From the NCBI GenBank assembly GCA_963830975.1, contig CAWHOI010000004.1:532924-596923 (forward strand): a stretch of DNA of 64,000 nucleotides. Reading direction: 5' to 3'. Of this stretch, positions 1 to 64,000 are shown piece by piece. The DNA comes from an uncultured Solirubrobacterales bacterium. Its GTDB lineage: Bacteria > Actinomycetota > Thermoleophilia > Solirubrobacterales > Solirubrobacteraceae. The translations under genes were made by a program, and so were the position numbers. The notes beneath the pieces were generated by a model that ran no database searches, had not been told where the DNA came from, and saw only the letters and a list, made by a program, of their open reading frames with translations. Numbering within the stretch: the stretch's first letter is position 1; the number at the start of each line of letters is the position of its first letter.

Positions 1-1057
1 TGCATGCCGTGAACAGGACGGCCCCGATCTCGCCGATCTCGCCGCGCGCGACCGCGTCGATCGCGGTCGCGACGGCCTCGCGCAGGCGGCGCTCATGGGC
101 GCGCGTCGCGCGCCGGTGGAGGTCGGCGTGAGTGAAGCGCTCGTCCTGCATGTACGCGACGAGATCAGCCCCCGACAACTCGCCGAGGCCGACCGACACG
201 AGCCAGGCCCGCAGCAGTGCGCGCGCATCGGCAGGCGCGAGGTTGCCGACCTGTGTTCCCTCCCGAGCATCGCCCTCGCGCAGCACCCGCTCGGCGATCT
301 CCAACACGCGCAGCGGATCGAGTTCGGCACGCTCGCCGTCGTGACCGAGGGCCCGAACCGCGAGCGCCATCGCCGCATGCGCCCATTTCTCGGCGCTGCC
401 CTGCTCGCCGCCGGGATCGACGCGTCCGGCCCGGACGTGCTCGAGGAACTCCGCCGGCGTGGCCGCGGCCGGAGCGCACGTGAACGTGCGGCCGATGTCG
501 ATGCCCGCGTGATCGTCGCTGCCCGCTACGCCGATCCCGCCGTGGGTTTCGACGTAGAGCGCCGCGGGCATGTTCAGCTCTCGCGCGCGCGAGCCGTTGC
601 GGGTCTCCCAGATCGGGAAGAGGTCGGCCAGCCGGCGTCGATGGCGGCTCGTGAGCGGCGCGCCCACGGCGAAGAACGGGTGCGCGAGCGCGCTGACGAT
701 GTGGTGCTCGTCGAGGTAGGCGGCGCAGGACTCGACGTCCCCGGCATGGGCCTGCAGCCACTCGTGGTCCGCCGGCGTGATCCCCAGGCACAGGACGTGC
801 ACGGCCTGCGGCTCGCCGCGGAAGCGCGCTGTCAGTTCCTCCGAGACGAATGCGTCCGGCAGCCCCTCCAGCTCCAGAGCGCCGTCGATCGTGTCGTGGT
901 CGGTGATCGTCACGAAGTCCATGCCGCGACGTTTCGCGAGCTCATAGACCTCGAGCGGTGGAGTCGCGCACTCGGGCAGGCCGAGCGCCCGTTGCACACC
1001 CAGTCGGGAGACGGCCGATGCAGTCGAATGGCAGTGGAGATCGACTCTGGTCACCAT
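1..1057 (-). CDS. PHP-domain metal-dependent phosphoesterase (C-terminus runs off the window)
   Basis: It is absent from the ORF track because no stop lies inside the window. My translation of the minus strand from the ATG (complement of 1055-1057) gives MVTRVDLHCHSTASAVS..DFVTITDHDTIDG..GSDDHAG, the His/Asp ligand pattern of PHP domains. A GAGGAG lies upstream. Track ORF 95..1192(+) is its antisense shadow. Confidence 0.7.
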   Translation of the reverse strand, partial: MVTRVDLHCHSTASAVSRLGVQRALGLPECATPPLEVYELAKRRGMDFVTITDHDTIDGALELEGLPDAFVSEELTARFRGEPQAVHVLCLGITPADHEWLQAHAGDVESCAAYLDEHHIVSALAHPFFAVGAPLTSRHRRRLADLFPIWETRNGSRARELNMPAALYVETHGGIGVAGSDDHAGIDIGRTFTCAPAAATPAEFLEHVRAGRVDPGGEQGSAEKWAHAAMALAVRALGHDGERAELDPLRVLEIAERVLREGDAREGTQVGNLAPADARALLRAWLVSVGLGELSGADLVAYMQDERFTHADLHRRATRAHERRLREAVATAIDAVARGEIGEIGAVLFTAC

Positions 1058-1322
1058 GGACCGGCTCTCCTCATCTCGTCCTGTACCCATGCAGCAGAGA
1101 TTCGGCTGCAAAGCGCGACTTTCTGTGACCAGTCGGTGAACGGGCGCGCCTGCTATCAGGATCTTCACGTCGCGACCGCCGGGCGATGGTGAGATGCACG
1201 TGCGAGTCTGACCAGCTCGCAGCGAGCTCTCGATCAGGATGACCCCGCGGGTCGCGCACGAGGGCCTCTCTCAGCCGGCGCCCTGGGCTCGCCTAGCGAG
1301 TCCGGGGCGTAGGCTGCCTTCC

Positions 1323-2102
1323 TCAGTCCAGTGCGAGCGCGAGCGCGGCCGCCGTGGCCGGCGAGGGCGCCTGGGGGATGCCGTGTGTCAGCAGGAAGCG
1401 CGGGTTGGCCTGTGTCAGCCGCCAGGCCTGCACCGAGGAGGCGCCGGCACGCTGCGCGAGCACGAAGCCGAGCGCGACGGTGTGGTCGCGGGTTCCCGGA
1501 TGCCCGTCGGAGGCGATCACGTAGGCGAGACCGCTGCGCAGCAGGCTGACCGCCGTCTCCTGCACCGCGAGGCCGTTGTTCCCGAGCAGCGAGCAGACGT
1601 TGACCTGCGCCACGGCGCCGGCTGCGAGCAGCCCGCGCAGCGCCTCGATCCCGGCGGGCTCAGTCATTCCACGGGCTCGCTCGGGGTGAGCGATCACGGC
1701 GCCGAAGCCGCGTTCCAGCAGGGCGGCGCAGTCGTTCGCGAACTCCTCGTCGAGGCCGCGGAACGGCGCCTCGACCAGCAGCCAGCGACTCCCTTCGGGG
1801 CCTTGGGCGATGAGCTCGAGCTCGCCGTCGGTCAGGCCGCGCGCATGGCGCGCGTCCAGTTCGCCGCCGGCATGCACCCGCACGCCGATGCGCTGCTCAT
1901 CGAGCAGTGCGGCCAGCTCGGCGACGCGCTGGCGGATCGTGGCGATGTCCAGCGACCAGTACGCGTTGATGTGGGGCGTTGCGGTGACGTCACGGACGCC
2001 CTCGGCGGCGAGGCGCCGCGCGTGTGCGATCGACGCCGCTTCGTCCGATGCACCGTCGTCCACCCCGGGCAGCAGGTGGAGGTGCAGATCGACATATGAC
2101 AT
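1323..2102 (-). CDS. CpsB/YwqE-like PHP-family protein-tyrosine phosphatase
   Basis: 259 aa. It begins MSYVDLHLHLLPGVDDG and contains ..ATPH..IAHPER..SDGH, typical of Mn-dependent CpsB/CapC phosphatases. A GGAAGGAG SD precedes the ATG. Confidence 0.7.
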   Translation of the reverse strand: MSYVDLHLHLLPGVDDGASDEAASIAHARRLAAEGVRDVTATPHINAYWSLDIATIRQRVAELAALLDEQRIGVRVHAGGELDARHARGLTDGELELIAQGPEGSRWLLVEAPFRGLDEEFANDCAALLERGFGAVIAHPERARGMTEPAGIEALRGLLAAGAVAQVNVCSLLGNNGLAVQETAVSLLRSGLAYVIASDGHPGTRDHTVALGFVLAQRAGASSVQAWRLTQANPRFLLTHGIPQAPSPATAAALALALD

Positions 2103-2217
2103 ATGTCTCCTTCCTTTCCGGTGGCGGATCTTCGGTGCCCGCCTCGCGATACGTTGCTATGGTCGTTTTCCCCACGGTAGCAGGCGGTTCTGCTCTGCCC
2201 GGTGAGGTTTCACGGCT

Positions 2218-3210
2218 TTGTCACAAACTCGCGACGAGCATCCGGAGGCAGAACCGACGCGCGAATCGCGCGCGGATCGCTGGCGCGAATTCGGGCTAGC
2301 GCTGCGCCTTCCGCCGCGCGCCGTGCGCCGGGCGCGACTGCAACTGTTGGTGTTCGCACCGCTGTTTGCCGGAGTGATCCTGCTGTGGGACTACCGCCAC
2401 GATCTCTTCGGGTTGAGGGTGTGCCCTGCCGGCGCGACGCACTGCACGCAGTCCTCCGGCACGACGGCGCTGCAGGTGTTCGTCGTGATCGTGCTGGTGT
2501 TCGCCGGTTGGGCACTCGCGCGCGACATCGTGCGCGGGCTCGAGCCGCTGCTCTTCAAGCGCCTGGACACCGCCACCACCGGCACCGCCGGTTTCGTCAT
2601 CCGCCTGCTCACGATGTTGGCCGCGATCGTCGTGGCGCTGACGATCGCGGGCGTTGGCCTCGCCGCGATCGCGATCGGAGCCTCGTTCTCGGCCGTCGTG
2701 TTCGGCCTCGCGGCGCAGCAGACGCTCGGCAACCTGATTGCCGGCATCGTGCTCCTGAGCGCGAGGCCGTTCCGCGTCGGCGACCGCGTCCGCCTACAGG
2801 GCGGCGGCCTCGCCGGCAGGATCGAGGGCGTCGTCTCGGCGCTCGGCCTTCTCTACACCACGATCAACGCCGGGGACGATCCCGTGCTCGTGCCCAACAG
2901 CCTCGTGCTTGCCGTGTCGGTGAGTCCGCTGCGCGAGCCGGAGGCTGTGCGGCTGACCGTGCGACTGCGCTCCGGTATCACCCCGATGGAGTTGCAGCAG
3001 CGCATCGAGCAGGCGCTGAAGGTGGCGATCCGCCGCCATCCGAGCGTGACACTCGAGGAGCTCGACGGCGCGGAGATGGTTGTCACGGTGAGCGCCACTC
3101 CGCGCCTCGCGAGCGACGGCGGTGCGCTCGCCGCCGAGTTGCTGGAGGTCCTCAACCGCGAGATCGGCCACGCCGGCGAGCGGGGGATCGGCGAGGGGCC
3201 CGGCGGGTAG
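2218..3210 (+). CDS. mechanosensitive ion channel (MscS family)
   Basis: TM helices are followed by LGNLIAGIVLLSARPFRVGDRV, the MscS beta-domain signature. The TTG start is uncertain. Confidence 0.75.
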   Translation: MSQTRDEHPEAEPTRESRADRWREFGLALRLPPRAVRRARLQLLVFAPLFAGVILLWDYRHDLFGLRVCPAGATHCTQSSGTTALQVFVVIVLVFAGWALARDIVRGLEPLLFKRLDTATTGTAGFVIRLLTMLAAIVVALTIAGVGLAAIAIGASFSAVVFGLAAQQTLGNLIAGIVLLSARPFRVGDRVRLQGGGLAGRIEGVVSALGLLYTTINAGDDPVLVPNSLVLAVSVSPLREPEAVRLTVRLRSGITPMELQQRIEQALKVAIRRHPSVTLEELDGAEMVVTVSATPRLASDGGALAAELLEVLNREIGHAGERGIGEGPGG

Positions 3211-3222
3211 CGCCCGGCGGAC

Positions 3223-4026
3223 TCAGCTCGACGCCGGCTCGGCCGCTGCGGCCGCCTCCGCGCGGTCGCACGAGACGTAGCGCGCATACAGCTGGCTGTC
3301 GTGCTCGAGCAGCATGCGCAGCTCGAGTGCGATCGGCTGCTGGGGCGCCGCACCGCTCAGCAGCGCGCCGGCGCCGGGCGCATCGCCGACGAGCATCGGC
3401 GATACCGCCAGGAACAACTCGTCGATGAGGGACTCGGCGGCGAGGGACGCGTTCAACGACGGGCCGCCCTCACACAGCAGCAGGTGGACGCCGTACCTCG
3501 CCGCGAGCTCGGTGAGGGCGCCACGCAGCGTCGCGCTGCGAATGTAGTCGACGCTGGCTCTCGCGTACGGGAGGTCGCCGGCGGATGGGGTGACGATCAC
3601 GACGTGCGAGCCGCGGTCCGCCAACAGCGGCAGCGTGGGGTCGAGATCGAGGTGCCGGCTGACGATGACGGCGAGCGGTTGCGCCGAGAGTCCCCGTGCC
3701 TCGCGCTCGGCGCATACGTCGGGGTCGCGGATGATCGGCCCATAGCGCTCTGTGCGAACCGTCCCGGCTCCGGCGATGACCGCGTCGGCGTGGGCTCGCA
3801 GTGCGTGGAACAGTGCCCGATCGGCCGGCCCGCCGAGCGCCTTCGACCGGCCGTCAACGGCGATCCGGCCGTCGACGCTGGCGATCATGTTCAACACCAC
3901 GCGCAGGTCGTCATCGTCGCTGGGACGCCACCCCTCGAGCGCCTCCTCGGCGCTCAGCGTGGTCTGCGCTGCGCTGCTTGGGATCAGTCTGAGGAAGCGG
4001 GGAGCGTCCGGCTGCGCGTCGGTCAC
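3223..4026 (-). CDS. RibD C-terminal domain / dihydrofolate-reductase-like pyrimidine reductase family protein
   Basis: NMIASVDGRIAVDGRS..GGPADR..LLCEGGPSLNASL pattern. The GTG start overlaps the msrB stop by 1 nt. Confidence 0.65.
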   Translation of the reverse strand: MTDAQPDAPRFLRLIPSSAAQTTLSAEEALEGWRPSDDDDLRVVLNMIASVDGRIAVDGRSKALGGPADRALFHALRAHADAVIAGAGTVRTERYGPIIRDPDVCAEREARGLSAQPLAVIVSRHLDLDPTLPLLADRGSHVVIVTPSAGDLPYARASVDYIRSATLRGALTELAARYGVHLLLCEGGPSLNASLAAESLIDELFLAVSPMLVGDAPGAGALLSGAAPQQPIALELRMLLEHDSQLYARYVSCDRAEAAAAAEPASS

Positions 4027-4424
4027 TACGACTCAGGGTCGAACTTCAACGCCGCCGAGTTGATGCAGTAGCGAAGGCCGGTCGGGTTGGGGCCGTCCTC
4101 GAACACGTGACCGAGGTGCCCTTCGCAGGTCGCGCACAGCACCTCGGTGCGACGCATGAAGAGGCTGCGATCCTCCTCCGTGCTGACGGCGTCCGGTGCG
4201 CTCGGCTCCCAGAAGCTCGGCCAGCCGGTACCCGAATCGAACTTGGTGTCGGATCGGAAGAGCTCCGTGCCGCAACCGGCGCAGCGATACGAACCGGAGT
4301 CCTTGTTCGCGTTCAGCTCACCGGTGAACGGCCGTTCGGTCCCCTTGCCGCGCAGCACCTCGTACTGCTCCGCCGTCAGCTCCGCACGCCATTCCTCGTC
4401 GGTCTTGTGCACCTTTTCGCTCAT
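4026..4424 (-). CDS. msrB: peptide-methionine (R)-S-oxide reductase
   Basis: 132 aa with two CxxC pairs, GTGWPSF and RYCINS motifs. Confidence 0.95.
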
Positions 4425-4609
4425 GGCTGGAGCCTAGCGGGTCGAAGCCGCGTCGCGCGAAATTGCTTGCGCGAAAGCTGTGACGTGCTACCGTCACGCG
4501 GGAAAGTCGCCGGTCAGTGCCGGTGAAAGCAGTGCGAGCGCTCGCAGGTCGAAGCTTTCCAAGCGTCCTCCGCGTCGCAGCAAGCACATACACACAGTGG
4601 AGGAACGCA

Positions 4610-4813
4610 ATGCCTACGGGCACCGTTAAGTGGTTCAGCGACGACAAGGGGTTTGGTTTCATCACGCCGGACGACGGCGACAAGGATCTCTTCGTCCATC
4701 ACACCGGGATCGTCGGCGAGGGGTATCGCTCGCTGCAGGAGGGTGCAAAGGTGTCCTTCGACGCAGAGGCCGGTGACAAGGGGCCGAAGGCGGTCAACGT
4801 CGTACCGCTCTAG
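4610..4813 (+). CDS. cspA: cold-shock protein (CspA family)
   Basis: [18 protein letters not shown] (RNP-1) ..LFVHH (RNP-2). A GGAGGA SD sits at 4598-4603. The track ORF starts too far upstream, at 4517. Confidence 0.95.
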
Positions 4814-4850
4814 CGTGGCGGCCAAGCCGTCCAGAGCTTTCTGAAGCGCC

Positions 4851-4878
4851 CGGAGCCCGCCTGAACAGGCGGGCTCCG
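4851..4878 (+). terminator. intrinsic terminator-like hairpin after cspA
   Basis: An 11-bp perfect GC-rich stem (CGGAGCCCGCC / GGCGGGCTCCG) with loop TGAACA, followed by CTGGTTGT. Confidence 0.55.
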
Positions 4879-5002
4879 CTGGTTGTGGGGACGATCTCCA
4901 GGCCGCGGCGCAGCCCCGACCCCGGCCCGGGCGCGGTGGCGTGCGCCCGATATCCTGCGCCAGGTCCGACGCGCAGCGGCGACGGATCGTGCTCCGAGAG
5001 AG

Positions 5003-6676
5003 ATGTCGACCGACGCGACACCACGAACAGGACGCATAGCCGCCGCGTCGCCGGCGACGGCTGCTGAGCACGTGCTCCCGAGCGCGACGGCGGCGCTGCG
5101 CCGCTACCGGCACGGAGCGGTCCGCACGGAGCGCTGGCGCGATCCGAGCGGGTCCGATCTGTTCCGCTCCTCGCTGGCGGTCCGGGCGTCGGCGCTGGCG
5201 CTCACGCTGATGTTGCTGAGCAGCCTGTTGCTGGTGTCGCTCGCCGCCGCGCCGCTCACCACCGCACACGAGAGCATCCTCGTCCCGTCGGCGAGATCCG
5301 GCGACTATCCGCGGTGGCTCTCCGGACCGACCGGCGTGTTGACGAGCTGGTTCACCGCCAGCACGCACACCCAGCGCGTGCTGTTCACCGCGGTGATCGC
5401 GACGATGCTCGTCGCCTACCTGATCGTCGCCTACTCGGCCCCACGGCTACGTCGGTTCTGGGTGCTCGGAGCGATCGTGGCGATGCACCTGATCTTCTTC
5501 CTCTCGCCGCCGCTGACGCTCAGTGACGTCTTCAACTACCTCAACTACGGGCGCATGGAGGCTCTCTACCACCTGAACCCGTACGTGACGATCCCGGCGC
5601 TGGAGCCCCACAGCGACCCCACGTTCCTGCTCAGCAACTGGCACGGCCTGCTGAGCCCCTATGGCCCGCTGTTCACGCTCTTCACGATGGCGCTCGTGCC
5701 GCTCGGCGTCGCCGGCGCGTTCTGGGCGATGAAGGCGACGCTGATGCTCGCGAGCCTCGGGACGGTGTTCCTGGTCTACCGCTGTGCGGAGCTGCTGGGC
5801 CGCAATCCGCTCACCGCCGCCGTGGTCATCGGCATCAACCCGATCGTGCTGGTCTGGGGGCTCGGCGGGGACCACAACGACTTCCTGATGCTCTTCTTCC
5901 TCGTGCTCGGCTTCTGGCTGCTGCTGCGTGCCAACTCGATGCGCGTCGGCAAGCGCGCCCGTCCGGCGCCGGCGCACGCCCACGGCCCGATGGGGGGGCT
6001 GCGCCGCGCGTGGGCTTGGCTGGACGGGATGCCGCGGCCGCTCGTCGTCGGCGAGCCGGCGGCGTGGATGGAGATTGGTGCCGGCATCTCGCTGATCGCC
6101 GCGGTCGCGGTCAAGGCCTCCTCCGCGGTGCTGATACCGGTCGTGCTGGCCGGGGCGGCGCGACGCCTGCGCGTGGCCACCGGCCTCGTGATCGGGCTGG
6201 TCGCGGCGGCGGCGATGACGGTGGTCGCGTTCGGCGTCAACCTGCCGAACGTGGGACAGCAGGACCGACTCGTCGTCCCGGACGGGATTCCGAACCTGAT
6301 CGGCCTCGCGTTCGGCTTTGGCGGCTACACCTCGCAGATGCGCAGCGTGTTCACGCTGCTGCTGGTCGTGGTGATCGTCGGCTGCTCCGTCTGGGTCTGG
6401 CGCACGCGGCGTTGGCTCACGGCATGCGGCTGCGTGACCCTGGCGCTGCTGCTCACGCTCGGCTGGACGCTTCCGTGGTACATCATCTGGCTGCTGCCGT
6501 TCGTCGCGCTGTCGCGCTCGAAGGGCCTGAAGGTCGTAGCCACCGTGTTCGGCATCTACATCTACCTCGCCTGGATGCCGTACTCGTCCGAGATCCTCAG
6601 CTTCCTGCACATCAATCCGGCCAACACGAACCTCGGCGCGCAGGAGACGAGCTTCTTGGACTCGCTTCTGTTCTGA
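5003..6676 (+). CDS. polytopic GT-C glycosyltransferase (DUF2029/GT87-like, polyprenol-phosphate-mannose-dependent mannosyltransferase-like)
   Basis: More than 10 predicted TM helices. The first-loop motif is PPLTLSDVFNYLNYGR..NPY..PYGPLF. I place the start at the ATG at 5003, downstream of the cspA terminator. Confidence 0.55.
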   Translation: MSTDATPRTGRIAAASPATAAEHVLPSATAALRRYRHGAVRTERWRDPSGSDLFRSSLAVRASALALTLMLLSSLLLVSLAAAPLTTAHESILVPSARSGDYPRWLSGPTGVLTSWFTASTHTQRVLFTAVIATMLVAYLIVAYSAPRLRRFWVLGAIVAMHLIFFLSPPLTLSDVFNYLNYGRMEALYHLNPYVTIPALEPHSDPTFLLSNWHGLLSPYGPLFTLFTMALVPLGVAGAFWAMKATLMLASLGTVFLVYRCAELLGRNPLTAAVVIGINPIVLVWGLGGDHNDFLMLFFLVLGFWLLLRANSMRVGKRARPAPAHAHGPMGGLRRAWAWLDGMPRPLVVGEPAAWMEIGAGISLIAAVAVKASSAVLIPVVLAGAARRLRVATGLVIGLVAAAAMTVVAFGVNLPNVGQQDRLVVPDGIPNLIGLAFGFGGYTSQMRSVFTLLLVVVIVGCSVWVWRTRRWLTACGCVTLALLLTLGWTLPWYIIWLLPFVALSRSKGLKVVATVFGIYIYLAWMPYSSEILSFLHINPANTNLGAQETSFLDSLLF

Positions 6677-7392
6677 TGTCCGAGCAACGGCGACAACCGG
6701 CCAGCAGCGACGAGGAGCTGTTCGCCGCCGACCTGGAGAGCGTGTTCGCGCTGCGATCCGATCGCGAGCGCATCGAGCTCATCTCGGAAGAGCTGGCGTA
6801 CGGCTTCGAGGCGCTGTCCGACATCGGTCCGGCCGTGTCGATCTTCGGTTCGGCGAGAACCAGCATCGAGGACCCGGCCTACGAGCGCGCCCGCGCCGTC
6901 GCCCGCAGCCTCGCGTCGGCGGGCTTCGCCGTGATCACCGGCGGCGGCAGCGGCAGCATGGAGGCGGCGAACCGCGGCGCACAGGAAGGCGGGGGCCGCT
7001 CGATCGGACTCAACATCGAACTGCCGCACGAGCAGGTCCCGAACCCCTATGCCGATGTCGGCCTGGAGTTTCACTATTTCTTCGTGCGCAAGGTCATGTT
7101 CGTGCGCTACGCGTGCGCGTTCGTCGGCCTGCCCGGCGGGCTGGGCACGCTGGATGAGCTGTTCGAGGCGCTGACGCTGATCCAGACCGGGAAGATCAAG
7201 CACTTCCCGGTGATCCTCTACGGCAGCGAGTACTGGGGCGGCATGATCGAATGGATGCGCGACACGGTCGTCGCGCACGCGAACGTCGAGCCGGAGGAGG
7301 TGGCGCTGCTGCGGATCGTCGATGAGCCCGGCGAGGTCTGCGAGATCGTGACCGCCGCCGCGGCCGCCCAGGGACTGCGCCCCCGACGCTGA
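6676..7392 (+). CDS. LOG family (TIGR00730) nucleotide 5'-monophosphate nucleosidase
   Basis: VSIFGSAR..ITGGGSGSMEAANRGA..GLPGGLGTLDELFE motifs. The ATG overlaps the upstream TGA by 1 nt. Confidence 0.85.
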   Translation: MSEQRRQPASSDEELFAADLESVFALRSDRERIELISEELAYGFEALSDIGPAVSIFGSARTSIEDPAYERARAVARSLASAGFAVITGGGSGSMEAANRGAQEGGGRSIGLNIELPHEQVPNPYADVGLEFHYFFVRKVMFVRYACAFVGLPGGLGTLDELFEALTLIQTGKIKHFPVILYGSEYWGGMIEWMRDTVVAHANVEPEEVALLRIVDEPGEVCEIVTAAAAAQGLRPRR

Positions 7393-7740
7393 TCAGTGAT
7401 CGGCGACGTACCCGTCGGCGGGGGCGATCGGCAGCCCGGCGTCGACCCACGCCTGGATGCCGCCCGTCAGTGTGTAGGCGTCATAGCCGGCCGCCCGAAA
7501 CGCGCTGGCGGCCATCGCCGAGCGCACGCCCAGACGGCAGTGGAAGACGACCGGGCGATCCCGGTCGATCGTGCCGGCATTCGACGCCAGGCGTTCCAGC
7601 TCGATGTGGCGCGTGCCCTCGATATACCCGGCCTCGCGCTCGTAGGGTTCGCGCACGTCGACGAACGTGGCGCCCTCGGCCGCAAGCTCGGCGGCGCGCT
7701 CGGCGCTGACCTCGATCTCCGGGTTCTCGAACGCGTTCAT
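7393..7740 (-). CDS. rhodanese-like sulfurtransferase domain protein
   Basis: 115 aa with the active-site loop FHCRLGVRS. Confidence 0.85.
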   Translation of the reverse strand: MNAFENPEIEVSAERAAELAAEGATFVDVREPYEREAGYIEGTRHIELERLASNAGTIDRDRPVVFHCRLGVRSAMAASAFRAAGYDAYTLTGGIQAWVDAGLPIAPADGYVADH

Positions 7741-7804
7741 GGGGGTCGCTGAGCATACGACACGTGCGGGGCTGAGCCGCAGCAGGCGGGGGTAGGATGC
7801 GAGC

Positions 7805-8950
7805 GTGGCAACGCCGAGCGAAACCTACGCTCTGCCCGCCGAGGTGATCGAGTTCCGCGACGCGATCCGCCAGATCGTCGTCGAACAGGTCGCGCCGCGT
7901 GCCGCGGAGATCGACGAGCAGGCCACCTACCCCTGGGATCTGCGCCGGCTGTTCGCCGAGCACGACCTACTGGCGCTCCCGTTCGACCCCGAGTTCGGCG
8001 GCACCGGCACCGGCACCCTGATGATGAACGTAGCGATCGAGGAGGTGGCGAAGGCCTGCGCGTCGAGCGCGCTGATCCTGATGCTCCAGGACCTGGGCAC
8101 GCTGCCGATCCGCCTGTTCGGCAGCGACGAGCAAAAGCGGCGCTTCCTTCCTCGCTGCGCGAGTGGCGAGTGGTCGCCGGCTTTCGCGCTCTCGGAGGCC
8201 GACGCGGGCTCCGATCCTGCGGCGATGGCGACCAGCGCGCGCCCGGACGGCGACGAGTGGGTGATCAGCGGCGCGAAGTCGTGGATCTCCAACTGCGGGG
8301 TGGCCGACTTCTACATCGTGTTCGCCGTCAGCGACCCGAAGGAACGGCGGATCACCGCCTTCATCGTCGAGGCCGACCGGCCAGGTTTCAGCGCCGGGAA
8401 GCTCGAGCACAAGCTGGGGATCCGGGGCTCCCCGACTGGCCCGTTGAGCTTCGACGAGGTGCGCGTGCCGGCCGGGAACGTGCTGGGAGCGGTCGGCAAG
8501 GGCCTGTCGGTGGCGTTTTCGACGCTCGAGCGCAGCCGGCTCGGCGCCGCTGCGCAGGCCGTCGGGATCGCGCAGGGCGCCACCGACTACGCGGTCGGCT
8601 ACGCCCGCGAGCGCAGGCAGTTCGGCAAGCCGATCGGCGACTTCCAGGCGATCGCGTTCAAGCTTGCGGAGATGGAGCTGCGCACGGCCGCCGCCCGCGA
8701 GCTCCTGTACCGCGCCTGCGCGATGGTCGACCGGCGGGAGCCGGGCGCCGCCAAGTACGGCTCGATGGCGAAGGTGTTCGCGTCGGACACGGCAATGGCG
8801 GTGACGGTCGAGGCGGTGCAGGTGCTCGGCGGCAACGGCTATGTCCGCGACTACCCCGTCGAGCGGATGATGCGCGATGCCAAGATCACCCAGATCTACG
8901 AGGGAACGAACGAGATCAACCGGCTGGTCATCGCGCGAACGCTGCTGTGA
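7805..8950 (+). CDS. acyl-CoA dehydrogenase
   Basis: 381 aa with [14 protein letters not shown] and QIYEGTNEI motifs. TAGGAT at 7793-7798 lies 6 nt before the GTG, which suggests a leaderless mRNA. Confidence 0.9.
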
Positions 8951-8959
8951 GGAGGAGCG

Positions 8960-9583
8960 GTGCGCGACCCCCAGCTGAAGGTGATCCTCCGCGCTGCCGG
9001 GGTCGCGTTCGTCGTCGGCGTCTCGGTCGCCTTCGTGCTCTCGCCGACCAGCGGGTCGCCGTTCGTGCGCGCGATCCAGCTCGTCGCCGTGATCGCGCTC
9101 GGAGTGCTCGCCATGGCCGCCGTCGTCGCGCTGGTGACAGGGTGGCTGGCCGGATGGCACGACGAAGAAGCGGAGTTTGAGCTCGTCGTACGCCGCGCCG
9201 AGCGGCTCGCCGCCGACGGCCTGGCCGTCGAGCCCGACGAGCGCGAGTTCCTCGAACTCGACCCCCTGCGCGACGAGGACTTCGAGGAGCTGGTGCGTGA
9301 CGCGCTGGACGATCTGCCTGATCTGCTCCAGAACGCTCTCGCGCATGTCGCCGTCGTGATCTCCGACGGCGGGCGCCGCGTGCACGCCTACGGGCTCTAC
9401 CAGGGCGGCGGCGTGCACCGCAACGAGCACGGCAGCAGAATCGTGATTTTCCGCGACACGCTGCGGCGTGACTTCGGCGCCGACCCCGACCTGCTGCGCG
9501 AACAGGTCGTGCGCACCGTGCGCCACGAGCTGGCCCATCACGTCGGCTTCGACGAGATGGGGGTGGGTGAGCTGGGCCTGTGA
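8960..9583 (+). CDS. membrane-anchored zincin-like metallopeptidase (Zincin_1/DUF1025 family)
   Basis: The C-terminal domain FEELVRDALDDLP..VRHELAHHVGFDE carries an HExxH. Two N-terminal hydrophobic helices are encoded with strong GC3 bias. A GGAGGAG precedes the GTG. Confidence 0.6.
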   Translation: MRDPQLKVILRAAGVAFVVGVSVAFVLSPTSGSPFVRAIQLVAVIALGVLAMAAVVALVTGWLAGWHDEEAEFELVVRRAERLAADGLAVEPDEREFLELDPLRDEDFEELVRDALDDLPDLLQNALAHVAVVISDGGRRVHAYGLYQGGGVHRNEHGSRIVIFRDTLRRDFGADPDLLREQVVRTVRHELAHHVGFDEMGVGELGL

Positions 9584-9670
9584 GAGCCTCGATCGCCGGC
9601 GCGAACGCGGCGGCAACGAGGGCGCGCACGCGCAGCGCGAGAATGCCGGCAGACCGATGAGGAGGCAGCA

Positions 9671-10870
9671 GTGATGGGCGAAGCGGTGATCATCGATGCG
9701 GTGCGCACGCCGATCGGGCGTGCGCTGAAGGGCTCGCTCCGCGCCGTCCGCGCCGACGAGTTGGCGGCGATCCCACTGCGCGCGCTGATCGAGCGCAATC
9801 CGGCGGTCGACTTCGCGCAAACCGACGACGTGATGATGGGCGCGGCGTCCTCCAGCGGGGAGCAGGCCTACAACGTCGGGCGCAACGCGCTGCTGCTGGC
9901 CGGAATCGACGAGCGTGTCCCGGGCTGCACCGTGAACCGCTTCTGCGCCTCGTCGCTGCAGACGCTGCGCATGGCGTTTCATGCGATCGCGGCGGGGGAG
10001 GGCGACCAGTACGTGGCCGCAGGCGTGGAGTCGGTCTCGCGCGCGGGCTTCGGCGCCGCACCGGACTACTCGAGTCTGAACCCGCGGCTCGACGGCTCGC
10101 CCGGATCGCTGTGCGACGTCTACATCCCGATGGGCCTCACGGCCGAGAACGTCGTCGAGCGCTACGGCGTCTCGCGCGAGGACCAGGACCACTGGGCCGT
10201 GACCTCGCAGGCTCGTGCGGTCGCGGCGGCCGAGTCGGGGCATTTCGACGCCGAGATCGTTCCCGTGAGCGTCGCCGCGCACGTCGAGGACGGCGACGAG
10301 GGGCCGCTGGAGGTTGCCGCGTCCGTCGTCGAGCGCGACGACGGCCCGCGGCCGGGAACCACGATGGAGGTGCTGGCAGGGCTGAAGCCCGCATTCAAGC
10401 CCGACGGCACCGTGACCGCCGGAAACTCATGCCCGCTCAACGACGGAGCCGCCGCCGTGCTCGTGATGAGCGCCGCGCGCGCGGAGCAGCTCGGGCTGCG
10501 CCCGCGGGCGCGAATCGTCGCCTCGAGCGTCGCGGCCGTGGAGCCCGAGTACATGGGCGTCGGGCCGATCCCGGCGATCCGGGCGCTGCTGGAGCGCAGC
10601 GGACGCTCGATCGAGGAGATCGACATCGTCGAGATCAACGAAGCCTTCGCCGCCCAGATCATCCCCTGCATGCGCGAACTCGGCATCGACGAGGAGCAGC
10701 TCAACCCGTTTGGTGGTGCGATCGCGCTCGGGCATCCGTTCGGCATGACCGGAGCGCGGATCATGGCCACGCTGCTGAACGGCCTGGAGAAGACCGGCGG
10801 GCGGCTCGGAATCGAGTCGATGTGCGTCGCCGGCGGGATGGGGCAGGCGATATTGGTCGAGCGGATCTAG
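9671..10870 (+). CDS. acetyl-CoA C-acyltransferase (thiolase)
   Basis: NRFCASSLQ (active Cys), GNSCPLNDGAAA, and ALGHPFGMTGARI near the C-terminus. Confidence 0.9.
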   Translation: MMGEAVIIDAVRTPIGRALKGSLRAVRADELAAIPLRALIERNPAVDFAQTDDVMMGAASSSGEQAYNVGRNALLLAGIDERVPGCTVNRFCASSLQTLRMAFHAIAAGEGDQYVAAGVESVSRAGFGAAPDYSSLNPRLDGSPGSLCDVYIPMGLTAENVVERYGVSREDQDHWAVTSQARAVAAAESGHFDAEIVPVSVAAHVEDGDEGPLEVAASVVERDDGPRPGTTMEVLAGLKPAFKPDGTVTAGNSCPLNDGAAAVLVMSAARAEQLGLRPRARIVASSVAAVEPEYMGVGPIPAIRALLERSGRSIEEIDIVEINEAFAAQIIPCMRELGIDEEQLNPFGGAIALGHPFGMTGARIMATLLNGLEKTGGRLGIESMCVAGGMGQAILVERI

Positions 10871-10877
10871 CGCGCGC

Positions 10878-11447
10878 TCAGCGCCAGCTCCGCAGCACCC
10901 GGCGCCCCTGGTCGTGGCCGAGGACGCCGATACCCCCTGGGGACAGGGGGAAGAGCGCGCCGGCGGTCGCATCGAGGCCGAGCCAGCGGGCGGTCAGCAC
11001 GCGCAGCACGTGTCCGTGCGCGAACACGAGCACGTCGCCCTGCGCCGGAAGCATTGCCAGCAGCGCGTCGGCTCGCCGCGCGACGTCCGGCGCGGCCTCG
11101 CCGCCCGGGCAACCGTCGCGCCACAGATCCCAACCGGGCCGGCGCTCATGGATCTGCGCCGACGTGAGTCCCTCATAGTCCCCGTAGTTCCATTCGAGCA
11201 GCTCCTCGTGGCGCTGCGGTGCAAAGCCGACGAGGCGCGCCGTCTCCAGCGCACGCTCGAGCGGGCTGCTCCAGACCGCCGTGAAGCTCCACCGCGCGAG
11301 CGGCTCACGCAGCGTCAGCGCCTTCGCGCGCCCCTGCTCGTTCAGCGGCAGGTCGGTGCGGCCGGTGTGCTGGCCGGTCTGCGTCCAGTCGGTGTCGGCG
11401 TGGCGGACGATCACCAGCTCGCGATCGCTCGACGCGGGCGCCATCAC
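10878..11447 (-). CDS. histidine phosphatase (phosphoglycerate-mutase-like) family protein
   Basis: LVIVRHADTDW (RHG motif) ..SSPLERALETA..FAHGHVLR. Its start overlaps the pgl stop by 4 nt. Confidence 0.85.
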   Translation of the reverse strand: MMAPASSDRELVIVRHADTDWTQTGQHTGRTDLPLNEQGRAKALTLREPLARWSFTAVWSSPLERALETARLVGFAPQRHEELLEWNYGDYEGLTSAQIHERRPGWDLWRDGCPGGEAAPDVARRADALLAMLPAQGDVLVFAHGHVLRVLTARWLGLDATAGALFPLSPGGIGVLGHDQGRRVLRSWR

Positions 11448-12148
11448 AGTTGGGCCAGCGCCGCGCGATCGGCGATCACGGTTAGGCGCGTGCGCTCGAG
11501 CAGGCTAGCCGGCACGGCCGGATCCGGCGGCGCGAGCGCGCCGGCGAGCGCCGCCGCCTTGCCCGACCCGGTGGCGAGCAGGATCGCGCTGCGGGCGCCG
11601 CGCAGCACATCGATACCGAGCGACACGCGGTCCGGCGGCGGCTTGGGAGCGTTGTGAACGGCCACCACGGCCGCGCCGTGCGCGTCGAGCGCAGCGTTGT
11701 GGGGAAACAGCGACGCCGTGTGCCCGTCCTCGCCGATCCCCAGAAGCACGATGTCGAGCACGGGCAGAGAAGTCCCGTCGGCCGGCACCCGCTCGCGAAG
11801 CAGGGCGTCGTAGGCGGCAGCGGCTCGCTCCGCGCCAAGCTCGCCCTCGATGCGGTGGACGAGCGCGCCGGGCGCATCGGCGAGGAGTGTCTCGGCGACC
11901 ATCCGATAGTTCGACTCCGGGTCGTCGGGGCCGACGCAGCGCTCGTCGCCGAACCAAAGCTCGACGCCGCTCCAGCTGCCGCGGCGCAACTGCCCGTACG
12001 CGCCCGCGGGCGTCGTGCCGCCTGCGAGCGCAAGGTGCGCCGTGCCGCGGGCGGTGATCGTCGCGTCGAGAAGCTCCGCGACCAGCTTTGCGGCCCGGGC
12101 TGCGACGGCGGCGCCGTCGCTCACGCGGATCACGCTCGGCGCGCTCAC
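11444..12148 (-). CDS. pgl: 6-phosphogluconolactonase
   Basis: LALAGGTTP..WFGDERCV..GIGEDGHTASLFP. GTGA overlap with opcA. Confidence 0.85.
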   Translation of the reverse strand: MSAPSVIRVSDGAAVAARAAKLVAELLDATITARGTAHLALAGGTTPAGAYGQLRRGSWSGVELWFGDERCVGPDDPESNYRMVAETLLADAPGALVHRIEGELGAERAAAAYDALLRERVPADGTSLPVLDIVLLGIGEDGHTASLFPHNAALDAHGAAVVAVHNAPKPPPDRVSLGIDVLRGARSAILLATGSGKAAALAGALAPPDPAVPASLLERTRLTVIADRAALAQL

Positions 12149-13197
12149 GTCAGCATCTCGGCCGCGGCGTCGAGTGCCTCGCGGTAGGTCGGGTCGCGCA
12201 GCAGCGACTGGCGGATGCCCTCACCGAGGATCCCGCCCTCGCCGCGGGAGGCGCCGAGCAGCTTCCAGCGGCGCTCGACGCCGCGACCGTCGCGCGTGGA
12301 GGCGGTGAGCCCGCCGGGACCGCGATCGAGCGAGAGCTCGCCGCCGTCGTTGAACTGGAGCGTGATGCCGCCGAGTCCCGGCACTTCCTGGACGACCGAC
12401 TCGAGCGTCACCGCAACCTCACCCATCGTGCCGATCGCCCGGCCGTGTCCGTCGCGGCGCAGCTGCCCGTGCGGCCAGCCGAGGCGCGAGGTGAGCCAGC
12501 CGCACACCAGCAGCGCGGCGGCCCCGGATTCGGCCACGTTTCGGATGTGCACGGCCGCGATCTCGCCCAGCCGGCGCCGCCCGCCGGGCTGGTCGAAGAC
12601 GGCCGCCATCCGCTCCCGCCACGGCGTCGAGCGCAGCCAGGCCAGATCCACGACGTAGCGCTGCGCGAGCAGCGCCTGGGCGCGCCGCAGCGCCCCTGCG
12701 ACATCCGGATCCTCGACCGAGTCGAGCAGCACGCACTGAGAGAGCCCCGACAGGGCGTCGACCGCCTGCCAGTGCCCGTGCGGCGCCCAGACGACCGTCG
12801 TGAGGTCTGTGATCACGAGCGGATCCACGATCGTGTCGAGGTTCGGGAGGTGGCCGGGACCGAGGTCGAGGATCACCGTCTCGTGCGTGAGCACGTGCTC
12901 GCCGCCGTCTGTCGCGGCCTCCGAGGAGATCGTGGCGACCGCGTCGATCGTGCGGCGGCCGTCGCTGACCGCGCAGACGATCGTGCGCGACGGGTGGTAG
13001 CGGCCGACGCGCTTCAGCCGGTTCGCGATCTCCCCGCTCCACTGGCGCTCGACGACGCAGATCAGGTTGAGCACCCGCGCCGGCACGTAGCCGTCGCTCT
13101 CGTTGTGCCGCTCGATCAGAAGCTCGCGCAGCGCCGCCTCGACCGCGGCCGGGGTCGTGTCCTCGGCGGCCCAGACGGAGTCGGTCACGGCCGTCAT
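12145..13197 (-). CDS. opcA: glucose-6-phosphate dehydrogenase assembly protein OpcA
   Basis: MTAVTDSVWAAEDTTPAAVEAALRELL..RVLNLI is a typical OpcA N-terminus. I place the start at the ATG at 13197, 16 nt after the zwf stop. The track ORF is over-extended to 13392. Confidence 0.8.
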   Translation of the reverse strand: MTAVTDSVWAAEDTTPAAVEAALRELLIERHNESDGYVPARVLNLICVVERQWSGEIANRLKRVGRYHPSRTIVCAVSDGRRTIDAVATISSEAATDGGEHVLTHETVILDLGPGHLPNLDTIVDPLVITDLTTVVWAPHGHWQAVDALSGLSQCVLLDSVEDPDVAGALRRAQALLAQRYVVDLAWLRSTPWRERMAAVFDQPGGRRRLGEIAAVHIRNVAESGAAALLVCGWLTSRLGWPHGQLRRDGHGRAIGTMGEVAVTLESVVQEVPGLGGITLQFNDGGELSLDRGPGGLTASTRDGRGVERRWKLLGASRGEGGILGEGIRQSLLRDPTYREALDAAAEMLT

Positions 13198-13213
13198 CGG
13201 CTGGGCGCGAGCC

Positions 13214-14748
13214 TCAGATCGCCCGCCACTGGTGGCCTTCGAGCAGCAGCTCGTCCGCGGCCGCCGGTCCCTGCGTTCCGGCGGCGTACTGCGGCAGCCG
13301 CACCTTGCCCTCCGCCCAGGCCGAAACGATCGGATCGCAGATCCGCCACTGGGCCTCGACCTCGTCGTTGCGGGTGAACAGCGTCGCCTCACCCCGCATC
13401 GCGTCGAGAATCAGACGCTCGTAGGCCTCCGGCGACTGCGACAGGAAGGCGGTGCCGTAGAGGAATTCCATGTTGACCGGGCGGATCCGCATGCGCGTGC
13501 CCGGAATCTTCGCCCCGAGCGACAGCGACACGCCCTCGTTCGGCTGGATCGTCATCACCAGCTGGTTGGGCCGCACGCCCAGCGAGCCCTCCTGCTCGAA
13601 CGCGAGGTGGGGCACCGGCCGCAGGGTGACCGCGATCTCGGTGACCTTGCGGGCGAGCCGCTTGCCCGTCCGCAGGTAGAACGGCACGCCGGCCCAGCGC
13701 CAGTTGTCCACCTGCAGGCGCAGCGCGGCGTAGGTCTCCGTGTGCGAGTCCGCGGGCACGCCGTCCTCCTCGAGGTAGCCGGCGACCTGTTCGCCGCCGC
13801 TGACGCCGGCGGCGTACTGCGCTCGCACGCTCATCTGCTCGATCTCGTGCCCCTGCGGCGTGCGGATCGCGTGCAGCACCTTCACCTTCTCGTCGCGCAC
13901 GTCGTTGGCGGCGAAGCTGACCGGTGGCTCCATGCACAGCAGCGTGAGCAGCTGCATCATGTGATTCTCGACGAGGTCGCGCAGCGCGCCGGCGTGGTCG
14001 TAGTACCCGGCGCGGCTGCCGATGCCGATGTCCTCGGCGGCGGTGATCTGCACGTGCGCGATGTAGTTGCGATTCCACAACGGCTCGAACATGCCGTTCG
14101 CGAAACGGAACGCGAGCATGTTCTGCACCGTCTCCTTGCCGAGATAGTGGTCGATGCGAAACACCTGGCTCTCGTCGAATACGGAGAGCACCTTCGCGTT
14201 CAGCTCGCGAGCCTCGGCCAGTGAGGTCCCGAACGGCTTCTCGATCATCACGCGGACCTCGGCCGCCTGCTTCTCGGATCGCGCGAGCCCGGCGTTGCCG
14301 AGCGCCTCCACGATGACGGCGAAGAACTCGGGCGCCGTCGAGAGGTAGAACGCGCGCGACATCGGCTCGCCGGCAGCGTCGTCGAGCTCCTCGAGTGACC
14401 GTGCGAGGGCCTGGTAGGTCGCGGCGTCGTCGAACGCCCCGGTCACGTAGCGGAGCTCGTCGAGCAGGCCGGCCAGCACGCTCTCGTCGGGCGGCGTGCG
14501 CGAGAAGGCGCGGATCGACTCCGCCGCGATGTCGCGGTAGGCCTCGGCCGAAAGCTCACCGCGTGAGACGCCGATCAGGTTGAATCGGCCCGGCAGCGCT
14601 CCTTCGTGCGCGAGGTTGTAGATCGCCGGCAACAGCTTGCGCTTCGCCAGATCACCGGTGGCGCCGAAGATCACGAGATTGGTGGGCGCGACAGGGAGGC
14701 GTTCGAGTCCCGCCGCGAGCGGGTTCGGTGCGACGACGTCGGTCAGCG

Positions 14749-14752
<4 letters not shown>
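13214..14752 (-). CDS. zwf: glucose-6-phosphate 1-dehydrogenase
   Basis: VIFGATGDLAKRKL and FRIDHYLGKE signatures. The GTG start overlaps the gnd stop (GTGA). The track ORF is over-extended to 15184. Confidence 0.92.
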
Positions 14753-15689
<937 letters not shown>

Positions 15690-15690
<1 letters not shown>

Positions 15691-18410
15691 CAGAGCATCT
15701 CCTTGATCCGCGTGTGGAGCTCGCGCAGCGCGACAGCCGGTTCGCCGTTCAGCACGACGATCTCGGCCGGCAGGCCGTGGGAGCGCAGGGTCTGCAGGTC
15801 GCCGATCGCCTGCGCCGTCTCGAGCGTGCGAAACGTGTAGCCGGCTCCGGGTATCTCGACGTCGGGCCCGCTGTGGGCGATCAGCGAGAGGAAGCGCCCG
15901 ACCGGCGGACCGCCCTTGTGGAGCTGTCCGGTCGAGTGCAGGAAGCGCGGCCCGTAGCCGAACGTGGTGGCGAGGCGCGTGTGGGCGAGCAGGGTCGCGC
16001 GCAGCGCAGCGACCTCCTCGTCGAACTCGACCGAGGGCGCCACGTAGCCCATCAGGGCGATGTAGCCGTCTGCGGCGCCGCCGGTCAGCAGCGTGCGGAG
16101 CGCATCGTCGTCCGCCGGCTCGAGCTGCGGCAGCGCCCCGGCGCCGAGCACTCGCTTGGTGGCGTCCTTTGCCTCCTGGACGTTCGGCTGGTCGAACGGA
16201 TTGATCTCGAGCACCCAGCCTGCGACCGCCGTCGCGAACTCGGCGAGGAAGAACATCCGCCCCAGATCCTCGCTCCCGTTGACGCTCAGCGTGAGCGTCG
16301 GGTGCCCCGCCGCGCCCAGCGCCTCGACGCGGGAGTCGGTGTCCGCGTTAGCGCGCTCCTCGTCGCGCAGGTGCACGAAGACGCGGTCATCGCCGTAGCA
16401 CTCGGGTCCGAGCAGCGGCTCGTCGGCCACCGGCAGGATGCCCCGTCCCTGCTTGCCGGTGCTCTCCGCGACGAGCTGCTCGACCCAGAGTCCGAAGCTG
16501 GCGACCGGATCGCCGACGACGAACGTCAGCTTGTTGCGCCCGTGGCGGGCGAGCTCGCCGATAGCCAGTCCGAGCCACAGACCCGGGTTGGTCTGCGTGC
16601 TGTCGAAATGCGCGCACGCCTGCTCGGCGAGTTCGGCGCGCTCGAGCAGCGCATGCACCGGTGCGCCGATCAGCGCCGCCGGCACCAGGCCGAACAGCGA
16701 CAGCGCCGAGTAGCGCCCGCCGATGTTCGGGTCGTTCTCGAAGGCGGCGCGGAAGCCGTGCTCGCGCGCTAGATCGAGCAGCGAGCTGCCGGGGTCCGTG
16801 ATCGCCACGAAACGGTTACCGTCGGGCACCAGGGCGTGGAAGTGCTCGAACAGGGAGAGCGTCTCGATCGTCCCCCCCGACTTGGTCGAGACGACGAACA
16901 GGGTGCGCTCCAGCGAGATCGCCTCCTCCACATCGCGAATCGCCGCCGGATCCGTCGAATCGAGCACGTGCAGCGTCAGCGCCTCCTCGGTTGCGCCGAA
17001 CGTGCGCCACAGCACCTCGGGCGCGAGGCTCGAGCCGCCCATGCCGAGAAGCACCGCGTCCGTGAGGCCCTCCTCGGCACACCCGCGCGCGAACGCGACG
17101 AGCTCGTCGGCACGCTCGGCCATGGCGTCGGAGATCGTCAGCCAGCCCAGGCGGTCGCCGATCTCGGGCACCCCCGGACCGCCCCACAGCGACTCGTCCT
17201 TCGCCCACACGCGGCGGGCGACGCGCTGCTCGACCGCGGTCGAAACACGGCCGGCGATGGCGCGCGAGAGCTCGGGGGCGATCACCGCGGCGATCGCCGG
17301 CGGGCGCCCGGTGAGCACCATCTGGCGGGCGCTCTCGATGCCCGCGAGCAGCTTCTCCATCGGCGCGACGAACGCGGCGATCCCCTGCAGCAGCAGCGTC
17401 GTGGTCACGTCGTCCATGTCGATCCCGGCGGCGGCGAGCGCGTCGAGCGCGGGGGCCGGGTCGATCTGCGCGGTTCCCGGCACGATCTCGCCGCGCTCGG
17501 CGACGGCCAACAGGGTCTTCAGCGGCATCGTGTTGACGGTGTTCGGAGCGACCAGGCCGTCGACGTACATGGTGTCGGGGTAGGCCGGGTTCTTCACGCC
17601 GGTGGACGCCCACAGCGGGCGCTGCACGCGCGCGCCGGCGGCGCGCAGCGCGGCGAAACGCTCGCCGAGGAAGATCTGCTCGTAGCGGGCATAGGCGGCG
17701 CGCGCATTGGCCAGCGCGGCCGTGCCGGCGAGCTCGGAGCGTCCCAGCGCCGCGAGACGCTTGTCGACCTCGGTGTCCACGCGCGAGACGAAGAAGCTCG
17801 CGACCGAGTTGATGTCGACCGACAGGCCCGCGGCGAGGCGCCGCTCCAGCCCACGGATGTAGGCCTCGGCGATCTGCGCGTAGCGCTCGACGGAGAACAG
17901 CAGCGTCACGTTGACGTTGATGCCCTCGAAGATCGCCTGCTCGATCGCGGGAACCCCGGCCTCGGTGCCGGGGATCTTGATCATCAGGTTTGGGCGATCC
18001 ACGCGTGCCCAGTAGTCGCGCGCCTGCGCGATCGTGCCGTCGGTGTCGTCCGCGAGGGTCGGTGCGACCTCGAGCGAGATGAAGCCGTCGCCGTGCTCGT
18101 CGTAGACGCTGCGCAGCACGTCGGCGGCGTCCTGGACGTCGGCGACGGCGAGGCGCTCGTAGAGCGCCACGGCGTCGAGATCCTCGTGCGCCAGCTCCGC
18201 CAGCGCCTCCTCGTAGTCGTTGGAGCCGAGGATCGCCTGTTCGAAGATCGCCGGATTGGAGGTGACGCCGCGCAGCGAGCACTCGTCTCGCAGGCGGGCG
18301 AGCTCGCCGCTGACGATCAGGCCGCGGCGGATCTGGTCCAGCCACGGCGCGGTTCCGGCCGCAACCAACGCGGCAAGATTGGCGTTGGCGGTGTGGGGCG
18401 CGCTAGCCAT
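15690..18410 (-). CDS. bifunctional transaldolase / glucose-6-phosphate isomerase fusion
   Basis: 906 aa. The N-terminal ~370 aa carry TSNPAIF and NLMIKIPGT (Tal Schiff-base Lys context). The C-terminal part carries GMGGSSL and IGGRYSALS (PGI). An AGGAGG SD lies between it and the tkt stop. Confidence 0.9.
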
Positions 18411-18422
18411 GTGACCCTCCTT

Positions 18423-20435
18423 TCAGGTGCTCAACAGTGCGTGGGCCTGCTCGACGATCGCGGCTGCCGTGATCCCGAAGTGCGCGTACACCTCGGCCTC
18501 GGGACCGGAGGCGCCGAACGTCCGCATTCCGATCACCGCTCCGCGCTCGCCGGTCCAGCGGTCCCAGCCGAGCGGGCTCGCGGCCTCGACGGCGATCCGC
18601 GCCGTCCCGGGCGGGCCCAGCACGCGTTCGCGTTCGTCCGCGGGTTGGCGCTCGAAGCGGTCCATGCAGGGCATGCTGACGACGCGCGCCGCGATGCCCT
18701 CGGCGGCCAGCTGGTCGGCGGCGGTGAGGCACAGCGACACCTCCGAGCCGGTGCCGATCAGGACCAACGCCGGCGTGTCCTCGCCGTGGCGCAGGACGTA
18801 GGCGCCACGGTCGATCGCGTCGTCGGGGATCAGCTCGGGATCGAGCACGAGGAGCCCCTGCCGAGAGAGCGCCAACACGGTTGGGGTTTCACGGGCTCGC
18901 AGCGCGAAGCTCCAGGCGAGTGCCGTCTCGTGGGCGTCGGCCGGGCGCACCACGTTGATGTTGGGCGTGGCGCGCAGTGCCGCCAGCTGCTCGATCGGCT
19001 GGTGGGTCGGGCCGTCTTCGCCGACGCCGATCGAGTCGTGGGTGAAGCAGAAGATCGTCGGCAGCTCCATCAGCGCGGCGAGCCGGATCGCGCCCTTCAT
19101 GTAGTCGGAGAAGATCAGGAACGTGGCGCCGTAGGGGCGCAGGCCGCTCAGCGCAAGCCCGTTGACGATCGCTCCCATGCCGTGCTCGCGGATGCCGAAG
19201 TGCAGGTTGCGTTCGGCGAACGCGTTGCGCTCGACGTCGCCGCCGCCGTCGATCAGGGTCAGCGTCGAGGGCGCGAGATCCGCGGAGCCGCCGATCAGCG
19301 ACGGCACGTGCGACGCGGCGATCTGCAGCACCTCCTCCGACGCCTTGCGGGTGGCGATCTTGGTGCCGGGCTCGAATCGCTTGAGCAATCCGGCCGGCAG
19401 CTTCACCGGACGGCGCTCGAAGATCGCCTGCAGCTCCTCGGCGAGGTCGGGATGCGCCTCACGGTAGGCCGTCATCTGCTCGTTCCACGCCTGCTCCGCC
19501 TGCTCGCCACGCCCGATCGTCGTCGCGCGGCAGTGCTCGAGCGCCTCGGCCGGCACGTAGAACGGCGGCTCGGTCGGCCAGCCGTAGCCCTCCTTGGTCA
19601 GGCGGATCTCCTCCTCGCCGAGCGGCGAGCCGTGGGCGCCGGCCGTGTCCTGCTTGTTGGGCGCGCCGAAGGCGATGTGCGTGCGGCAGATGATCAGCGA
19701 CGGGCGGTCGGTGACATCGATCGCCGCCTTCGCCGCCTGCTCGAGCCGCTCGACCGCGAGGTCCTCGCCAAGTCGCTGGACGTGCCAGCCGTACGCCTCG
19801 TAGCGAGCGCCGACGTCCTCGCTGAACGAGAGCGAGGTGTCGCCCTCGATCGAGATGTGGTTGTCGTCGTAGAAGGCGATCAGGCGGCCGAGCCGCAGAT
19901 GCCCGGCGAGCGAGCTGGCCTCCGAGGAGATGCCCTCCTGCATGTCGCCATCCGAGGCGATCGTGAAGGTGTGGTGGTCGATGATCTCGTGCCCGTCGCG
20001 ATTGAAACGCGCGGCCAGCAGGCGCTCGGCGAGAGCCAGGCCGACGCAGTTGGAGATGCCCTGGCCCAGCGGTCCCGTGGTCGCCTCGATGCCGGGCGCC
20101 AGGCCGTACTCGGGGTGCCCCGCGCACGGCGAGCCGAGCTGGCGGAAGTTCTGCAGGTCCTCCAGGGAGAGCCCGTAGCCGCAGAGGTAGAGCATCGAGT
20201 ACAGCAGCATCGACGCGTGACCGCAGGACAGAACGAAGCGATCGCGGTTGGGCCAGGCGGCGTTGGCCGGGTTGTGACGCATGACTCGCGTGTACAGCGT
20301 GTAGGCCAGCGGAGCGAGCGCCATGGGCGTCCCGGGATGCCCTGAGTTCGCTTTCTGCACGGCATCCATGGCGAGCGTGCGGATCGTGTTGATGCAGAGC
20401 TCATCGAGGCTCGCCGTCGGCGGGGCTGTGCTCAT
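18423..20435 (-). CDS. tkt: transketolase
   Basis: [32 protein letters not shown]. The ATG at 20435 overlaps the glk stop (ATGA). The track ORF 18423..22070 is an over-extension. Confidence 0.95.
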
Positions 20436-21409
20436 CTGGCTTCTCCGTTCTGGTGTTTCAGTTCGCTGCGCGCGAGCAGCGCGGCGCCTCGCACGCCGGC
20501 CTGCGGGCCGGACCGGGCGATGCGGATCTCGGTCGCCGTGCCGACGCCCGGGAGCACGTACTCGAGCGCGACGGCACGGGCCGGGCCGAGCAGCAGCTCC
20601 CCCGCTGACGATACGCCACCGCCGATCGCCACGACCTGCGGGTCGAAACTGTTGATCGCGTTGGCCACGCCGACGCCGAGGTGTCGGCCGAGGGTCGCCA
20701 CGCAGGCGACGGCGACCGCGTCTCCCGCCTTCGCCGCAGCCACCGCGTCCGGCCCGGAGACCGTCCCCTGCTGGGCGAGCAGCCGTCCGAGCGCAGAGGT
20801 CGCGTGATCGCGAGCGGCCTCGCGTGCGAGGCGGTCGAGCACATGTCCGGCGGCGAAGGACTCGAGCGATCCGGGCTGGGGGAAACCCGTCGCAGCCGGG
20901 ATGTCCTCGTCGATAGACACGAGCGTCATGCCGAACTCGCCGGCCGCGCCGGTCGCGCCGCGGTAGCTGCGTCCGTCGATCACGATCCCGCCGCCCACGC
21001 CGGTGCCGACGGTGAACATGACGAGCGTCGAAACGTCGAGCCGCCCCCGTTCGTCGTGAGCCTCGGCGAGCGCCGCGACGGTGGCGTCGTTGTCGACGAA
21101 CACAGGCCGTCCGAGGCGCGTCGTCAACTCGTCGCGCAGCGGGAAGTCCTGCAGTGGAACGTTCACGCTCGAGCGCGCGCGCCCCGTCGCGAAGTCGACG
21201 ACCGACGGCACGCCGATCCCGACGGCGAGCGGAGACTCGCCCGCCGCCACCTCCTGGATCTGGGCGACGATCTGGTCGACCAGTGCGGTCGCGCTGGCTC
21301 GATCGGTTGGCCGCACGAGGGGCCTTGCGGTCTCCGAGCCGCGCATCGCCGCGACCGACACCTTGGTGCCGCCGACGTCCACGCCGATGATGAAGTCGGG
21401 CTCGGGCAT
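20432..21409 (-). CDS. glk: ROK-family glucokinase
   Basis: [35 protein letters not shown] pattern. Confidence 0.85.
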
Positions 21410-21515
21410 CGCTCGGCAAGCTATCAGCAGCCTTGACGGTGGCTGTTGATGTTGTGCGCGACTGCGCGCGGGTCTTGGCGTCGAACCGGCCGCCCGGGGT
21501 GTATACGCTGCGGCG

Positions 21516-22502
21516 GTGACCGATCACCCGAGCAGCACGCCGCCGGACCGCAACCTCGCACTCGAGCTCGTCCGTGTCACCGAGGCGGCGGCGCTCGGCG
21601 CCTCGCGGCTGATCGGGCGCGGCGACAAGGAGGGGGCCGATCAGGCCGCGGTCAACGCGATGCGTCACATGCTGGACAGCGTCCACATGGACGGGGTGGT
21701 CGTGATCGGCGAAGGGGAGAAGGACGAGGCGCCGATGTTGTTCAACGGCGAGCGGATCGGGGACGGCAGCGAACCGCGCGTCGATATCGCGGTCGATCCG
21801 GTCGAGGGCACGACGCTGACCGCCCGCGGCATGCCGAGTGCGCTGTCGGTGATCGCGCTCTCGCCGCGGGGGACGATGTTCGACCCGGGGCCATGCGTCT
21901 ACATGGAGAAGATCGCCGGGGGCACCGAGATCGCCGACCTGCTCGATCTGGATCGTCCGCTCGGGGAGACGATCGAGCTGGTGGCGCAGCGCAAGGGGAT
22001 CGAGGTAGCCGACGTCACCGTCGTGCTGCTGGACCGCCCGCGCCACGCGCACGCCCTGGCGGCGATCCACGAGGCGGGAGCACGCGTACGCCTGATCAGC
22101 GACGGCGACGTCTCGGCCGCGCTGCTGGCGTGCAGCGAGCGCTCCCCGGTCGATCTGATGTGGGGCATCGGCGGCACGCCCGAGGGTGTCATCACGGCGG
22201 CGGCGATCAAATGCATCGGCGGGCAGTTGCTCGGACGGCTGTGGCCACGCGACGAGCGCGAACGCCAGGCGGCGGTGGACGCGGGCTACGACCTCGACCG
22301 GGTGCTCGACCGCGACGACCTCGTCGCCGGCGACGACTGCTTCTTCTCGGCGACCGGGATCACCGACGGCGACGTGCTGCAGGGCGTGCGCTATCAGGGC
22401 TCCACCGGCGCCACGACGGAGTCGCTCGTGATGCGCTCACGCTCCGGGACGGTGCGCCGGATCCATGCGCGCCACGACCGCGCCAAGCTGCGCAGCTACT
22501 GA
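21516..22502 (+). CDS. glpX: class II fructose-1,6-bisphosphatase
   Basis: [37 protein letters not shown] motifs. It is divergent from the PPP operon. Confidence 0.92.
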
Positions 22503-23179
22503 GCGGCGTCCTCGTAGCCGCGGAAGCGGCCGGTGCGCGACTCTGCGAGGTCGAGCCGCGCGAGCGAGCGCAGGAAGGCGTGCGTGATGCGCACGTGGAT
22601 CGCCGATTGCGTCGCGGCATACAGCCGCGGGCTGAGCGCATTGGCGATTGCGGGGTAGAAGCTCAGGACAGCCACCTCGACGTGAATCGCCTGGTGGCCG
22701 TCGTGTTCGTCCGCGAGCCGGCGCACGTCGATCTGCAGGAACCCGCCGCGGCGGTCCTGGCGGTGTGAGACCAGCGCTCCGCCGCGAATCTGCCAGCGCA
22801 CCACGCCGCGGTCGCCGGTCAGCTCGTAGCTGGGCGGGTCGAACGCGATCAGTACGAACGGCCGGCACAGCAGCACGACGGCGCGGCCGTCCTCGCTGTA
22901 GGCCACGCGGATCAGCCCGAGCGAGAGCCGCTCGAGAAACCGCCAGTAGGTTCGCGCCAACCGCTCGAGTGAGGCCGGCGACCACAGCGCGATGAGCGCC
23001 GCCTCGGGCATCCGCAGCTCGGCGGCCTGGATCGAGCGAGCGGCGCCGTCCGCGTCGAGCGTCGGCGCGCCCTCCGGATCGACGAGCGCCACCTCGGCCG
23101 GAAGCTGGGAGCGCCGACGCGCGATCACGGCCCAGGAAGCCGCGAGCAACGCGACCAGCGGCACGATCAGCAGCCACAT
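22496..23179 (-). CDS. hypothetical protein with an N-terminal TM anchor
   Basis: 227 aa, N-terminus MWLLIVPLVALLAASWAV. The frame looks coding. I recognise no domain. Confidence 0.5.
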   Translation of the reverse strand: MWLLIVPLVALLAASWAVIARRRSQLPAEVALVDPEGAPTLDADGAARSIQAAELRMPEAALIALWSPASLERLARTYWRFLERLSLGLIRVAYSEDGRAVVLLCRPFVLIAFDPPSYELTGDRGVVRWQIRGGALVSHRQDRRGGFLQIDVRRLADEHDGHQAIHVEVAVLSFYPAIANALSPRLYAATQSAIHVRITHAFLRSLARLDLAESRTGRFRGYEDAAQ

Positions 23180-23290
23180 CGCTCGCGGATGCTCTCAGCT
23201 GGCGGGCGGCGCTGCGTTGCCCCGATGCGGCCGTGCGGCCGCGTGACACGTGGTCTCGCGCTTGCTCACCCGGGCGCCGACGCTGGGCGT

Positions 23291-24133
23291 TCAGGCGCTC
23301 GGCGCGGTGGCGCCGCCGGCGATCGAGGCGCCTGCGGATCCACTGGCTCCCGTGGTGGCGGCCGGACTGCCGGCGGCGGGGAGCGGGGCGGTGGGCGCGA
23401 ACCAGTTCGTCGGCGCGATCGGCGGGCCGGGCAGAGCGAGCATCCCGACCGTCGAGGTCTGGGTCATGCCAAGCTCCAGCGCGGCTGCGTGAGTGAGGTC
23501 GATCGTCGCGCCGTTGCTCGCGTAGGGGCCACGGTCGATCACCGGCATCGTCAGCATCTCGCCGTTGTAGCTCACAGAGACGGGTGTGCCGCACGGGAGC
23601 GTGCGGTCGGCGAGCCCGACGATCTGCTTGGTCAGCAGCTCGCCGCAGGCGGTGTGGTTGCCGTACAGGCCCGGTCCGTACCAGGTCGCGATCACGCGCG
23701 CATAGACGGCCAGCGTCACCTCCGGTGTGGCGGTCACCGAGCTCGCGGAGGCGATGTCGGAGCCCAGGACGCGCAGCGTGAGCTCGCCTGTCCGGCTTGC
23801 CCGCCAGCTGATCGCGAAACTCCCGTCGGCTGCGGCGGTGGCGCTCGCAACGCTGACCCAGGCGTTCGCTCCGGCCCGGACCTGCAGCGAAACCGCGTGT
23901 CCGCCGTCCACGGCCGGCACGGAGCCCCTGATCACGGCTACCTGCCGCTGCAGGAGGGTCGACGGAGTGACAGTCAGCGCTCCGCCGACTGCGGTCGGCG
24001 ACGGCGTCGCGGTGGTCGGGCCGGCCGGGGCGGCGGTGCCGCCGTCGTTGCCGGCGCTGGCTACCGCGGGCAGAGCGAGAAGGCCGGCACAGAGGCCGGG
24101 AATTGCCAATCCGATTGCTGTACGCGCGCGCAC
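23291..24133 (-). CDS. secreted RlpA-like double-psi beta-barrel (DPBB) protein
   Basis: Signal peptide MRARTAIGLAIPGLCAGLLALPAVASA. ATWYGPGLYGNHTACGE..PCGT..VIDRGP is the RlpA/DPBB core. A Gly/Ala/Pro-rich tail follows. Confidence 0.75.
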   Translation of the reverse strand: MRARTAIGLAIPGLCAGLLALPAVASAGNDGGTAAPAGPTTATPSPTAVGGALTVTPSTLLQRQVAVIRGSVPAVDGGHAVSLQVRAGANAWVSVASATAAADGSFAISWRASRTGELTLRVLGSDIASASSVTATPEVTLAVYARVIATWYGPGLYGNHTACGELLTKQIVGLADRTLPCGTPVSVSYNGEMLTMPVIDRGPYASNGATIDLTHAAALELGMTQTSTVGMLALPGPPIAPTNWFAPTAPLPAAGSPAATTGASGSAGASIAGGATAPSA

Positions 24134-24159
24134 GATGTGCTCACTGCCCGGGTACCGTG

Positions 24160-24290
24160 GCCTACGGGGTGAGCTGTCGGGCTCGCGCGAGTCGCGCTAC
24201 GGCCGTGATCCGGCCGATTCGCCCCACGGAGATGGTCTCCGCATTGGTTCCCCCGCCCACCCTGCGCGGACGCAGCGTGGTTCGGCGTGG
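24160..24290 (-). promoter_or_regulatory. c-di-AMP riboswitch (ydaO/kimA class, Rfam RF00379-like) in the leader of the RlpA-like gene
   Basis: The minus strand reads ..GCCGAACC..GGGCGGGGGAACCAAUGC-GGAGAccaUCUCC-GUGGGGCGAAUC-GGCCGgaucaCGGCC-..GAGCCCGACAGCUCACCCCGUAGGCC. This matches, from memory, the conserved ydaO blocks CGGGGGAnCCA, GGGGyGAAUC and CCCGACAGCUnACCnCGUAnGC. It ends 26 nt before the GTG start. Confidence 0.65.
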
Positions 24291-24297
24291 TGGCGCG

Positions 24298-24326
24298 AGT
24301 ATACGCGCACCATCCGGGCCGTGCAA
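24298..24326 (-). promoter_or_regulatory. sigma-70-type promoter for the riboswitch/RlpA-like transcript
   Basis: On the minus strand: TTGCAC (24326-24321), a 17-nt spacer, then TATACT (24303-24298). The predicted TSS falls just at the 5' edge of the riboswitch. Confidence 0.55.
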
Positions 24327-24464
24327 AAGCATTTCCGCGCTGCGGCAACTGATCCATTCGACGGCCTGCGGCGTTATTCCTGCATTCGCATGGAAACGCG
24401 AAACCTTCCCGTGCGTTATGCGTATTAGAGGTGACGAGAAGCCCAGCCGTGGCCGGGCGTCACG

Positions 24465-24493
24465 TTGACTACATAAAGTAAAGCGCGTAGAAT
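24465..24493 (+). promoter_or_regulatory. sigma-70-type promoter of the primary sigma factor gene
   Basis: TTGACT (24465-24470), a 17-nt spacer, then TAGAAT (24488-24493), in the locally AT-richer part of a 490-bp intergenic region. This implies a ~125-nt leader. Confidence 0.6.
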
Positions 24494-24623
24494 CCCGATC
24501 GACGTTTGAGCTGCAAGCTGTGCGGGGACCCCCGCCCCAGAGCGCTCGAGCGGCTCTCTCGGCAATCGCAGGCGACCGGCCCCCCGCGGCGCTCGCTCGT
24601 CTGCGCGACGGAAACGGAACCAC

Positions 24624-25727
<1,104 letters not shown>

Positions 25728-25860
25728 GCGCAGCCCAGAAAGACCGCCTGGCGGAGCCGACACGGGGCCCATGGACGGGCCCTGGACCGATCTGGACGGG
25801 GGGACCAACCGTCCACGCGCTCAACCTTTGCGCCGAGACAGCCGATTCTTGACCAGGCTC

Positions 25861-27006
25861 GTGATCGACATCGACCAGGCACTCTGCGCGCTCGTCGCGT
25901 GTGACGGATCAGACCTGCACCTCAAGGTGGGTTCGGTGCCGCTTGCCCGCGTCGATGGTGAGCTCGGTCCGCTGAGCCACGACGAGTGGCCCGTGCTCGA
26001 GGCCGCCGACACCGAGGCTGCGCTCCACCAGCTCGTGGGCAACAGCGTTCGCATGGCCGAGTTCGACGTGGAGAACGAGATCGACCTCTCGCACGACATC
26101 CCCGGGGTCGCGCGCTTCCGCATCAACGCCTTCCGTCAGCGCGGCGGCGTGTCGCTGGTCGCGCGCGCCATCCCGCACCGCATCCGCACGATCGAGGAGC
26201 TGGCGCTGCCCTCCGTGATCGCGAGCCTTGCCGACGAACAGCGCGGGATCGTGCTCGTGACCGGCACCACCGGCTCGGGCAAGTCGACGACACTGGCGGC
26301 GATGATCCACCACATCAACGTCACGCGCGCCTCGCACATCGTGACGATCGAGGATCCGATCGAGTTCGTGCACCGCGACCTGCGCTCGGTGATCAGCCAG
26401 CGCGAGGTCGGCGTCGACACCGCCTCGTTCAAGCGCGCGCTGCGTCGCGTGCTGCGCCAGGACCCGGATGTGATCCTGATCGGTGAGATGCGCGACGAGG
26501 AGACCGTCGCGACGGCGATCTCCGCCGCCGAGACGGGCCACCTCGTGCTCTCGACGATCCACACGATCGACGCTCCCGAGTCGATCAACCGGATGCTCGA
26601 CTTCTTCCCCCCGCACCAGCACGGCCAGGTCCGCTCGATGCTCGCCGGCACGCTGCGCGGCGTGATCTCGCAGCGGCTCGTTCCCGCCGCAGAGGGCGGG
26701 CGCGTCGCGGTCTGCGAGGTGCTGCGAATGACCGGGCGCGCGCGCGACATGATCCTCGACCCGGCCCAGACCGGGGCCCTGACTGCCGTCGTCGCAGAGG
26801 GCGGCTACTACGGCATGCAGACCTTCGACCAGGCGCTGTACGCGCACGTTGTCGCCGGGCGCGTGACCGTCGAGGACGCCGTCATGGTCGCCTCGAGCCC
26901 GCACGACTTCAAGCTGCTGCTCGATTCAGAGGGGCGGCGCGGAACCACGATGGCCGACGTCCCGACGGACGCCTCGCCGCCCTCGCCGCTCACCCTCGTC
27001 AGCTGA
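25861..27006 (+). CDS. pilT: type IV pilus retraction ATPase PilT-like
   Basis: GASDLHL-like N-terminus (DGSDLHLKVG), Walker A GTTGSGKST, IEDPIEF, ILIGEMRD and GHLVLSTIHT. The GTG at 25861 aligns best with PilT N-termini. The track start at 25771 and the TTG at 25849 remain possible. Confidence 0.8.
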   Translation: MIDIDQALCALVACDGSDLHLKVGSVPLARVDGELGPLSHDEWPVLEAADTEAALHQLVGNSVRMAEFDVENEIDLSHDIPGVARFRINAFRQRGGVSLVARAIPHRIRTIEELALPSVIASLADEQRGIVLVTGTTGSGKSTTLAAMIHHINVTRASHIVTIEDPIEFVHRDLRSVISQREVGVDTASFKRALRRVLRQDPDVILIGEMRDEETVATAISAAETGHLVLSTIHTIDAPESINRMLDFFPPHQHGQVRSMLAGTLRGVISQRLVPAAEGGRVAVCEVLRMTGRARDMILDPAQTGALTAVVAEGGYYGMQTFDQALYAHVVAGRVTVEDAVMVASSPHDFKLLLDSEGRRGTTMADVPTDASPPSPLTLVS

Positions 27007-27125
27007 CCGCGCCGCGTGCGGTCCAGGTCGGCGCAGCCGCCCGCCGGCTCGGGCGCCCGCAACGATTCACCTCGCGTGATTCCCGGATGAACTCCGGTGC
27101 TTCAGTTGGTAAAGTTTTGGGTGCG

Positions 27126-27479
27126 ATGGCATCCGATGACACCTGCCCCGTCTGTCACACGACCGAACTGGTCGGCGGGAAGTGGACGCTGCTGCTGGTG
27201 CGCGACCTCGCCGCCGGCCGCAGCCGCTTCTGCGAGCTCGAGCGGTCGCTGAGCGGGATCAGCCCGCGAACCCTGTCGCTGCGGCTGCGGGCGCTCGAGG
27301 AGGACGGCATCGTCGAGCGGCACACCTACCCCGAAGTGCCGCCGCGGGTCGAGTACTCGCTGACGCAGAAGGGCCTGGACCTGCTGCCGATCATCGACTG
27401 CATGCGCGAGTACGGCCGTCGCTGGCTGTGCGAAGAGGTTTCGCAGGCCCCGGAGCACCGCACCGCGATCGCCGCCTGA
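27126..27479 (+). CDS. HxlR-family winged-helix transcriptional regulator
   Basis: CPVCHTTELVGGKWTLLLVRDL..FCELERSLSGISPRTLSLRLRALEEDGIV. GC3 drops upstream of the ATG at 27126, so I prefer that start. Confidence 0.85.
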   Translation: MASDDTCPVCHTTELVGGKWTLLLVRDLAAGRSRFCELERSLSGISPRTLSLRLRALEEDGIVERHTYPEVPPRVEYSLTQKGLDLLPIIDCMREYGRRWLCEEVSQAPEHRTAIAA

Positions 27480-27546
27480 GCGCCGCGCGGATGCAACGAG
27501 GGCTGCGCCGTGCAGGACGAACGGCTGCGCGCGCGAATCGCCCCCC

Positions 27547-28950
27547 ATGCAGTCGCGCCAGCTCCACGCCTCGTTGCACGCGTTCGCCGCAGCGGCGGGC
27601 GCGATCCTCGCCGGTGAAGTCGCGGGAGGCGACGAGATCGGCTTCGAGGTCGTGGAGGCGGGCGCGCGCGGCTCGCGGCCCGGGCTCTACTGCTACGAGC
27701 CGCTGACCGGCGAGTTCGTCGAGCGCCACTGGGCGAAGCTGCTGGCGCTGCCGGAGATGCGCGACGCCCAGCTCGCGCTGGCGGCGCTCGACGGCCTCGA
27801 GGACTACCTCGACGCCTACGCGCAGGAGCACCGGGTCGGCGCCCCGATCGAGCAGGACGTGCTGCGCTGCTTCACGCGCCGCGTCTTCACCGGGGCAGGG
27901 GAGAGCTTCGAGCTGCTGGCGGAGCGCTTCGAACCGGCCTACCGCGAGCTGAGGCAGGGGACGACCGACGAGCCCGGCGAGCTCGCTGTCCTGGCGCTCC
28001 TGCGGGGTCTCGGCTGCGAGTCGCAGGAGATCACCCTCGCCGAGGGCATGTTGCTGGCGCCCCTGGCGCGCCTCGACGTGCTGCCGCCCGACCCCTGCTG
28101 GCGCCGCCAGGAGGCGCCCGACGCCGACTCGCGCGCGCCGCGCGCCGGCGCCGAAGCGCGCACCGTGGTCGCGGTCGTCGTGACCGACGGGCCGGGCGCG
28201 ATCGCCGAGGCGGCCGAGCGGCTGCGTGACCTGCAGACCGCGCTGCGGCTCTACGCACCCGGGATCTCGCTCGCACCGCTCGCCTGGATCCGTGCCCCGC
28301 ACGCCGGCTGGCGGCCGTTGCCGATCGCCGGCGCCGGCCGCAGCGACGGACGCGTTCTCGTCAGCGCCGAGCAGGAGGACGAGCTGCGTGCGTTCGCCAA
28401 TCTGATCGCCCGCCGCCGACCGACCGACGGGGAGCTTGCCTGGGCGCTCGAGCGCTTCGAGCTGGCCGGCGAGCGCGGCGACGCGCTCGACGGCCTGACC
28501 GACAACCTGCTCGCGCTGCGGGCGCTGCTCGAGCCCGAGGGACCGCGCAGCGGGCGCCTCGCAGGCCGGATCGCGGCGCTCTGCGCCGAGCCTGCCGAAC
28601 GTCCTGCGGCGACCGAGCGCGTCGCGCACGCGATCTCGCTCGAGCATTCGCTGATCGCCGGGGTCAGCGTCGGTGAGCACGCGCTCGCGCTGGCGGAAGA
28701 GATCGAGAACCATCTGCGGGCGCTGCTGCGAGACTCGATCTGCGGGCATCTGAGCGGCGACCTCGTCGCGCTCGCGGACTCGCTGGTCGTCGAAGACGAC
28801 GCGCCCACGGCGCGACCGGGTGAGCGTCGCCGCGAGGCGCAGTCCAGCGGACCGCACGAGCACGCCGAGCAGGAGGATTGGTTCGACTTCGCCGAGGCGG
28901 ACTACTGCGCCGCCGAGGGCCCGGTGTCGCTGGGCGACCGCGCGAGGTAG
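27547..28950 (+). CDS. hypothetical protein (467 aa, no domain recognised)
   Basis: Consistent G/C third-position bias and an ordinary amino-acid composition. The overlapping minus-strand ORF 27391..28863 is Arg-rich noise. There is no obvious SD. Confidence 0.6.
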   Translation: MQSRQLHASLHAFAAAAGAILAGEVAGGDEIGFEVVEAGARGSRPGLYCYEPLTGEFVERHWAKLLALPEMRDAQLALAALDGLEDYLDAYAQEHRVGAPIEQDVLRCFTRRVFTGAGESFELLAERFEPAYRELRQGTTDEPGELAVLALLRGLGCESQEITLAEGMLLAPLARLDVLPPDPCWRRQEAPDADSRAPRAGAEARTVVAVVVTDGPGAIAEAAERLRDLQTALRLYAPGISLAPLAWIRAPHAGWRPLPIAGAGRSDGRVLVSAEQEDELRAFANLIARRRPTDGELAWALERFELAGERGDALDGLTDNLLALRALLEPEGPRSGRLAGRIAALCAEPAERPAATERVAHAISLEHSLIAGVSVGEHALALAEEIENHLRALLRDSICGHLSGDLVALADSLVVEDDAPTARPGERRREAQSSGPHEHAEQEDWFDFAEADYCAAEGPVSLGDRAR

Positions 28951-29996
28951 CGCCCCACCTGCGCCAGTCCGGCGAGGTCCTCGATCTCACCCGCAAGCTC
29001 GGGGATCAGCACCGGCTCGAGCCCTCCGAACGCCTCGCGCAGCCTTTCGAGCGCCGCCGCGTCAGCCGCGGCCAGCGCTTCCAGCTCACGCCAGCGCTCG
29101 GCCACCAGGCCGGCCAGCCGCGCGCCGAGCAGCGCTTCCAGCTCGGCCGGCTCGGGCGGTGGACTCTCGACCGTGTGGATGCGGTTGATCACGAGCGCCT
29201 CGAGCGAGTGATCGGCGCGGCGCAGCTCGGCGGCGAACGCGATCGCCTCCTCGAGCGCCTCGCGCTTCGGCGAGCTGACCAGGACGAAGGCCGTGTCCGG
29301 ATCGCGCAGCAGCGCCTGCACGGCCGCGGCCCGCGCGGCGAGCGCGTCGACCATGCCGGCGATCGCCGAGAAGAACGCGGTGATCTCGTGCAGCACGCCG
29401 GCACCGGTCAGGCGTCCGAGGACGCCGAGCAGCGGCGCGCTTGCACGACCCGCGGCGCGCGTCGCGAAGCTGCCCTGCGCGAGCAGGATCCGCAGGGCCC
29501 GGCCGTCGAAGAAGCGCGTCAGCCGCGAGGGCGCGTCGAGGAAGTCGAGTGCGTTGCGCGACGGTGGCGTGTCGAGCACGATCGCATCGAACTCACCGCT
29601 CCGATTCAGCTCGTACAGCTTTGCGACGGCACTGAACTCCTGCGATCCGGCGACCGCCCCCGACAGCTCGCGGTAGATCCGGTTCGAGAGTGCGCGGTCG
29701 CGAGCGCGCTCGTTCGGCGCCAGGCTCGCGATCAACTCATCGAGCGTGCGCTTGGGGTCCAGGCGCATCGCCCACAGCTCGCCTGGCCCGGGAACACGCC
29801 GTGCCTCGCCGCTCAGCTCGTCGAAGCCGAGCGCCTGCGCCAGGCGCGGCGCGGGATCGATCGTGACCACGGCGACGCGCTCTCCGCGGGCCGCGCGGGA
29901 GCAGGCGATCGCCGCCGCGACCGTCGTCTTGCCGACGCCGCCCGCGCCGACGCAGATGCACAGGCGTCCGCCGAGCGGATCGGCTTGCGCGTTCAC
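28902..29996 (-). CDS. ArsA/Get3-like P-loop ATPase (second of a pair)
   Basis: VNAQADPLGGRLCICVGAGGVGKTTVAAA..IVLDTPPSRNALDFL. The GTG start overlaps the stop of the upstream paralog (GTGA). Confidence 0.8.
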   Translation of the reverse strand: MNAQADPLGGRLCICVGAGGVGKTTVAAAIACSRAARGERVAVVTIDPAPRLAQALGFDELSGEARRVPGPGELWAMRLDPKRTLDELIASLAPNERARDRALSNRIYRELSGAVAGSQEFSAVAKLYELNRSGEFDAIVLDTPPSRNALDFLDAPSRLTRFFDGRALRILLAQGSFATRAAGRASAPLLGVLGRLTGAGVLHEITAFFSAIAGMVDALAARAAAVQALLRDPDTAFVLVSSPKREALEEAIAFAAELRRADHSLEALVINRIHTVESPPPEPAELEALLGARLAGLVAERWRELEALAAADAAALERLREAFGGLEPVLIPELAGEIEDLAGLAQVGRYLARSPSDTGPSAAQ

Positions 29997-30946
29997 GCCG
30001 CCACCGCCAGGTGATCCGCGAGAAGCTCGAGCTCGGGCACGGCGATCTGCGCCGCGGCGATCAGCGGCAGCTCGAGCGGCGCATCGATGCGCGCAAGCTG
30101 ATCGCGCTGGGCGTGCGCCCGTGCCTCCGACGCAAGCGCGGCCGCGAGGGCGTGACGGGTCGCCGCGGAGAGCTGCGGCTGGGCCTGGGCCTCGCGCAGC
30201 GCGACGAGGTCGCTCGCCGAGAAGCGCTCGGTGGTCACGCCGTTGACGAGCTCGGCGTCGAGCACTCCCCCCAGCGCGGCGCGCAGCGCGAGCAGCTCGT
30301 CGACGGCGGCGCGCTCGGGCGTCGCCACGGCGACCATCGCGGTCAGGCTGCGGTCGCGAAGCATCGTCGCGATCCGGCGCCCCTGGCGGGCGATCGGTCC
30401 AACCGCAGCGGCGCTCGCGAACGTGCGCGGCGCCTCCAGCAGCGCGAGGCCATGTCCGGTCGCCGGCGCGTCCACGACGACGACGTCGTAGGGATCTGCG
30501 TGGCGCGTGCGGCGCCGCGGCTGCGCCAGCTCCCAGATCTTTCCGATCGTCAGCATCTCGCGAAGTCCCGGCGTCGCCGCCGCGACGATCCCGAACGTGG
30601 TGCTCGAGCCGAGCACGTCGGCGAACATCCGCAGCGGAAGCTGGTCGTGCAGGTACTCCTCGAGCGCCTGGCGCGGGTCGACGTCTAGCGTCCACAGCCC
30701 CGGCGCCAGCTCGTTCTCGCTGCCGGCCTCGCAGCGGCGCCCGAACAGTCGCGGGACATCGCCGCGCCCGCTCACTTCGACGACCATCGTCCGTCGGCCC
30801 TGGCGCGCCGCGAGCAACCCCAGGGCCGCCGCGAGCGTGGAGCGCCCGACCCCGCCCTTGCCGAGGAGGAACACCAGACGCCGATCCAGCAGCCCGCGGC
30901 CGGCATGCTCGGTTGTGTTCGCGGATCGCCGGGTCGTGGTCCACAA
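29993..30946 (-). CDS. ArsA/Get3-like P-loop ATPase (first of a pair)
   Basis: LVFLLGKGGVGRSTLAAAL..VVVDAPATGHGLALL. The TTG at 30946 is my best guess for the start; the track ORF is over-extended to 32092. Confidence 0.72.
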   Translation of the reverse strand: MWTTTRRSANTTEHAGRGLLDRRLVFLLGKGGVGRSTLAAALGLLAARQGRRTMVVEVSGRGDVPRLFGRRCEAGSENELAPGLWTLDVDPRQALEEYLHDQLPLRMFADVLGSSTTFGIVAAATPGLREMLTIGKIWELAQPRRRTRHADPYDVVVVDAPATGHGLALLEAPRTFASAAAVGPIARQGRRIATMLRDRSLTAMVAVATPERAAVDELLALRAALGGVLDAELVNGVTTERFSASDLVALREAQAQPQLSAATRHALAAALASEARAHAQRDQLARIDAPLELPLIAAAQIAVPELELLADHLAVAA

Positions 30947-31036
30947 CCTAGTCCACCGACGTGCCGCATGAAGGATTCCTCTCAGCGCTTGCGAATAACG
31001 CCGCGTGTGGGTCCGCCCTCGACGCTGGAGCATCCC

Positions 31037-31801
31037 GTGAGCCAGAAGGCCAAAGTGATCGCGTTCGCCAACCAGAAGGGCGGCGTCGCGAAGACGACGA
31101 CGACGTTGAATCTCGCCGCGGCCTTCGCCGAGGAGGGCCACCGCGTGCTCTGCGTGGACATGGACCCGCAGGGCAACCTGACGATGTCGCAGGGAATCGA
31201 CCCGGATTCGCTCGAGCAGTCGATGTACGACGTGCTCGTGCATCACATCTCGATCCGCGAGGTGATCCGCAAGCGCGAGATCGACGTCGCGTGCGCCTCG
31301 ATCGACCTCGCCGGGGCGGAGATCGCGATGGCGCCGATGATCGGCCGCGAGCGCGCGCTGCAGCGGGCATTCGACCCGATCCGCGAGGACTACGACTTCA
31401 TCTGCATCGACACACCGCCGAGCCTCGGCCTGCTGACGATCAACGCGCTGACCGCGGCCGACAAGGTGATCGTCCCCGTGCAGTGCGAGTATCTGTCGAT
31501 GCGCGGTCTCATCCAGCTGCAGAACACGCTCTCCATGATCCGCGAGAACCTCAACCCCAACGTCGACATCGAGGGAATCCTGCCGACGCTGGTGGACTCG
31601 CGCACGATCCACGCGAAGGAGGCGATCGAGATCCTCGAGGAGAACTTCGGGGACCGCGTCTTCGCGTCGCGCATCCGCAAGACCGTGCGCTTCGCCGAGG
31701 CGCCGGTGAAGGGGATGTCTGTGCTCAAGTACGACCCCAAGGGCGTCGCCGCGCAGTCCTACCGAGATCTCGCCCAGGAGGTGCTCCATGGGCGCCGGTA
31801 A
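31037..31801 (+). CDS. ParA/Soj-family (MinD superfamily) ATPase, no parB partner in the window
   Basis: [29 protein letters not shown] (deviant Walker A) ..[22 protein letters not shown] start at 31037. Confidence 0.9.
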
Positions 31802-33245
31802 GCGGGCCAGCATGCGCGAGGGGCCCCTCGCCGCGCTCTTCCGCAAGACCGAGCAGGACAGCCGCGCGGCGCACCCGGCGCCGGAGGAGAGCGCCGAAGC
31901 GCCGAACGCTCCCGGCGAGCCGATCGATGCCGCCCCCGAGCCGTCGCACGAGCACGATGCGCCGCCTCCGCGCCACCCGCGCGAGAGCGGCGTGCCGCAC
32001 CCCGCCCTGAGCGTCGAGGAGGCCGCGACGTCCGTTCCGACTCCCCAGGAGCGCCTGCGGGCCGCGTTCAGCTCCGAGCTGCCCGAGGACATCCTCGAGC
32101 GCGAGCCGGCGCCCCACCATCCGATCGACGTCTACGCCCGCGCCGACTACAGCGAGCCGCAGCCCGGCTCGTCGCTGGGACAGCCGCGCCTGCGGGTCGT
32201 CGGCGTCGGCGGCGGGGGCGTCAACGCCGTAAACCGGATGGTCGAGGCCGGCGTGGCCGGCGTCGAGTTCCTTGCCGTCAACACCGACCTGCAGTCCCTG
32301 CAGCAGTGCACCGCCGATGTCACCGTGCACATCGGCGCCCAGGTGACCCGTGGCCTCGGCTCGGGAGCGAACGCCGAGCTTGGCAGGCTCGCGGCGATGG
32401 AGGAGTACGACAAGATCAAGTCGCTGCTCAAGGGCTCGGACATGATCTTCATCACGGCGGGCGAGGGTGGCGGCACCGGCACCGGCGCGGCCCCCGTGAT
32501 CGCGCGGATCGCGCGCGAGGTCGGCGCCCTGACGGTCGGCATCGTGACCAAGCCATTCGGCTTCGAGGGAACAAAGCGCGCGCAGCAGGCGGACGCCGGC
32601 ATCGAGGCGCTCGGAGCCGAGGTCGACACGCTGATCGTGGTGCCCAACAACCGGCTGCTGTCCGTGCTCGACAAGCAGACCTCGATGGTCGAGGCCTTCC
32701 GCGTCGCCGACGACGTGCTCCGCCAAGGCGTGCAGGGCGTGTCGGACCTCGTCACGCTGCCCGGACTGATCAACCTCGATTTCGCCGACGTGCGGACGGT
32801 GATGTCGGGCGCCGGCACGGCGCTGCTCGGCATCGGCATGGGGCACGGCGAGCACCGCGCAATCGAGGCTGCGACAGCCGCCGTCGCGTCGCCGCTGCTC
32901 GAGACCTCGATGGACGGTGCGCGTTCGATCCTGCTCTCGATCACCGGCGGCAGCGACCTCTCGCTGTGGGAGGTCAACGAGGCGGCCAAGGCAGTGAGCG
33001 AGGCGGCCCACCCTGACGCCAACATCATCTTCGGAGCGATGGTCGACGAGAACCTCGCCGACCAGGTTTGGGTGACCGTTGTCGCCACCGGTTACGCCGA
33101 CCGCGCGATTCGCCGGCCGCGCCGCCTCGACGAGCCGATCGGCGAGCCCCGCATCAAGCGCACCGCCGAGCCGCGTCCGGTCGCCGGACGCGCTCCGATC
33201 TCGGCCGCCTCACTCGACGTGCCCGAGTTCGTTCCCCGCGGTTAG
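31788..33245 (+). CDS. ftsZ: cell division GTPase FtsZ with a ~125-aa N-terminal extension
   Basis: Core motifs [39 protein letters not shown] and [11 protein letters not shown], plus the C-terminal peptide [10 protein letters not shown]. An AGGAGG at 31776-31781 lies 6 nt before the ATG, which sits 14 nt inside the parA-like gene. The alternative ATG at 31812 keeps the extension. Confidence 0.93.
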
Positions 33246-33251
33246 GCGCGC

Positions 33252-33683
33252 ATGGGCCGTCGGACGGCTCGAAGGCTCCTCGCGTCGCTGTGCGCGACCG
33301 TCGCTCTCGTCACGGTGAGCGCCTGCGGGGGGCCGGCCGCTGACCTGTTCGCCGTTTTCCGCAGCGGCCGGGTCGCCGGGGCCGACGTGACGGTGATCCC
33401 GAGCGGCGACGGCACGGTGCGCTGCAACGGCCGTCGCCACGAGTTGCCCGATCCGCTGGTGATCACCGCCGAGAACCTCGCCGACGATCTGACCACGCCT
33501 GGGAGCAAGGGCGAGCACCTGCCCTCGGGCCCGCACCCCGTCTACACCTACGTGGTCTCGACGCCGTCGGGCACCTTCAGCTACAGCGACGAGTCCCCCC
33601 ACCAGGGCTCGACGCTCTACGCCCTGCAGTCCTGGGTGGCGACCGTCGTGCGCACCGTGTGCCACCTGAAGGCCGGCGCCTGA
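33252..33683 (+). CDS. putative lipoprotein
   Basis: MGRRTARRLLASLCATVALVTVSAC has a lipobox-like VSAC. The gene starts 6 nt after the ftsZ stop. Confidence 0.6.
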   Translation: MGRRTARRLLASLCATVALVTVSACGGPAADLFAVFRSGRVAGADVTVIPSGDGTVRCNGRRHELPDPLVITAENLADDLTTPGSKGEHLPSGPHPVYTYVVSTPSGTFSYSDESPHQGSTLYALQSWVATVVRTVCHLKAGA

Positions 33684-33704
33684 CCCGCGCGCGCAGGCGG
33701 GTCA
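33681..33704. terminator. hairpin spanning two convergent stop codons
   Basis: TGACCCGC-gcgcgcag-GCGGGTCA, an 8-bp stem. It includes the TGA of the lipoprotein gene and the TGA (complement) of the LON-domain gene. There is no U-tract. Confidence 0.35.
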
Positions 33705-34376
33705 GCCGAAGCGCACCTTGCCGTTCGACCGCGCCCGGGCCTGCGCCCGGTCGACGAATTCGAGGCGCTTGAGCGCTGCGCGCATCAGCCGCGCCAGCAG
33801 TCGCAGACGCGCGTTCTCCGAGCGCAGCTCGAGCAGACCCTGCTTGGCCTCCAGTCCGAAGTCGACCGTGGCAGCCATCTCGTAGGCGTCCATCGCGGCA
33901 AGCCGGTCGTCGTCCGGTTCGCTGTCGGTCGCCTCGCGCACGAGCGCCGCGTAGGCGTCGCGCGCCGACCCGACGGCGATCTCGTCCCGCTCCTCGTCGC
34001 GGTCGGTCAGGAACTCGACCGTGCCCGCGGGGTAGGCGAGGTCGTCCTGGCGCTCGATCAGGCGGAACGGTCGGGTGCCGCGGGTCAGGATGTTGATGCG
34101 ACCGTCGTCGAGGCGCTCCAGCACGCGCTCGATCGCGACCGCGCAGCCGACCGGCTTCAGCTCGTCATCGGCGAGCCAGACGATGCCCAGCTCACGCTCG
34201 CGCTCGAGGCACTCCTCGACCATCGTCCGGTAGCGAGCCTCGAATATGTGCAGCGGCACGTACTCGCTCGGCAGCGCGACGAGCGCGAGCGGAAAGAGGG
34301 GGAAATCGCGCTCGATCAGCTCGCTCATGCGCGTGGTCCGCGGGGCCGCGAACTTTGGCGGACTGTCATCGGCCAA
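33702..34376 (-). CDS. LON N-terminal substrate-binding domain protein
   Basis: FPLFPLALVALPSEYVPLHIFEARYRTMV..GCAVAI..DGRINILTRGTRPFRL. The start could instead be the ATG at 34328. Confidence 0.75.
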   Translation of the reverse strand: MADDSPPKFAAPRTTRMSELIERDFPLFPLALVALPSEYVPLHIFEARYRTMVEECLERERELGIVWLADDELKPVGCAVAIERVLERLDDGRINILTRGTRPFRLIERQDDLAYPAGTVEFLTDRDEERDEIAVGSARDAYAALVREATDSEPDDDRLAAMDAYEMAATVDFGLEAKQGLLELRSENARLRLLARLMRAALKRLEFVDRAQARARSNGKVRFG

Positions 34377-34483
34377 TTATGGAGCGCGCACGTCGCGGCA
34401 CCGCCGCTGGACGCCCAGACGCCCCGGCGCGCGGGCGGCGCGAGCGCGGCGCGAGTGGCTCGGCGCGACGCATCGGGCTGTCG

Positions 34484-35125
34484 TCAGGCGTCGTAGCGGA
34501 GCGCCTGCGGTGAGGAGCGCATCGCGATCACGCGGGCCGGCACGCCGCCGACGACGGAGTTCGCCGGCACGTCTCGCGTCACGACCGCGCCGGTCGCGAC
34601 CACGGCGTTGTCGCCGATCGTCACGCCCGGCAGGATGCTCGCACCGTGTCCCACCCACACGTTGTTGCCGACGCGGACCTCCCGCCGCTCGATGCCCTGC
34701 AGCCGGATCGGGCGCTCGACGTCGGCGATGGAATGGTCGAAGTCGATGATCATCGCGCGGTCGGCGATCATGCAGTCGCGTCCGATCGAGATGCGCTGGT
34801 AGCAGGTGACGGTGCACTCCTGGCCGATCACGCTCTTGGCGCCGAGGCTGAAGACGCCGTCGTGGATGCGCAGCTTCGTGCCGTTGCCGACCCACGACCA
34901 CCGCCCGAGCTCGATCACCGCCGGCCGGTCCACCTCGAGCGACGCGCCCGTGCAGATGAAGGCGACGCCGTCGAGCCGCAGACGGTCACGCAGGCGCAGC
35001 TTGTACCAGGCAAGGCGTGCGAATCGCCGCGCGTAGAGCGGGTTCGCCATCCCATGCGAGAGCACGAAGCGCACGAGCGTGAAGGCGCCGCCGCGCAGCG
35101 GGCGGATCGGTTCCGGCGGTGCCAT
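34484..35125 (-). CDS. hexapeptide-repeat acyltransferase (left-handed beta-helix)
   Basis: VGNNVWVGHGASILPGVTIGDNAVVATGAVVTRDVPANSVVGGVPARVI. Confidence 0.8.
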   Translation of the reverse strand: MAPPEPIRPLRGGAFTLVRFVLSHGMANPLYARRFARLAWYKLRLRDRLRLDGVAFICTGASLEVDRPAVIELGRWSWVGNGTKLRIHDGVFSLGAKSVIGQECTVTCYQRISIGRDCMIADRAMIIDFDHSIADVERPIRLQGIERREVRVGNNVWVGHGASILPGVTIGDNAVVATGAVVTRDVPANSVVGGVPARVIAMRSSPQALRYDA

Positions 35126-35175
35126 CGCGGCGCAATCGTAGAGCCCGCCCGCGGGCTGGCATGATCCCGACCCGG

Positions 35176-36123
35176 ATGGCGAAAACCGATCTTGCCCAGC
35201 GCCTGCTGACCGGCGATCGCAGAGCGCTCGCCCGCGCGATCACACTCGTCCAGGACGACGACCCGGCCGGACTCGCGCTGGTGCGCGAGGTCTACCCGCA
35301 CACCGGCGGCGCCGCGATAGTCGGATTCACCGGCCCGCCCGGAGCCGGCAAGTCGACGCTGATCGGCGCTTTGACGCGCCGCCGCCGCGCGCTCGGGCGC
35401 CAGATCGGAGTGCTCTCGATCGACCCCTCCTCGCCGTTCACCGGCGGCGCCGTGCTCGGCGATCGCATCCGCCTCGCGGAGCACTTCCTCGACCGCGGCG
35501 TGTTCATCCGCTCGATGGCGACACGCGGCGCGCTCGGCGGCCTGGCCGAAGCGGCGCTGCAGGCGACGCTGCTGATGGAGGCCGCCGGGCGGGAGGAGAT
35601 CTACCTCGAGACGGTCGGCGTTGGGCAGGCCGAGGTCGACATCGTCGACCACGCCGACAGCGTAGTGCTGGTTCTGGTCCCCGGATCCGGCGACTCGGTG
35701 CAGGCCCTCAAGGCGGGCGTGATGGAGATCCCGGACATCATCGTGGTCAACAAGGCCGACCACCCGCTCACGGACGTCCTGGTGCGCGAGCTTCGCGGAG
35801 CGCTCTCGCTCGCTCCGCCGAGCAGCTGGCAGGTCCCGATCCTGACAACCGAAGCGCTGGACGGCACCGGGGTCGAGCTGCTCGAGGCGGCGCTCGACGC
35901 GCACCGCGTCGAGCTCGAGCGGGCGGGCACGCTGCAGGAGCGACGGCGGCGCAACCTGCGCAACGAGGTGATCGAGATGGCGAGCTCGCGCATGCGTCGC
36001 GCACTCGAGCGGCGGCTGAGCGGCGATGAGGACTTCGAGCGCCTCCTCGACGATGTCGTTGCGCGCCGCCTGGACCCCGCCAGCGCGGCGGCCCGGATCA
36101 GCGAGGGCTCTTCAGGCGCCTGA
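35176..36123 (+). CDS. meaB: methylmalonyl-CoA mutase-associated G3E GTPase (MeaB/ArgK)
   Basis: RALARAITLVQDD, GPPGAGKST, DPSSPFTGGAVLGDR, ETVGVGQ, VVNKAD. I chose the ATG at 35176; 35161 and 35119 are also possible. Confidence 0.88.
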   Translation: MAKTDLAQRLLTGDRRALARAITLVQDDDPAGLALVREVYPHTGGAAIVGFTGPPGAGKSTLIGALTRRRRALGRQIGVLSIDPSSPFTGGAVLGDRIRLAEHFLDRGVFIRSMATRGALGGLAEAALQATLLMEAAGREEIYLETVGVGQAEVDIVDHADSVVLVLVPGSGDSVQALKAGVMEIPDIIVVNKADHPLTDVLVRELRGALSLAPPSSWQVPILTTEALDGTGVELLEAALDAHRVELERAGTLQERRRRNLRNEVIEMASSRMRRALERRLSGDEDFERLLDDVVARRLDPASAAARISEGSSGA

Positions 36124-36517
36124 CGAAGCGCAGGGCCGACCAGGTCTCGTCTATCGCGCAGACCTTGTTGTCGACCAGTCCGGTCGCAAGGAGGCTGCCG
36201 CGCACGATCTGATCGTCGAGCTCGCTCGGGACGCCCGAACTGCACTTCGGCCACGCGATCCACAGGCCGCCCCGCGGCTCGAGCGCTGCGATCAGGGCTC
36301 CCAGCCGACGCTCCAGCGGCGCACGCGAGTTCGCGAACTGGACGATCACGTCGAACGACCCGCCGCGCAGCCTGGTGTGCGGGGCAGGCACGTCCTCGAA
36401 GCACGCGAGGAAGCGCGGCGGAGCCGCCATGACCGCCACGCGCGTGGTCGCGCTGACACCGAGCTTGCGCAGCAGCGCAGCCGCCGCGGCCGGGTCCCCG
36501 GACGCTTCGGCGCTCAT
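36098..36517 (-). CDS. DUF3052-like protein
   Basis: 139 aa. GGLWIAWPK..GLVDNKVCAIDETWSALRF resembles the actinobacterial DUF3052 C-terminal pattern. It overlaps the meaB 3' end by 26 nt (convergent). Confidence 0.55.
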   Translation of the reverse strand: MSAEASGDPAAAAALLRKLGVSATTRVAVMAAPPRFLACFEDVPAPHTRLRGGSFDVIVQFANSRAPLERRLGALIAALEPRGGLWIAWPKCSSGVPSELDDQIVRGSLLATGLVDNKVCAIDETWSALRFVRRLKSPR

Positions 36518-36562
36518 CGACCGCCGCGCGGCGGTCGGAGCGGTCCTCGGTCGGTGCGGAGG

Positions 36563-36742
36563 CTACGCGGCGCTGTCGCGAACGGACGTCTCGACGACCG
36601 CGGTGAGGTCCTGCATCGCCCGTGCCAGCTCGCGCAGGTCGGAGCTCTCCGGGCTGTTCTCCTCGATCGCCCGGATCGCGCGCCGGATGCGCGCCAGCTC
36701 GGCGAGCGTGAGGTCACGCTGGGAAGGCGTGTCGGCGGGCAC
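36563..36742 (-). CDS. small helical hypothetical protein (59 aa)
   Basis: Only the last 59 codons of track ORF 36563..38593 show strong GC3 bias (VPADTPSQRDLTLAELARIRRAIRAIEE..). GTG start with a weak SD. Confidence 0.35.
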   Translation of the reverse strand: MPADTPSQRDLTLAELARIRRAIRAIEENSPESSDLRELARAMQDLTAVVETSVRDSAA

Positions 36743-36913
36743 GCCTCGATGGTAGCTCGGCCTCCGGGCGCTCGCCGCGCAGCTGGCCGGATATCCCGGA
36801 ACCACGCGAGCGCCGGCGGCGTCGGCCGGTTGACGCTGGGCGGACTCGATCGCTTCACGGGCTCGAAGAATAGGTCGCCCCGTGCTCGCGCTCCCCAAGA
36901 TCAGGACATGCCC

Positions 36914-36939
36914 GTTTCCCGCGTCGCCGCGAGGGGAAC
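36914..36939 (+). promoter_or_regulatory. candidate SigB/SigF-type promoter upstream of the DJ-1/PfpI gene
   Basis: GTTT (36914-36917), 16 nt, then GGGAAC (36934-36939), 41 nt before the ATG. It resembles the GTTT-N14-17-GGGTAT stress-sigma consensus with one -10 mismatch. Confidence 0.3.
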
Positions 36940-36979
36940 TCCACCAACGCGACACGTTCTCGAACGACGGAGGTGGAAG

Positions 36980-37573
36980 ATGGCATCGCAGCTCAACGGC
37001 AAGACGATCGCCTTCCTGGTTGCACAGGAGGGCGTGGAGGAGGTCGAGCTGACCGAGCCGCGCGAAGCGGTCGAGCAGGCCGGCGCGGTGACGCATCTGA
37101 TCGCGCCGGAGGCGGGCGAGGTTCAGGCCTTCAAGCACCTCGACAAGAGCCGGCGGTTCGCAGTGGACAGGACGCTCGATGAGGCGGAGGTCGACGACTA
37201 CGACGGGCTGGTCCTGCCAGGCGGCGTGGCCAACCCGGATCAGCTTCGCACCGACGGGCGGGCGATCGAATTCGTGCAGGACATGGTCTCCTCCGGCAAG
37301 CCGGTTGGGGTCATCTGTCACGGTCCGTGGACGCTGGTCGAGGCCGACCTCGTGCGCGGGCGCACGATCACCTCGTGGCCGTCGCTTCAGACGGACATCC
37401 GCAACGCCGGCGGCACGTGGGTCGATTCCGAGGTGGTCGTCGACGATGGCCTCGTCTCGAGCCGCAAGCCGGACGATCTCCCGGCGTTCTGCGCCAAGAT
37501 CGTCGAGGAGTTCGCGGAGGGCGTCCACCGCGCCGGCGCTGAGAAGGCGCGCGCGTCGACGTCCGGGCGCTGA
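36980..37573 (+). CDS. DJ-1/PfpI family type-1 glutamine amidotransferase-like protein
   Basis: GKTIAFLVAQEGVEEVEL..LVLPGGVANPD..PVGVICHGPW (nucleophile elbow Cys-His). A GGAGGTGG SD is present. Confidence 0.9.
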   Translation: MASQLNGKTIAFLVAQEGVEEVELTEPREAVEQAGAVTHLIAPEAGEVQAFKHLDKSRRFAVDRTLDEAEVDDYDGLVLPGGVANPDQLRTDGRAIEFVQDMVSSGKPVGVICHGPWTLVEADLVRGRTITSWPSLQTDIRNAGGTWVDSEVVVDDGLVSSRKPDDLPAFCAKIVEEFAEGVHRAGAEKARASTSGR

Positions 37574-37624
37574 GCGACGGACCGAGACGCCAGCCATCGC
37601 TACCCGGCGCCCGCCGAGCCGCCC

Positions 37625-37651
37625 GTTTCGCGCCGGCCGCGGCGCGGGTAG
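37625..37651 (+). promoter_or_regulatory. candidate SigB/SigF-type promoter upstream of the DUF892 gene
   Basis: GTTT (37625-37628), 17 nt, then GGGTAG (37646-37651), about 50 nt before the GTG start. Confidence 0.35.
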
Positions 37652-37699
37652 CTGGTGCGCGCATGGAGCCGAACAACACCGCAACCGAAAGGAGACGAG

Positions 37700-38206
37700 G
37701 TGCCGCTGAACACCCTCACAGACGTGTTCGCAGAGCAGATCGAGGATCTCTACAGCGCGGAGACGCAGCTGGTGGATGCGCTGCCCAAGGTGGCGTCGGC
37801 CGCGTCGGACGCGAAGCTGCGGGAGGCGATCGAGAATCACCTCGAGGAGACACGCGGCCACGCCGAGCGGCTCCGCAACATCCTCACCGACCTGGGCATC
37901 GACTCGCCCACGCAGAAGTGCGAGGGCATGGCCGGACTGCTCGCCGAGGGCGACGAGATCGCTCGCACCCCCGGGTCGGGTCCGGCGAAGGACGCCGCCC
38001 TGATCGCCGCCGCGCAGCGCGTCGAGCACTACGAGATCGCGGCATACGGCACGGCCCGCGCACTCGCCGGTGAGCTCGGCTACGAGGACGCGCGCGACAT
38101 GTTGAACGAGACGCTCGAGGAGGAGAGCCACGCGAACGAGCTGCTCACGCGGATCGCGACGGGCGGCCTGTTGCGTAGCGGCCTCAACGCGCAGGCCGGC
38201 AGCTAG
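37700..38206 (+). CDS. ferritin-like DUF892 (YciE/YciF family) stress protein
   Basis: LTDVFAEQIEDLYSAETQLVDALPKVA..HLEETRGHAERL..EHYEIAAYGT. AAAGGAGA SD before the GTG at 37700. Confidence 0.85.
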   Translation: MPLNTLTDVFAEQIEDLYSAETQLVDALPKVASAASDAKLREAIENHLEETRGHAERLRNILTDLGIDSPTQKCEGMAGLLAEGDEIARTPGSGPAKDAALIAAAQRVEHYEIAAYGTARALAGELGYEDARDMLNETLEEESHANELLTRIATGGLLRSGLNAQAGS

Positions 38207-38351
38207 CTCGGAGAGAGGGCAGCGGATCGCAGAGCGGGCCGCGGATGGATGTGCGCGATGCGAGGAACGCGATGGCGTCGGCGCGGAGCACGCCGGCGCC
38301 ATCGCCGCGCCCGCGCACCAGCAGGCCGACAACCCGACAGGAGGAGCTGAG

Positions 38352-38696
38352 ATGCCGCCTCGAGGCGTGAAGAAGGGCAGCAAACGCGGGCGCCAGTACG
38401 AGCACATCAAGGAGAGCCAGCTCGACCGGGGCGTTGCCGAGCCGCGGGCTGAGGAGATCGCGGCTCGCACCGTCAACAAGGAGCGCGCGCGCAGCGGCGA
38501 GTCGCGCACCCGCTCCCGCGTGTCCACCGATGACATCTCCTCGGGCCGCCGCGGCGGGCTGCGCTCCGGTCGACCCGGTCCGCGCGGACGCACCCGTGAG
38601 CAGCTCTACGAGGAGACGCGCCGGCTGGGCGTGCCGGGCCGCTCCAGCATGAGCAAGGCGCAGCTGCAGCGCGCAGTCGACGCACGGAAGAGCTGA
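38352..38696 (+). CDS. small basic protein with a C-terminal Rho_N/SAP-like motif
   Basis: 114 aa. TREQLYEETRRLGVPGRSSMSKAQLQRAV resembles the Rho N-terminal helix-extended-helix motif. AGGAGGAG SD. Confidence 0.55.
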   Translation: MPPRGVKKGSKRGRQYEHIKESQLDRGVAEPRAEEIAARTVNKERARSGESRTRSRVSTDDISSGRRGGLRSGRPGPRGRTREQLYEETRRLGVPGRSSMSKAQLQRAVDARKS

Positions 38697-38735
38697 GTCC
38701 GCGACGGGGTAGCTCGAGCGAGGCAACAACCCTTC

Positions 38736-38927
38736 ATGGACGATCTCTACTGCCCGGTCTGCCGGCTCGTCGTATCGCGGCGAGGAGCCGGACACCTGGC
38801 CCCGAGGCACTGCCCCCGCTGTGTCGCGCGCGCTCGACGTCTGATCGAGCTGTTGCCGCTGGACTGCCCGCCACCGCAGGCCGACTCCGGCCCGCAGGTC
38901 GATTCCGGGACGTCCCGCGGGAGCTAG
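38736..38927 (+). CDS. putative zinc-ribbon mini-protein
   Basis: 63 aa with a CPVC...CPRC pair. The coding status is uncertain. Confidence 0.3.
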   Translation: MDDLYCPVCRLVVSRRGAGHLAPRHCPRCVARARRLIELLPLDCPPPQADSGPQVDSGTSRGS

Positions 38928-39168
38928 AGACCTCGCTCTGGGGATGCCTCGGCCTCGCCTCGCTCGGCGTTCGAGCTACGGCGGGGCCGGCCTGCACAAC
39001 CGACCCCGCCCGTGCTCTTCCCTGGTGCCCGGCGGGGAAGGGAGAGGATCCGGGCCCCAGTCAACCCCGGGTTTCCCGCGCCCGCGGAATCTCAAACCTG
39101 CCGCGACGAACGACGCTCATCCCCCGCGGCTACCGACCACCGCCTGCGGCCATCCACCGCCGCTGCGG

Positions 39169-40311
39169 CTACGGGCCACCGACGGTGGCCGGCTGCACGG
39201 GCGGCTCCTCGCCGTGGTCCCAGCGGCGGACGCTGCGGCGCAGCGCGATGTAGCCGGCGATGCCGGGCAGCGTGGGCAGCCAGAAGGAGATCGCGCGATA
39301 GGCGAGCACGGCGATCAGCGCCTGTCCGGCTCCGATCCCGAACGCGACGAACGATCCGATCATTGCGCCCTCGACGCCGCCGATCCCGCCGGGCAGTGGC
39401 AGCAGGCTGCCGAGCGTGCCGAGGAAGTACCCCATCACGATGACCGCCACGGTGGGGTGTCCGCCGAACGCGCGGAAGCAGCATCCGAGCGCAGCGATGT
39501 CGAAACCCCAGTAGGCGACCGCTCCCAGCAGGCCGGGCCGGCGCTCGCGCAGCAGGTCGACGGCGGTTCGGGCCCCGGACCCCAGTGCCTCGGGCGCGGC
39601 GGCGATGCGCTCGATGATCGAACGCCACCAGCGCGGTCCTGTGTCGATCGCGCGCAGGCGACGCTCGGCGTCCGCCGGCAGCGCCATCGCCGACGCCATC
39701 AGACCCGCGAGCACCAGAGCGAGCAGCGCCGGTACGACGGTCAGCTCGAACGGCCCGCCGCCGGCCAGCACGCCCGCCGCGAGGGCGGCGCCGAACAGCA
39801 CGAGGGCGGCCAGGTAGACCGCGTACTGGAGGATCAGGTTGGCCACCATCCGACACGCGATCACGCGCGACTCGACGCCGGCCCGGCCGAGCGCCCATGC
39901 CGTCACCGCGACCCCTCCCGCGCCGGCTGCGGCCAGCAGCCGGATCGCGGCGATCCCGGCGAGCGGGATCTGGGCGCTGACGCGCCAGGTCAGGCGGGCC
40001 ACGTCCCGCGCCACGACCGTCCGGAACAGCACGACGTAGCCCGCGATCGAGAGCAGCTCCACACCGGCCGCGACGCCGAGCCAGACCGGGTCACCGTGCC
40101 GCAGGCGTCCCCATGTCTGATTGAGGCCGGCGAGCTTTGGCAGCAGCAGGTAGAGCCCCGCCAGCGTGAGGACGATGAGCCCGACCGTGAACGCCAGCCG
40201 GCGCCGGCTCGGCGTCCCGCCGAACGGACCGCCGCCGTGTCCCTCTCGGGTGTCTGAACTCGCCACGCCTCGCGTGTTTGAACTCGCCGCGGGCCGCTGG
40301 GGGGACGGCAT
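39169..40311 (-). CDS. flippase-like / lysylphosphatidylglycerol-synthase TM-region (UPF0104) family membrane protein
   Basis: About 8 TM helices and the conserved C-terminal part LGSLLPLPGGIGGVEGAMIG..LAYRAISFWLP. Start uncertain. Confidence 0.78.
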   Translation of the reverse strand: MPSPQRPAASSNTRGVASSDTREGHGGGPFGGTPSRRRLAFTVGLIVLTLAGLYLLLPKLAGLNQTWGRLRHGDPVWLGVAAGVELLSIAGYVVLFRTVVARDVARLTWRVSAQIPLAGIAAIRLLAAAGAGGVAVTAWALGRAGVESRVIACRMVANLILQYAVYLAALVLFGAALAAGVLAGGGPFELTVVPALLALVLAGLMASAMALPADAERRLRAIDTGPRWWRSIIERIAAAPEALGSGARTAVDLLRERRPGLLGAVAYWGFDIAALGCCFRAFGGHPTVAVIVMGYFLGTLGSLLPLPGGIGGVEGAMIGSFVAFGIGAGQALIAVLAYRAISFWLPTLPGIAGYIALRRSVRRWDHGEEPPVQPATVGGP

Positions 40312-40469
40312 CGTGCTCTCGAAGGTAGAGCGGACGCCCGACGTTTGACGCCGCGCGGCCGGCGCCGGTCGCTGTCGGCTTCCCTCGACGGGCTGATGCG
40401 CGGCGGCGGCGGCGCCACCGGGCGCCGCCGCTCGCCGCTCGCTCCCAGATTCGCGCTCGGGGCGCAGCT

Positions 40470-40679
40470 CTAGATGACCGGCTGGGGTCGGTCGGGATCG
40501 GCCTGCGGTTGCGGGTCGGGCTCCCGAAGCGGCTCCTCCGGGTCCGGACCCTGCCCCGGCAGATCGGGGTCGGGCGACCCCAGCGGATCGTCGCCGCGGT
40601 TCGGGCGGTCGGGCGCCGGCAGCGGGCTCTCGGCGCCCTGCGCCGCGTCAATGTTCTCGAGGACTGCGGTCAAGCTCAT
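40470..40679 (-). CDS. acidic proline-rich mini-protein (69 aa)
   Basis: An AGGAGGA SD lies 4 nt upstream of the ATG at 40679, directly after the MFS stop (40690). Sequence MSLTAVLENIDAAQGAESPLPAPDRP..DPDLPGQGPDPEEP.. Confidence 0.45.
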   Translation of the reverse strand: MSLTAVLENIDAAQGAESPLPAPDRPNRGDDPLGSPDPDLPGQGPDPEEPLREPDPQPQADPDRPQPVI

Positions 40680-40689
40680 CTCGTTCCTC

Positions 40690-42732
40690 CTAGGTTGTGG
40701 GTCTCTGCGACTGCTTGTGCGGGCCGACACGCCCGGCGGGGCGATCGAGGTCATCTCGCGCGTCCGCCGCGCGCTCCCGCGCGCCCCCCGCGCCGTTTCC
40801 TGCGCCCGCCGACCCGTCCCGCGTGCCATGTCCGCCGCCGTCGTGCGCGCCGCTCGCGCCGTTGCGGGTCGCGAGTCCGCCGCCGTCGCTGACGGCGCTG
40901 TGGTCCCGTGAGCTCGCGGGGACGGCCGGCTGCCTTGTGTCCGCCTGCGCTCTCGCGACCTCGTAACGCGCGCGTGCGATGCGCCTCGCCTGGCCCTGCT
41001 GCTGCGCGATCCGCAGCGACGCGCCGAAGCGGCCGGGGCCCCACCGCTGCGCACCGACCGCGCGGCCCAGCTCCGAGCGGCTGGTCGCCCCGCGCTCGCG
41101 AAGGGTGCGCACGATCGCGTCCACCTCGCGGTCGTGGGCGGGGCTCGGACGCTGGGCGGGGAGTGGCATTCCGGGCCAGCCGAGGTTGCGGCCCGGCCCC
41201 GGGCGCAGCTGCTCGCGCCGGCGCGGCCGTGGCCGCGGCGGGCCCGCTTCGGGCTCGCGCTCCTCGCCGCCGCCGGGGGCCTGCTCGGCGTCCTCGGCGG
41301 TCAGCGGCTCGGCGATCGACTCCAGCGGCTGCTGCTCGGCTCGAACGCCGAACAGCAGCTCCGCGAGGCCGCCGATCGCCATCACGACCGCACCGATGAA
41401 GAATCCGGTGGCGACGTCGCTGAGCCGCTTCGAGTTGATCAGGTTGCCGAACAGCAGCGGGCCGGTGATGCCGCCGATCGCCGTGCCGACGGCGTAGAAG
41501 AACGCGATCGCCAGCGCCCGCGTCTCCATCGGGAAGATCTCGCTGACCGTCAGGTAGGCGGCGCTGGCTCCCGCCGAAGCGAGGAAGAACGTCACGCCGA
41601 CGATCGCGATGAACGACCAGCGGTCGAGCGAGCCGCCGAGCAGCATGATGCCGAGCAGCACCGCGACGCCGGCCGACGCGAGGTAGGTGAACGTGATCAT
41701 CGGCCGCCGCCCGACCGTGTCGAACAGCCGCCCGAGCGTCAGCGGGCCGAGCAGGTTGCCGGCCGCGAACAGCAGCACGAAGTAGGGGACCGCGCTCGAG
41801 GCGACCTTGAAGAAGGTCGAGAGGATCGTGCCCAGGTCGAAGGTGATCGCGTTGTAGAGGAAGGCCTGCCCGATGAACAGGGCGAGTCCGAGCACCGCTC
41901 GCCGCGGGTACTTCGTGAACGCGACGCGCGCGATCTCGCGAAACGGGATCACCTCGCGCTGGCGGACCTTGATGCTCTCTCCCGGCTCGTCGAGCTCGGC
42001 CGAGGTCTGCTCGCGGATCGAGCTCTCGATCTCGTCGACGATCTGCTCGGCCTCGTCCTGGCGCCCGTGGATGAACAGCCAGCGCGGGCTCTCCGGAAGG
42101 TTCCGCCGCACGAGCAGCATCGCCAGACCGAGGACCGCCCCCATGCCGAACGCGAGGCGCCAGCCGAGGTCGACGGGGAAGATCGAGGTGTCGAGCAGCA
42201 CGAGCGAGCCGACTCCGCCGAGCGCGGCACCGAACCAGTAGCTGCCGTTGATCATCAGATCGACGCGGCCGCGCACGCGCGCCGGGATCAGCTCGTCGAT
42301 CGCCGAGTTGATCGCCGCGTACTCGCCGCCGATCCCCATGCCGGTGATGAAGCGGAGCAGGAAGAAGTACCAGGGGGCGAAGGAGAAGCCGGTGGCGACG
42401 GTTGCGACGATGTAGAGCCCCAGCGTGAGCGTGAACAGCCGTTTGCGGCCGAAGCGGTCGGTCAGCTGGCCGAACAGCAGCGCGCCGAGGCACGCGCCGG
42501 CGACGTAGACGGCGGCCGCGGTGCCGATCGAGCTCGCGGTCAGGCCGAGGCCCGCGTTCGACTGGGTGAGCCGCGCTCCGATCGAGCCGACGATCGTCAC
42601 CTCGAGCCCGTCCAGGATCCAGACGGTGCCGAGGCCGATCACGACGAGCCAATGGAAGCGCGACCAGGGAAGGCGATCCAGGCGGGCGGGGATCCTGGTT
42701 TCGATGACTGCGCCCTGCGACGATTCGGACAT
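40690..42732 (-). CDS. MFS transporter with a ~230-aa cytoplasmic C-terminal extension
   Basis: LDRLPWSRFHW..LTDRFGRKRLF..GMGIGGEYAA (sugar-porter-like MFS motifs) and 12 TM helices, followed by a low-complexity Arg/Gly/Ala tail. Start is the ATG at 42732 or 42777. Confidence 0.82.
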   Translation of the reverse strand: MSESSQGAVIETRIPARLDRLPWSRFHWLVVIGLGTVWILDGLEVTIVGSIGARLTQSNAGLGLTASSIGTAAAVYVAGACLGALLFGQLTDRFGRKRLFTLTLGLYIVATVATGFSFAPWYFFLLRFITGMGIGGEYAAINSAIDELIPARVRGRVDLMINGSYWFGAALGGVGSLVLLDTSIFPVDLGWRLAFGMGAVLGLAMLLVRRNLPESPRWLFIHGRQDEAEQIVDEIESSIREQTSAELDEPGESIKVRQREVIPFREIARVAFTKYPRRAVLGLALFIGQAFLYNAITFDLGTILSTFFKVASSAVPYFVLLFAAGNLLGPLTLGRLFDTVGRRPMITFTYLASAGVAVLLGIMLLGGSLDRWSFIAIVGVTFFLASAGASAAYLTVSEIFPMETRALAIAFFYAVGTAIGGITGPLLFGNLINSKRLSDVATGFFIGAVVMAIGGLAELLFGVRAEQQPLESIAEPLTAEDAEQAPGGGEEREPEAGPPRPRPRRREQLRPGPGRNLGWPGMPLPAQRPSPAHDREVDAIVRTLRERGATSRSELGRAVGAQRWGPGRFGASLRIAQQQGQARRIARARYEVARAQADTRQPAVPASSRDHSAVSDGGGLATRNGASGAHDGGGHGTRDGSAGAGNGAGGARERAADARDDLDRPAGRVGPHKQSQRPTT

Positions 42733-42761
42733 GGCGACGATGCTTCCCGCCAGCCGGGCGT

Positions 42762-43031
42762 GTGAAACACCCCGCATCCGGGCATACCTGGCTCGTGCTC
42801 CTGTGCGGACTGACCGGACACCGACTGCGCTTCGGCGCTGACGGCGCGACCGTGCGCTGGGAATGCGAGCGCGGCTGCGGGGTCGCGGGGCACAAGCGCT
42901 ACGCGAGCGCCGAGCTGGCGGAGCGCTACGCCCGGGCCTTCAACCGCGTCGATCTCGACGACCTCGGGCGGCGGCCGATGCTCAGCCTGCTGCCCCTGAT
43001 GCTGATCGGACGTGCTCGCCGCCGCGCGTGA
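42762..43031 (+). CDS. hypothetical Cys/His-containing small protein with a C-terminal hydrophobic segment
   Basis: 89 aa with good GC3 bias. GHTWLVLLCGLTGH..WECERGCGVAGH..MLSLLPLMLIG. Confidence 0.45.
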   Translation: MKHPASGHTWLVLLCGLTGHRLRFGADGATVRWECERGCGVAGHKRYASAELAERYARAFNRVDLDDLGRRPMLSLLPLMLIGRARRRA

Positions 43032-43159
43032 GCGCCGCACCAAGCCGCCACGGTCGATCAGGCACGGTGCATACGATTGTCACGCCGATGACGCGCCCCG
43101 ACCAACAGCGCGTACCGGGCGGCGCCGCCGGCGACCGCCGCAAGGTCACACGGGCCGGC

Positions 43160-43582
43160 ATGCCGGCGTCGGCACCCGGCGCAGCCGGCGGCGGCGGCCT
43201 AGTAGAGAGCTACCCCGCGCGACCCGAGTCCGTCGCTGCGCTGCGCGCGCTGCTGGCGGACTTCGCGCGACGCAGCGGGGCCTCACCGGACACCGTCGCC
43301 TCCGTCGAGCTGGCGGTCTCGGAGGCGGCGACGAACGTCGTCCTGCACGCCTACCGCGACAGCCGCGACCCCGGCCTGATCGAGGTCGCCGCGGCGCTTG
43401 CGGCGGGCGAGCTGTGGGTGATCGTGGCGGACGTCGGCACCGGCCTGCGGCCGCGCCGCGACAGCCCCGGACTCGGACTCGGTCTGGGCCTCATCGCCCA
43501 GGTCTCCGACGGCGTCGACCTGATGCATCGCGCCGGCGGCGGACTCGAGCTGCGCATGCGCTTCCCGATCGACGCGCCCTGA
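43160..43582 (+). CDS. RsbW/SpoIIAB-like anti-sigma factor serine kinase (HATPase_c_2)
   Basis: VELAVSEAATNVVLHAY (N-box) ..ADVGTGL..SPGLGLGLGLI (G-box). The ATG at 43088 is an alternative start. Confidence 0.8.
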   Translation: MPASAPGAAGGGGLVESYPARPESVAALRALLADFARRSGASPDTVASVELAVSEAATNVVLHAYRDSRDPGLIEVAAALAAGELWVIVADVGTGLRPRRDSPGLGLGLGLIAQVSDGVDLMHRAGGGLELRMRFPIDAP

Positions 43583-43629
43583 GGGCAAGCCCGCGCGCTG
43601 ACCAACGGCGCCGCGCGCGCCCGCCGCCG

Positions 43630-43956
43630 TCAATCCGTGCGCGGGTCCGCCTGCTCGGCGGCCTCGCCGGCCTCGCCGAGCTTCTCGACGACGACGTAGC
43701 GCTCGTGGCGCTCGACCACGGTCTCGACGTCCGGCAGCTCATGGCCCGCGGCGAGCAGGAAGTGGCGGGCGTTCGCGCGGACCCGCTCGTACTCGGCGAC
43801 CTTCAGCTCGACGAGCACGTTGCAGCCGAGGCTCGCGCACTCGCAGCGAAAGGCGATCGTCTCGGCGTCCTGTCCAGGCCAGTGCCCCAGCTCGATCCGC
43901 TCGTTCAACTCGCGGAACACCGACTCGTTGTGGGCGATGCGGTCCTTGACGTCCAT
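43630..43956 (-). CDS. hypothetical protein (108 aa, CxC-x4-C motif)
   Basis: MDVKDRIAHNESVFRELNERIE..IAFRCECASLGCNVLVEL. It lies downstream of the STAS gene on the same strand. Confidence 0.5.
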   Translation of the reverse strand: MDVKDRIAHNESVFRELNERIELGHWPGQDAETIAFRCECASLGCNVLVELKVAEYERVRANARHFLLAAGHELPDVETVVERHERYVVVEKLGEAGEAAEQADPRTD

Positions 43957-43991
43957 GCCGCGTCGTCGTCGCTCCCCGGCGGCCGCTCGCG

Positions 43992-44315
43992 TCAGGGGGC
44001 GATCAGGGGCAGGCGCTCGCGCAGCCCGACGATGTCCAGCAGGCGCTCCACGGCGGGCGAGCCGGCGATCAGGCGCAGCCGCCCTCCACGGCCGCCGCAG
44101 CGCTCGTTGGCGTCGAGCACGATCCGCAGCCCGGTCGAGTCGATGAACTCCAGTCCGCTGAGGTCGAGCACGATCGTGTCGGCGTCGGTTCGCTCGGCCG
44201 CCAGCAGCTCCTGCTCGAGCAGCTCGACGGTCGCGATGTCGAGCTCGCCGGAGGCGGCGACGTGTTGACTGTCCCCACGACGCTCGCGCTGGACGGAGAG
44301 CGGCTCCACGGCCAT
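43992..44315 (-). CDS. STAS-domain anti-sigma-factor antagonist (RsbV/SpoIIAA-like)
   Basis: ASGELDIATV..IVLDLSGLEFIDSTGLRIVL, including the phosphorylatable Ser context DSTGL. Confidence 0.88.
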   Translation of the reverse strand: MAVEPLSVQRERRGDSQHVAASGELDIATVELLEQELLAAERTDADTIVLDLSGLEFIDSTGLRIVLDANERCGGRGGRLRLIAGSPAVERLLDIVGLRERLPLIAP

Positions 44316-44321
44316 GCGCCG

Positions 44322-44349
44322 ATTCTAGACAACCGCGCAACCACCGCAA
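44322..44349 (-). promoter_or_regulatory. sigma-70-type promoter giving a leaderless STAS mRNA
   Basis: On the minus strand: TTGCGG (44349-44344), 16 nt, TAGAAT (44327-44322), then 6 nt to the ATG at 44315. There is no SD. Confidence 0.45.
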
Positions 44350-44503
44350 GGGGCACCGCCGCGTCCATCCTGGCCCCGCTTCGGAAACTCTTACGCATGG
44401 CGGCGAGTGGCCTGGGTACGTCCCATCACAGGAGCCTCGACGCCGCGGCGCGGGCCCGAAGGCTGCCGATCGAATCCGTCAAACGGCGACCCCAGGAGGC
44501 GTG

Positions 44504-45298
44504 ATGAGCATCGCAACAGCAACTCCCGCGCAGGCGCGGCACGAGGGCGAGCAGCTCGCCGCGCTGTGGCGTGATCGCTCCCAGCCGGCGGCGCGCGCCG
44601 CCCTGGTCGAGCGCTTCATGCCGCTCGCGCGCAGCCTCGCGCGCCGCTACGAGCGCTCGTCGGAGCCGCTCGGAGACCTCGTGCAGGTTGCCTCGCTCGG
44701 CCTGCTCAAGGCGATCGACCGCTTCGACCCGGAGCGCGGCAACGCCTTCGTCTCCTTCGCCGTGCCGACGATCCTCGGCGAGCTGCGCCGTTACTTCCGC
44801 GACTGCTGCTGGGACGTCCACGTCCCGCGCGGCGCGCAGGAGCGCACGCTGAAGCTGGAGGAGGCCGAGCGGCGACTGACGAGCGACCTTGGCCGGCCGC
44901 CGTCGGTCGCCCAGCTCGCCCAGTACCTCGAACTCGACGGCGAGCAGGTGCTCGACGCGATGGCCGCCGGGCACGCCTACGACGCGCTGTCGCTCGACGC
45001 GCCGCGCACCTCCCCGAGCGGCGAGAAGGCGACAACCTACGGCGAGCAGCTGGGGGCGCTCGACGAGCGCTACGAGCTGATCGACGAGGCGGTCACGATC
45101 GCCGGCGCGCTGGAGCACGTGACCCCGCGCGAGCGGCTCGTGCTGCAGCTGCGCTTCGCCGAGGATCTCACCCAGTCGGAGATCGCCGAGCGGATCGGCG
45201 TCTCGCAGATGCAGGTCTCGCGACTGCTGCGCCGGGCGCTCGAGCGTCTGCGCATCCTCGCCCGGGCCGCCGAGGACGACGAGGGCGCGGCGGGGTGA
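44504..45298 (+). CDS. SigB/SigF/SigG-family RNA polymerase sigma factor (copy 1)
   Basis: LVQVASLGLLKAIDRFDPERGNAFVSFAVPTILGELRRYFRD (region 2) and LTQSEIAERIGVSQMQVSRLL (region 4). AGGAGG at 44494-44499. The GTG at 44501 is also possible. Confidence 0.92.
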   Translation: MSIATATPAQARHEGEQLAALWRDRSQPAARAALVERFMPLARSLARRYERSSEPLGDLVQVASLGLLKAIDRFDPERGNAFVSFAVPTILGELRRYFRDCCWDVHVPRGAQERTLKLEEAERRLTSDLGRPPSVAQLAQYLELDGEQVLDAMAAGHAYDALSLDAPRTSPSGEKATTYGEQLGALDERYELIDEAVTIAGALEHVTPRERLVLQLRFAEDLTQSEIAERIGVSQMQVSRLLRRALERLRILARAAEDDEGAAG

Positions 45299-45419
45299 TG
45301 CGCGCGCCGATCTGCGCGAGCTCCGCGTCCCCTCCGCCGTCATTCTGAACCGCTACGGTGCTCGGTGCAGATCGGTCGGCGACCTTGGACGACGCGAGCA
45401 CTACAACCAGACGATTCGG

Positions 45420-46271
45420 GTGGCCATGACCGCCGCCGCGCCCACTCCGCCCAACGTCGCCCTGGAGCTCGCGAGCCGCGCTGAGGACGTGACGCTCGTG
45501 CGCGAGGTGCTCGCCGGCCTCGCCGACGCGGTCGACTTCGGTGACGCGCTCGACGACATCAAGGCCGCCGTCAGCGAGGCGGCCAACAACGTCGTCGTCC
45601 ACGCCTACGGGGGCGCCGAGGGGCCACTCGAGGTCGAGCTGCGAGTGCGGCCGTTCGAGCTCGAGGCGCTGGTACGCGACCGCGGCGTCGGGGGCGCCGC
45701 GCCCATGCCGGCGCCCATCGACGACGAGACCTTCACCGGCGGGGGCATCGGGTTGAAGGTGATCGAGGCGCTGAGCACGCGCAGCGAGTTGCGCGCGCAC
45801 GACGACGGCACCGAGGTCGCGATGTGGTTCGCGATCCCCGACCCGGCGGACTCGCTCGAGATCCACGACCGCGACCAGGTCCGCATCGACGGCGACGTGC
45901 GGATCGCGATCGCGCCGGCGCGGCTGAGCGCCGGCATCCTCGGCCGCCTCGTGGGGGCGCTGGGGGCGCGGGCGGGCTTCTCGATCGACCGCCTCTCCGA
46001 CGCCCAGCTCGTCACCGACGCCCTCGCGGCCCGCCTCGGTCCGGCGCTCGACGGCACCTACCTGAGCGTCGCGCTCGCGCTGCTCGAGGGCCGCACGCTC
46101 GCGCTGCGCGTCGGCGAGCTCGCGACGGGCGCGGCGGCCGGCGTCCTGGCGGCCTCCGCGGTCGGCGATATCGGGCCGCTGATCGAGCGCCTCAGCGACG
46201 AGGTCGACGTCAGCGCCGGTGAGCGCGGCGAGGTGATGTGCCTGCTCCTGCGCGACGCGGCGGGCTCCTGA
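45420..46271 (+). CDS. RsbW-like anti-sigma kinase fused to an uncharacterised ~145-aa C-terminal domain
   Basis: The N-terminal ~135 aa carry AVSEAANNVVVHAY..RDRGVG..GGGIGLKVI. Residues ~140-283 (RIAIAPARLSAGILGRLVGALG..) match nothing I recognise but keep a coding GC3 bias. Confidence 0.72.
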   Translation: MAMTAAAPTPPNVALELASRAEDVTLVREVLAGLADAVDFGDALDDIKAAVSEAANNVVVHAYGGAEGPLEVELRVRPFELEALVRDRGVGGAAPMPAPIDDETFTGGGIGLKVIEALSTRSELRAHDDGTEVAMWFAIPDPADSLEIHDRDQVRIDGDVRIAIAPARLSAGILGRLVGALGARAGFSIDRLSDAQLVTDALAARLGPALDGTYLSVALALLEGRTLALRVGELATGAAAGVLAASAVGDIGPLIERLSDEVDVSAGERGEVMCLLLRDAAGS

Positions 46272-46285
46272 CCTCAGTCGCTGTG

Positions 46286-46358
46286 CGGCTGGGTGCATGC
46301 ACCCAGCCGTCGGGACGGTGCATGCACCGTCCCGCGGGTCGGCGCATGCGCCGACCCG
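46286..46358. repeat. array of three tandem perfect 24-bp palindromes centred on GCATGC
   Basis: CGGCTGGGTGCATGCACCCAGCCG (46286-46309), CGGGACGGTGCATGCACCGTCCCG (46311-46334) and CGGGTCGGCGCATGCGCCGACCCG (46335-46358). The shared frame is CGG-NNN-GG-Y-GCATGC-R-CC-NNN-CCG, and every arm difference is compensated in the other arm. Confidence 0.9.
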
Positions 46359-46387
46359 AAAGACTCACTGGCCGAAAAACTCACTGG
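46358..46387. repeat. two copies of a 14-nt direct repeat (16-nt period)
   Basis: GAAAGACTCACTGG (46358-46371), CC, then GAAAAACTCACTGG (46374-46387), with one mismatch. The second copy covers the stop codon of the sigma gene on the minus strand. Confidence 0.8.
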
Positions 46388-47163
46388 ATCTCCTTGCGCA
46401 GCCGCTCGAGCGTCGAGCGCAGCAGCCGCGAGACATACATCTGCGAGAGGCCGACGCGCGCGGCGATCTCGGTCTGCGTGAGGCCCTCGACGAAGCGCAG
46501 CCGCAGGATCGTGCGCTCGCGCGGGTGCAGCCCGTCGAGCGCGCCTGACAGGGCCAGGCGCTCGGCGACCGCCTCGGGGAAGTCGCCGGTGGTCGCGAGC
46601 GCGCGCTCCGCGGCCGGCGCCGGCTCGCCCGGGGCGGGCTCGGCCGGCTCGAGCGGGACGGCGTCGTGGGCGAACCGCGCGTTCAGCGCCTCGAGCACCT
46701 GCTCGACGCTCACGCCGGCCTCCGCCGCGAGCTGCGCCGCCGTCGGCGCACCGCCGATCCGCGCCGCGAGCCTGCGCTCGGCCGCCTCGATCGCCAGGAC
46801 TCGCTCCTTCAGCGCGCGGGGGACGTGGACGTCCCAGGTCGCGTCGCGCATGTGCCGCTTCAGCTCGCCCAGGATCGTCGGCACGGCGAAGGCCGGGAAC
46901 GGCGTACCGCGGCGCGGGTCGAACGCGTCGACCGCCTTGATCAGCGCCAGGCTCGCGACCTGCTCGAGGTCCTCACGCGGCTGCGGCGAGTGGCGGTAGC
47001 GCGCGGCCAGGCGGCGCGCCAGCTCCAGATGGCGCTCGATCAGCGCCGCGCGCGCCTGCGTGCTGCCGCTTTCGCGCAGCTGCCTGAAGAGCGCATCGAC
47101 GCCGGCGTCGTCCGCTGTGGGCTGTGCCGCCGCTTGGCGGCTTCGTCGTCGCTGAGGACTCAC
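46381..47163 (-). CDS. SigB/SigF/SigG-family RNA polymerase sigma factor (copy 2)
   Basis: LEQVASLALIKAVDAFDPRRGTPFPAFAVPTILGELKRHMRD and LTQTEIAARVGLSQMYVSRLL. The GTG at 47163 is my best guess for the start. The rest of track ORF 46381..48861 is noise. Confidence 0.88.
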   Translation of the reverse strand: MSPQRRRSRQAAAQPTADDAGVDALFRQLRESGSTQARAALIERHLELARRLAARYRHSPQPREDLEQVASLALIKAVDAFDPRRGTPFPAFAVPTILGELKRHMRDATWDVHVPRALKERVLAIEAAERRLAARIGGAPTAAQLAAEAGVSVEQVLEALNARFAHDAVPLEPAEPAPGEPAPAAERALATTGDFPEAVAERLALSGALDGLHPRERTILRLRFVEGLTQTEIAARVGLSQMYVSRLLRSTLERLRKEIQ

Positions 47164-47256
47164 GCAGGCGCTGATGATGGCATTCGTGGCATGGGGTTCC
47201 CCGGCCGCGGGTAGCACCAATCCATCGATTCGTCCCCTGGAACGGAGGTGACCGCG

Positions 47257-47544
47257 ATGCGGGGATCCAGCGACCTGCGCCTGCTCGACCGCGCCGTCAG
47301 CCGGCTGTCCGCCGAGGTGCCTCAGCCGGTCACGCCCGACACGCCGGCGGCGCCGTCGCCCGACCCGCCGGCGGCGCCGTCGCCCGACCCGGTCGTGCCC
47401 AACCCGGAGGCTCCCGGCGGCCCGGTCGTGCCGGATGAGCCCGCGACGCCGATCGACCCGACGCCCGGCGAGGAGTTGCCGGCCCCGGCGGGGCCGGCGG
47501 TCGAGCCGCAGCCCGATACGCCCGCGTCCGAACCGGGCGATTGA
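47257..47544 (+). CDS. proline-rich hypothetical protein
   Basis: GGAGG SD 8 nt before the ATG at 47257. MRGSSDLRLLDRAVSRLSAEV is followed by a Pro-rich tail. GC3 is high, but low-complexity sequence makes the call weak. Confidence 0.4.
   Translation: MRGSSDLRLLDRAVSRLSAEVPQPVTPDTPAAPSPDPPAAPSPDPVVPNPEAPGGPVVPDEPATPIDPTPGEELPAPAGPAVEPQPDTPASEPGD
47343..47390 (+). repeat. perfect 24-bp tandem duplication inside the Pro-rich ORF
   Basis: GCCGGCGGCGCCGTCGCCCGACCC occurs twice, encoding (P)AAPSPDP twice. Confidence 0.9.
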
Positions 47545-47652
47545 GAGGCCGCGGTCGTGGGTAGTCCGGGTCAGAAGGCACCGTGCGATTTTGAGCGAGG
47601 AGGTTCGAGATGGGCACCGGCACGAGCATCGTCCTGATCGTGGAGGAGCGCG

Positions 47653-48114
47653 GTGACGACCTCCGCTAGGCGCGAGCCCGGCAGCCTGTGGGCGTTCCGC
47701 CCGGGCCTCGCCCGCGCGTCCGGCGGACCGTTCGGCTACGCCGTGGAGGCCACGGACGGCGCGGTGGGACACGTCATTGCGGCGGGGGAGGGACTCGGCG
47801 CGAGCTATGTGATCGCCGCCGGCGGCCCCTGGAACGGCGGGCGGATGGTGATGCTGCCGGCGGGCGTGATCGAGCGCGTCGACCATGACGCGCTGGCCGT
47901 CGTGCTCGCCTGCTCGCGCGAGCAGATCGCGGGCGCGCCGCCGTTCGAGGGCGACCGCTACCAGGACGGCGCCTACCGCGCCGAGCTGGGCGAGTACTAC
48001 GCGCGGCTCGGCGCTCCTGACGTTCACGGCGCGGCGGCGTCGGCCGTCTCGCGGTTGCAGCGAGCGGTGCGCGTGCCCGGGCCGCAGCCCGTGCCTCGCG
48101 GGCGCCTGGCCTAG
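47653..48114 (+). CDS. PRC-barrel domain protein
   Basis: GYAVEATDGAVGHVIAA..RMVMLPAGVIERVDHDALAVVLACSREQIAGAPPFE fits the PRC-barrel pattern. GGAGGAG lies 4 nt before the GTG. Confidence 0.7.
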   Translation: MTTSARREPGSLWAFRPGLARASGGPFGYAVEATDGAVGHVIAAGEGLGASYVIAAGGPWNGGRMVMLPAGVIERVDHDALAVVLACSREQIAGAPPFEGDRYQDGAYRAELGEYYARLGAPDVHGAAASAVSRLQRAVRVPGPQPVPRGRLA

Positions 48115-48264
48115 ACATGGTGCCAGGCGGCTGCGGTCCGGGCGCCCTCGTTTGAGGGCGAACCTGGCGGGTAGGTGCAGGGGTGGACCGATCCCTCGCC
48201 GCGTGCAGCGTGCCGGGCGCGTGCGAGGGGAATGCGAACACGGCGCGCGGAGGAGGCAAGGAAG

Positions 48265-48444
48265 ATGGTTGCGTTGCTTGTGCTGTTGCTGATCCTCGCG
48301 GTGTTCGGCGGACTGGGCTTCGCCGCACACGCGCTGTGGATCGTGCTGCTGGTGGCGCTCGCCCTGTGGGCGATCGGTTTCCTCGTCGGCGGGGCCGAGG
48401 CCGGCCTCTCCTCGGGGCGGCGGCGCTGGTACGGCCGCTGGTAG
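48265..48444 (+). CDS. small two-TM membrane protein (59 aa)
   Basis: AGGAGG at 48251-48256. MVALLVLLLILAVFGGLGFAAHALWIVLLVALALWAIGFLVGG. Confidence 0.5.
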   Translation: MVALLVLLLILAVFGGLGFAAHALWIVLLVALALWAIGFLVGGAEAGLSSGRRRWYGRW

Positions 48445-48479
48445 CGGACGCCTCGCAGGGCGGGGGTCTCGGTGTGCGG

Positions 48480-48502
48480 GCGGCTCGGGGCGACCGAGCC
48501 GC
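48480..48502. terminator. hairpin between convergent genes
   Basis: GCGGCTCGG-ggcga-CCGAGCCGC, a 9-bp stem that ends at the pepA stop codon. There is no clear U-tract. Confidence 0.35.
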
Positions 48503-49960
48503 TTACGCGCCGCTCGCGCTGGCGCTCGCGAGCTCGACGAGCAGTCGCACGCCGTAGCCCGAGCCGCCCTTGTCCGCGTAGGGGCGGCCGAGATCCCAGG
48601 CCGTCCCGGCGACGTCGAGGTGCGCCCACGGCGTCTCGCCGGCGAAGCGGTGCAGGAACTCCGCGGCGGTGATGGCGCCGGCGAGACGTCCCGGGGGGGC
48701 GTTGTTGAGGTCGGCGAACGTGCCCTCGACGATCCGCGCGTACTCGCGATGGAGCGGGAGGCGCCAGGCGAGCTCGCCGGTGCGTTGCGCCGCGGACGCC
48801 ACCTGCGCGCACCACTCCTCGTCGTTGCTGAGCAGACCGGCGTGGCTGTGCCCGAGCGCAACCAGGCAGGCGCCGGTCAGCGTCGCGAGGTCCACCAGGC
48901 GCTCTGCGCCCTCGGCGATCGCGTGCGCGATGCAGTCGGCGAGCACGAGGCGCCCCTCGGCGTCGGTGTTGTTGACCTCCACGCTGACGCCGGCGAGCGT
49001 GCGGACGATGTCGCCCGGGCGCACCGAGCGCCCGCTCGGCATGTTCTCGGTTGCGCCTACGACACCGATGACGCGAACCGGGAGCTCGAGGCGGGCGATC
49101 GCTCCGATCGCCTCGATCACGGCGGCGCCGCCCGACATGTCGTATTTCATCTCCTCCATGTGATCGCCGGGCTTGAGCGAGATGCCGCCGGAGTCGAAGG
49201 TGACGGCCTTGCCGACGAAGCCGAGCGTGGGGCCGCTCGCGTTCGGGCCCTCGTAGCGCAGCGTGATCAGCGCCGGCTCCTCGTAGGAGCCCTGGGCGAC
49301 CGCGGCGAACGCGCCCATGCCGCGAGCCTCGATGCCGGCGCGCCCCTCGACGGCGACGCTGAGCCGCTCCAGCTCCGCGCCGAGCGCGCGAGCGCGCTCC
49401 GCGACGTCGGTCGGCGTCATGTCGTTCGCCGGGGTGTCCTGCAGGACGCGCGCGGCATTGGCCGCCTCCGCGAGCACCCGCGCGCGCTCCACGGCCGCGC
49501 CGAGCTCGGCCGCCGCGCTGACGATCAGCTCCTCCGGCGGGGCGGGGCGCTCGATCTCGGTCCGGGGCGGCCCCTTGTAGCGGTCGAAGCGGTAGGCGGC
49601 GAGGATCGTGCCCTCGACCAGGGCGCCGGCGATGGCGGCGGCGTCTTCGCCGTCGAAGCCGCCCGGCAGCTCCCAGCACAGCGTCTTCGCGCTGATCTCG
49701 GCGGCCCGCTTGGCGACCCTGGCCGCGCTCTGGCGCGCCGCCTCGGCGTCGAACTCGGCGCGCTTGCCGAGGCCGGCGAGCAGCCAGCGCCGGCCGCCGT
49801 CGTGGGCGATCGCGAGCGCGCCCGCGGCGCGCTTGGCCTCGCCTGACCGCAGCAGCGCCTGCAGCGCGGCCGGCTCGGCGTCCTCGCCGTCGAACACTCC
49901 GACGACGAGCGTGTCGGCGGCGGTCTTCGCCGGCGAGTCGGTTGTGGCGTGGACCCGCAT
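48503..49960 (-). CDS. pepA: leucyl aminopeptidase (M17)
   Basis: VTFDSGGISLKP..MKYDMSGGAAV..NNTDAEGRLVLAD. Confidence 0.93.
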   Translation of the reverse strand: MRVHATTDSPAKTAADTLVVGVFDGEDAEPAALQALLRSGEAKRAAGALAIAHDGGRRWLLAGLGKRAEFDAEAARQSAARVAKRAAEISAKTLCWELPGGFDGEDAAAIAGALVEGTILAAYRFDRYKGPPRTEIERPAPPEELIVSAAAELGAAVERARVLAEAANAARVLQDTPANDMTPTDVAERARALGAELERLSVAVEGRAGIEARGMGAFAAVAQGSYEEPALITLRYEGPNASGPTLGFVGKAVTFDSGGISLKPGDHMEEMKYDMSGGAAVIEAIGAIARLELPVRVIGVVGATENMPSGRSVRPGDIVRTLAGVSVEVNNTDAEGRLVLADCIAHAIAEGAERLVDLATLTGACLVALGHSHAGLLSNDEEWCAQVASAAQRTGELAWRLPLHREYARIVEGTFADLNNAPPGRLAGAITAAEFLHRFAGETPWAHLDVAGTAWDLGRPYADKGGSGYGVRLLVELASASASGA

Positions 49961-50054
49961 ACGCGGACGCGAGCATACACAGCGCGCCGGAGCGCCCGGC
50001 GAGGCTCACTAGACTGCGTCGAGCCCGCCGATCGCTCGGCGCGAGAACCCGCAG

Positions 50055-51230
50055 ATGCCCACGACCGTGATCCTTGGCAGCGCCCGCACGCCGATCGGCA
50101 AGCTCGGCGGCGCGCTCGCGTCGCTGCCCGCGACGAGGCTCGGCGCGATTGCGATCGCCGGCGCGCTGGAGCGCTCGGACGTCTCCGCCGAGGCCGTCGA
50201 GCACGTCGTCATGGGCACGGTGCTGGCCGCCGGGCAGGGGCAGGTGCCCTCGCGCCAGGCCCAGCACGAGGCCGGGATTCCCGTCACCGTCAGCTCCGAG
50301 ACGCTGAACAAGGCCTGCGCCTCGGGTATGCGCGCGGTCTCGCTGCTGGACACCGCGATCCGCGCCGGCGACCTCGAGGTGGGAGTCGGCGGGGGGATGG
50401 AGTCGATGTCGCGGGCGCCCTACCTGCTCGAGGGGGCGCGCTTCGGTCTGCGCATGGGCGATACGACCGCCCACGACGCGATGCTGCGCGACGGCCTCGT
50501 GAGCCCCTGGAGCGGCAAGCACATGGCGGCCGAGGCGACCGAGGTCGCAGCCGAACTCGAGATCACCCGCGCCGACATGGACCGTTGGGCGCTGCGCTCG
50601 CATCAGCGGGCGGTTGCAGCGACCGACGACGGGCGGCTCGCCGAGGAGATCGTCGCCGTCGGCGTCGGCTCGCGAACCGGCGAGGCCACCGTCGAGCGCG
50701 ACGAGGCGCCGCGGCGCGACACGACGCTCGAGGCGCTCGCGAAGCTGCCGCCGATCTTCGTCGCCGACGGCAGCCACACGGCCGGCAACTCGCCCGGCGT
50801 GAACGACGGCGCCGCCGCGATCGTGGTCGCCAGCGAGGACTGGGCCACGGCGCACGGCAACGAGCCGCTGGCGACGATCGTCGCCACCGCGCAGGCCGCC
50901 GACGAGTTCCCCTACCTCGCGCGCACGCCCGCGCTGGCCGCGCGCAGGGCGCTCGAGAAGGCCGGCCTGCGGGCGTCGGAGATCGAGGTGTGGGAGATCA
51001 ACGAGGCTTTCGCGTCCGTCACGCTCGGCTCGCTGCGGATGCTCGGGATCGAGGAGGAGCGCGTCAACGTCAACGGCGGCGCGATCGCGCTCGGCCACCC
51101 GATCGGCGCCTCCGGCGCCCGCATCCTCGCCTCGCTCGTGCACGAGCTGCGCCGCCGCGGCGGCGGGCTCGGCTGCGCGGCGATCTGCTCCGGCGGCGCC
51201 CAGGGCGACGCCGTCATCGTGCGCGTGTAG
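50055..51230 (+). CDS. acetyl-CoA C-acetyltransferase (thiolase II)
   Basis: NKACASGMRA (active Cys) ..GNSPGVNDGAAA..NGGAIALGHPIGASGARI..CSGGAQG. Confidence 0.92.
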   Translation: MPTTVILGSARTPIGKLGGALASLPATRLGAIAIAGALERSDVSAEAVEHVVMGTVLAAGQGQVPSRQAQHEAGIPVTVSSETLNKACASGMRAVSLLDTAIRAGDLEVGVGGGMESMSRAPYLLEGARFGLRMGDTTAHDAMLRDGLVSPWSGKHMAAEATEVAAELEITRADMDRWALRSHQRAVAATDDGRLAEEIVAVGVGSRTGEATVERDEAPRRDTTLEALAKLPPIFVADGSHTAGNSPGVNDGAAAIVVASEDWATAHGNEPLATIVATAQAADEFPYLARTPALAARRALEKAGLRASEIEVWEINEAFASVTLGSLRMLGIEEERVNVNGGAIALGHPIGASGARILASLVHELRRRGGGLGCAAICSGGAQGDAVIVRV

Positions 51231-51293
51231 GCGCGCGGCGACGTGCGGCAGCCGATGCGCGGCGGCTATACGATCCGGGGCGTCTCTCCCCGC

Positions 51294-51710
51294 ATGCCCG
51301 CCTCCACAAGCCAGAAGAAGATCCGCGTGGTCGTCGCCAAGCCCGGCCTCGACGGACACGACCGCGGCGCCAAGATCATCGCTCGCGCGCTGCGCGACGC
51401 GGGCATGGAGGTGATCTATACCGGGCTGCACCAGACGCCCGAGCAGATCGTCGAGACGGTGATCCAGGAGGACGCCGACGCGGTCGGCCTCTCGATCCTC
51501 TCCGGCGCCCACATGACCCTCGTGCCGCGGATCATCGAGTTGCTGCGCGAGCACGGGGCGGGCGACGTGCTGGTGACCGTTGGTGGGACGATTCCAGCCG
51601 AAGACATACCCGAGCTGAAGGCCATCGGCGTGGCCGAGGTGTTCACGCCCGGCGCCTCCACCGCCGCCGCGATCGATTTCATTCGCGCCGCCGTGGCGCA
51701 CGCCGCGTGA
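51294..51710 (+). CDS. cobalamin-binding domain protein (methylmalonyl/isobutyryl-CoA mutase small subunit-like)
   Basis: [44 protein letters not shown] carries the DxHxxG B12-binding motif (GLDGHDRG). Confidence 0.88.
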
Positions 51711-51759
51711 GCGAAGCGGCCGCAGCCCCCCTGTCCGACCGTCCCGAAGGAGTGCTCCG

Positions 51760-52557
51760 ATGAAGATCTGCGTCTTGGTCAAAGAGGTGCCGGACGCGGC
51801 GGTGCGCAAGCGGATCGACCCCTCGACGGGGCGGCTGGATCGCAGCGGGGAGCGGACGTTGAACCCGTATGACACGCACGCGATCGAGGCGGCGTTGGCG
51901 ATTCGCGAGGGTGGCGTGGTCGAGGTGTCGGAGATCGTGGCGGTGTCGATGGGGCCCGCGGACGCGGTTCGGGCTCTGCACAAGGCCGTGTCGTTGGGCG
52001 TCGACCGTTCGGTGCTGCTGTGCGACGATGGCCTGGCGGGCTCGGACGTCGCGGCGACGGGGTTCGCCCTGGCCGCGGCGCTGCGGCGGGAGGAGCCGGA
52101 TCTGGTGCTGCTGGGGCAGCAGTCAGACGACGGGGAGTGCTACACGGTGGGCGCGATCGTCGCGGACCACCTGGCGATGCCGTCGCTGACGCAGGTGATC
52201 GAGCTCGAGGTGCAGGCCGGCGGCGCGTCGTTGCGTTGCGAGCGTCAGGCGGAATACGGCTACGACACCGTCGAGGTCGATCTTCCGGCGGTGGTGTCCG
52301 TTGGCGATGCGATCAACGAGCCGCGCTACCCGTCCTTGAAGGCGATCATGGGGGCGAAGAAGAAGCCGCTGCTCACGCTCGGGCTCAGCGATCTGGGGAT
52401 CGACGCGGAGCGCGTGGGGGCGGCGGGATCGGCGGCGCGCTGGAGCGGCTCGAAGGAGCCGCCGCGCAAGCCGCCGGGACTGATAATCGAGGACGAGGAC
52501 AGCGACGCGACGGTCGCGACGATCGTCGCCTGGCTGGACGAGAGGAAGCTGATCTGA
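51760..52557 (+). CDS. etfB: electron transfer flavoprotein beta subunit
   Basis: MKICVLVKEVPD..NPYDTHAIEAAL..LVLLGQQSDDGE. Confidence 0.92.
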   Translation: MKICVLVKEVPDAAVRKRIDPSTGRLDRSGERTLNPYDTHAIEAALAIREGGVVEVSEIVAVSMGPADAVRALHKAVSLGVDRSVLLCDDGLAGSDVAATGFALAAALRREEPDLVLLGQQSDDGECYTVGAIVADHLAMPSLTQVIELEVQAGGASLRCERQAEYGYDTVEVDLPAVVSVGDAINEPRYPSLKAIMGAKKKPLLTLGLSDLGIDAERVGAAGSAARWSGSKEPPRKPPGLIIEDEDSDATVATIVAWLDERKLI

Positions 52558-53537
52558 TGGCCGACATCCTTGTCTACGCGCTGCATTACGAGGGCGCGTT
52601 CAACCGCAACTCGCTGGGCGCGGTCAGCGAGGGCGCGAGGGTCGCGGCGCTGCTCGGCGGTGAGGCGCACGCGGTGGTGCTCGGCGACTCGGCGAGCGAG
52701 GAGCTGTGCGCGCAGCTGGGTCGCTACGGCGCGAGCCGGGTCTACCGTGTCGCGGGGCCGGAGGGCCTGGCGCAGCCGGTGGTCGACGCGATGGCGCAGC
52801 TGTTCGCGGAGCATGGCTTCGCCTACGCCCTGTTCGGCGGAGGGCTGTTGGGATTCGAGATCGGCGCCGGCCTGGCGGCACGCCTCGGCGGCGGTGTGGC
52901 GATGGAGGTCACCGCGGTGCGGGTGGAGGACGGACGCCTGGTGGCGGAGCGGCCGATCCTCGGCGATTCGGCGATCTCGGAGATCACCTACGCCGGCGAC
53001 GTCGGGATCGTGATCGGGCGCCTGAACGCGTTCGAGATCGCGCCGGCGGGCGAAACCGACGCCCAGGTCGTGGATGTGGAGGTCGCGTTCTCTGAGTTCT
53101 CGACGCGGGCGCGGATGCTGCGCCGCGGCGAACAGCGCGGCCAGGAGGTCGACATCGAGGGCGCCGACATCCTCGTCGCGGGCGGGCGCGGGCTCGGGCG
53201 CGCGGAGAACTTCGAGCTGTGCACCGAGCTGGCGCAGGCGTTCGGGCCCGCCAGCGCGGTGGCGGCGACGCGGGCCGTCGTCGACGCCGGCTGGTACCCC
53301 TATTCGGGCCAGATCGGCCAGACCGGCAAGACCGTCGCGCCGAAGCTCTACTTCGCGGCCGGGATCTCCGGCGCGATCCAGCACAAGGTCGGCATGGCCG
53401 GCTCGGAGAACATCGTCGCGATCAACAAGGACGCCAACGCGCCGATCTTCGAGTTCGCGGACCTCGGCATCGTCGGCGATCTCAACAAGATCATGCCGAA
53501 GCTGACCGCGGCGCTGCGTGCGCGCAAGGGGGGCTGA
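52557..53537 (+). CDS. etfA: electron transfer flavoprotein alpha subunit
   Basis: [45 protein letters not shown]. The ATG overlaps the etfB TGA by 1 nt. Confidence 0.92.
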
Positions 53538-53538
53538 G

Positions 53539-55275
53539 GTGGCCGCGCGGGCCGGCGTCGTCCCGGCCGATCATCCGCCGGCGGTCGACTCGCGCGGGGA
53601 GTTCATCCGCCGCGAGCTGGACGGCGAACAGGACCGCATCGAGGTCGGCGTGGCGATCGTCGGCGGCGGCACCGCCGGCCTGGCGTGCGCGAACCGGCTG
53701 CTGGGGCTGCTCGCCGATGACCCCCGGACCGCCGAGCGGCTTGGCGAGGTTCCGGTCGCGGTGATCGAGAAGGCCAAGGCGTGCGGCGGGCACAGCCTGT
53801 CGGGCGCGGTCATGCGCCCGGGCCCGCTGCTCGAGCTGTTCGGTGACCTCACGCGCGAGCAGTGGCGCCGCGAGGGCTTCGCGTTCGGCGAGGTCAGCAA
53901 GGAGGCGGTGTACCTGCTGCCCAACCGGCGCACCCGCGTGCGCATCCCGACGCCGCCGCCGTTTCGCAACCACGGCGCCGAGGTCGTGTCCGTCGCCGCG
54001 CTCGCGCGCTTCCAGCAGCGCCGCGCCGAGGACGCCGGGGCCTACGTCCTGACCGAGACCGCGGCCGACCGGCTGATCGTGATCGACGGCCGCGTGGCGG
54101 GTGTGCGCTCCGGCGACAAGGGCCGCGGCCGCGACGGTCAGCCGGGCAGCACCTTCGAGCCGGGCGCCGACATCGCCGCGCAGGCGACCGTGCTCGCCGA
54201 CGGTTGCTGGGGGCACCTGACCGGTGCCGCGATCCGCGAGTTCGACCTCGCCGGCGACCGCGAGCCGCAGGTCTGGGAGCTGGGTGTCAAGGAGGTCTGG
54301 AAGGTCCCGCGCCCGCTCGACCGCGTGATCCACACGATCGGCCCGTGGCCGCTCTCGCTGCGTCCCCGCCACCACCAGGTCGGCGGCAGCTGGATCTACC
54401 CGATGCGCGACGAGCGCACCGGCGAGGATCTCGTCAGCATCGGCTTCGTGATCGACCTCGACTACGCCGACGCGACCACGAGCGCACACGACCTGCTGCA
54501 GCTGTTCAAGCAGCACCCGCTCGTGCGCGGCATCCTCGACGGCGGCGAGCGCGTCGGCTGGGGGGCGAAGGCGCTGCCCGGCGGCGGCTGGTTCTCGATG
54601 CCGAAGCTCTCGATGCCGGGCGCCGTGATCGTCGGCGACGCCGCCGGCATGGTCGACACGGTCGCGCTCAAGGGCGTCCACCACGCGATCAACTCCGGCC
54701 GCCTGGCCGCGGAGGCGATCTACTCGGCCCTCGCGCGCGGCGGCGGAGACGATCTCTCCTCCTACGAGCAGGCGTTCGAGCAGTCCGACGGCGCCCGCGA
54801 GCTGTACCGCGTGCGAAACGCCCGCCAGCCGTTCCAGAGGGGCTTCCTCGCCGGCGCCCCGCTGGTGAACCTGGCGATCGCGACCGGGGGCCGCCTGCCC
54901 GCCGGGCGCCTCGCCTGGCAGCGCAACGACCACCAGGCGATGTTCACCGGCAACACCAGCCGCCGCTACCCCAAGGCGGACAACCAGCGCACCTTCGACA
55001 AGCTCTCGTCGGTCTACATCAGCGGCAACCACACCCGCGACGACGCCCCCAACCACATTCGCGTCCAGACCAACGTCCCGCGCCAGCTCGCCGAAACCTG
55101 GCGCTGGATGTGCCCCGCCGGCGTCTACGAGATTCCTCCGGACGCGCCCGAGCAGGGCAACGTCGACGTGATCGTCAACTACACCAACTGCGTCCAATGC
55201 GGAGCGATCACCGCCAAGGGCGGCCGCCTCACCCCGCCGGAGGGTGGAGACGGCCCGCTCTACCAGCGGATGTGA
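53539..55275 (+). CDS. electron-transferring-flavoprotein:quinone oxidoreductase (ETF-QO)
   Basis: [17 protein letters not shown] fold, GCWG, and a C-terminal CPAGVYE..NCVQCGA 4Fe-4S region. Start is the GTG at 53539 or 53518. Confidence 0.88.
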
Positions 55276-55335
55276 TGCACGTGTCCGTGCGCGGCTGCGC
55301 AACATCGGCGCCGATACCGTGTTGAGGTGGGTGTG

Positions 55336-56157
55336 ATGACCGCAATTCGCCGCGTTCTGCTTCCGCTCGTAGCCGTCGTCGTCGCGGCTCTGGCGATGGT
55401 CGCCCCGGGCGCGCTCGGCGCGCAGGGGACGCCGGTCACGTTGGCCGCCTCGGCGACCGGTTCGACCGGCGCGACCGGCTCCACCAGCCCGCCCTCCGTC
55501 CTCTCCGCGACGTTGACGAGCTGCCACGCCGACCCGGTGGCCGCGAACCGCTACGCGATCTTCGCCTCGCAGATGACCTCGGTGCTGGGCACCCGGACGA
55601 TGGCGGTCAACTTCGAGCTGCAGGAGCGAAGCGCGCGCGCGGACTCGTTCTCCACCGTCGCCGCGCCCGGGTTCGGCGTCTGGGTCGCCTCGCAGCCTGG
55701 CGTCGGGATCTACACCTACAGCCACGAGGTGCTCTCGCTGCCGGCCCCGGCCGCGTTCCGCGTGCTCGTGCGCGCCCGCTGGATCGACCGCCACCGCCGC
55801 GTCTTGCGCCGCGCGGAGCTCTACACGCCGGTCTGCGTGCAGCCCGCCGCGAACCTCGCTATCGGCACGCTGCGCCGCACCCCCGGCGCCCAGCCCGGCA
55901 CGGTGAGCTACGACGTCGAGGTCGTCAACGCCGGAGCCGGAGCGGCCGGAGCCTTCCAGGTCGCGCTGACGGTCAACGGCACGGCGCTGCCCAACGCCTC
56001 GGTGACGGGCCTCGCCGCCGGCGGCACGCAGGTCGTGCAGTTCAGCGGCCCGCCCTGCAGCGCCGGCTCGACGCTGACGGCGGTGGCGGACCCGACCTCG
56101 GCGGTCACCGAGCCGGCCAACCCGGAGCGCACGAAGACGTTCCCCTGCAGCCGCTGA
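55336..56157 (+). CDS. secreted protein with a C-terminal CARDB-like (Ig-fold) domain
   Basis: Signal peptide [29 protein letters not shown]. The C-terminus [38 protein letters not shown] resembles CARDB repeats. Confidence 0.5.
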
Positions 56158-56219
56158 GAGCCCGCGCGGGCGGCCGTACCGATCAGCCGCCGCTGCGCTC
56201 TCGCTACACTACGTCTCCG

Positions 56220-56444
56220 ATGAAGGCCGAGATCCATCCTGAGTACGTGACCGCGGTCGTGCGCTGCACGTGCGGCAACGAGTTCGAGACCCGCTCCACC
56301 AAGTCGGAGCTGCGCGTCGAGATCTGCTCGAACTGCCACCCGTTCTACACGGGTCGCCAGAAGCTGATCGACACCGGCGGGCGCGTCGAGCGCTTCCAGC
56401 GCCGCGTGGCTCGCAGCCGCCAGCGCGCCGCCGCGACCAAGTAG
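56220..56444 (+). CDS. rpmE: 50S ribosomal protein L31
   Basis: [30 protein letters not shown] lies 9 nt before the ATG and there is no SD, so the mRNA is possibly near-leaderless. Confidence 0.95.
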
Positions 56445-56453
56445 GGCGCACGC

Positions 56454-57479
56454 GTGGCTGCGCGGGGGCGCGATGCGCCGATCGGCGGTCAGGCCGTGCT
56501 CGAAGGCGTGATGATGCGCGGGATCCGCACGTGGTCGGTGGCCGTTCGCGCGCCGACCGCGGAGCAGCTCGCCCGCCGCGAGCGTGAGATCCCGGCCGGC
56601 GACATCGCCGTGCAGGCGTTCCCGTTCTCCTCCGCGCTGCGCCGCCATCGCGTGCTGCGGCTGCCGCTGCTACGGGGTGTCGTGGCTCTGGGCGGCTCGC
56701 TCGCGATCGGGCTGCGCGCCCTCAACATCTCCGCCAACGCCCAGATCGGCGGCGCCCCCGACGCGCCGCCCCAGGACGGCGCGCCGGCGCAGGACGAAGC
56801 CCAACCGGCCGGGGGCGGCGAGGCGCTCTCCGGCCTGGCCTGGACCGGCGCGCTGATCCTCTCGTTCGCCTTCGCGATCGGGCTCTTCTTCGTCGTCCCC
56901 GTCGGCCTCGTCAGCCTGATCAAGTCCCAGCTGCACTCAGCGACGCTGTTCTGGCTGATCGAGGGCGTCGTGCGGACGGCGATCTTCCTCGGGTACCTGC
57001 TGGCGCTCTCGCGCATGCGCGACCTGCGGCGCGTGTTCGAATACCACGGGGCCGAGCACAAGACGATCGCCTGTCACGAGGCCGGCCAGGAGCTGACCCC
57101 CGAGAACGCCTCGCGCTTCTCGCGCCTGCATCCGCGCTGCGGCACGAGCTTCCTGCTCGTCGTGATGATCGTGGCGATCTTCGTCTTCGCGCCGATCGGC
57201 CTGCCGGCGTGGTACTGGCTCGTGGCGACGCGGATCCTCGGCGTGCCGCTGATCGCCGGCATCTCCTTCGAGATCATCAAGCTTGCCGCCCGCCACCGTG
57301 ACCAGGCGTGGGTCCGCGCCGTGATGGCGCCGGGGCTCGCCCTGCAGCGGCTGACGACGCGCGAACCCGACCACTCGCAGCTGGCCGTTGCGATCGCCGC
57401 CCTGCGCGCGGTGCTGGACGTCGAGGCCGCCGACGAGCGAAGCGCCGCCGACCTGGTCGGCCTGGAGGTGGTCGCGTGA
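56454..57479 (+). CDS. DUF1385 membrane protein (commonly linked to prfA/prmC)
   Basis: IGGQAVLEGVMMRG..YHGAEHKTI..HPRCGTSF. Confidence 0.85.
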   Translation: MAARGRDAPIGGQAVLEGVMMRGIRTWSVAVRAPTAEQLARREREIPAGDIAVQAFPFSSALRRHRVLRLPLLRGVVALGGSLAIGLRALNISANAQIGGAPDAPPQDGAPAQDEAQPAGGGEALSGLAWTGALILSFAFAIGLFFVVPVGLVSLIKSQLHSATLFWLIEGVVRTAIFLGYLLALSRMRDLRRVFEYHGAEHKTIACHEAGQELTPENASRFSRLHPRCGTSFLLVVMIVAIFVFAPIGLPAWYWLVATRILGVPLIAGISFEIIKLAARHRDQAWVRAVMAPGLALQRLTTREPDHSQLAVAIAALRAVLDVEAADERSAADLVGLEVVA

Positions 57480-58525
57480 TCGAAGCGCTGGTCTCGCAGA
57501 TCGAGGAGCGCTTCGGCGAGCTGGGCCGCCAGATGGTCGATCCGGCCGTGATCGGCGACCGCCAGCGCAACGCCGAGGTGGGCCGCGCCTACAGCCAGCT
57601 CGAACCGGCCGCCCGTCTCGCCGCCGAGTGGCGCCACGCGTGCGACGACGCCGCCGGTGCCCAGGAGCTGCTCGACGACGGCGGCGAGGACGAGGAGCTG
57701 CGCACGCTGCTGAACGGCTCACGCGAGCGGATCGCCGAGCTCGAGGAGCAGATCCGCCTGGCGATGGTCTCGCGCGACCCCAACGACGACAAGCACGTGC
57801 TGGTCGAGATCCAGGGAGGCGCCGGCGGTGACGAGGCCGGGCTGTGGGCCGGCGACGTCTACCGCATGCTGACGCGCTACGCCGAGCGCCTCGGCTTCAC
57901 CGTCGAGCAGCTCGAGCTGGGGGAGGGCAAGTACACCTTCGCGATCAAGGGCGACGGCGCCTACTCGGTCTTCAAGTTCGAGGGCGGCACCCATCGCGTG
58001 CAGCGCGTGCCGGCGACCGAGTCGCAGGGCCGGATCCACACCTCGACCGCCACCGTCGCGGTGCTGCCGGAGGCGGAGGAGGTCGACGTGACCGTCGACC
58101 CGGCCGATCTGCAGATCGACGTCTACCGCTCGAGCGGGCCCGGCGGCCAGTCGGTCAACACGACCGACTCGGCCGTGCGCGTCACGCACCGCCCGTCCGG
58201 AATCGTGGTCGCGATGCAGGACGAGAAGTCCCAGCTGCAGAACAGGGAGAAGGCGCTGCGCGTGCTGCGAGCGCGCCTGTATGAGCGCGCGCTTGCCGAG
58301 CAGCAGGCGGCGGTCGCCGCCGATCGGCGCTCCCAGGTCGGCACCGGCGAGCGCGCCGAGAAGATCCGCACCTACAACTACGCCCAGCGACGCGTCACCG
58401 ACCACCGCATCAACCTCACCGTCTACAACCTCGACGCGGTCCTGGCGGGCGAGCTCGACGAGCTGACCGCCGCCCTGCAGGGCGAGGAGAGGCGCCGCCG
58501 GCTCGCCGAGCAGGCCGGCGAATGA
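57476..58525 (+). CDS. prfA: peptide chain release factor 1
   Basis: The GTG overlaps the upstream TGA (GTGA). [12 protein letters not shown] (RF1 PxT context) and [12 protein letters not shown] (GGQ). Confidence 0.95.
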
Positions 58526-59361
58526 CCACGCTGGGCGCCGTCAGCGTGCGCGACGCGCTGGACGGCGCCGTCACGGCGATCGGCGCCGCAGGCTGCCCCA
58601 GCCCGCGTCTGGATGCGGAGCTGCTGCTCGCCGACGCGCTGGCGACCACGCGCGAGCGGCTCTACAGCGACCCCGACGCGCCGGTCGGCGGCGCCGCCGT
58701 GCGCACCTTCCAGTCGCACGTGCGCCGCCGCTCGGTTGACCGCGAGCCGGTGGCCTACATCGTCGGCCACCGCGACTTCCGCCGGCTGCGGCTGACCGTC
58801 GACTCCCGGGTGCTGGTTCCCCGGCCCGAGACCGAGCTGCTGGTCGAGCTGGCGCTCGAGCTGCCGCCTGGTGCGGCGGTACTGGACTGCTGCTGCGGCA
58901 GCGGGGCGGTCGCGCTCGCGCTCAAGGACGAGCGAGCCGACCTGCGCGTGAGCGGCTCCGACAACGATCCGGACGCGCTCGCGCTGGCCGCCGCCAACGC
59001 GGTGAGGTTGGGGCTGGACGTCTCGTGGCTGCTCGCGGACCTGCTCGTCGGGCTTGATGACGCCCACGACGCGATCGTCGCCAATCCGCCCTACGTCGAG
59101 CGTGCGGCGATCGAGACGCTCGAACCCGAGATCTCCCGCCACGAGCCCCGTCGCGCGCTCGACGGCGGAGCGAGCGGCCTCGATGTGATCGGCCGCCTGA
59201 TCGAGCAGGCCTCGCGCACGCGGGCCTCGACGCTGATCCTCGAGCACGGGGCGGGCCAGCAGCGGGCGGTCGCGGACCTCTGCGCACACGCCGGGTACAC
59301 GGAGGTCAGCCACCACCGCGACCTCGCGCAGACCGACCGCGCCGTGCGGGCGCGACGGTGA
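58522..59361 (+). CDS. prmC: release factor glutamine N5-methyltransferase
   Basis: ATGA overlap with prfA. LDCCCGSGAV (SAM-binding) and IVANPPYV (NPPY). Confidence 0.9.
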   Translation: MTTLGAVSVRDALDGAVTAIGAAGCPSPRLDAELLLADALATTRERLYSDPDAPVGGAAVRTFQSHVRRRSVDREPVAYIVGHRDFRRLRLTVDSRVLVPRPETELLVELALELPPGAAVLDCCCGSGAVALALKDERADLRVSGSDNDPDALALAAANAVRLGLDVSWLLADLLVGLDDAHDAIVANPPYVERAAIETLEPEISRHEPRRALDGGASGLDVIGRLIEQASRTRASTLILEHGAGQQRAVADLCAHAGYTEVSHHRDLAQTDRAVRARR

Positions 59362-59954
59362 GCGCCGGGGCGCCGGCTAAGGCCTCGCTCGCCGCCGTTA
59401 TCGCCGCCGGCGGGGTCGCCGTGCTGCCGACCGACACCGTCTACGGCGTCTGCGTCGACGCGGAGAACGCCGAGGCTGTGGCGCGCCTGCTGGCGCTGAA
59501 GGGCCGCGCCGCCGAGAAGCCCGCGGCGGTGGCGTTCTTCTCGCTGGCGGCGGCGCTCACGGCCCTGCCGGAGCTCGGCGAGCGAACGCGCGCGGCTGTG
59601 CGCTCGCTGCTGCCTGGTCCGCTGACGCTGCTGTTGCCGAATCCCGCGGGCCGCTTTCCCCTGGCCGGCGGGGAGCTGCTCGGGGTGCGCGTGATCGATG
59701 TCGGCCTCGACGCGGGCCGTCCGGTGCTGCTGACCAGCGCGAACCTGGCCGGCGGTCCGGACGTCCGCTCGCTCGACCAGCTCGCGCCGGAGATCCGCGC
59801 CGGCGCCGATCTGTCGATCGATCGCGGCGTGCTTCCGGGGACGCCCTCGACCGTCGTCGATCTCGGCTCCTTCGAGACCGCCGGTCGCTGGCGTATCGTG
59901 CGTCAGGGAGCCTTCACCCGGGCGGCGCTCGAGCGCGCGCTGGTAGGCTCGTGA
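59358..59954 (+). CDS. tsaC: L-threonylcarbamoyladenylate synthase (Sua5/YwlC/TsaC family)
   Basis: GTGA overlap with prm[33 protein letters not shown]. Confidence 0.85.
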
Positions 59955-59958
59955 GCCC

Positions 59959-61254
59959 ATGAGCGACGATCTTCCGGCCGACTTCTTCATGCGTCCGCTC
60001 GCCGAGGTCGACCCGGCGATCGCTGAGGCGCTGACGCACGAGCTCGAGCGCCAGCAGGACACCCTGGAGCTGATCGCGTCGGAGAACTTCGTCCCGCGGG
60101 CGGTGCTCGAATGCCAGGGCAGCGTGCTGACGAACAAGTACGCCGAGGGCTATCCCGGGAAGCGCTACTACGGTGGCTGCGAGTACATCGACGTCGTCGA
60201 GCAGCTCGCGATCGACCGTGCGAAGGAGCTGTTCGGGGCGGAGCACGCCAACGTACAGCCGCACTCCGGGGCGCAGGCCAACACCGCCGTCTACCACGCG
60301 CTGCTGGAGCCCGGCGACACGATCATGGGTCTCTCCCTGGCGCACGGCGGGCACCTCACGCACGGGATGAAGAAGAACGTGTCGGGTCGCCTGTACAACA
60401 TCGTCGCCTACGAGGTCGACCGCGAGTCGAGCCTGATCGACATGGACGAGGTGGCGCGCATCGCGCGCGAGCATCGCCCGAAGCTCCTGCTCGCCGGCTG
60501 GTCCGCCTACCCGCGCCGGCTCGACTTCGTGCGCTTCCGCGAGATCGCCGACGAGGTGGGAGCGCTGCTGATGGTCGACATGGCGCACTTCGCGGGGCTG
60601 GTCGCCGCCGGCCTGCATCCGAGCCCGGTCGAGGCCGGCGCCGACGTCGTGACCACGACCACCCACAAGACGCTGTGCGGGCCGCGCGGCGGCGCGATCC
60701 TCTGCCGGGAGCGCTACGCCAAGGAGATCGACTCCGCCGTGTTCCCGGGCCAGCAGGGCGGCCCCCTGGAGCACGTGATCGCGGCCAAGGCGGTCACCTT
60801 CAGGATCGCCGCGAGCGAGGGTTTCCGCGAGCGCCAGCGACGCACGATCGAGGGCGCGAAGGCGCTCGGCGAGTCGCTGCTGCGCGCCGGCAACGGCGTC
60901 AACGTGCTTACCGGCGGCACCGACGTCCACCTCGTGCTGGTCGACCTGCGGGAGAGCGAGTGCAGCGGCCAGGACGCCGAGGACCGCCTGCACGACATCC
61001 GCATCACCGTCAACCGCAACGCGGTGCCGTTCGACCCGCGTCCGCCGCGCGTGACCTCCGGGCTGCGGATCGGCTCGCCGGCGCTGACCACGCGCGGCCT
61101 GGGCCGCGAGGACTTCCTCGAGATCGGCGAGATCATCGGCGTGGCGCTCGGGCCGCAGTTCGAGGCGCGCCGCGACGAGCTGCTCGACCGCGTCGGCGCG
61201 ATCGTGGAGCGCTACCCTCTCTACGCCGAGTTGGCGACCCAGCCGGTGGGGTAG
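59959..61254 (+). CDS. glyA: serine hydroxymethyltransferase
   Basis: [37 protein letters not shown] (PLP Lys). Confidence 0.95.
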
Positions 61255-61303
61255 CCGCGGTCGCGCAACTCTTGCGCTTCTCTTGGGGTCTTGGTCTAGA
61301 CCT

Positions 61304-63205
61304 ATGACGATGTCTACAGCCGCCTCTCGACACCGTCTCCTCCTGCCGACCGTCCTGCTGGCGCTCGCAGTTGCGGCGTGGCTCGCCCCGGCGGCGGCGC
61401 GAGCGTCCGCGGCTCTTCCCCCGGTTGTCACGATCTCCCCGCTGCCGGGCACGCAGGACGCCTCGCCGACCACGCAGATCAGCTTCCTCGGCGTCGCGGC
61501 CGCCGATGTCACCGAGATCGTCGTTCACGGCTCGCTGAGCGGCACGCACAGCGGCAAGCTCGAGGCCTACTCGACGGGGACCGGTGCGAGCTACGTGCTC
61601 TACCGCGCTTTCGATCCCGGCGAGCAGGTCACGGTGAGCGCCGTGGAGACCGTGTCCGGCGCGCACCGCACGATCGGCACGAGCTTCACGATCGGGGTGC
61701 TGTACAGCGTTCCGCGACCCACCGGGCCCACCGGCAAGGCTGGCACGACCGGCAAGGCTGGCACGACCGGGACCACCGGAACCACCGGCACGACGGGCGC
61801 CACCGGCGCCACCGGCGCGACGGGGCCAACCCGAGTGCAGAGCTTCACCTCCCAGCCGACGCTGCACCCGCCGGCGGTCAGCGTCACCGGACCGGCGCCC
61901 GATCCCGCGCTCGGCGACGTCTTCCTCTCACCCGCCGAGGGCTCCCAGCAGCCGGGGGTGATGATCGTCAACCCGGAGGGGCAGCTGGTCTACTTCGACC
62001 CGGCGCCGGTGGGGGAGCAGTCCGAGGACGTGCGCGTGCAGCAGTATCTCGGCCAGACCGTGCTGACCTACTGGCAGGGCTGGATCGCGCTGGGTCACGG
62101 CATCGACGGCGTTGGCGTGATCGACAACACCGCCTACCGGCAGATCGCGCAGGTACGGGCGGGAAACGGCCTCTCGATGGACCTGCACGACTTCGAGCTG
62201 GAGCCCGGGGGAGTCGCCTGGATCACCGTGTTCGAGCCGGTCTATGAGAACCTCAGCGCCTACGGCGGCTCCTCCAAGGGTGTGATCGAGGACTGCGTCG
62301 TGCAGGAGATCGACGTCCGCACCGGGCTCGTGATGTTCGAGTGGCACGCGATCGGGCACGTGCCGCTGAGCAACTCCTACAGCGGCATCTCCCGCAGCTC
62401 CAGCTCGATCTGGGACTGGTTCCACATCAACTCGATCGACGTCGAGCCTGATCACAACATCCTGATCAGCTCCCGCAACACCTGGGCCGTCTACGAGATC
62501 GGGCACACCTACGGCGAGGTGCTCTGGACGCTCGGCGGGCGCCACAGCACATTCGCCCTGGGGCCGGACGTGCGCTTCGCCTGGCAGCACGACGCGACGC
62601 TGACCTCGTTCGGCTCGGTCGAGATCTTCGACAACGAGGCCACGCCGAAGATCGAGGGGCGCTCGCGTGGGATCGACGTGGCGCTTGATTTCAGCACCCA
62701 CACGGCCACGCTGGCGCACGAGTACGTCGATCCGTCGGAGAACGTCCTCTCGCCCAGCCAGGGCGACATCCAGCAGCTCGCCAACCGCGACGAGTTCGTG
62801 GGCTGGGGCCAGATCGGTCTGGCGTCCGAGTTCGCGCCGTCCGGCGCGCTCGACTTCCAGCTGAGCCTGCCGCCGCTGGTCGAGTCCTATCGCGATTTCC
62901 GTTTCCCCTGGAGCGCTCGCCCGGCCACGCCGCCGAGCGTCGTCGCAACGGCGGGGGGCGCCGCGGGAACGACGGCCCTCGCGGTCAGCTGGAACGGAGC
63001 GACCGGCGTGCTCGCCTGGCAGGTGCTCGCCGGCGCGAGCGCGACCGCGCTCGCGCCGGTCGGGGCTCCGGTCGCCAGCAGCGGATTCGAAACGCTGATC
63101 ACCGCCGCCACGAGCGCTCGCTACATCGAGGTGCGGGCGCTCGGCGCCGGCAACGCGGTCCTCGGCGCCTCCGCCGCCGTGCCCGTGACCGCGGCGCCCG
63201 CGTAG
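61304..63205 (+). CDS. secreted arylsulfotransferase-like (ASST / Arylsulfotran_2) beta-propeller protein with a collagen-like linker
   Basis: Signal peptide. DLHDFELEPGG..VQEIDVRTGLVMFEWH..WDWFHINSIDVEPDHNILISSRNTWAVYEI..VLWTLGG. Start is the ATG at 61304 or 61310; the track TTG at 61283 is less likely. Confidence 0.68.
   Translation: MTMSTAASRHRLLLPTVLLALAVAAWLAPAAARASAALPPVVTISPLPGTQDASPTTQISFLGVAAADVTEIVVHGSLSGTHSGKLEAYSTGTGASYVLYRAFDPGEQVTVSAVETVSGAHRTIGTSFTIGVLYSVPRPTGPTGKAGTTGKAGTTGTTGTTGTTGATGATGATGPTRVQSFTSQPTLHPPAVSVTGPAPDPALGDVFLSPAEGSQQPGVMIVNPEGQLVYFDPAPVGEQSEDVRVQQYLGQTVLTYWQGWIALGHGIDGVGVIDNTAYRQIAQVRAGNGLSMDLHDFELEPGGVAWITVFEPVYENLSAYGGSSKGVIEDCVVQEIDVRTGLVMFEWHAIGHVPLSNSYSGISRSSSSIWDWFHINSIDVEPDHNILISSRNTWAVYEIGHTYGEVLWTLGGRHSTFALGPDVRFAWQHDATLTSFGSVEIFDNEATPKIEGRSRGIDVALDFSTHTATLAHEYVDPSENVLSPSQGDIQQLANRDEFVGWGQIGLASEFAPSGALDFQLSLPPLVESYRDFRFPWSARPATPPSVVATAGGAAGTTALAVSWNGATGVLAWQVLAGASATALAPVGAPVASSGFETLITAATSARYIEVRALGAGNAVLGASAAVPVTAAPA
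61724..61831 (+). repeat. in-frame 9-bp repeat tract encoding 12 uninterrupted Gly-X-Y (mostly G-x-T) triplets
   Basis: GPT GKA GTT GKA GTT GTT GTT GTT GAT GAT GAT GPT. At the DNA level these are near-identical units (ggcaaggct ggcacgacc, twice; ggcgccacc, twice). Confidence 0.9.
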
Positions 63206-63238
63206 ACGGCCGCAACGACGGCCGCAACGACGCCCGCG
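63206..63238 (+). repeat. 12-nt tandem repeat, about 2.7 copies, immediately after the ASST stop codon
   Basis: ACGGCCGCAACG ACGGCCGCAACG ACGCCCGCG. Confidence 0.8.
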
Positions 63239-63282
63239 TCCAGCCGGGGCCGCCGCCGGCGTGCGATGCTTGCGCCGCGGCG

Positions 63283-64000
63283 ATGATTCCCTCACAGCTC
63301 GACGCGCTGTACGCGTTCTTGGCGGCGACCGCGATCGCCGCGCTGCTGACGCCCCTGACGATGCGGCTCGCCCGCCGCATCCGCGCGGTCGATCAGCCGC
63401 GCGAGCGCGGGCTCTCGGAACGCGAGACGCCGCTGCTCGGGGGGCTCGCCGTGTTCGCCGCCGTGGCCGTGGCGGGGGAGATCTGGCTGCGCGGCACGCG
63501 CCTGCCCCGCGAGCCGGCGGCGATTCGCCATCTGCTCGGCCACCATGTCATCCCGACCCACTTCCCCTGGGTGGGCATCCTCGCCGCGGGCGCGGTGATC
63601 ACGCTCGTCGGCGCACTCGACGACCGCTTCGACTTCCACCCCGCGGTCAAGCTGGGTGGCCAGATCCTGGCGGCGGTCGTGGCCGTGCGCGGCGGCGTCA
63701 ACGTCCCCTACATCACGCTGCCGTTCTTCGGGCATCTCGCGTTCCCGCAGGCCGGCCCGACGCTCACGGCGATCGGCCTGGTGGCGATGATGAATGTCGT
63801 CAACTTCTCCGACGGGGTCGACGGCTTGGCCGCCGGCGTCTGCGCGATCGTCGCTGCGGCGTTCGCGGTGATCGCGTTCAACCTCGACCAGAACGCGGGC
63901 GGCGTGCTCGCCGCGATCACTGCCGGCGCGGCGCTCGGCTTCCTCTTTCACAACTTCCCGCCCGCCTCGAGCTTCATGGGAGACGCCGGCTCGAACCTGC
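63283..64000 (+). CDS. GT4-family polyprenyl-phosphate N-acetylhexosamine-1-phosphate transferase (WecA/MraY-like), 3' end off the window
   Basis: It is absent from the track because no stop lies inside the window. My translation gives MIPSQLDALYAFLAATAIAALLTPL..VDQPRERGLSERETPLLGGLAV..GALDDRFD..MNVVNFSDGVDGLAAG..HNFPPASSFMGDAGSN. Its position after prfA-prmC-tsaC-glyA fits actinobacterial rfe/wecA synteny. Confidence 0.85.
   Translation, partial: MIPSQLDALYAFLAATAIAALLTPLTMRLARRIRAVDQPRERGLSERETPLLGGLAVFAAVAVAGEIWLRGTRLPREPAAIRHLLGHHVIPTHFPWVGILAAGAVITLVGALDDRFDFHPAVKLGGQILAAVVAVRGGVNVPYITLPFFGHLAFPQAGPTLTAIGLVAMMNVVNFSDGVDGLAAGVCAIVAAAFAVIAFNLDQNAGGVLAAITAGAALGFLFHNFPPASSFMGDAGSNL

Follow-up and report, generated by a model that had tools for sequence, protein, structure and literature searches.

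A conserved parA-like/ftsZ gene pair in Solirubrobacterales and a candidate ATPase-partner peptide at the FtsZ N-terminus

In Myxococcus xanthus, the division site is positioned by the PomXYZ system, in which PomZ is a nucleoid-bound ATPase of the ParA type. PomX carries a conserved basic N-terminal peptide of 22 residues and an Ala/Pro-rich unstructured region, and the remainder of the protein forms polymers (PMC7993993). Similarly, partners of ParA/MinD ATPases begin with a peptide that is conserved and positively charged and continue with an unstructured region, the rest of the protein being the cargo part, and their genes lie beside the ATPase gene (PMC10241942, PMC7993993). In the ParA-ParB systems, the partner peptide likewise stands at the extreme N-terminus, is basic, has the core G-L-x-A-L-hydrophobic and is helical on binding (PMC12462528). 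In the MinCDE system, a deviant Walker-A ATPase controls Z-ring placement and the activator, MinE, uses an N-terminal basic helix. In Caulobacter crescentus, the ParA-family ATPase MipZ acts directly on FtsZ and places the Z ring, with DNA as its matrix.

According to published work, Actinomycetota do without the canonical regulators and membrane anchors of the Z ring (PMC7118173), and Z-ring placement in this phylum is an open question. Its orphan ParA-like ATPases, which have no adjacent ParB and so far no defined partner, include ParP (Rv3213c/MSMEG_1927) and PldP (Cg1610/Rv1708). The latter is termed ‘enigmatic’ in the literature, where it is described to localise to septa and to affect cell length.

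Here we describe a locus from the order Solirubrobacterales (Thermoleophilia), contained in a stretch of 64 kb that we call the window, in which a gene for a ParA-like ATPase and ftsZ overlap.

The parA-like/ftsZ pair and its surroundings

The parA-like gene (31037-31801; it and the other features mapped between 30970 and 33683 are on the plus strand) starts with GTG, has GGAG 6 nt upstream of its start, encodes 254 amino acids and ends with TAA at 31799-31801. The ftsZ gene (31788-33245) extends from ATG at 31788 to TAG at 33243-33245 and encodes 485 amino acids, in which the GTPase core is flanked by an N-terminal extension and a C-terminal tail. The parA-like stop and the ftsZ start thus overlap by 14 nt (31788-31801), and the Shine-Dalgarno sequence of ftsZ, AGGAGG (31776-31781), lies within the parA-like coding sequence, 6 nt before the ATG, which is the geometry of translational coupling. 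When re-derived from the sequence, the coordinates of both genes, the AGGAGG, the overlap and the start of a downstream lipoprotein gene agreed with those in the preliminary description of this DNA.

The locus was compared with those of 80 species-level genomes, the best 80 of 221 relatives, using loci of ~21 kb each; 54 of these, flanked by 7 kb or more on either side of the pair, formed a full-flank subset. The parA-like gene lies directly 5' of ftsZ in 79 of the 80 loci, the remaining locus being truncated, and in 54 of the 54 full-flank loci. The overlap measures 4-17 nt in all 77 loci that were resolved by script (exactly 14 nt in 54) and 14 nt, determined by hand from the coordinates, in three others (L029, L035 and L044), and a GGAG core occupies the position of the ftsZ Shine-Dalgarno sequence in 78 of the 80, all of these counts referring to the best 80 of 221 relatives. 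Adjacency and overlap, whose conservation in relatives the preliminary description had left to be checked, are therefore kept order-wide. Furthermore, this is the sole invariant gene pair at the locus, since other neighbors are kept in 14 to 49 of the 54 full-flank loci. The arrangement is not due to chance, and, judged by their layout, the two genes constitute a single translationally coupled operon that is conserved throughout Solirubrobacterales. Apparent ParA-FtsZ fusion ORFs and short ‘proteins’ on long contigs (P0050, P0072, P0174, P0261, P0288 and P0327) were set aside as frameshifted assemblies. Such fusions are also unsuitable as models of a complex, since their junctions are too short or consist of junk sequence and the binding pocket requires a dimer.

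A bipartite promoter-like motif, GAAGGA(A/T)TC-N10-nTGCGAATA(A/C), is located at 30970-30998, 38 nt upstream of the parA-like start, and can also be written AGGAAT-N11-TGCGAATA. It is conserved, being found 30-45 nt 5' of parA in ~70 of 75 related loci, where the surrounding intergenic DNA is unalignable. The motif differs from the sigma-70 consensus, and simple scans of 30600-34500 for sigma-70 promoters and for terminators were negative; we regard it as a putative promoter.

Pfam scans of ~70 ORFs, essentially all of the 64-kb window, revealed no mur, ftsW, ftsQ, ftsA, sepF, divIVA or parB gene, and minC, minE, scpA and scpB were not found in the window either. No parS site was detected in the window when up to 3 mismatches were allowed, or in 1.53 Mb of related loci with up to 2, nor was there a ParB-type gene or a GLG[RK]GL N-terminus in the window or the 80 loci of ~21 kb. 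Hence, the Pfam and parS scans bear out an earlier claim that these 64 kb contain no dcw neighbors, parB or parS, and the adjacent parB and nearby parS of a canonical chromosomal ParABS system are absent at the window and the 80 related loci. A Glycos_transf_4 gene from 62689 onward comes after prfA-prmC-glyA, a gene order that suggests a WecA-type context and not mraY. In distant relatives, a gene between ftsZ and the lipoprotein gene that had been considered as scpA/scpB is a gamma-glutamyltranspeptidase (GGT) gene.

The lipoprotein gene itself (33252-33683; ATG at 33252, stop at 33681-33683) encodes a signal peptide and a VSAC lipobox, as read from the sequence, and belongs to no Pfam family. 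It is directly 3' of ftsZ solely in the ten closest relatives; in most relatives the GGT gene or several kb lie between the two, at distances of 1.6-6 kb, and some relatives have none within 10 kb. We therefore consider it an adjacent neighbor outside the conserved module. The preliminary description had proposed a ParA-like/FtsZ(/lipoprotein) module for division-site positioning; of this proposal, the lipoprotein drops out, while the conserved gene pair and the orphan-type ATPase are retained and the idea gains strength from the N-terminal peptide of FtsZ.

The ParA-like ATPase

The ATPase matches Pfam AAA_31 over its full length (2.4e-62, 210 bits) and also matches CbiA. [quoted passage not shown] Motif 2 (VDMDPQGN, residues 40-47) and the Walker B region (122-131) were aligned to M. 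xanthus ParA and Thermus thermophilus Soj, to which the ATPase is 42% and 43% identical, respectively. Identity of the ATPase across 78 loci is 83-98%, and in 68 of 70 loci its conservation exceeds that of the FtsZ core (mean identity 89.4% vs 83.9%). Searches for homologues of the ATPase and of M. smegmatis ParP returned close orthologues and no outgroup lineages among the matches listed.

R218 is the counterpart of the DNA-binding R238 of M. xanthus ParA and is invariant in 76 of 76 orthologues, among which R189 is also invariant. With a surface arginine of the B. subtilis Soj R189 type, the ATPase can be assigned by its residues to the nucleoid-binding ParA/Soj subgroup. In contrast to MinD, its C-terminus (...AQEVLHGRR) has no amphipathic membrane-targeting tail while the DNA-binding Arg residues are kept, and it scores 53.7 with the minD NCBIfam models, against a cutoff of 212.9. 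The match to Pfam MipZ is partial (residues 7-155, profile positions 2-136 of 262, 50.9 bits), and AAA_31 fits the ATPase far better. MipZ differs further in its dependence on ParB for recruitment and regulation, and it inhibits the core of an FtsZ that, in Caulobacter, carries no tag for it.

The hydrophobic peptide pocket of the ATPase (I96/L130/L132/I135/M167/L172) is conserved, the counterparts of M. xanthus ParA V116, L150, L152, L155, L187 and L192 being kept in 76 orthologues. The pocket and the conserved DNA-binding Arg liken the protein to the Soj-type ATPases of ParA-ParB systems, and retention of the pocket sets it apart from E. coli MinD, in which a ParB-type pocket is largely lost (PMC12462528). 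Y64, D65 and D90, which correspond to Y81, E82 and D110 of M. xanthus ParA, are likewise kept in 76 orthologues. However, the equivalent of E117 is A97, an Ala in 75 of the 76, whereas Y81 and E117 of M. xanthus ParA are invariant in 3800 homologues and E117 helps to bind the ParB arginine (PMC12462528). The canonical ParABS pocket that receives the central Arg/Lys of ParB (Y81, E82, D110 and E117) is thus incomplete here, and peptide docking to an ATPase without the E117 equivalent may differ or fail. Along with this Ala, the Ala in Walker A distinguishes the ATPase from those of ParA-ParB systems.

Both peculiarities are shared with ParP. Among solved structures, the M. smegmatis orthologue (PDB 4PFS) matches the ATPase best, at 47% identity, and it also has the KGGVAKT Walker A and no Glu at the E117 position. 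The preliminary description had called the ATPase an orphan, a term that fits four features: parB and parS are absent nearby, Walker A contains Ala, the Glu for the ParB partner is missing and the closest solved relative is the orphan ParP. On these grounds, the ATPase looks like an orphan-type protein. Neither parP nor the PldP gene lies beside ftsZ, mycobacterial parP being located between gpm2 and a gene for a PP2C-like protein. The gene downstream of mycobacterial parP was considered as a parallel to ftsZ and rejected, as the PP2C-like protein has no basic N-terminal peptide. ParP (Rv3213c), the closest characterised relative, has no known link to division, which speaks against the model presented below. 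As regards the PldP/Rv1708 clade, with its xerD-scpAB context, the Walker-A lysines of MSMEG_3743 are at positions 52 and 57, compared with K14 and K19 of the window ATPase, implying an N-terminal extension that the latter does not have, and the window contains neither scpA nor scpB.

The N-terminal extension of FtsZ

The GTPase core of the window FtsZ (32181-33122, residues 132-445), which contains GGGTGTG and the T7 loop NLDFADV, starts only at residue ~132. In alignments with solved FtsZs, their residue ~11-14 falls on residue 132-135 of this protein; M. tuberculosis FtsZ, which differs in having no N-terminal extension, aligns from residue 14 (1RLU). The extension, of about 120-130 residues, is predicted to be disordered and is absent from all solved FtsZs. 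In its AF2 model (pTM 0.22), coil predominates and residues 86-95 form a helix.

At the beginning of the extension is an 18-residue basic peptide, motif 1 (residues 5-22, 31800-31853), which we propose as a ParA-binding and ParA-activating tag. Across 79 loci, motif 1 is nearly invariant while each of its positions is encoded by 3-5 synonymous codons; such constancy despite free synonymous change indicates purifying selection. It was also invariant in 35 metagenomic fragments. The peptide has 5 basic residues, and a helix was predicted by AF2 at residues 13-26. This FtsZ extension with its nearly invariant basic N-terminal peptide, as read from the sequences, is the new feature of the locus.

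Motif 1 is followed by a Pro/Ala/Glu-rich disordered linker (31854-32180) that varies in length and sequence between species and contains two conserved islands, motif 2 (16 residues, 59-74, at 31962-32009) and motif 3 (22 residues, 83-104, at 32034-32099). The model presented below leaves motifs 2 and 3 unexplained, which also speaks against it. A C-terminal ‘ERLREAF...’ in the ArsA-like neighbor resembles motif 3, but it is not kept in orthologues and was dismissed as a coincidence.

A profile search with the extension against 1.84 billion representatives matched 927 representative clusters, and the matches listed (best 150 of 927) were all FtsZ N-termini. In a word-index search with the 131-aa extension, motif 1 was likewise found only in FtsZ N-termini among the matches listed, and six-frame regex scans, run on the window and on the 80 loci, detected none outside FtsZ. 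The peptide had no match in PDB sequences, as expected at 30 residues, and the exact sequence of the window FtsZ had no entry among public assemblies. We found no published description of a ParA-coupled, peptide-bearing FtsZ in the literature.

Motif 1 resembles the ParB motif L-x-R-x-L-x-x-L-I (PMC12462528) and T. thermophilus Spo0J GLGRGLEALLPKT. [quoted passage not shown] Motif 1 differs from the latter by a Pro insertion and an Arg that is one position off, and the locus differs from ParA-ParB systems in having no ParB or parS. Unlike its architecture, the sequence of the peptide has no relation to PomX, which also comes from another phylum. FtsZ combines a basic N-terminal peptide, a disordered linker and a gene overlapping the ATPase gene, and in these respects has the architecture of an ATPase-activating partner (AAP) of a ParA/MinD ATPase, as laid out for such partners in PMC10241942 and PMC7993993. 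A lineage-specific, conserved FtsZ N-terminal extension that is needed for normal function is also present in Anabaena and other heterocyst-forming cyanobacteria (PMC6175996); it has another sequence and a proposed role in polymerisation, and no linked ParA-type ATPase has been reported.

Possible adaptor-free placement of the Z ring, and alternatives

The overlapping operon of ftsZ and the ATPase gene, together with the partner-like N-terminal peptide, suggests an undescribed, adaptor-free placement of the Z ring. In the mechanism that we propose, ATP-bound ATPase dimers would reside on the nucleoid, and the extreme N-terminus of FtsZ, on a flexible linker of ~110 aa, would form a short amphipathic helix. 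[quoted passage not shown] As FtsZ polymers would show many peptides, we propose that they could act as a multivalent cargo on an ATPase gradient that they themselves generate, and Z-ring assembly would be placed or restricted relative to the nucleoid without a MinC, ParB or PomX/Y adaptor. In comparison with PomXYZ, there would be no PomX or PomY, and because peptide and linker are on FtsZ, the tagged polymer would be the Z-ring protein; in comparison with ParA-ParB, the cargo would be FtsZ instead of DNA.

That FtsZ itself is both partner and cargo of a nucleoid-bound ParA-like ATPase is, in our estimate from these sequence features, an evenly balanced proposition. The more specific reading, in which FtsZ is the ATPase-activating partner and, through the tethered tag, Z-ring polymers directly surf on the ATPase gradient or sense it for adaptor-free positioning, is offered tentatively, with a probability that we place somewhat below even. 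As for the spatial effect, we lean slightly toward positive, mid-nucleoid positioning of the PomXYZ or plasmid kind over inhibition above DNA of the MipZ or Noc kind. Binding, stimulation of the ATPase and the sign of the spatial effect are all points that we infer. Peptide and ATPase show no covariation, because both sides are invariant.

To our knowledge, the described systems all use a separate adaptor (MinC/MinE, ParB or PomX/Y), and FtsZ itself bearing a tag for a ParA/MinD ATPase would, if the proposal is true, be the first case known to us. In that event, it could also hint at the kind of cargo that the orphan ParA-like ATPases of Actinomycetota (ParP/PldP type) have. That a whole order keeps an orphan-type ParA coupled to ftsZ, with a partner-type peptide on FtsZ, is a natural genetic hint, and the question is directly testable, given that the peptide (18 residues), the ATPase (254 aa) and hosts in culture (Conexibacter and Solirubrobacter) suffice. 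The peptide could furthermore serve synthetic biology as a minimal positioning tag.

A consideration against this model is that a short helix of amphipathic and basic character could bind the membrane or another divisome protein instead. Such binding is part of a broader alternative, namely co-expression without contact, which we consider unlikely. Here, the ATPase would serve the chromosome, with ParB encoded elsewhere, or another cargo, the operon would only tie segregation and division together in dosage or timing, and the FtsZ peptide would bind the membrane, SepF, a divisome protein or a regulator, or would be a degron. Rv1708, an orphan actinobacterial ParA-like protein, has been reported to interact with ParB and ScpA, and the effect of PldP on division is merely moderate. 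The departure of the peptide from the ParB consensus and the missing E117 equivalent are also consistent with co-expression, as is the Anabaena FtsZ N-terminal peptide, which acts in polymerisation, unrelated to ParA (PMC6175996). However, co-expression explains neither why the ATPase gene and ftsZ are the sole invariant, overlapping pair nor why a partner-type architecture was gained at the extreme N-terminus of FtsZ in the same lineage, and its parB/parS were not found nearby, in the window or the related loci.

It could also be argued that the window encodes a second, specialised FtsZ with its own ATPase, while a housekeeping ftsZ is still located within a dcw cluster at another genomic site, but we regard this as improbable given the properties of the protein. 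The window FtsZ has the Tubulin (PF00091) and FtsZ_C (PF12327) domains of the family, scores as a TIGR00065 equivalog (406.9 bits vs a cutoff of 295.2) and matches the B. subtilis and M. tuberculosis FtsZ structures with ~400 bits. All GTPase motifs are kept, the core is ~78-97% conserved across related loci, and the canonical C-terminal peptide LDVPEFVP (33213-33236) is conserved across loci together with an EPxGEPR motif upstream of it; we take LDVPEFVP to fit the actinobacterial pattern for this peptide. Moreover, the 80 listed loci (best 80 of 221), three complete chromosomes included, gave one ftsZ per genome, in a scan that would miss ftsZ paralogues without the extension, as these would fall outside the best 80 of 221 relatives.

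Finally, inherited synteny without a functional link, in which an ancestral rearrangement put ftsZ behind the parA-like gene and the overlap froze the arrangement, appears very improbable: overlapping genes are hard to separate and synteny in the order is fairly conserved generally (the ArsA-like neighbor is kept in 49 of 54 full-flank loci), but this explanation ignores both the invariant FtsZ peptide under purifying selection and an ATPase conserved above FtsZ itself, and the flanks have been reshuffled, with the GGT gene inserted and the lipoprotein gene moved, whereas the parA-like/ftsZ pair never has been.

Organization and conservation of the parA-like and ftsZ genes

The ParA/Soj-type ATPase gene (254 codons, forward strand) runs from a GTG at 31037, with GGAG 6 nt 5' of it, to a TAA at 31799-31801, and ftsZ extends on the same strand from an ATG at 31788 to a TAG at 33243-33245. 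They share 14 nt, and an AGGAGG at 31776-31781 lies 6 nt ahead of the ftsZ start. A third forward-strand ORF of 143 codons, starting at 33252, encodes a lipoprotein with a signal peptide and a VSAC lipobox, and has no family match in Pfam or NCBIfam. GC3 frame statistics backed all three reading frames. These readings confirmed the coordinates, the 14-nt overlap, the internal AGGAGG and the position of the lipoprotein gene after ftsZ that had been reported in the preliminary description.

A genome scan limited to one genome per species gave 80 loci (the best 80 of 221 relatives), all from Solirubrobacterales and mostly MAGs, including Solirubrobacter soli, Paraconexibacter and three complete chromosomes. 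FtsZ identity to the window protein was as low as 61% among these loci. Results from tblastn showed that the parA-like gene is immediately 5' of ftsZ in 79 of the 80, the exception being at a contig end. The stop and start overlap by 4-17 nt in every resolvable locus (exactly 14 nt in 54), and both adjacency and overlap are conserved in related genomes. A GGAG core precedes the ftsZ start in 78/80 loci.

As a baseline, we counted neighbours in the 54 loci flanked by 7 kb or more in both directions. All 54 have the ATPase gene, 49 have one ArsA-like gene, 42 the lipoprotein gene, 39 a Lon-N gene, and between 14 and 36 each of the other neighbours. Therefore, ATPase-ftsZ is the only invariant pair among these loci, with a fixed offset. 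The lipoprotein gene was directly 3' of ftsZ only in the ten closest relatives; elsewhere, a gamma-glutamyltranspeptidase gene or several kb lay between them. Thus, of the ParA-like/FtsZ(/lipoprotein) module suggested previously, the ATPase-ftsZ pair stood, and the lipoprotein gene is not counted as a part.

The gamma-glutamyltranspeptidase gene occupies this position in most loci from L011 onward in the set of related loci, is split in two ORFs in L013 (11566-13042), and is absent from the window and its ten closest relatives. Public proteins P0050, P0072, P0080, P0174, P0261, P0288, P0318 and P0327 represent frameshifted ftsZ or artificial ParA-FtsZ fusion ORFs, and such ORFs occur at this locus in many public assemblies, very long contigs included. 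They look like homopolymer or indel errors of high-GC long-read assemblies and would mislead automated annotation.

A bipartite motif, (G)AAGGA(A/T)TC-N10-nTGCGAATA(A/C), was observed at 30970-30998 (forward strand), 30-45 nt 5' of the parA-like start, and at the equivalent position in ~70 of 75 related loci, in intergenic DNA that is otherwise unalignable. It does not match the sigma-70 consensus and may be an alternative sigma factor promoter, or a regulator site, for the operon.

The N-terminal extension of FtsZ

A feature not seen in the preliminary description is that the GTPase core of this FtsZ begins only at about residue 132 (Pfam). In solved FtsZ proteins (Bacillus, Mycobacterium, Staphylococcus and E. 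coli), the alignment begins at residue ~11-14, opposite residues 132-135 here, so that this FtsZ carries ~120 extra N-terminal residues. The extension, as compared in the 80 loci plus 35 metagenomic fragments, consists of a nearly invariant motif 1 (residues 5-22), a Pro/Ala/Glu-rich linker that varies in length and sequence and contains two conserved short motifs (together spanning window 31962-32099, residues 59-104), motif 2 (PPHPRE[ST]GxPHP[AS]L) and motif 3, and a short D-x-YAR element immediately ahead of the core. Nearly every motif-1 position is encoded by 3-5 synonymous codons among the loci, without a change of amino acid; the peptide is thus translated, and strong purifying selection acts on it. 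When the extension was modeled alone with AlphaFold2 (35-sequence alignment), most of the chain came out disordered (pTM 0.22), apart from helices at residues 13-26 (motif 1) and 86-95 (motif 3; pLDDT ~86). A profile of the extension matched 927 representative clusters, and the best 150 of the 927 were all FtsZ N-termini or frameshifted fragments thereof. Furthermore, a conserved EPxGEPR motif (33132-33152, residues 449-455) was noted in the C-terminal linker, 5' of the canonical C-terminal peptide.

The ATPase and its candidate partner

The ATPase matched AAA_31/CbiA and has a deviant Walker A, KGGVAKT (Pfam, NCBIfam). It is 83-98% identical across the order, with a mean identity to the window protein of 89.4%, versus 83.9% for the FtsZ core, and was the more conserved of the two in 68/70 loci. 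A word-index search gave more than 120 clusters at ≥87% identity among the matches listed. In orthologues P0253, P0255, P0272 and P0291, the conserved C-terminus (...EVLAHG) is directly preceded by an inserted repetitive stretch of 50-80 residues rich in His, Ala, Pro and Gly.

Among solved structures, the closest to the ATPase are M. smegmatis 4PFS/5IHP (47% identity), T. thermophilus Soj (43%) and M. xanthus ParA 8RAY (42%); the latter two, canonical ParAs, share 53% identity. MSMEG_3743, the Rv1708 orthologue, was ruled out as the 4PFS protein because its Walker-A lysines are residues 52 and 57. The 4PFS gene is flanked by gpm2, entC, whiB1 and sigH on one side and the rhlE helicase gene on the other, a context that we take to be that of Rv3213c, and 4PFS was therefore identified as the orthologue of ParP, an orphan ParA-like protein that is a substrate of the PafE proteasome and has no assigned function. 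In M. smegmatis (locus L081, 10001-11523), a PP2C-like gene with weak Pfam support lies 14 nt after parP, and ParP orthologues are unusually conserved (≥88% across the mycobacterial species listed).

We mapped the ATPase onto the site at which M. xanthus ParA binds ParB, as defined by experiment (PMC12462528). The hydrophobic pocket is kept (V116 to I96, L150 to L130, L152 to L132, L155 to I135, L187 to M167 and L192 to L172), as are Y81 (Y64), E82 (D65), D110 (D90) and the DNA-binding R238 (R218), with little or no variation at any of these positions among 76 orthologues. The invariant Glu of canonical ParAs (E117) is Ala in 75 of the 76, and Walker A has Ala at the canonical Gly position; both changes are common to M. 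smegmatis ParP. No MinD-type C-terminal membrane helix was found in the ATPase sequence. We conclude that the ATPase is a predicted nucleoid-binding ParA of the orphan type. It is neither a MinD nor a standard Soj with a ParB partner, and probably not a full-length MipZ.

Partners of ParA/MinD ATPases are typically encoded beside the ATPase and contact it through a conserved, positively charged extreme N-terminal peptide, followed by an unstructured region, the remainder being cargo (PMC10241942, PMC7993993). This FtsZ matches that architecture exactly. [quoted passage not shown] Relative to the ParB motif, FtsZ contains a single additional Pro and has its Arg displaced by one position; the ATPase's altered Arg pocket is at least consistent with this displacement.

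Because FtsZ fits the partner architecture and motif 1 resembles the ParB motif, we propose, with roughly balanced confidence, that FtsZ itself may be both partner and cargo of the ATPase. Nucleoid-located ATP-dimers would bind the tethered FtsZ peptide, and multivalent FtsZ polymers would stimulate ATP hydrolysis and would themselves be placed or confined with respect to the nucleoid. We lean toward PomXYZ-like positive placement over MipZ/Noc-like exclusion because the FtsZ tag looks like an activator peptide. An unlikely alternative is that the genes are only co-expressed and that the peptide serves another partner or the membrane, which is opposed in part by the invariance of the peptide, the greater conservation of the ATPase than of FtsZ and the unique invariance of the overlapping pair. 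It is quite improbable that this is a specialised second FtsZ with a housekeeping copy elsewhere in the genome, considering its score of 406.9 bits against the TIGR00065 equivalog (cutoff 295.2), its intact canonical C-terminal peptide (LDVPEFVP) and the presence of one copy per listed genome (best 80 of 221 relatives). Frozen synteny without a functional link is very doubtful, since the same three observations that oppose mere co-expression speak against it.

Full-text literature searches combining Solirubrobacterales/Thermoleophilia with FtsZ/ParA, or orphan ParA with FtsZ gene neighbourhoods, turned up no account of such an arrangement. The nearest functional analogues are PomXYZ, MipZ and MinCDE, and the nearest sequence relative with any characterisation is ParP; PldP/Rv1708 is an actinobacterial orphan ParA implicated in division. 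To our knowledge, all described systems carry the ATPase-interacting peptide on a separate adaptor, whereas here FtsZ itself would bear the tag. The locus makes an open question of actinobacterial cell biology directly testable.

Other genes in the window

Among ~70 ORFs scanned with Pfam, which together span essentially the whole 64-kb window, there was no mur, ftsW, ftsQ, ftsA, sepF, divIVA, minCDE or parB gene, and no parS was present within 3 mismatches, in agreement with the earlier report that dcw neighbours, parB and a full parS palindrome are absent. Upstream neighbours encode a sigma-70 factor, a T2SSE ATPase, one unknown protein and a tandem pair of ArsA/Get3-like P-loop ATPases (28902-29930 and 29993-30890, reverse strand, divergent from the parA-like gene). 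The tandem genes are BagA/BagB-like (NCBIfam cross-hits), and at least one of the two is syntenic in 49/54 related loci. Downstream are genes for a Lon-N-domain protein, a hexapeptide transferase and MeaB. A Glycos_transf_4 gene at the right edge comes after prfA-prmC-glyA; given this gene order, its assignment as mraY was set aside, and it is probably wecA-like. A 910-aa ORF (15690-18422, reverse strand) with transaldolase and phosphoglucose-isomerase domains, an apparent tal-pgi fusion, sits within a pentose-phosphate cluster (tkt, zwf, opcA, pgl, glpX). Finally, a DPBB_1 (RlpA-like lytic transglycosylase) domain protein, encoded at 23291-24196 (reverse strand), ~7 kb upstream of the operon, was the sole product related to cell-wall remodelling found in the window.

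Follow-up and report, generated by a model that had tools for sequence, protein, structure and literature searches.

In the window, the whole 64,000-nucleotide stretch of DNA from an uncultured Solirubrobacterales bacterium that was analysed here, a gene for a ParA/Soj-type ATPase runs directly into an ftsZ gene whose product carries a long N-terminal extension. The features of the locus are as follows (positions are those of the window).

28902..30910, minus strand: divergent pair of Get3/ArsA-type ATPase genes (BagA-like, 29993..~30910; BagB-like, 28902..~29987)
31037..31801, plus strand: gene for a ParA/Soj-type deviant Walker A ATPase (~254 aa; probable GTG start; the mechanical ORF runs from 30905)
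31776..31781, plus strand: Shine-Dalgarno AGGAGG for ftsZ, within the parA codons for ..AQEVL.., 6 nt before the ATG
31788..31801, plus strand: parA/ftsZ overlap of 14 nt, with the ..GRR stop of parA lying over the MGAG.. start of ftsZ
31788..33245, plus strand: ftsZ with N-terminal extension (485 aa; TIGR00065, 407 bits; Pfam Tubulin and FtsZ_C)
31800..31853, plus strand: motif 1, FtsZ residues 5-22 (18 residues), candidate ParA-interacting or ATPase-activating peptide
31971..32009, plus strand: motif 1.5, FtsZ residues 62-74 (13 residues), moderately conserved (HPRESG[LV]PHPAL; mean 0.59 in the alignments)
32034..32099, plus strand: motif 2, FtsZ residues 83-104 (22 residues), second conserved linear motif
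32184..33122, plus strand: FtsZ GTPase core and C-terminal domain (aa 133-445; Pfam and TIGRFAM matches)
33210..33242, plus strand: FtsZ C-terminal peptide of ordinary type (11 residues; ..VPEF.P kept in 78 orthologues)

The protein belongs to the FtsZ family, its TIGR00065 score lying well above the cut-off of that equivalog profile (295 bits). Pfam placed Tubulin at residues 136-294 (150 bits) and FtsZ_C at 343-435 (112 bits), and an 11-residue motif and GGGTGTG were both found in the translation. The core is 72-96% identical across 80 loci, and the protein ends in what we take to be the usual anchor-binding tail of FtsZ. A scan of 29 ORFs of the window revealed no mur or ftsQ gene. The flanking ATPase pair matched Pfam ArsA_ATPase and, at 267 bits and under the cut-off, NCBIfam BagB; it keeps its place in nearly all loci whose flanks reach far enough, and its genes appear as conserved neighbours rather than as demonstrated members of a common system with ftsZ.

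Ahead of its core this FtsZ carries ~115-130 additional residues: residue 132 aligns with position 17 of the TIGR00065 profile, corresponding to ~115 extra residues, and the Pfam Tubulin match begins at 136, in agreement with the ~125 residues estimated in the preliminary description of this DNA. Other statements made there proved equally sound: i) in-frame ATG occurs at codons 1 and 9 only and in-frame GTG at codon 69 only, leaving no ATG between codon 9 and the core; ii) third positions in the extension are of coding type, with a GC3 of 0.92, the same as in the core (0.92); and iii) the 23-residue opening peptide and a 17-residue motif further downstream are both present as described. The survey of relatives that had been proposed revealed the extension in at least 581 species-level Solirubrobacterales genomes, and the taxon label was Solirubrobacterales or Solirubrobacteraceae for all 80 extension-bearing genomes among the matches listed. 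Since related genomes keep the ATG, the Shine-Dalgarno, the overlap and the peptide alike, the extension is, as judged from sequence, real and translated from codon 1.

The gene directly upstream of ftsZ encodes a ParA-type ATPase, as the preliminary description had stated, and this held at 80/80 fetched loci. Its probable GTG start at 31037 is preceded by GGAG, and homologues begin with MxGKAKVIAF. Matches to Pfam AAA_31 (210 bits) and CbiA (99 bits), together with a 10-residue Walker A motif and VDMDPQGN, place it in the ParA/Soj subgroup; the match to MipZ covered only profile positions 2-136 of 262 and, at 50 bits, fell far below that to AAA_31. The DNA-binding Arg equivalent to R238 of Myxococcus xanthus ParA is kept, and the C-terminus (..AQEVLHGRR) is without a MinD-type membrane helix. 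The closest solved structures are 4PFS/5IHP (47% identity), M. xanthus ParA 8RAY (41.5%) and Thermus Soj, the best PDB match being 4PFS at 209 bits and M. xanthus ParA scoring only slightly lower (201 bits). Identity of the ATPase over 80 loci (84-97%) exceeds that of the FtsZ core.

The 14-nt overlap of stop and start recurred in 70/74 loci at which both ends were readable, indicating that the parA-like gene and ftsZ are probably translationally coupled; the ftsZ Shine-Dalgarno inside parA was likewise kept at the junctions of related loci. A parA gene followed by the gene of its activator is a typical order, and the order found here was counted in favour of a functional link between ParA and FtsZ.

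Within FtsZ, motif 1 is the most conserved segment, its majority-residue frequency reaching 99% in 78 orthologues as compared with 92% for the core. Its codons vary freely while the amino acids are invariant (e.g., Ser as AGC or TCG, Arg as CGN or AGR), so that selection would be acting on the peptide itself, which points to a stereospecific partner. The motif lies at a fixed distance of ~11 aa from Met1 in 117/120 homologues and combines basic residues (K5, R6, R10, R19 and K20) and hydrophobic ones (M9, L14, L17 and F18) around a central Arg, with the polar or structural positions S8, R10, E11, G12, P13 and T21 invariant too. AlphaFold2 (AF2) predicted a helix over residues 13-26 (pLDDT 51-63). 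One variant, A16D/E, was present in only 1/80 species-level loci, which left a covariation test against ParA residues without power.

Occurrence of the peptide beyond this position in FtsZ was searched for in several ways. A phmmer search of the PDB with the 30-aa FtsZ N-terminal peptide gave no match at E<=10, and no second copy turned up when six-frame translations of the window and 81 loci were scanned with a motif-1 HMM. A 32-aa peptide profile returned 1077 matches among 1.84 billion representatives; in the best 150 of these 1077 there was no other cargo with the peptide, all being pieces of the FtsZ N-terminus, ORFs with frameshifts or probable chimeras. That no second cargo bearing the peptide appeared among the matches listed, in the window or in the 81 loci was counted against the view that ParA and FtsZ interact through it.

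The extension contains three separate conserved motifs (1, 1.5 and 2), set in a linker whose conservation is only ~32%. Motif 2 shows a mean majority-residue frequency of 0.74 in the 78-orthologue alignment, a clade-wide consensus of ERLRHAFSSE and an AF2 helix at 86-95 (pLDDT ~84); the mean pLDDT of the window FtsZ model is 59.8, and its helices are to be read as predictions only. An earlier proposal that motif 2 is related to motif 1 was not confirmed: the motif-1 HMM gave only one match per FtsZ ORF.

The preliminary description had further claimed a close resemblance between the opening peptide and ParB/Spo0J N-termini, and this did not stand. Under the ParB motif used (hydrophobic-x-[RK]-x-hydrophobic-x-x-hydrophobic-hydrophobic, GLG[RK]GLxAL[LI]), the 10-residue FtsZ segment departs from the canonical pattern and is without GLGxG: its L-x-x-L-F fits, but Pro13 puts the spacing off by one residue and neither the Arg nor the first hydrophobic residue falls in register. 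The suggested HMM comparison, built on 72 Spo0J 22-mers from Deinococcota only, gave the FtsZ peptide -0.9 bits, no better than background: scores at least as high were obtained by 1248/14028 background windows (9%) and 1580/5000 shuffles of the peptide (32%). A relaxed form of the pattern occurred in 6% of unrelated N-termini. On the other hand, an ATPase-activating peptide has been defined generically as short, N-terminal and dependent on positive charges (PMC13170346), and the FtsZ peptide displays the corresponding marks: it lies at the very N-terminus, carries basic residues, is predicted to form a short helix and is encoded directly after the ATPase. The likeness to PomX is of this kind, one of general properties.

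In M. xanthus ParA, mutagenesis and NMR delineated a hydrophobic pocket for the ParB peptide (V116, L150, L152, L155, L187 and L192) and a site for ParB R13 (Y81, E82, D110 and E117) (PMC12462528). Alignment to 8RAY gave I96, L130, L132, I135, M167 and L172 as the pocket equivalents in the upstream ATPase, counted from its GTG start, and Y64, D65, D90 and an Ala as those of the R13 site, and 18/18 pocket or nearby positions were invariant in 74 orthologues; several pocket residues are lost in the mycobacterial orphan 4PFS (H, A, D, T). By this alignment, the upstream ATPase retains the bipartite pocket for a partner's N-terminal peptide. A simpler role for the kept pocket might be to bind the ParB of the same organism. 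No match to Thermus Spo0J was obtained by tblastn in the window or the fetched loci. Thus, of the reading first proposed for this DNA, the real and conserved extension, the coupled ParA-like gene and the kept pocket stand, while the specific resemblance to ParB does not.

These data suggest that the upstream ATPase may act directly on FtsZ through the peptide. As the best explanation, although we would give it slightly less than an even chance, a nucleoid-bound ParA would have FtsZ itself as its partner or cargo, the first ~22 residues of FtsZ forming a linear motif that contacts the upstream ATPase. A fuller version, in which FtsZ is both the cargo and the ATPase-activating partner, making up an adaptor-free, two-protein system for Z-ring positioning or nucleoid occlusion, is a more tentative reading, less likely than not. 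Here the FtsZ peptide would play the part that N-terminal ATPase-activating peptides play in ParB, PomX, MinE and McdB. ATP-bound ParA dimers would sit on the nucleoid via the conserved DNA-binding Arg, and the peptide would offer a basic K5/R6/R10 segment followed by a helix (P13-E22) displaying L14, L17 and F18. FtsZ filaments with their many tails would then form a multivalent cargo, one that both engages ParA and drives turnover of its ATPase, and the Z-ring or its precursor would be positioned at, or excluded from, sites relative to the nucleoid, with no separate adaptor. Conservation, gene linkage and the pocket and DNA-binding residues are observed; from these we infer that the peptide would bind and stimulate the ATPase, with either positioning or inhibition of FtsZ as the possible outcome. 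The 100% co-occurrence of extension and ATPase is confined to one clade, and hence represents a single evolutionary event rather than a repeated independent association. An AF2 model of a natural frameshift fusion of ParA to the FtsZ N-terminus (P0145), computed as a monomer from a shallow alignment, had a mean pLDDT of 60, with the peptide below 50.

The same extension might instead be read in other ways. That it is an artefact of annotation or translation, with synthesis starting near the core, is hardly credible: many database entries are indeed truncated or frameshifted, which is all that speaks for it, and these are assembly frameshifts (e.g., the G-box read out of frame as RRRRRRQRGQP), while the GTG at codon 69 is the sole usable in-frame start from codon 9 to the core, the ATG, Shine-Dalgarno and peptide are kept, and GC3 (0.92) and purifying selection at the protein level are those of a translated segment. 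We also consider it improbable that motif 1 is a membrane-targeting amphipathic helix, with ParA acting otherwise on FtsZ (e.g., MipZ-like via the GTPase core) or on another cargo. FtsZ proteins with an N-terminal amphipathic helix of their own are documented in OdinFtsZ1 (first 13 aa), Mycoplasma FtsZ and chloroplast FtsZ1 (PMC12583498), and in the AF2 helix at 13-26 L14, L17 and F18 share a face that R19 and K20 flank. Its hydrophobic moment (0.53) falls within the range of known membrane-targeting sequences but overlaps the Spo0J peptide too, and so separates neither reading. However, the helix has only three large hydrophobic residues and lies ~110 residues from the core of a protein that keeps its ordinary C-terminal anchor-binding peptide. 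Moreover, membrane helices normally conserve amphipathicity rather than sequence, whereas S8, R10, E11, G12, P13 and T21 are invariant across the order in spite of the poorly conserved linker.

Motif 1 (and motif 2) may alternatively bind some other partner or FtsZ itself, e.g., a divisome protein such as SepF, a protease or adaptor, or serve as a kinase site or in autoinhibition, the linkage to parA then reflecting shared regulation of division and segregation genes; we regard this as rather unlikely. The extreme conservation implies a specific partner and leaves its identity free, the extension holds more than one conserved motif, and motif 2 is modelled by AF2 (pLDDT 84) as if packed on something. 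There are other conserved neighbours as well (the BagA/BagB-like ATPases, orf467 and a LON-N domain protein), and in Anabaena an N-terminal FtsZ peptide acts on polymerisation itself (PMC6175996). These candidates, however, are less tightly linked to ftsZ than parA is (overlapping in 70/74 loci, adjacent in 80/80), AF2 did not pack motif 1 confidently on the FtsZ core (pLDDT 51-63), and an extreme N-terminal place combined with basic residues is the pattern of ATPase-activating peptides.

If FtsZ is indeed the direct partner of ParA, the consequences would be considerable. To our knowledge, every known ring-placing ParA/MinD system uses intermediaries, namely MinC/MinE, ParB-MipZ or PomX/PomY, and none of them would be simpler than an FtsZ that bears the ParA-interaction peptide itself; it would also imply that N-terminal activator peptides can be transplanted to a protein that forms cytoskeletal polymers. 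As far as we know, Actinomycetota are without Min and Noc, and the locus would provide a concrete model of division-site selection for this phylum, in which the partner of the orphan PldP is still sought. The system would then serve an entire order of Actinomycetota that abound in soil, with FtsZ in place of ParB, PomX or McdB. Solirubrobacterales are very abundant in soils yet barely studied: single protein clusters of the soil clade have hundreds to thousands of members, and among the literature results listed there was no paper tying Thermoleophilia or Solirubrobacterales to FtsZ.

Among actinobacterial proteins, the upstream ATPase resembles PldP and Rv1708/MSMEG_3743 in that its closest solved structure is the mycobacterial ParA-like 4PFS/5IHP (47% identity); with M. 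xanthus ParA scoring almost as high, orthology to these proteins is at most a possibility. We take 4PFS to be MSMEG_3743, an identity on which a literature search for 4PFS/5IHP yielded nothing useful. The genes of PldP and Rv1708/MSMEG_3743 presumably adjoin scpA/scpB and not ftsZ; unlike theirs, the downstream gene here is ftsZ rather than scpA, and the pocket residues of 4PFS differ from those of the upstream ATPase. Rv1708/MSMEG_3743 affects septation (PMC10482377), and PldP of Corynebacterium glutamicum is found on the nucleoid and at septa, with its activator still unknown (bioRxiv 10.1101/2025.07.02.662783); these links to division were counted in favour of ParA acting on FtsZ.

As in ParABS, where Spo0J 1-20 of Thermus and ParB 11-19 of M. 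xanthus (PMC12462528) provide the reference, the FtsZ peptide stands at the extreme N-terminus and a disordered linker follows it; it combines basic residues and a central Arg with four hydrophobic positions, is predicted to form a short helix, and its gene comes straight after parA. The carrier, in contrast, is FtsZ, whereas ParB is a CTPase that binds parS, and neither a ParB domain nor parS takes part here. PomXYZ of M. xanthus (PMC7993993, PMC13170346) likewise employs a nucleoid-bound ParA/MinD ATPase to place the Z-ring, and its cargo is a multivalent polymeric assembly, as proposed here for FtsZ filaments; there, however, dedicated PomX and PomY proteins are the activators and cargo and recruit FtsZ, while here the peptide is on FtsZ itself, with no adaptor gene. 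MipZ-ParB (Caulobacter) and MinCDE are similar in that ATPases of the ParA/MinD family govern the site of FtsZ assembly. There, however, the targets of MipZ and MinC are the FtsZ core or C-terminal tail, ParB or MinE determines where these two proteins lie, and FtsZ is without a dedicated N-terminal motif. Finally, a lineage-specific conserved peptide before the core is shared with OdinFtsZ1 and Mycoplasma FtsZ (PMC12583498) and with Anabaena FtsZ (PMC6175996), but the peptide of Solirubrobacterales is linked to parA, unrelated in sequence, much farther from the core and invariant at its polar positions.

The window has a G+C content of 71.7%, and its FtsZ is encoded in the following neighborhood:

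25771..27006: PilT-like ATPase
27547..28950 (+): orf467, 467 aa, without Pfam or NCBIfam match, between the PilT-like ATPase and the BagB-like gene
28902..30910 (-): BagA-like and BagB-like pair of Get3/ArsA-type ATPases (NCBIfam BagB 267 bits, under its cut-off)
31037..31801 (+): parA, ParA/Soj-type ATPase directly 5' of ftsZ (AAA_31, 210 bits)
31788..33245 (+): ftsZ, 485-aa ORF (TIGR00065, Pfam Tubulin and FtsZ_C)
31800..31853 (+): motif 1, FtsZ residues 5-22
32034..32099 (+): motif 2, FtsZ residues 83-104, VPTPQERLR[HA]AFSSE[IL]PEN.., predicted helix (AlphaFold2 pLDDT about 84)
33702..34376 (-): LON-N domain-only protein, an ftsZ neighbor

The preliminary description of the FtsZ sequence was correct, including its long N-terminal extension. 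FtsZ scored 407 bits against TIGR00065 (cut-off 295), and profile position 17 paired with protein residue 132, which places ~115 residues ahead of the usual FtsZ N-terminus; the Tubulin and FtsZ_C domains span residues 136-294 and 343-435 respectively, and the C-terminal peptide (..[10 protein letters not shown]) is normal and retained. Codon by codon, the only in-frame starts before the core were ATG at codons 1 and 9 and GTG at codon 69, as had been claimed, and the coding-type third positions were likewise confirmed (GC3 of 0.92, equal in extension and core). An annotation artefact is effectively excluded.

The extension is conserved and selected. FtsZ residues 1-133 matched 543 proteins, all of them FtsZ and for the most part from Solirubrobacteraceae MAGs. 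When one genome per species was scanned, at least 581 genomes carried the extension, and the 80 best were every one Solirubrobacterales or Solirubrobacteraceae MAGs. The pattern M-x(3-5)[11 protein letters not shown][A/D]LFRKTE was present at constant spacing from the Met in 117 of 120 matches. Among 78 full-length orthologues, motif 1 reached a majority-residue frequency of 0.99; the GTPase core stood at 0.92, motif 2 ([15 protein letters not shown][IL]PEN..) at 0.74 and the linkers at about 0.3-0.5. Moreover, synonymous codons varied freely at the invariant residues of motif 1 (Ser AGC/TCG, Arg CGN/AGR, Leu CTN/TTG), thus selection acts on the peptide and not on DNA or RNA. Motif 2 had been described as related to motif 1, a kinship of which we detected no trace. 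Motif 2 and a third, weaker motif (HPRESG[LV]PHPAL, residues 62-74) suggest that the FtsZ tail offers several docking sites. AlphaFold2 predicted helices at residues 13-26 (pLDDT 51-63) and 86-95, with the rest of the extension disordered.

Many of the extension matches are cut-off or frameshifted assembly products, for example with the G-box out of frame. The GC-rich extension is frequently frameshifted in MAG assemblies (homologues of 31037..32186 such as P0004, P0072, P0145, P0175, P0208 and others), so that public databases list "partial FtsZ" ORFs cut short, Arg-rich tails read out of frame and ParA::FtsZ fusions that are artefacts, an annotation hazard for this clade. Two ParA ORFs, P0127 (locus L081, contig k141_2094794) and P0121, carry ~80 residues of another, more Rv1708-like ParA paralogue, or an internal duplication, ahead of the ftsZ-linked ParA; both are probably metagenome assembly chimeras, with a hint of a second ParA paralogue sharing an identical N-terminal DNA stretch in the same communities.

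The linkage of ftsZ to the ParA-like ATPase was also strict: the same ATPase gene lay directly upstream of ftsZ in all 80 related loci surveyed, a co-occurrence with the extension that is complete yet within one clade and so counts as a single evolutionary event. The parA stop and the ftsZ ATG overlap by 14 nt (the same in 70 of 74 loci), and AGGAGG lies 6 nt 5' of the ATG within parA codons. The start of parA is likely GTG 31037, in agreement with the MxGKAKVIAF opening of its homologues. Across loci, identity was 84-97% for the ATPase versus 72-96% for the FtsZ core. The wider synteny runs PilT-like, orf467, BagB-like (-), BagA-like (-), parA and ftsZ; orf467 is present in most related loci (35-73% identity), and the BagA/BagB-like pair, divergent from parA-ftsZ and ~126 bp off the parA start, is syntenic in nearly all of them, with no functional tie to division known to us. 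No dcw (mur/ftsQ) cluster surrounded ftsZ (24510..38000, plus Pfam scans of 29 window ORFs), and ParB was absent from the window and the related loci. Other ftsZ neighbors encode a sigma-70 factor, the PilT-like ATPase, an HxlR-like regulator, a hexapeptide transferase and MeaB. Farther off, a 910-aa ORF (15690..18422, -) adjoining OpcA (12145..13410, -) combines transaldolase and phosphoglucose isomerase domains and is apparently a fusion enzyme of the pentose-phosphate pathway.

The closest solved structures to the window ATPase were the mycobacterial ParA-like 4PFS/5IHP/5IF9 (209 bits, 47% identity), followed by M. xanthus ParA 8RAY (201 bits, 41.5% identity) and Thermus Soj (169 bits). Mutagenesis and NMR have shown that the ParB motif L11-x-R13-x-L15-x-x-L18-I19 docks in a ParA pocket formed by V116, L150, L152, L155, L187 and L192, while R13 touches the Y81, E82, D110 and E117 region (PMC12462528). 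Aligned to M. xanthus ParA, the window ATPase carries I, L, L, I, M and L at the six pocket positions and Y, D, D and A at the latter four. Among 74 orthologues, 18 of 18 pocket or neighboring positions were invariant, versus 39 variable positions of 254; also retained is the residue matching M. xanthus R238, the DNA-binding arginine. The mycobacterial ParA-like protein has diverged from the pocket at several positions. With its invariant pocket and retained arginine, the window ATPase thus looks like a nucleoid-binding ParA still accepting a helical, hydrophobic, Arg-bearing peptide.

The close resemblance of motif 1 to the ParB/Spo0J N-terminus, from which an interaction had been proposed, was not supported. 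The Thermus Spo0J N-terminus had been given correctly (1VZ0), and MS[KR]KPSGLG[KR]GL[ED]ALLPK[TSG] occurred in 103 of 120 Deinococcota ParBs. Ungapped, the two peptides share a basic pair, one Ser and LxAL[LF]xKT; MREGP stands in place of the core GLG[RK]G, so the FtsZ peptide departs from the canonical pattern. Against an HMM of 72 ParB 22-mers, all from Deinococcota, the FtsZ peptides scored ~-0.9 bits, a value equalled or exceeded in 9% of the 14,028 background windows scored and in 32% of shuffled versions of the peptide, and a relaxed pattern occurred in 26 of 412 unrelated N-termini. The resemblance is therefore a lead and not evidence.

Motif 1 may be read as the FtsZ contact for the co-translated ParA, a reading that we rank as best supported on the basis of conservation, linkage and the kept pocket and DNA-binding residues, and hold tentatively, at slightly less than even probability. 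A direct membrane-binding helix has precedents in OdinFtsZ1 and Mycoplasma FtsZ (PMC12583498) and is disfavored here, because the polar positions of motif 1 are invariant and the C-terminal anchor peptide is still present; a further rival is that motif 1 binds a different partner or FtsZ itself. Under the ParA-contact reading, for which we infer binding, ATPase stimulation and the direction of effect, ParA-ATP dimers would be seated on the nucleoid, where the many flexible tails of an FtsZ filament would engage the dimer-edge pocket and set off ATP turnover, and FtsZ assembly would be placed on, or excluded from, the nucleoid. As a stand-in for the complex we modeled P0145, a database protein in which an assembly frameshift joins ParA to the N-terminus of FtsZ; the model was too poor (mean pLDDT 60, peptide <50) to weigh for or against the contact.

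The FtsZ peptide does share with those of ParB, PomX and MinE the traits that define ATPase-activating peptides in general (PMC13170346): short length, an N-terminal position, positive charge, partial helicity and a gene next to that of the ATPase. Among division-linked actinobacterial orphan ParA-like proteins, Rv1708 binds ParB and ScpA (PMC10482377), and PldP, which ParB does not stimulate, still lacks an identified partner (bioRxiv 10.1101/2025.07.02.662783); the window ATPase is related to both, orthology not being established. Our literature search found no paper on a ParA-linked peptide carried by FtsZ. By analogy, the proposed parA-ftsZ system would work like ParABS or PomXYZ, except that the peptide here is on FtsZ itself: ParA-type positioning via an activator peptide is known, while such a candidate peptide on FtsZ would be new.

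Follow-up and report, generated by a model that had tools for sequence, protein, structure and literature searches.

A family of tandem perfect palindromes at gene ends in Solirubrobacterales, with a predicted role at transcript 3' ends

REP/BIME elements of Enterobacteria and the REPINs of Pseudomonas are extragenic, hairpin-forming palindromes arranged in mosaics of distinguishable unit types, which are found chiefly between cistrons or immediately 3' of genes and vary in number and arrangement between orthologous loci. REPs are extragenic and cluster near 3' ends (PMC3116915, PMC3337134), and the roles proposed for REP/BIME elements include mRNA 3'-end protection, attenuation, and gyrase binding. 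They are expected to occur in tens to hundreds of near-identical copies per genome, with a conserved stem and a GTAG-type head, in alternating orientation with linker motifs, and REPINs are accompanied by RAYT transposases. A second group of hairpins is formed by the U-tract-less ("I-shaped") and the tandem or bidirectional terminators of high-GC Actinobacteria, which are G+C-rich, lie just after stop codons, are frequent between convergent genes, and can be used from both strands. In S. clavuligerus, 353 of 535 highly structured 3' ends are without a U-tract (PMC8269248).

Solirubrobacterales are abundant soil actinobacteria that have scarcely been studied by experiment, and we know of no description of transcript-end formation in this order. 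In the window (the whole 64-kb stretch of DNA analysed, with a G+C content of 71.7%), a convergent junction between a kinase-like gene of the anti-sigma type and a sigma-70-family gene carries three perfect 24-bp palindromes in tandem. This array belongs to a hairpin-array family that is undescribed so far in Rfam 15 or the searchable literature; no description of the family was found in the latter, nor anything on palindromes of Solirubrobacter or Thermoleophilia, tandem GCATGC hairpins, or RAYT in Actinobacteria.

The array between the kinase-like and sigma factor genes

The earlier note had described three exact 24-mers, 1 nt and 0 nt apart, within a 109-bp convergent spacer. Their sequences (CGGCTGGGTGCATGCACCCAGCCG, CGGGACGGTGCATGCACCGTCCCG, and CGGGTCGGCGCATGCGCCGACCCG), coordinates, and spacings were all reproduced (Table 1), and the spacer does extend from the stop of the kinase-like gene on the plus strand to that of the sigma gene on the minus strand (46381). 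The frame shared by the units, CGG-NNN-GG-Y-GCATGC-R-CC-NNN-CCG, goes beyond chance, as had been claimed, being matched three times in the window and never in 100 dinucleotide-preserving shuffles, and a scan for all perfect hairpins and palindromes detected no further tandem palindromes across the 64 kb. Unit 1 has identical copies at three surveyed loci (L007, L065, and L073), and unit 3 is the most frequent unit of the family, with 12 of 261 among the matches listed. The second sigma-70-family gene, 5' of the kinase-like gene, probably shares one transcription unit with it.

Table 1. Features of the palindrome array and its junction (window coordinates)
Feature	Position	Strand	Details
Unit 1, perfect 24-bp palindrome, C-type ("A") unit	46286..46309		CGGCTGGGT-GCATGC-ACCCAGCCG
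Unit 2, perfect 24-bp palindrome, 1 nt past unit 1	46311..46334		CGGGACGGT-GCATGC-ACCGTCCCG
Unit 3, perfect 24-bp palindrome, 0 nt past unit 2	46335..46358		CGGGTCGGC-GCATGC-GCCGACCCG
Left flank GCTGTG, 1 mismatch to family A-end flank GCTGTT(CGG)	46280..46285	+	Flank consensus
Right flank AAAGAC, variant of AACAGC (reverse complement of A-end flank)	46359..46364	+	Flank consensus
HATPase_c_2 anti-sigma-type kinase-like gene	45420..46271	+	E=8e-19; stop 14 nt before unit 1
Convergent sigma-70-family gene, regions 2, 3, 4	46381..47250 (start approximate)	-	Stop 22 nt from unit 3
Second sigma-70-family gene, 5' of kinase-like gene	44501..45298	+	Synteny in L120-L130

The folding check proposed for both strands gave three stable hairpins each way (z about -6). 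Each strand is predicted to form three 10-bp stems with 4-nt loops, with RNA minimum free energies (MFE) of -71.8 and -76.0 kcal/mol for the two strands (z = -5.9 and -6.1) and a DNA MFE of -40 kcal/mol (z = -7.5). The junction has the stablest downstream fold of the 62 gene ends of the window (-63.7 vs. a median of -39 kcal/mol), the remaining ends having ordinary single hairpins with arbitrary loops. The non-canonical orientation pointed out earlier also holds, since the U-rich runs lie 5' of the hairpins on the minus-strand transcript and a consensus promoter/terminator scan of 45000-48000 yielded no terminator-like site with a U-tract on either strand. Rfam 15 contributed no family at the array region at E<=10; the top match, RsmW, reaches 28.6 bits vs. 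a gathering score of 52, the other low-scoring matches are spurious, and no match at the gathering threshold falls on an array in the window or in 18 other loci.

Other features of the window deserve mention. A 16-bp tandem duplication at 46356-46387 (CCGAAAGACTCACTGG and CCGAAAAACTCACTGG, 15/16 identical) begins within the final 3 nt of palindrome unit 3, and its second copy spans the sigma stop codon (46381-46383, minus strand) and the last codons; it may be a slippage scar dating from the origin or expansion of the array. The only Rfam family in the window is a c-di-AMP riboswitch (ydaO/yuaA leader, RF00379) at 24160-24286 on the minus strand, with 55.8 bits vs. a gathering score of 38. Two very long minus-strand open reading frames, at 48111-51983 and 47303-48861 (1,290 and 519+ aa), have no Pfam match; the high G+C content has probably produced them as antisense artefacts, and the real genes are likely on the plus strand.

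Distribution, anatomy, and covariation of the family

A survey of one genome per species by the shared frame matched at least 119 stretches. About 94 of the matches listed (119 stretches) come from about 68 metagenome-assembled genomes (MAGs), and the family is thus present in at least about 70 genomes. The array-bearing MAGs are mostly labelled Solirubrobacterales or Solirubrobacteraceae, the few labelled only Actinomycetota or Actinomycetes have flanking genes in common with Solirubrobacterales array loci, and the window itself is 72-78% identical in nucleotides over kilobases to two array-bearing MAGs, which places it in this order too. Since the search frame left the NNN triplets free to mismatch, the matches contain their own control for chance: among those listed, 101 of 104 are perfect palindromes in array-bearing genomes vs. 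1 of 25 in other taxa. The family is confined, among the matches listed, to a single bacterial order, Solirubrobacterales. Phage contigs contained no arrays, their five matches being without exception single and non-palindromic. Beyond the seeded arrays, about 0-2 more were found in 707 kb of flanking Solirubrobacterales DNA, which suggests roughly 5-20 arrays per genome, and the window has one array in 64 kb.

Two individual loci of the survey stand apart. In a Trueperaceae (Deinococcota) MAG, the same centre occurs in an isolated, perfect palindrome of 26 bp between two tRNA genes (GCGGGCGGGCGCATGCGCCCGCCCGC, L056:3440-3465), the only perfect palindromic match outside Solirubrobacterales among the matches listed. 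The longest array among these matches, in a Solirubrobacteraceae MAG (L045:1661-1851), has eight units, five of them with an ACATGT centre; no gene end is confidently called on either side of it, and a c-di-GMP-I-GGC riboswitch lies at 5420-5494 of the same locus.

A count of every perfect palindrome in the listed loci whose arms reach 9 nt or more gave GCATGC as the centre in 258 and ACATGT in 38, any other centre occurring at most 7 times. The conserved core can be written Y-R-CATG-Y-R (C/T before and G/A after), with a CATG that is invariant over about 300 units and at least about 70 genomes, and it is the sole A/T-containing, alternating pyrimidine-purine stretch of the unit. Conservation is limited to this 8-10 bp centre; the outer arms, apart from being rich in G on the 5' side, vary at nearly all positions, so that the 261 perfect units among the matches listed comprise 179 distinct sequences. 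Among these same matches, 244 of 299 units (82%) measure 24 bp, with 28 of 22 bp and 14 of 26 bp. Of 202 pairs of neighbouring units, 158 have a centre-to-centre distance of exactly 24 bp and 135 abut with a gap of 0 nt. Arrays contain one to eight units, with a strong mode of three (55/97 arrays among the matches listed).

Despite the self-symmetry of the units, the arrays have a polarity. A C-type unit (CGG.../CCGG...) stands at one end, the A-end, preceded by the hexamer GCTGTT (consensus G55 C41 T41 G60 T63 T47 of 88 ends among the matches listed), and the opposite end usually has a G-type unit (GGCC.../GACC...) followed by TYC. The window array has a C-type unit at both ends, between GCTGTG and AAAGAC, and the likeness of the latter to a reverse-complemented A-end flank makes it an array of a symmetric A/A type. 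No unit is repeated within any of 99 arrays among the matches listed, thus each arm has a single possible partner, and adjacent units are as unlike as random pairs (4.5 vs. 4.4 differences in 9 nt).

The compensatory arm changes reported for the window are real and family-wide. In 54 three-unit arrays, chosen as perfect and providing 1,620 cells, 99.4% of cells are Watson-Crick paired, and changes are double-sided at all 30 pairs (447 cells) and never one-sided; pairing falls to 67% in shuffled controls and to 33-49% when the partner is slid by 1-3 columns. As this set had been preselected for perfection, matched pairs were also counted, without any filter, around every CATG in the listed Solirubrobacterales loci. 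The distribution is sharply bimodal, with a background mode at 2-3 of 10 pairs and 260 sites at 10/10, and the 9/10 class has 34 sites, of which 27 are simply perfect 22-mers. Only six in-array units have one internal mismatch, five of them of the transition type (G·T or A·C), so that units one mutational step from perfect amount to about 2% and G·U-type pairs to about 0.2% (5 transition-type mismatches in about 3,000 pairs). The folding of a single RNA strand, as known from structured RNAs, needs far less strictness than this near-zero frequency of G·U. The near-absence of such pairs points either to a constraint that acts on both strands or at the level of the DNA, or to a mutational process by which symmetry is restored. 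Such a process is known, as quasi-palindrome template switching perfects imperfect inverted repeats and can make "compensatory" changes in one step (PMC7202029, PMC3820800, PMC8794818).

Gene-end position and change between loci

Gene ends were called from codon-position G+C around 87 non-edge arrays among the matches listed. A stop codon lies within 60 nt on at least one side of 57 of these arrays vs. 5% of random spans, no array is located inside a coding region, and the distance from stop codons is about 0-40 nt. By junction type, 20 of the 87 are convergent, as in the window, 26 tandem, and 9 apparently divergent, about 6 after inspection. The genes that end at arrays include those for IspG and SodA (a convergent pair), ClpP (in four species), ClpX, NusG, SecG, a primary-type sigma factor and another sigma factor, GuaA, a class II aminoacyl-tRNA synthetase, TopA, GyrB, FumC, HtrA, Mrp, an acyl-CoA dehydrogenase, a thiolase, ThiG, and ABC ATPases. 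The set is broad, leans towards housekeeping functions, and has no special tie to sigma factors, and no RNA gene was found by Rfam next to the arrays without a nearby protein-gene end in the 18 loci. Array polarity is independent of gene direction, with the A-end nearer to the adjacent gene 16 times and the B-end 14 times (p=0.86), thus the GCTGTT and TYC flanks are not directional RNA signals for the upstream gene.

Some arrays lie close to the beginning of a gene. In L112 and L118, they are placed a few nt upstream of the Shine-Dalgarno sequence (SD) and start codon of the downstream gene; in the former (L112:1048-1119), a strong Shine-Dalgarno AAGGAGG is found 5 nt past the array and is followed by ATG (downstream 21 nt), so this array must be co-transcribed with the downstream gene or be part of its 5' leader. 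A six-unit array (MAKKVLTTIKLQ..., L008:3473-3616) fills the nusG-rplK spacer, a classic operon boundary, from 2 nt after the nusG stop to 48 nt before the rplK start. Such placements, and the roughly 6-9 of 87 arrays whose neighbouring genes look divergent, show that not all arrays are operon-final terminators.

Relatives of the kinase-like protein of the window are encoded at 80 loci, about 15 of which retain the convergent sigma gene. Only the closest relative (L123, 62% identity) among these about 15 has an array at the kinase/sigma junction, of two units with arms unlike those of the window, and the remaining kinase-relative loci have no CATG-centred palindromes at all. As about 14 of 15 orthologous junctions are without an array, it is not a conserved attribute of the kinase/sigma pair, and the special link to the stress-sigma genes that had been suggested is not supported, arrays adjoining many unrelated genes and being present at only one of about 15 orthologous junctions.

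Elsewhere, when the flanks of loci from different species are homologous, an array is retained at the junction they share, with differences in unit sequence and number. The order of the units differs between L010 and L067, where units are swapped, and downstream of secG the arrays L049:3398-3467 and L081:5224-5293 read B-M-A and A-M-B, that is, the whole array has been inverted in place; two of the units each carry one compensated change, and the short flank bits (GTT and TYC) have moved along. Close orthologous pairs have identical arrays (72/72 and 46/46) between flanks of 71-94% identity, and in more distant orthologues the array diverges about as much as the flanks, yet always in a compensated manner; together, identical arrays amid diverging flanks and compensated divergence indicate a constraint on structure. 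Evidence of copying between loci is weak. Units are shared at 18% within a genome vs. 4% between genomes, a difference driven by one genome in which the same A unit occurs in 4 of 5 arrays. Multi-unit blocks common to non-orthologous loci number 4 vs. 1.8 expected (permutation test, P=0.12). One instance involves the window, whose units 1 and 3 match, 24/24 each, both units of L007:236-283, a non-orthologous locus between the 3' end of a membrane-protein gene and a cupin gene; its source is a distantly related MAG with about 65% nucleotide identity elsewhere, and such double sharing does not exceed chance (P=0.12). A tblastn search of about 1.3 Mb with an IS200-type TnpA query returned no Y1-transposase-like open reading frame, a result that is indicative only.

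Candidate functions and comparison with known systems

The anatomy of the arrays, their position, their compensated evolution, their conservation at orthologous sites, and their independence from orientation and gene identity are direct observations. To account for them, we infer a hairpin module that would act at transcript 3' ends, whatever its orientation, in termination, insulation, or stabilisation, a prediction from sequence in which we place roughly even confidence. Each 24-bp palindrome would give transcripts of either strand one and the same G+C-rich hairpin, with a 10-bp stem and a CAUG/GCAUGC tip, and two to eight mutually dissimilar units, packed head to tail right after stop codons, could terminate or attenuate transcription with no need of a U-tract, as happens in other actinobacteria, and/or bar the way to 3'-to-5' exonucleases. 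At a convergent junction such as that of the window, the array would act as an insulator between the two transcription units. A perfect palindrome is identical on both strands, which accounts for function in either orientation and for the enrichment at convergent junctions. The earlier idea of a 3'-end stabiliser or insulator is in keeping with the position beside stop codons, but not its special tie to stress-sigma units; the window array is most likely a generic gene-end module and not a sigma-factor regulatory device.

A plain terminator model does not explain why the Y-R-CATG-Y-R centre is invariant, why the units are phased at exactly 24 bp, or why the GCTGTT flank is conserved, and so leaves room for a dedicated factor or a role at the DNA level. 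In a more elaborate form of the hairpin module, which is tentative and on the whole unlikely, the arrays would be a separate class of strand-symmetric nucleic-acid modules. A factor particular to Solirubrobacterales, such as a nuclease or an RNA- or ssDNA-binding protein specific for hairpin tips, would recognise the invariant, self-complementary GCAUGC/ACAUGU tip, or the tips would engage in loop-loop "kissing", the perfect dyad being actively kept by hairpin-templated DNA repair and the whole serving on both strands as a termination or processing signal to set the 3' ends of a small set of core genes.

The variability of the arrays between loci raises the possibility of a selfish or domesticated mobile element of the REP/BIME kind, in which a hairpin-specific enzyme (RAYT-type Y1 or similar) would read the CATG tip and GCTGTT flank and insert, invert, or reshuffle arrays, their position after genes reflecting tolerated insertions. 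Presence/absence variation at the orthologous kinase/sigma junction, the in-place inversion, the swapped units, a terminal flank motif that travels with the A-end, the recurrent A unit and within-genome sharing, and the blocks of at least two units common to non-orthologous loci, including the window and L007, would all be expected from such an element, and REPs are likewise extragenic and near 3' ends (PMC3116915, PMC3337134). Nevertheless, the low copy number (about 0-2 extra arrays in 707 kb), the great diversity of units (179 distinct of 261), block sharing that does not exceed chance (P=0.12), stable inheritance at orthologous junctions, the lack of arrays in phage contigs, and the lack of a Y1-transposase-like match in about 1.3 Mb, which is indicative only, make a mobile element doubtful. 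Decidedly unlikely is a DNA-level element whose dyad units, double-stranded or extruded as cruciforms or hairpins, would be sites for topoisomerases, gyrase, or nucleoid proteins at heavily transcribed gene ends, as proposed for E. coli BIMEs. It would suit the strict Watson-Crick symmetry with almost no G·T, a palindrome that runs through the "loop", the exact 24-bp phasing, the confinement of the A/T-containing alternating stretch to the centre, where extrusion would nucleate, the enrichment at convergent junctions and after housekeeping genes, and the irrelevance of orientation (16 vs. 14). However, positive supercoils build up at convergent gene ends and work against cruciform extrusion, for which arms of 10-12 bp are close to the lower limit, and to our knowledge no protein is known to bind the array units.

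The near-absence of mismatched intermediates would be explained if template switching acted in one step, and the arrays could then be a largely neutral by-product of hairpin-templated replication errors that create, perfect, and duplicate palindromes; quasi-palindrome template switching does perfect inverted repeats with one-step "compensatory" changes (PMC7202029, PMC3820800, PMC8794818). Neutrality is nonetheless very unlikely, for it does not explain a centre that is invariant over about 300 units in at least about 70 genomes, the conserved unit length and phasing, the 100% identity of arrays at orthologous sites amid diverging flanks, or the restriction to one bacterial order among the matches listed. 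Finally, dyad-symmetric units between two sigma-related transcription units could be operators for a dimeric regulator dedicated to the flanking sigma/anti-sigma genes, as the earlier note had considered. This is extremely improbable: the arms vary freely around the 8-10 bp centre and offer no conserved half-sites, sites lie at the 3' ends of unrelated genes instead of in the promoter regions of a regulon, the window array sits at the 3' ends of both genes and not at promoters, dozens of unrelated genes are flanked by like arrays, and about 14 of 15 orthologous junctions lack one.

Whichever function applies, the family can readily be searched for by its sharply defined signature of phased, GCTGTT-flanked arrays of 24-bp perfect palindromes centred on Y-R-CATG-Y-R, which marks the ends of core-function genes in at least about 70 genomes. 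For conservation of structure alone, it provides a natural experiment of unusual clarity, as 30 of 30 stem positions covary and G·U intermediates are virtually absent; this scarcity of G·U separates selection on RNA only from a constraint on both strands or on DNA, and bears on the debated possibility that template switching gives rise to "compensatory" evolution. If a protein reads the invariant centre, the arrays would point to a new termination or processing factor and provide a portable bidirectional insulator part for high-GC hosts.

Some further likenesses were considered and set aside. In integron attC sites and the subterminal hairpins of IS200-IS605 elements, structure is kept while stem sequence varies and short motifs stand at the foot or tip of the hairpin, as in this family; the arrays, however, have no extrahelical bases, no R/L boxes (GTTRRRY is unmatched), no adjacent integrase or transposase, and no cassette or other element between hairpins. 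The motifs of parS (TGTT...AACA) and of the actinobacterial SOS box (GAAC-N4-GTTC) do not fit. A CRISPR-like array was rejected as well, since conservation covers a 10-bp centre, what would be "spacers" consist of two half-arms complementary to each other, and there are mostly three units, at gene ends. Avoidance of GCATGC as a restriction site is not apparent, for outside arrays the frequency of GCATGC, about one in 4 kb, is close to that expected from composition.

With REP/BIME elements and REPINs, the family shares hairpin-forming, extragenic palindromes in mosaics of distinguishable units, the location just downstream of genes or between cistrons (57/87 vs. 5%, with none in coding regions), and variation in number and arrangement between orthologous loci. 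It differs from REP/BIME in that its palindromes are perfect and without a loop spacer, only 8-10 bp at the centre are conserved instead of the stem, and self-symmetric units abut at a 24-bp period (spacing of 24 bp in 158/202 and gap of 0 nt in 135/202) instead of alternating in orientation with linker motifs. The sole flank motif is GCTGTT at one array end and there is no GTAG head. Moreover, the roughly 5-20 arrays per genome, with 179 distinct sequences in 261 units and 0-2 extra arrays in 707 kb, are far from hundreds of copies, and the family has no known RAYT, the lack of a match to the TnpA query in about 1.3 Mb being indicative only. The REP/BIME-like cluster first suggested for the window therefore agrees in its position beside stop codons, but membership is not supported by conservation, copy number, head motif, or architecture, and the earlier scenario of hundreds of identical, generic REPs is not what is seen in this low-copy family. 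The U-tract-less actinobacterial terminators have in common with the family a stable, G+C-rich hairpin shortly after the stop codon with no U-tract, frequent location between convergent genes, and a form that is usable from both strands. Ordinary terminators are single hairpins with arbitrary loops that tolerate G·U and bulges and have no common sequence, whereas the arrays have a CATG centre, strict Watson-Crick symmetry, a fixed length, and a conserved flank, are followed not by a U-tract (0 sites in 45000-48000) but by AACAGC or TYC, and in some copies directly precede a start codon. By analogy, the closest functional counterparts of the family would be the REP/BIME elements and the U-tract-less structured 3' ends that predominate in Streptomyces.
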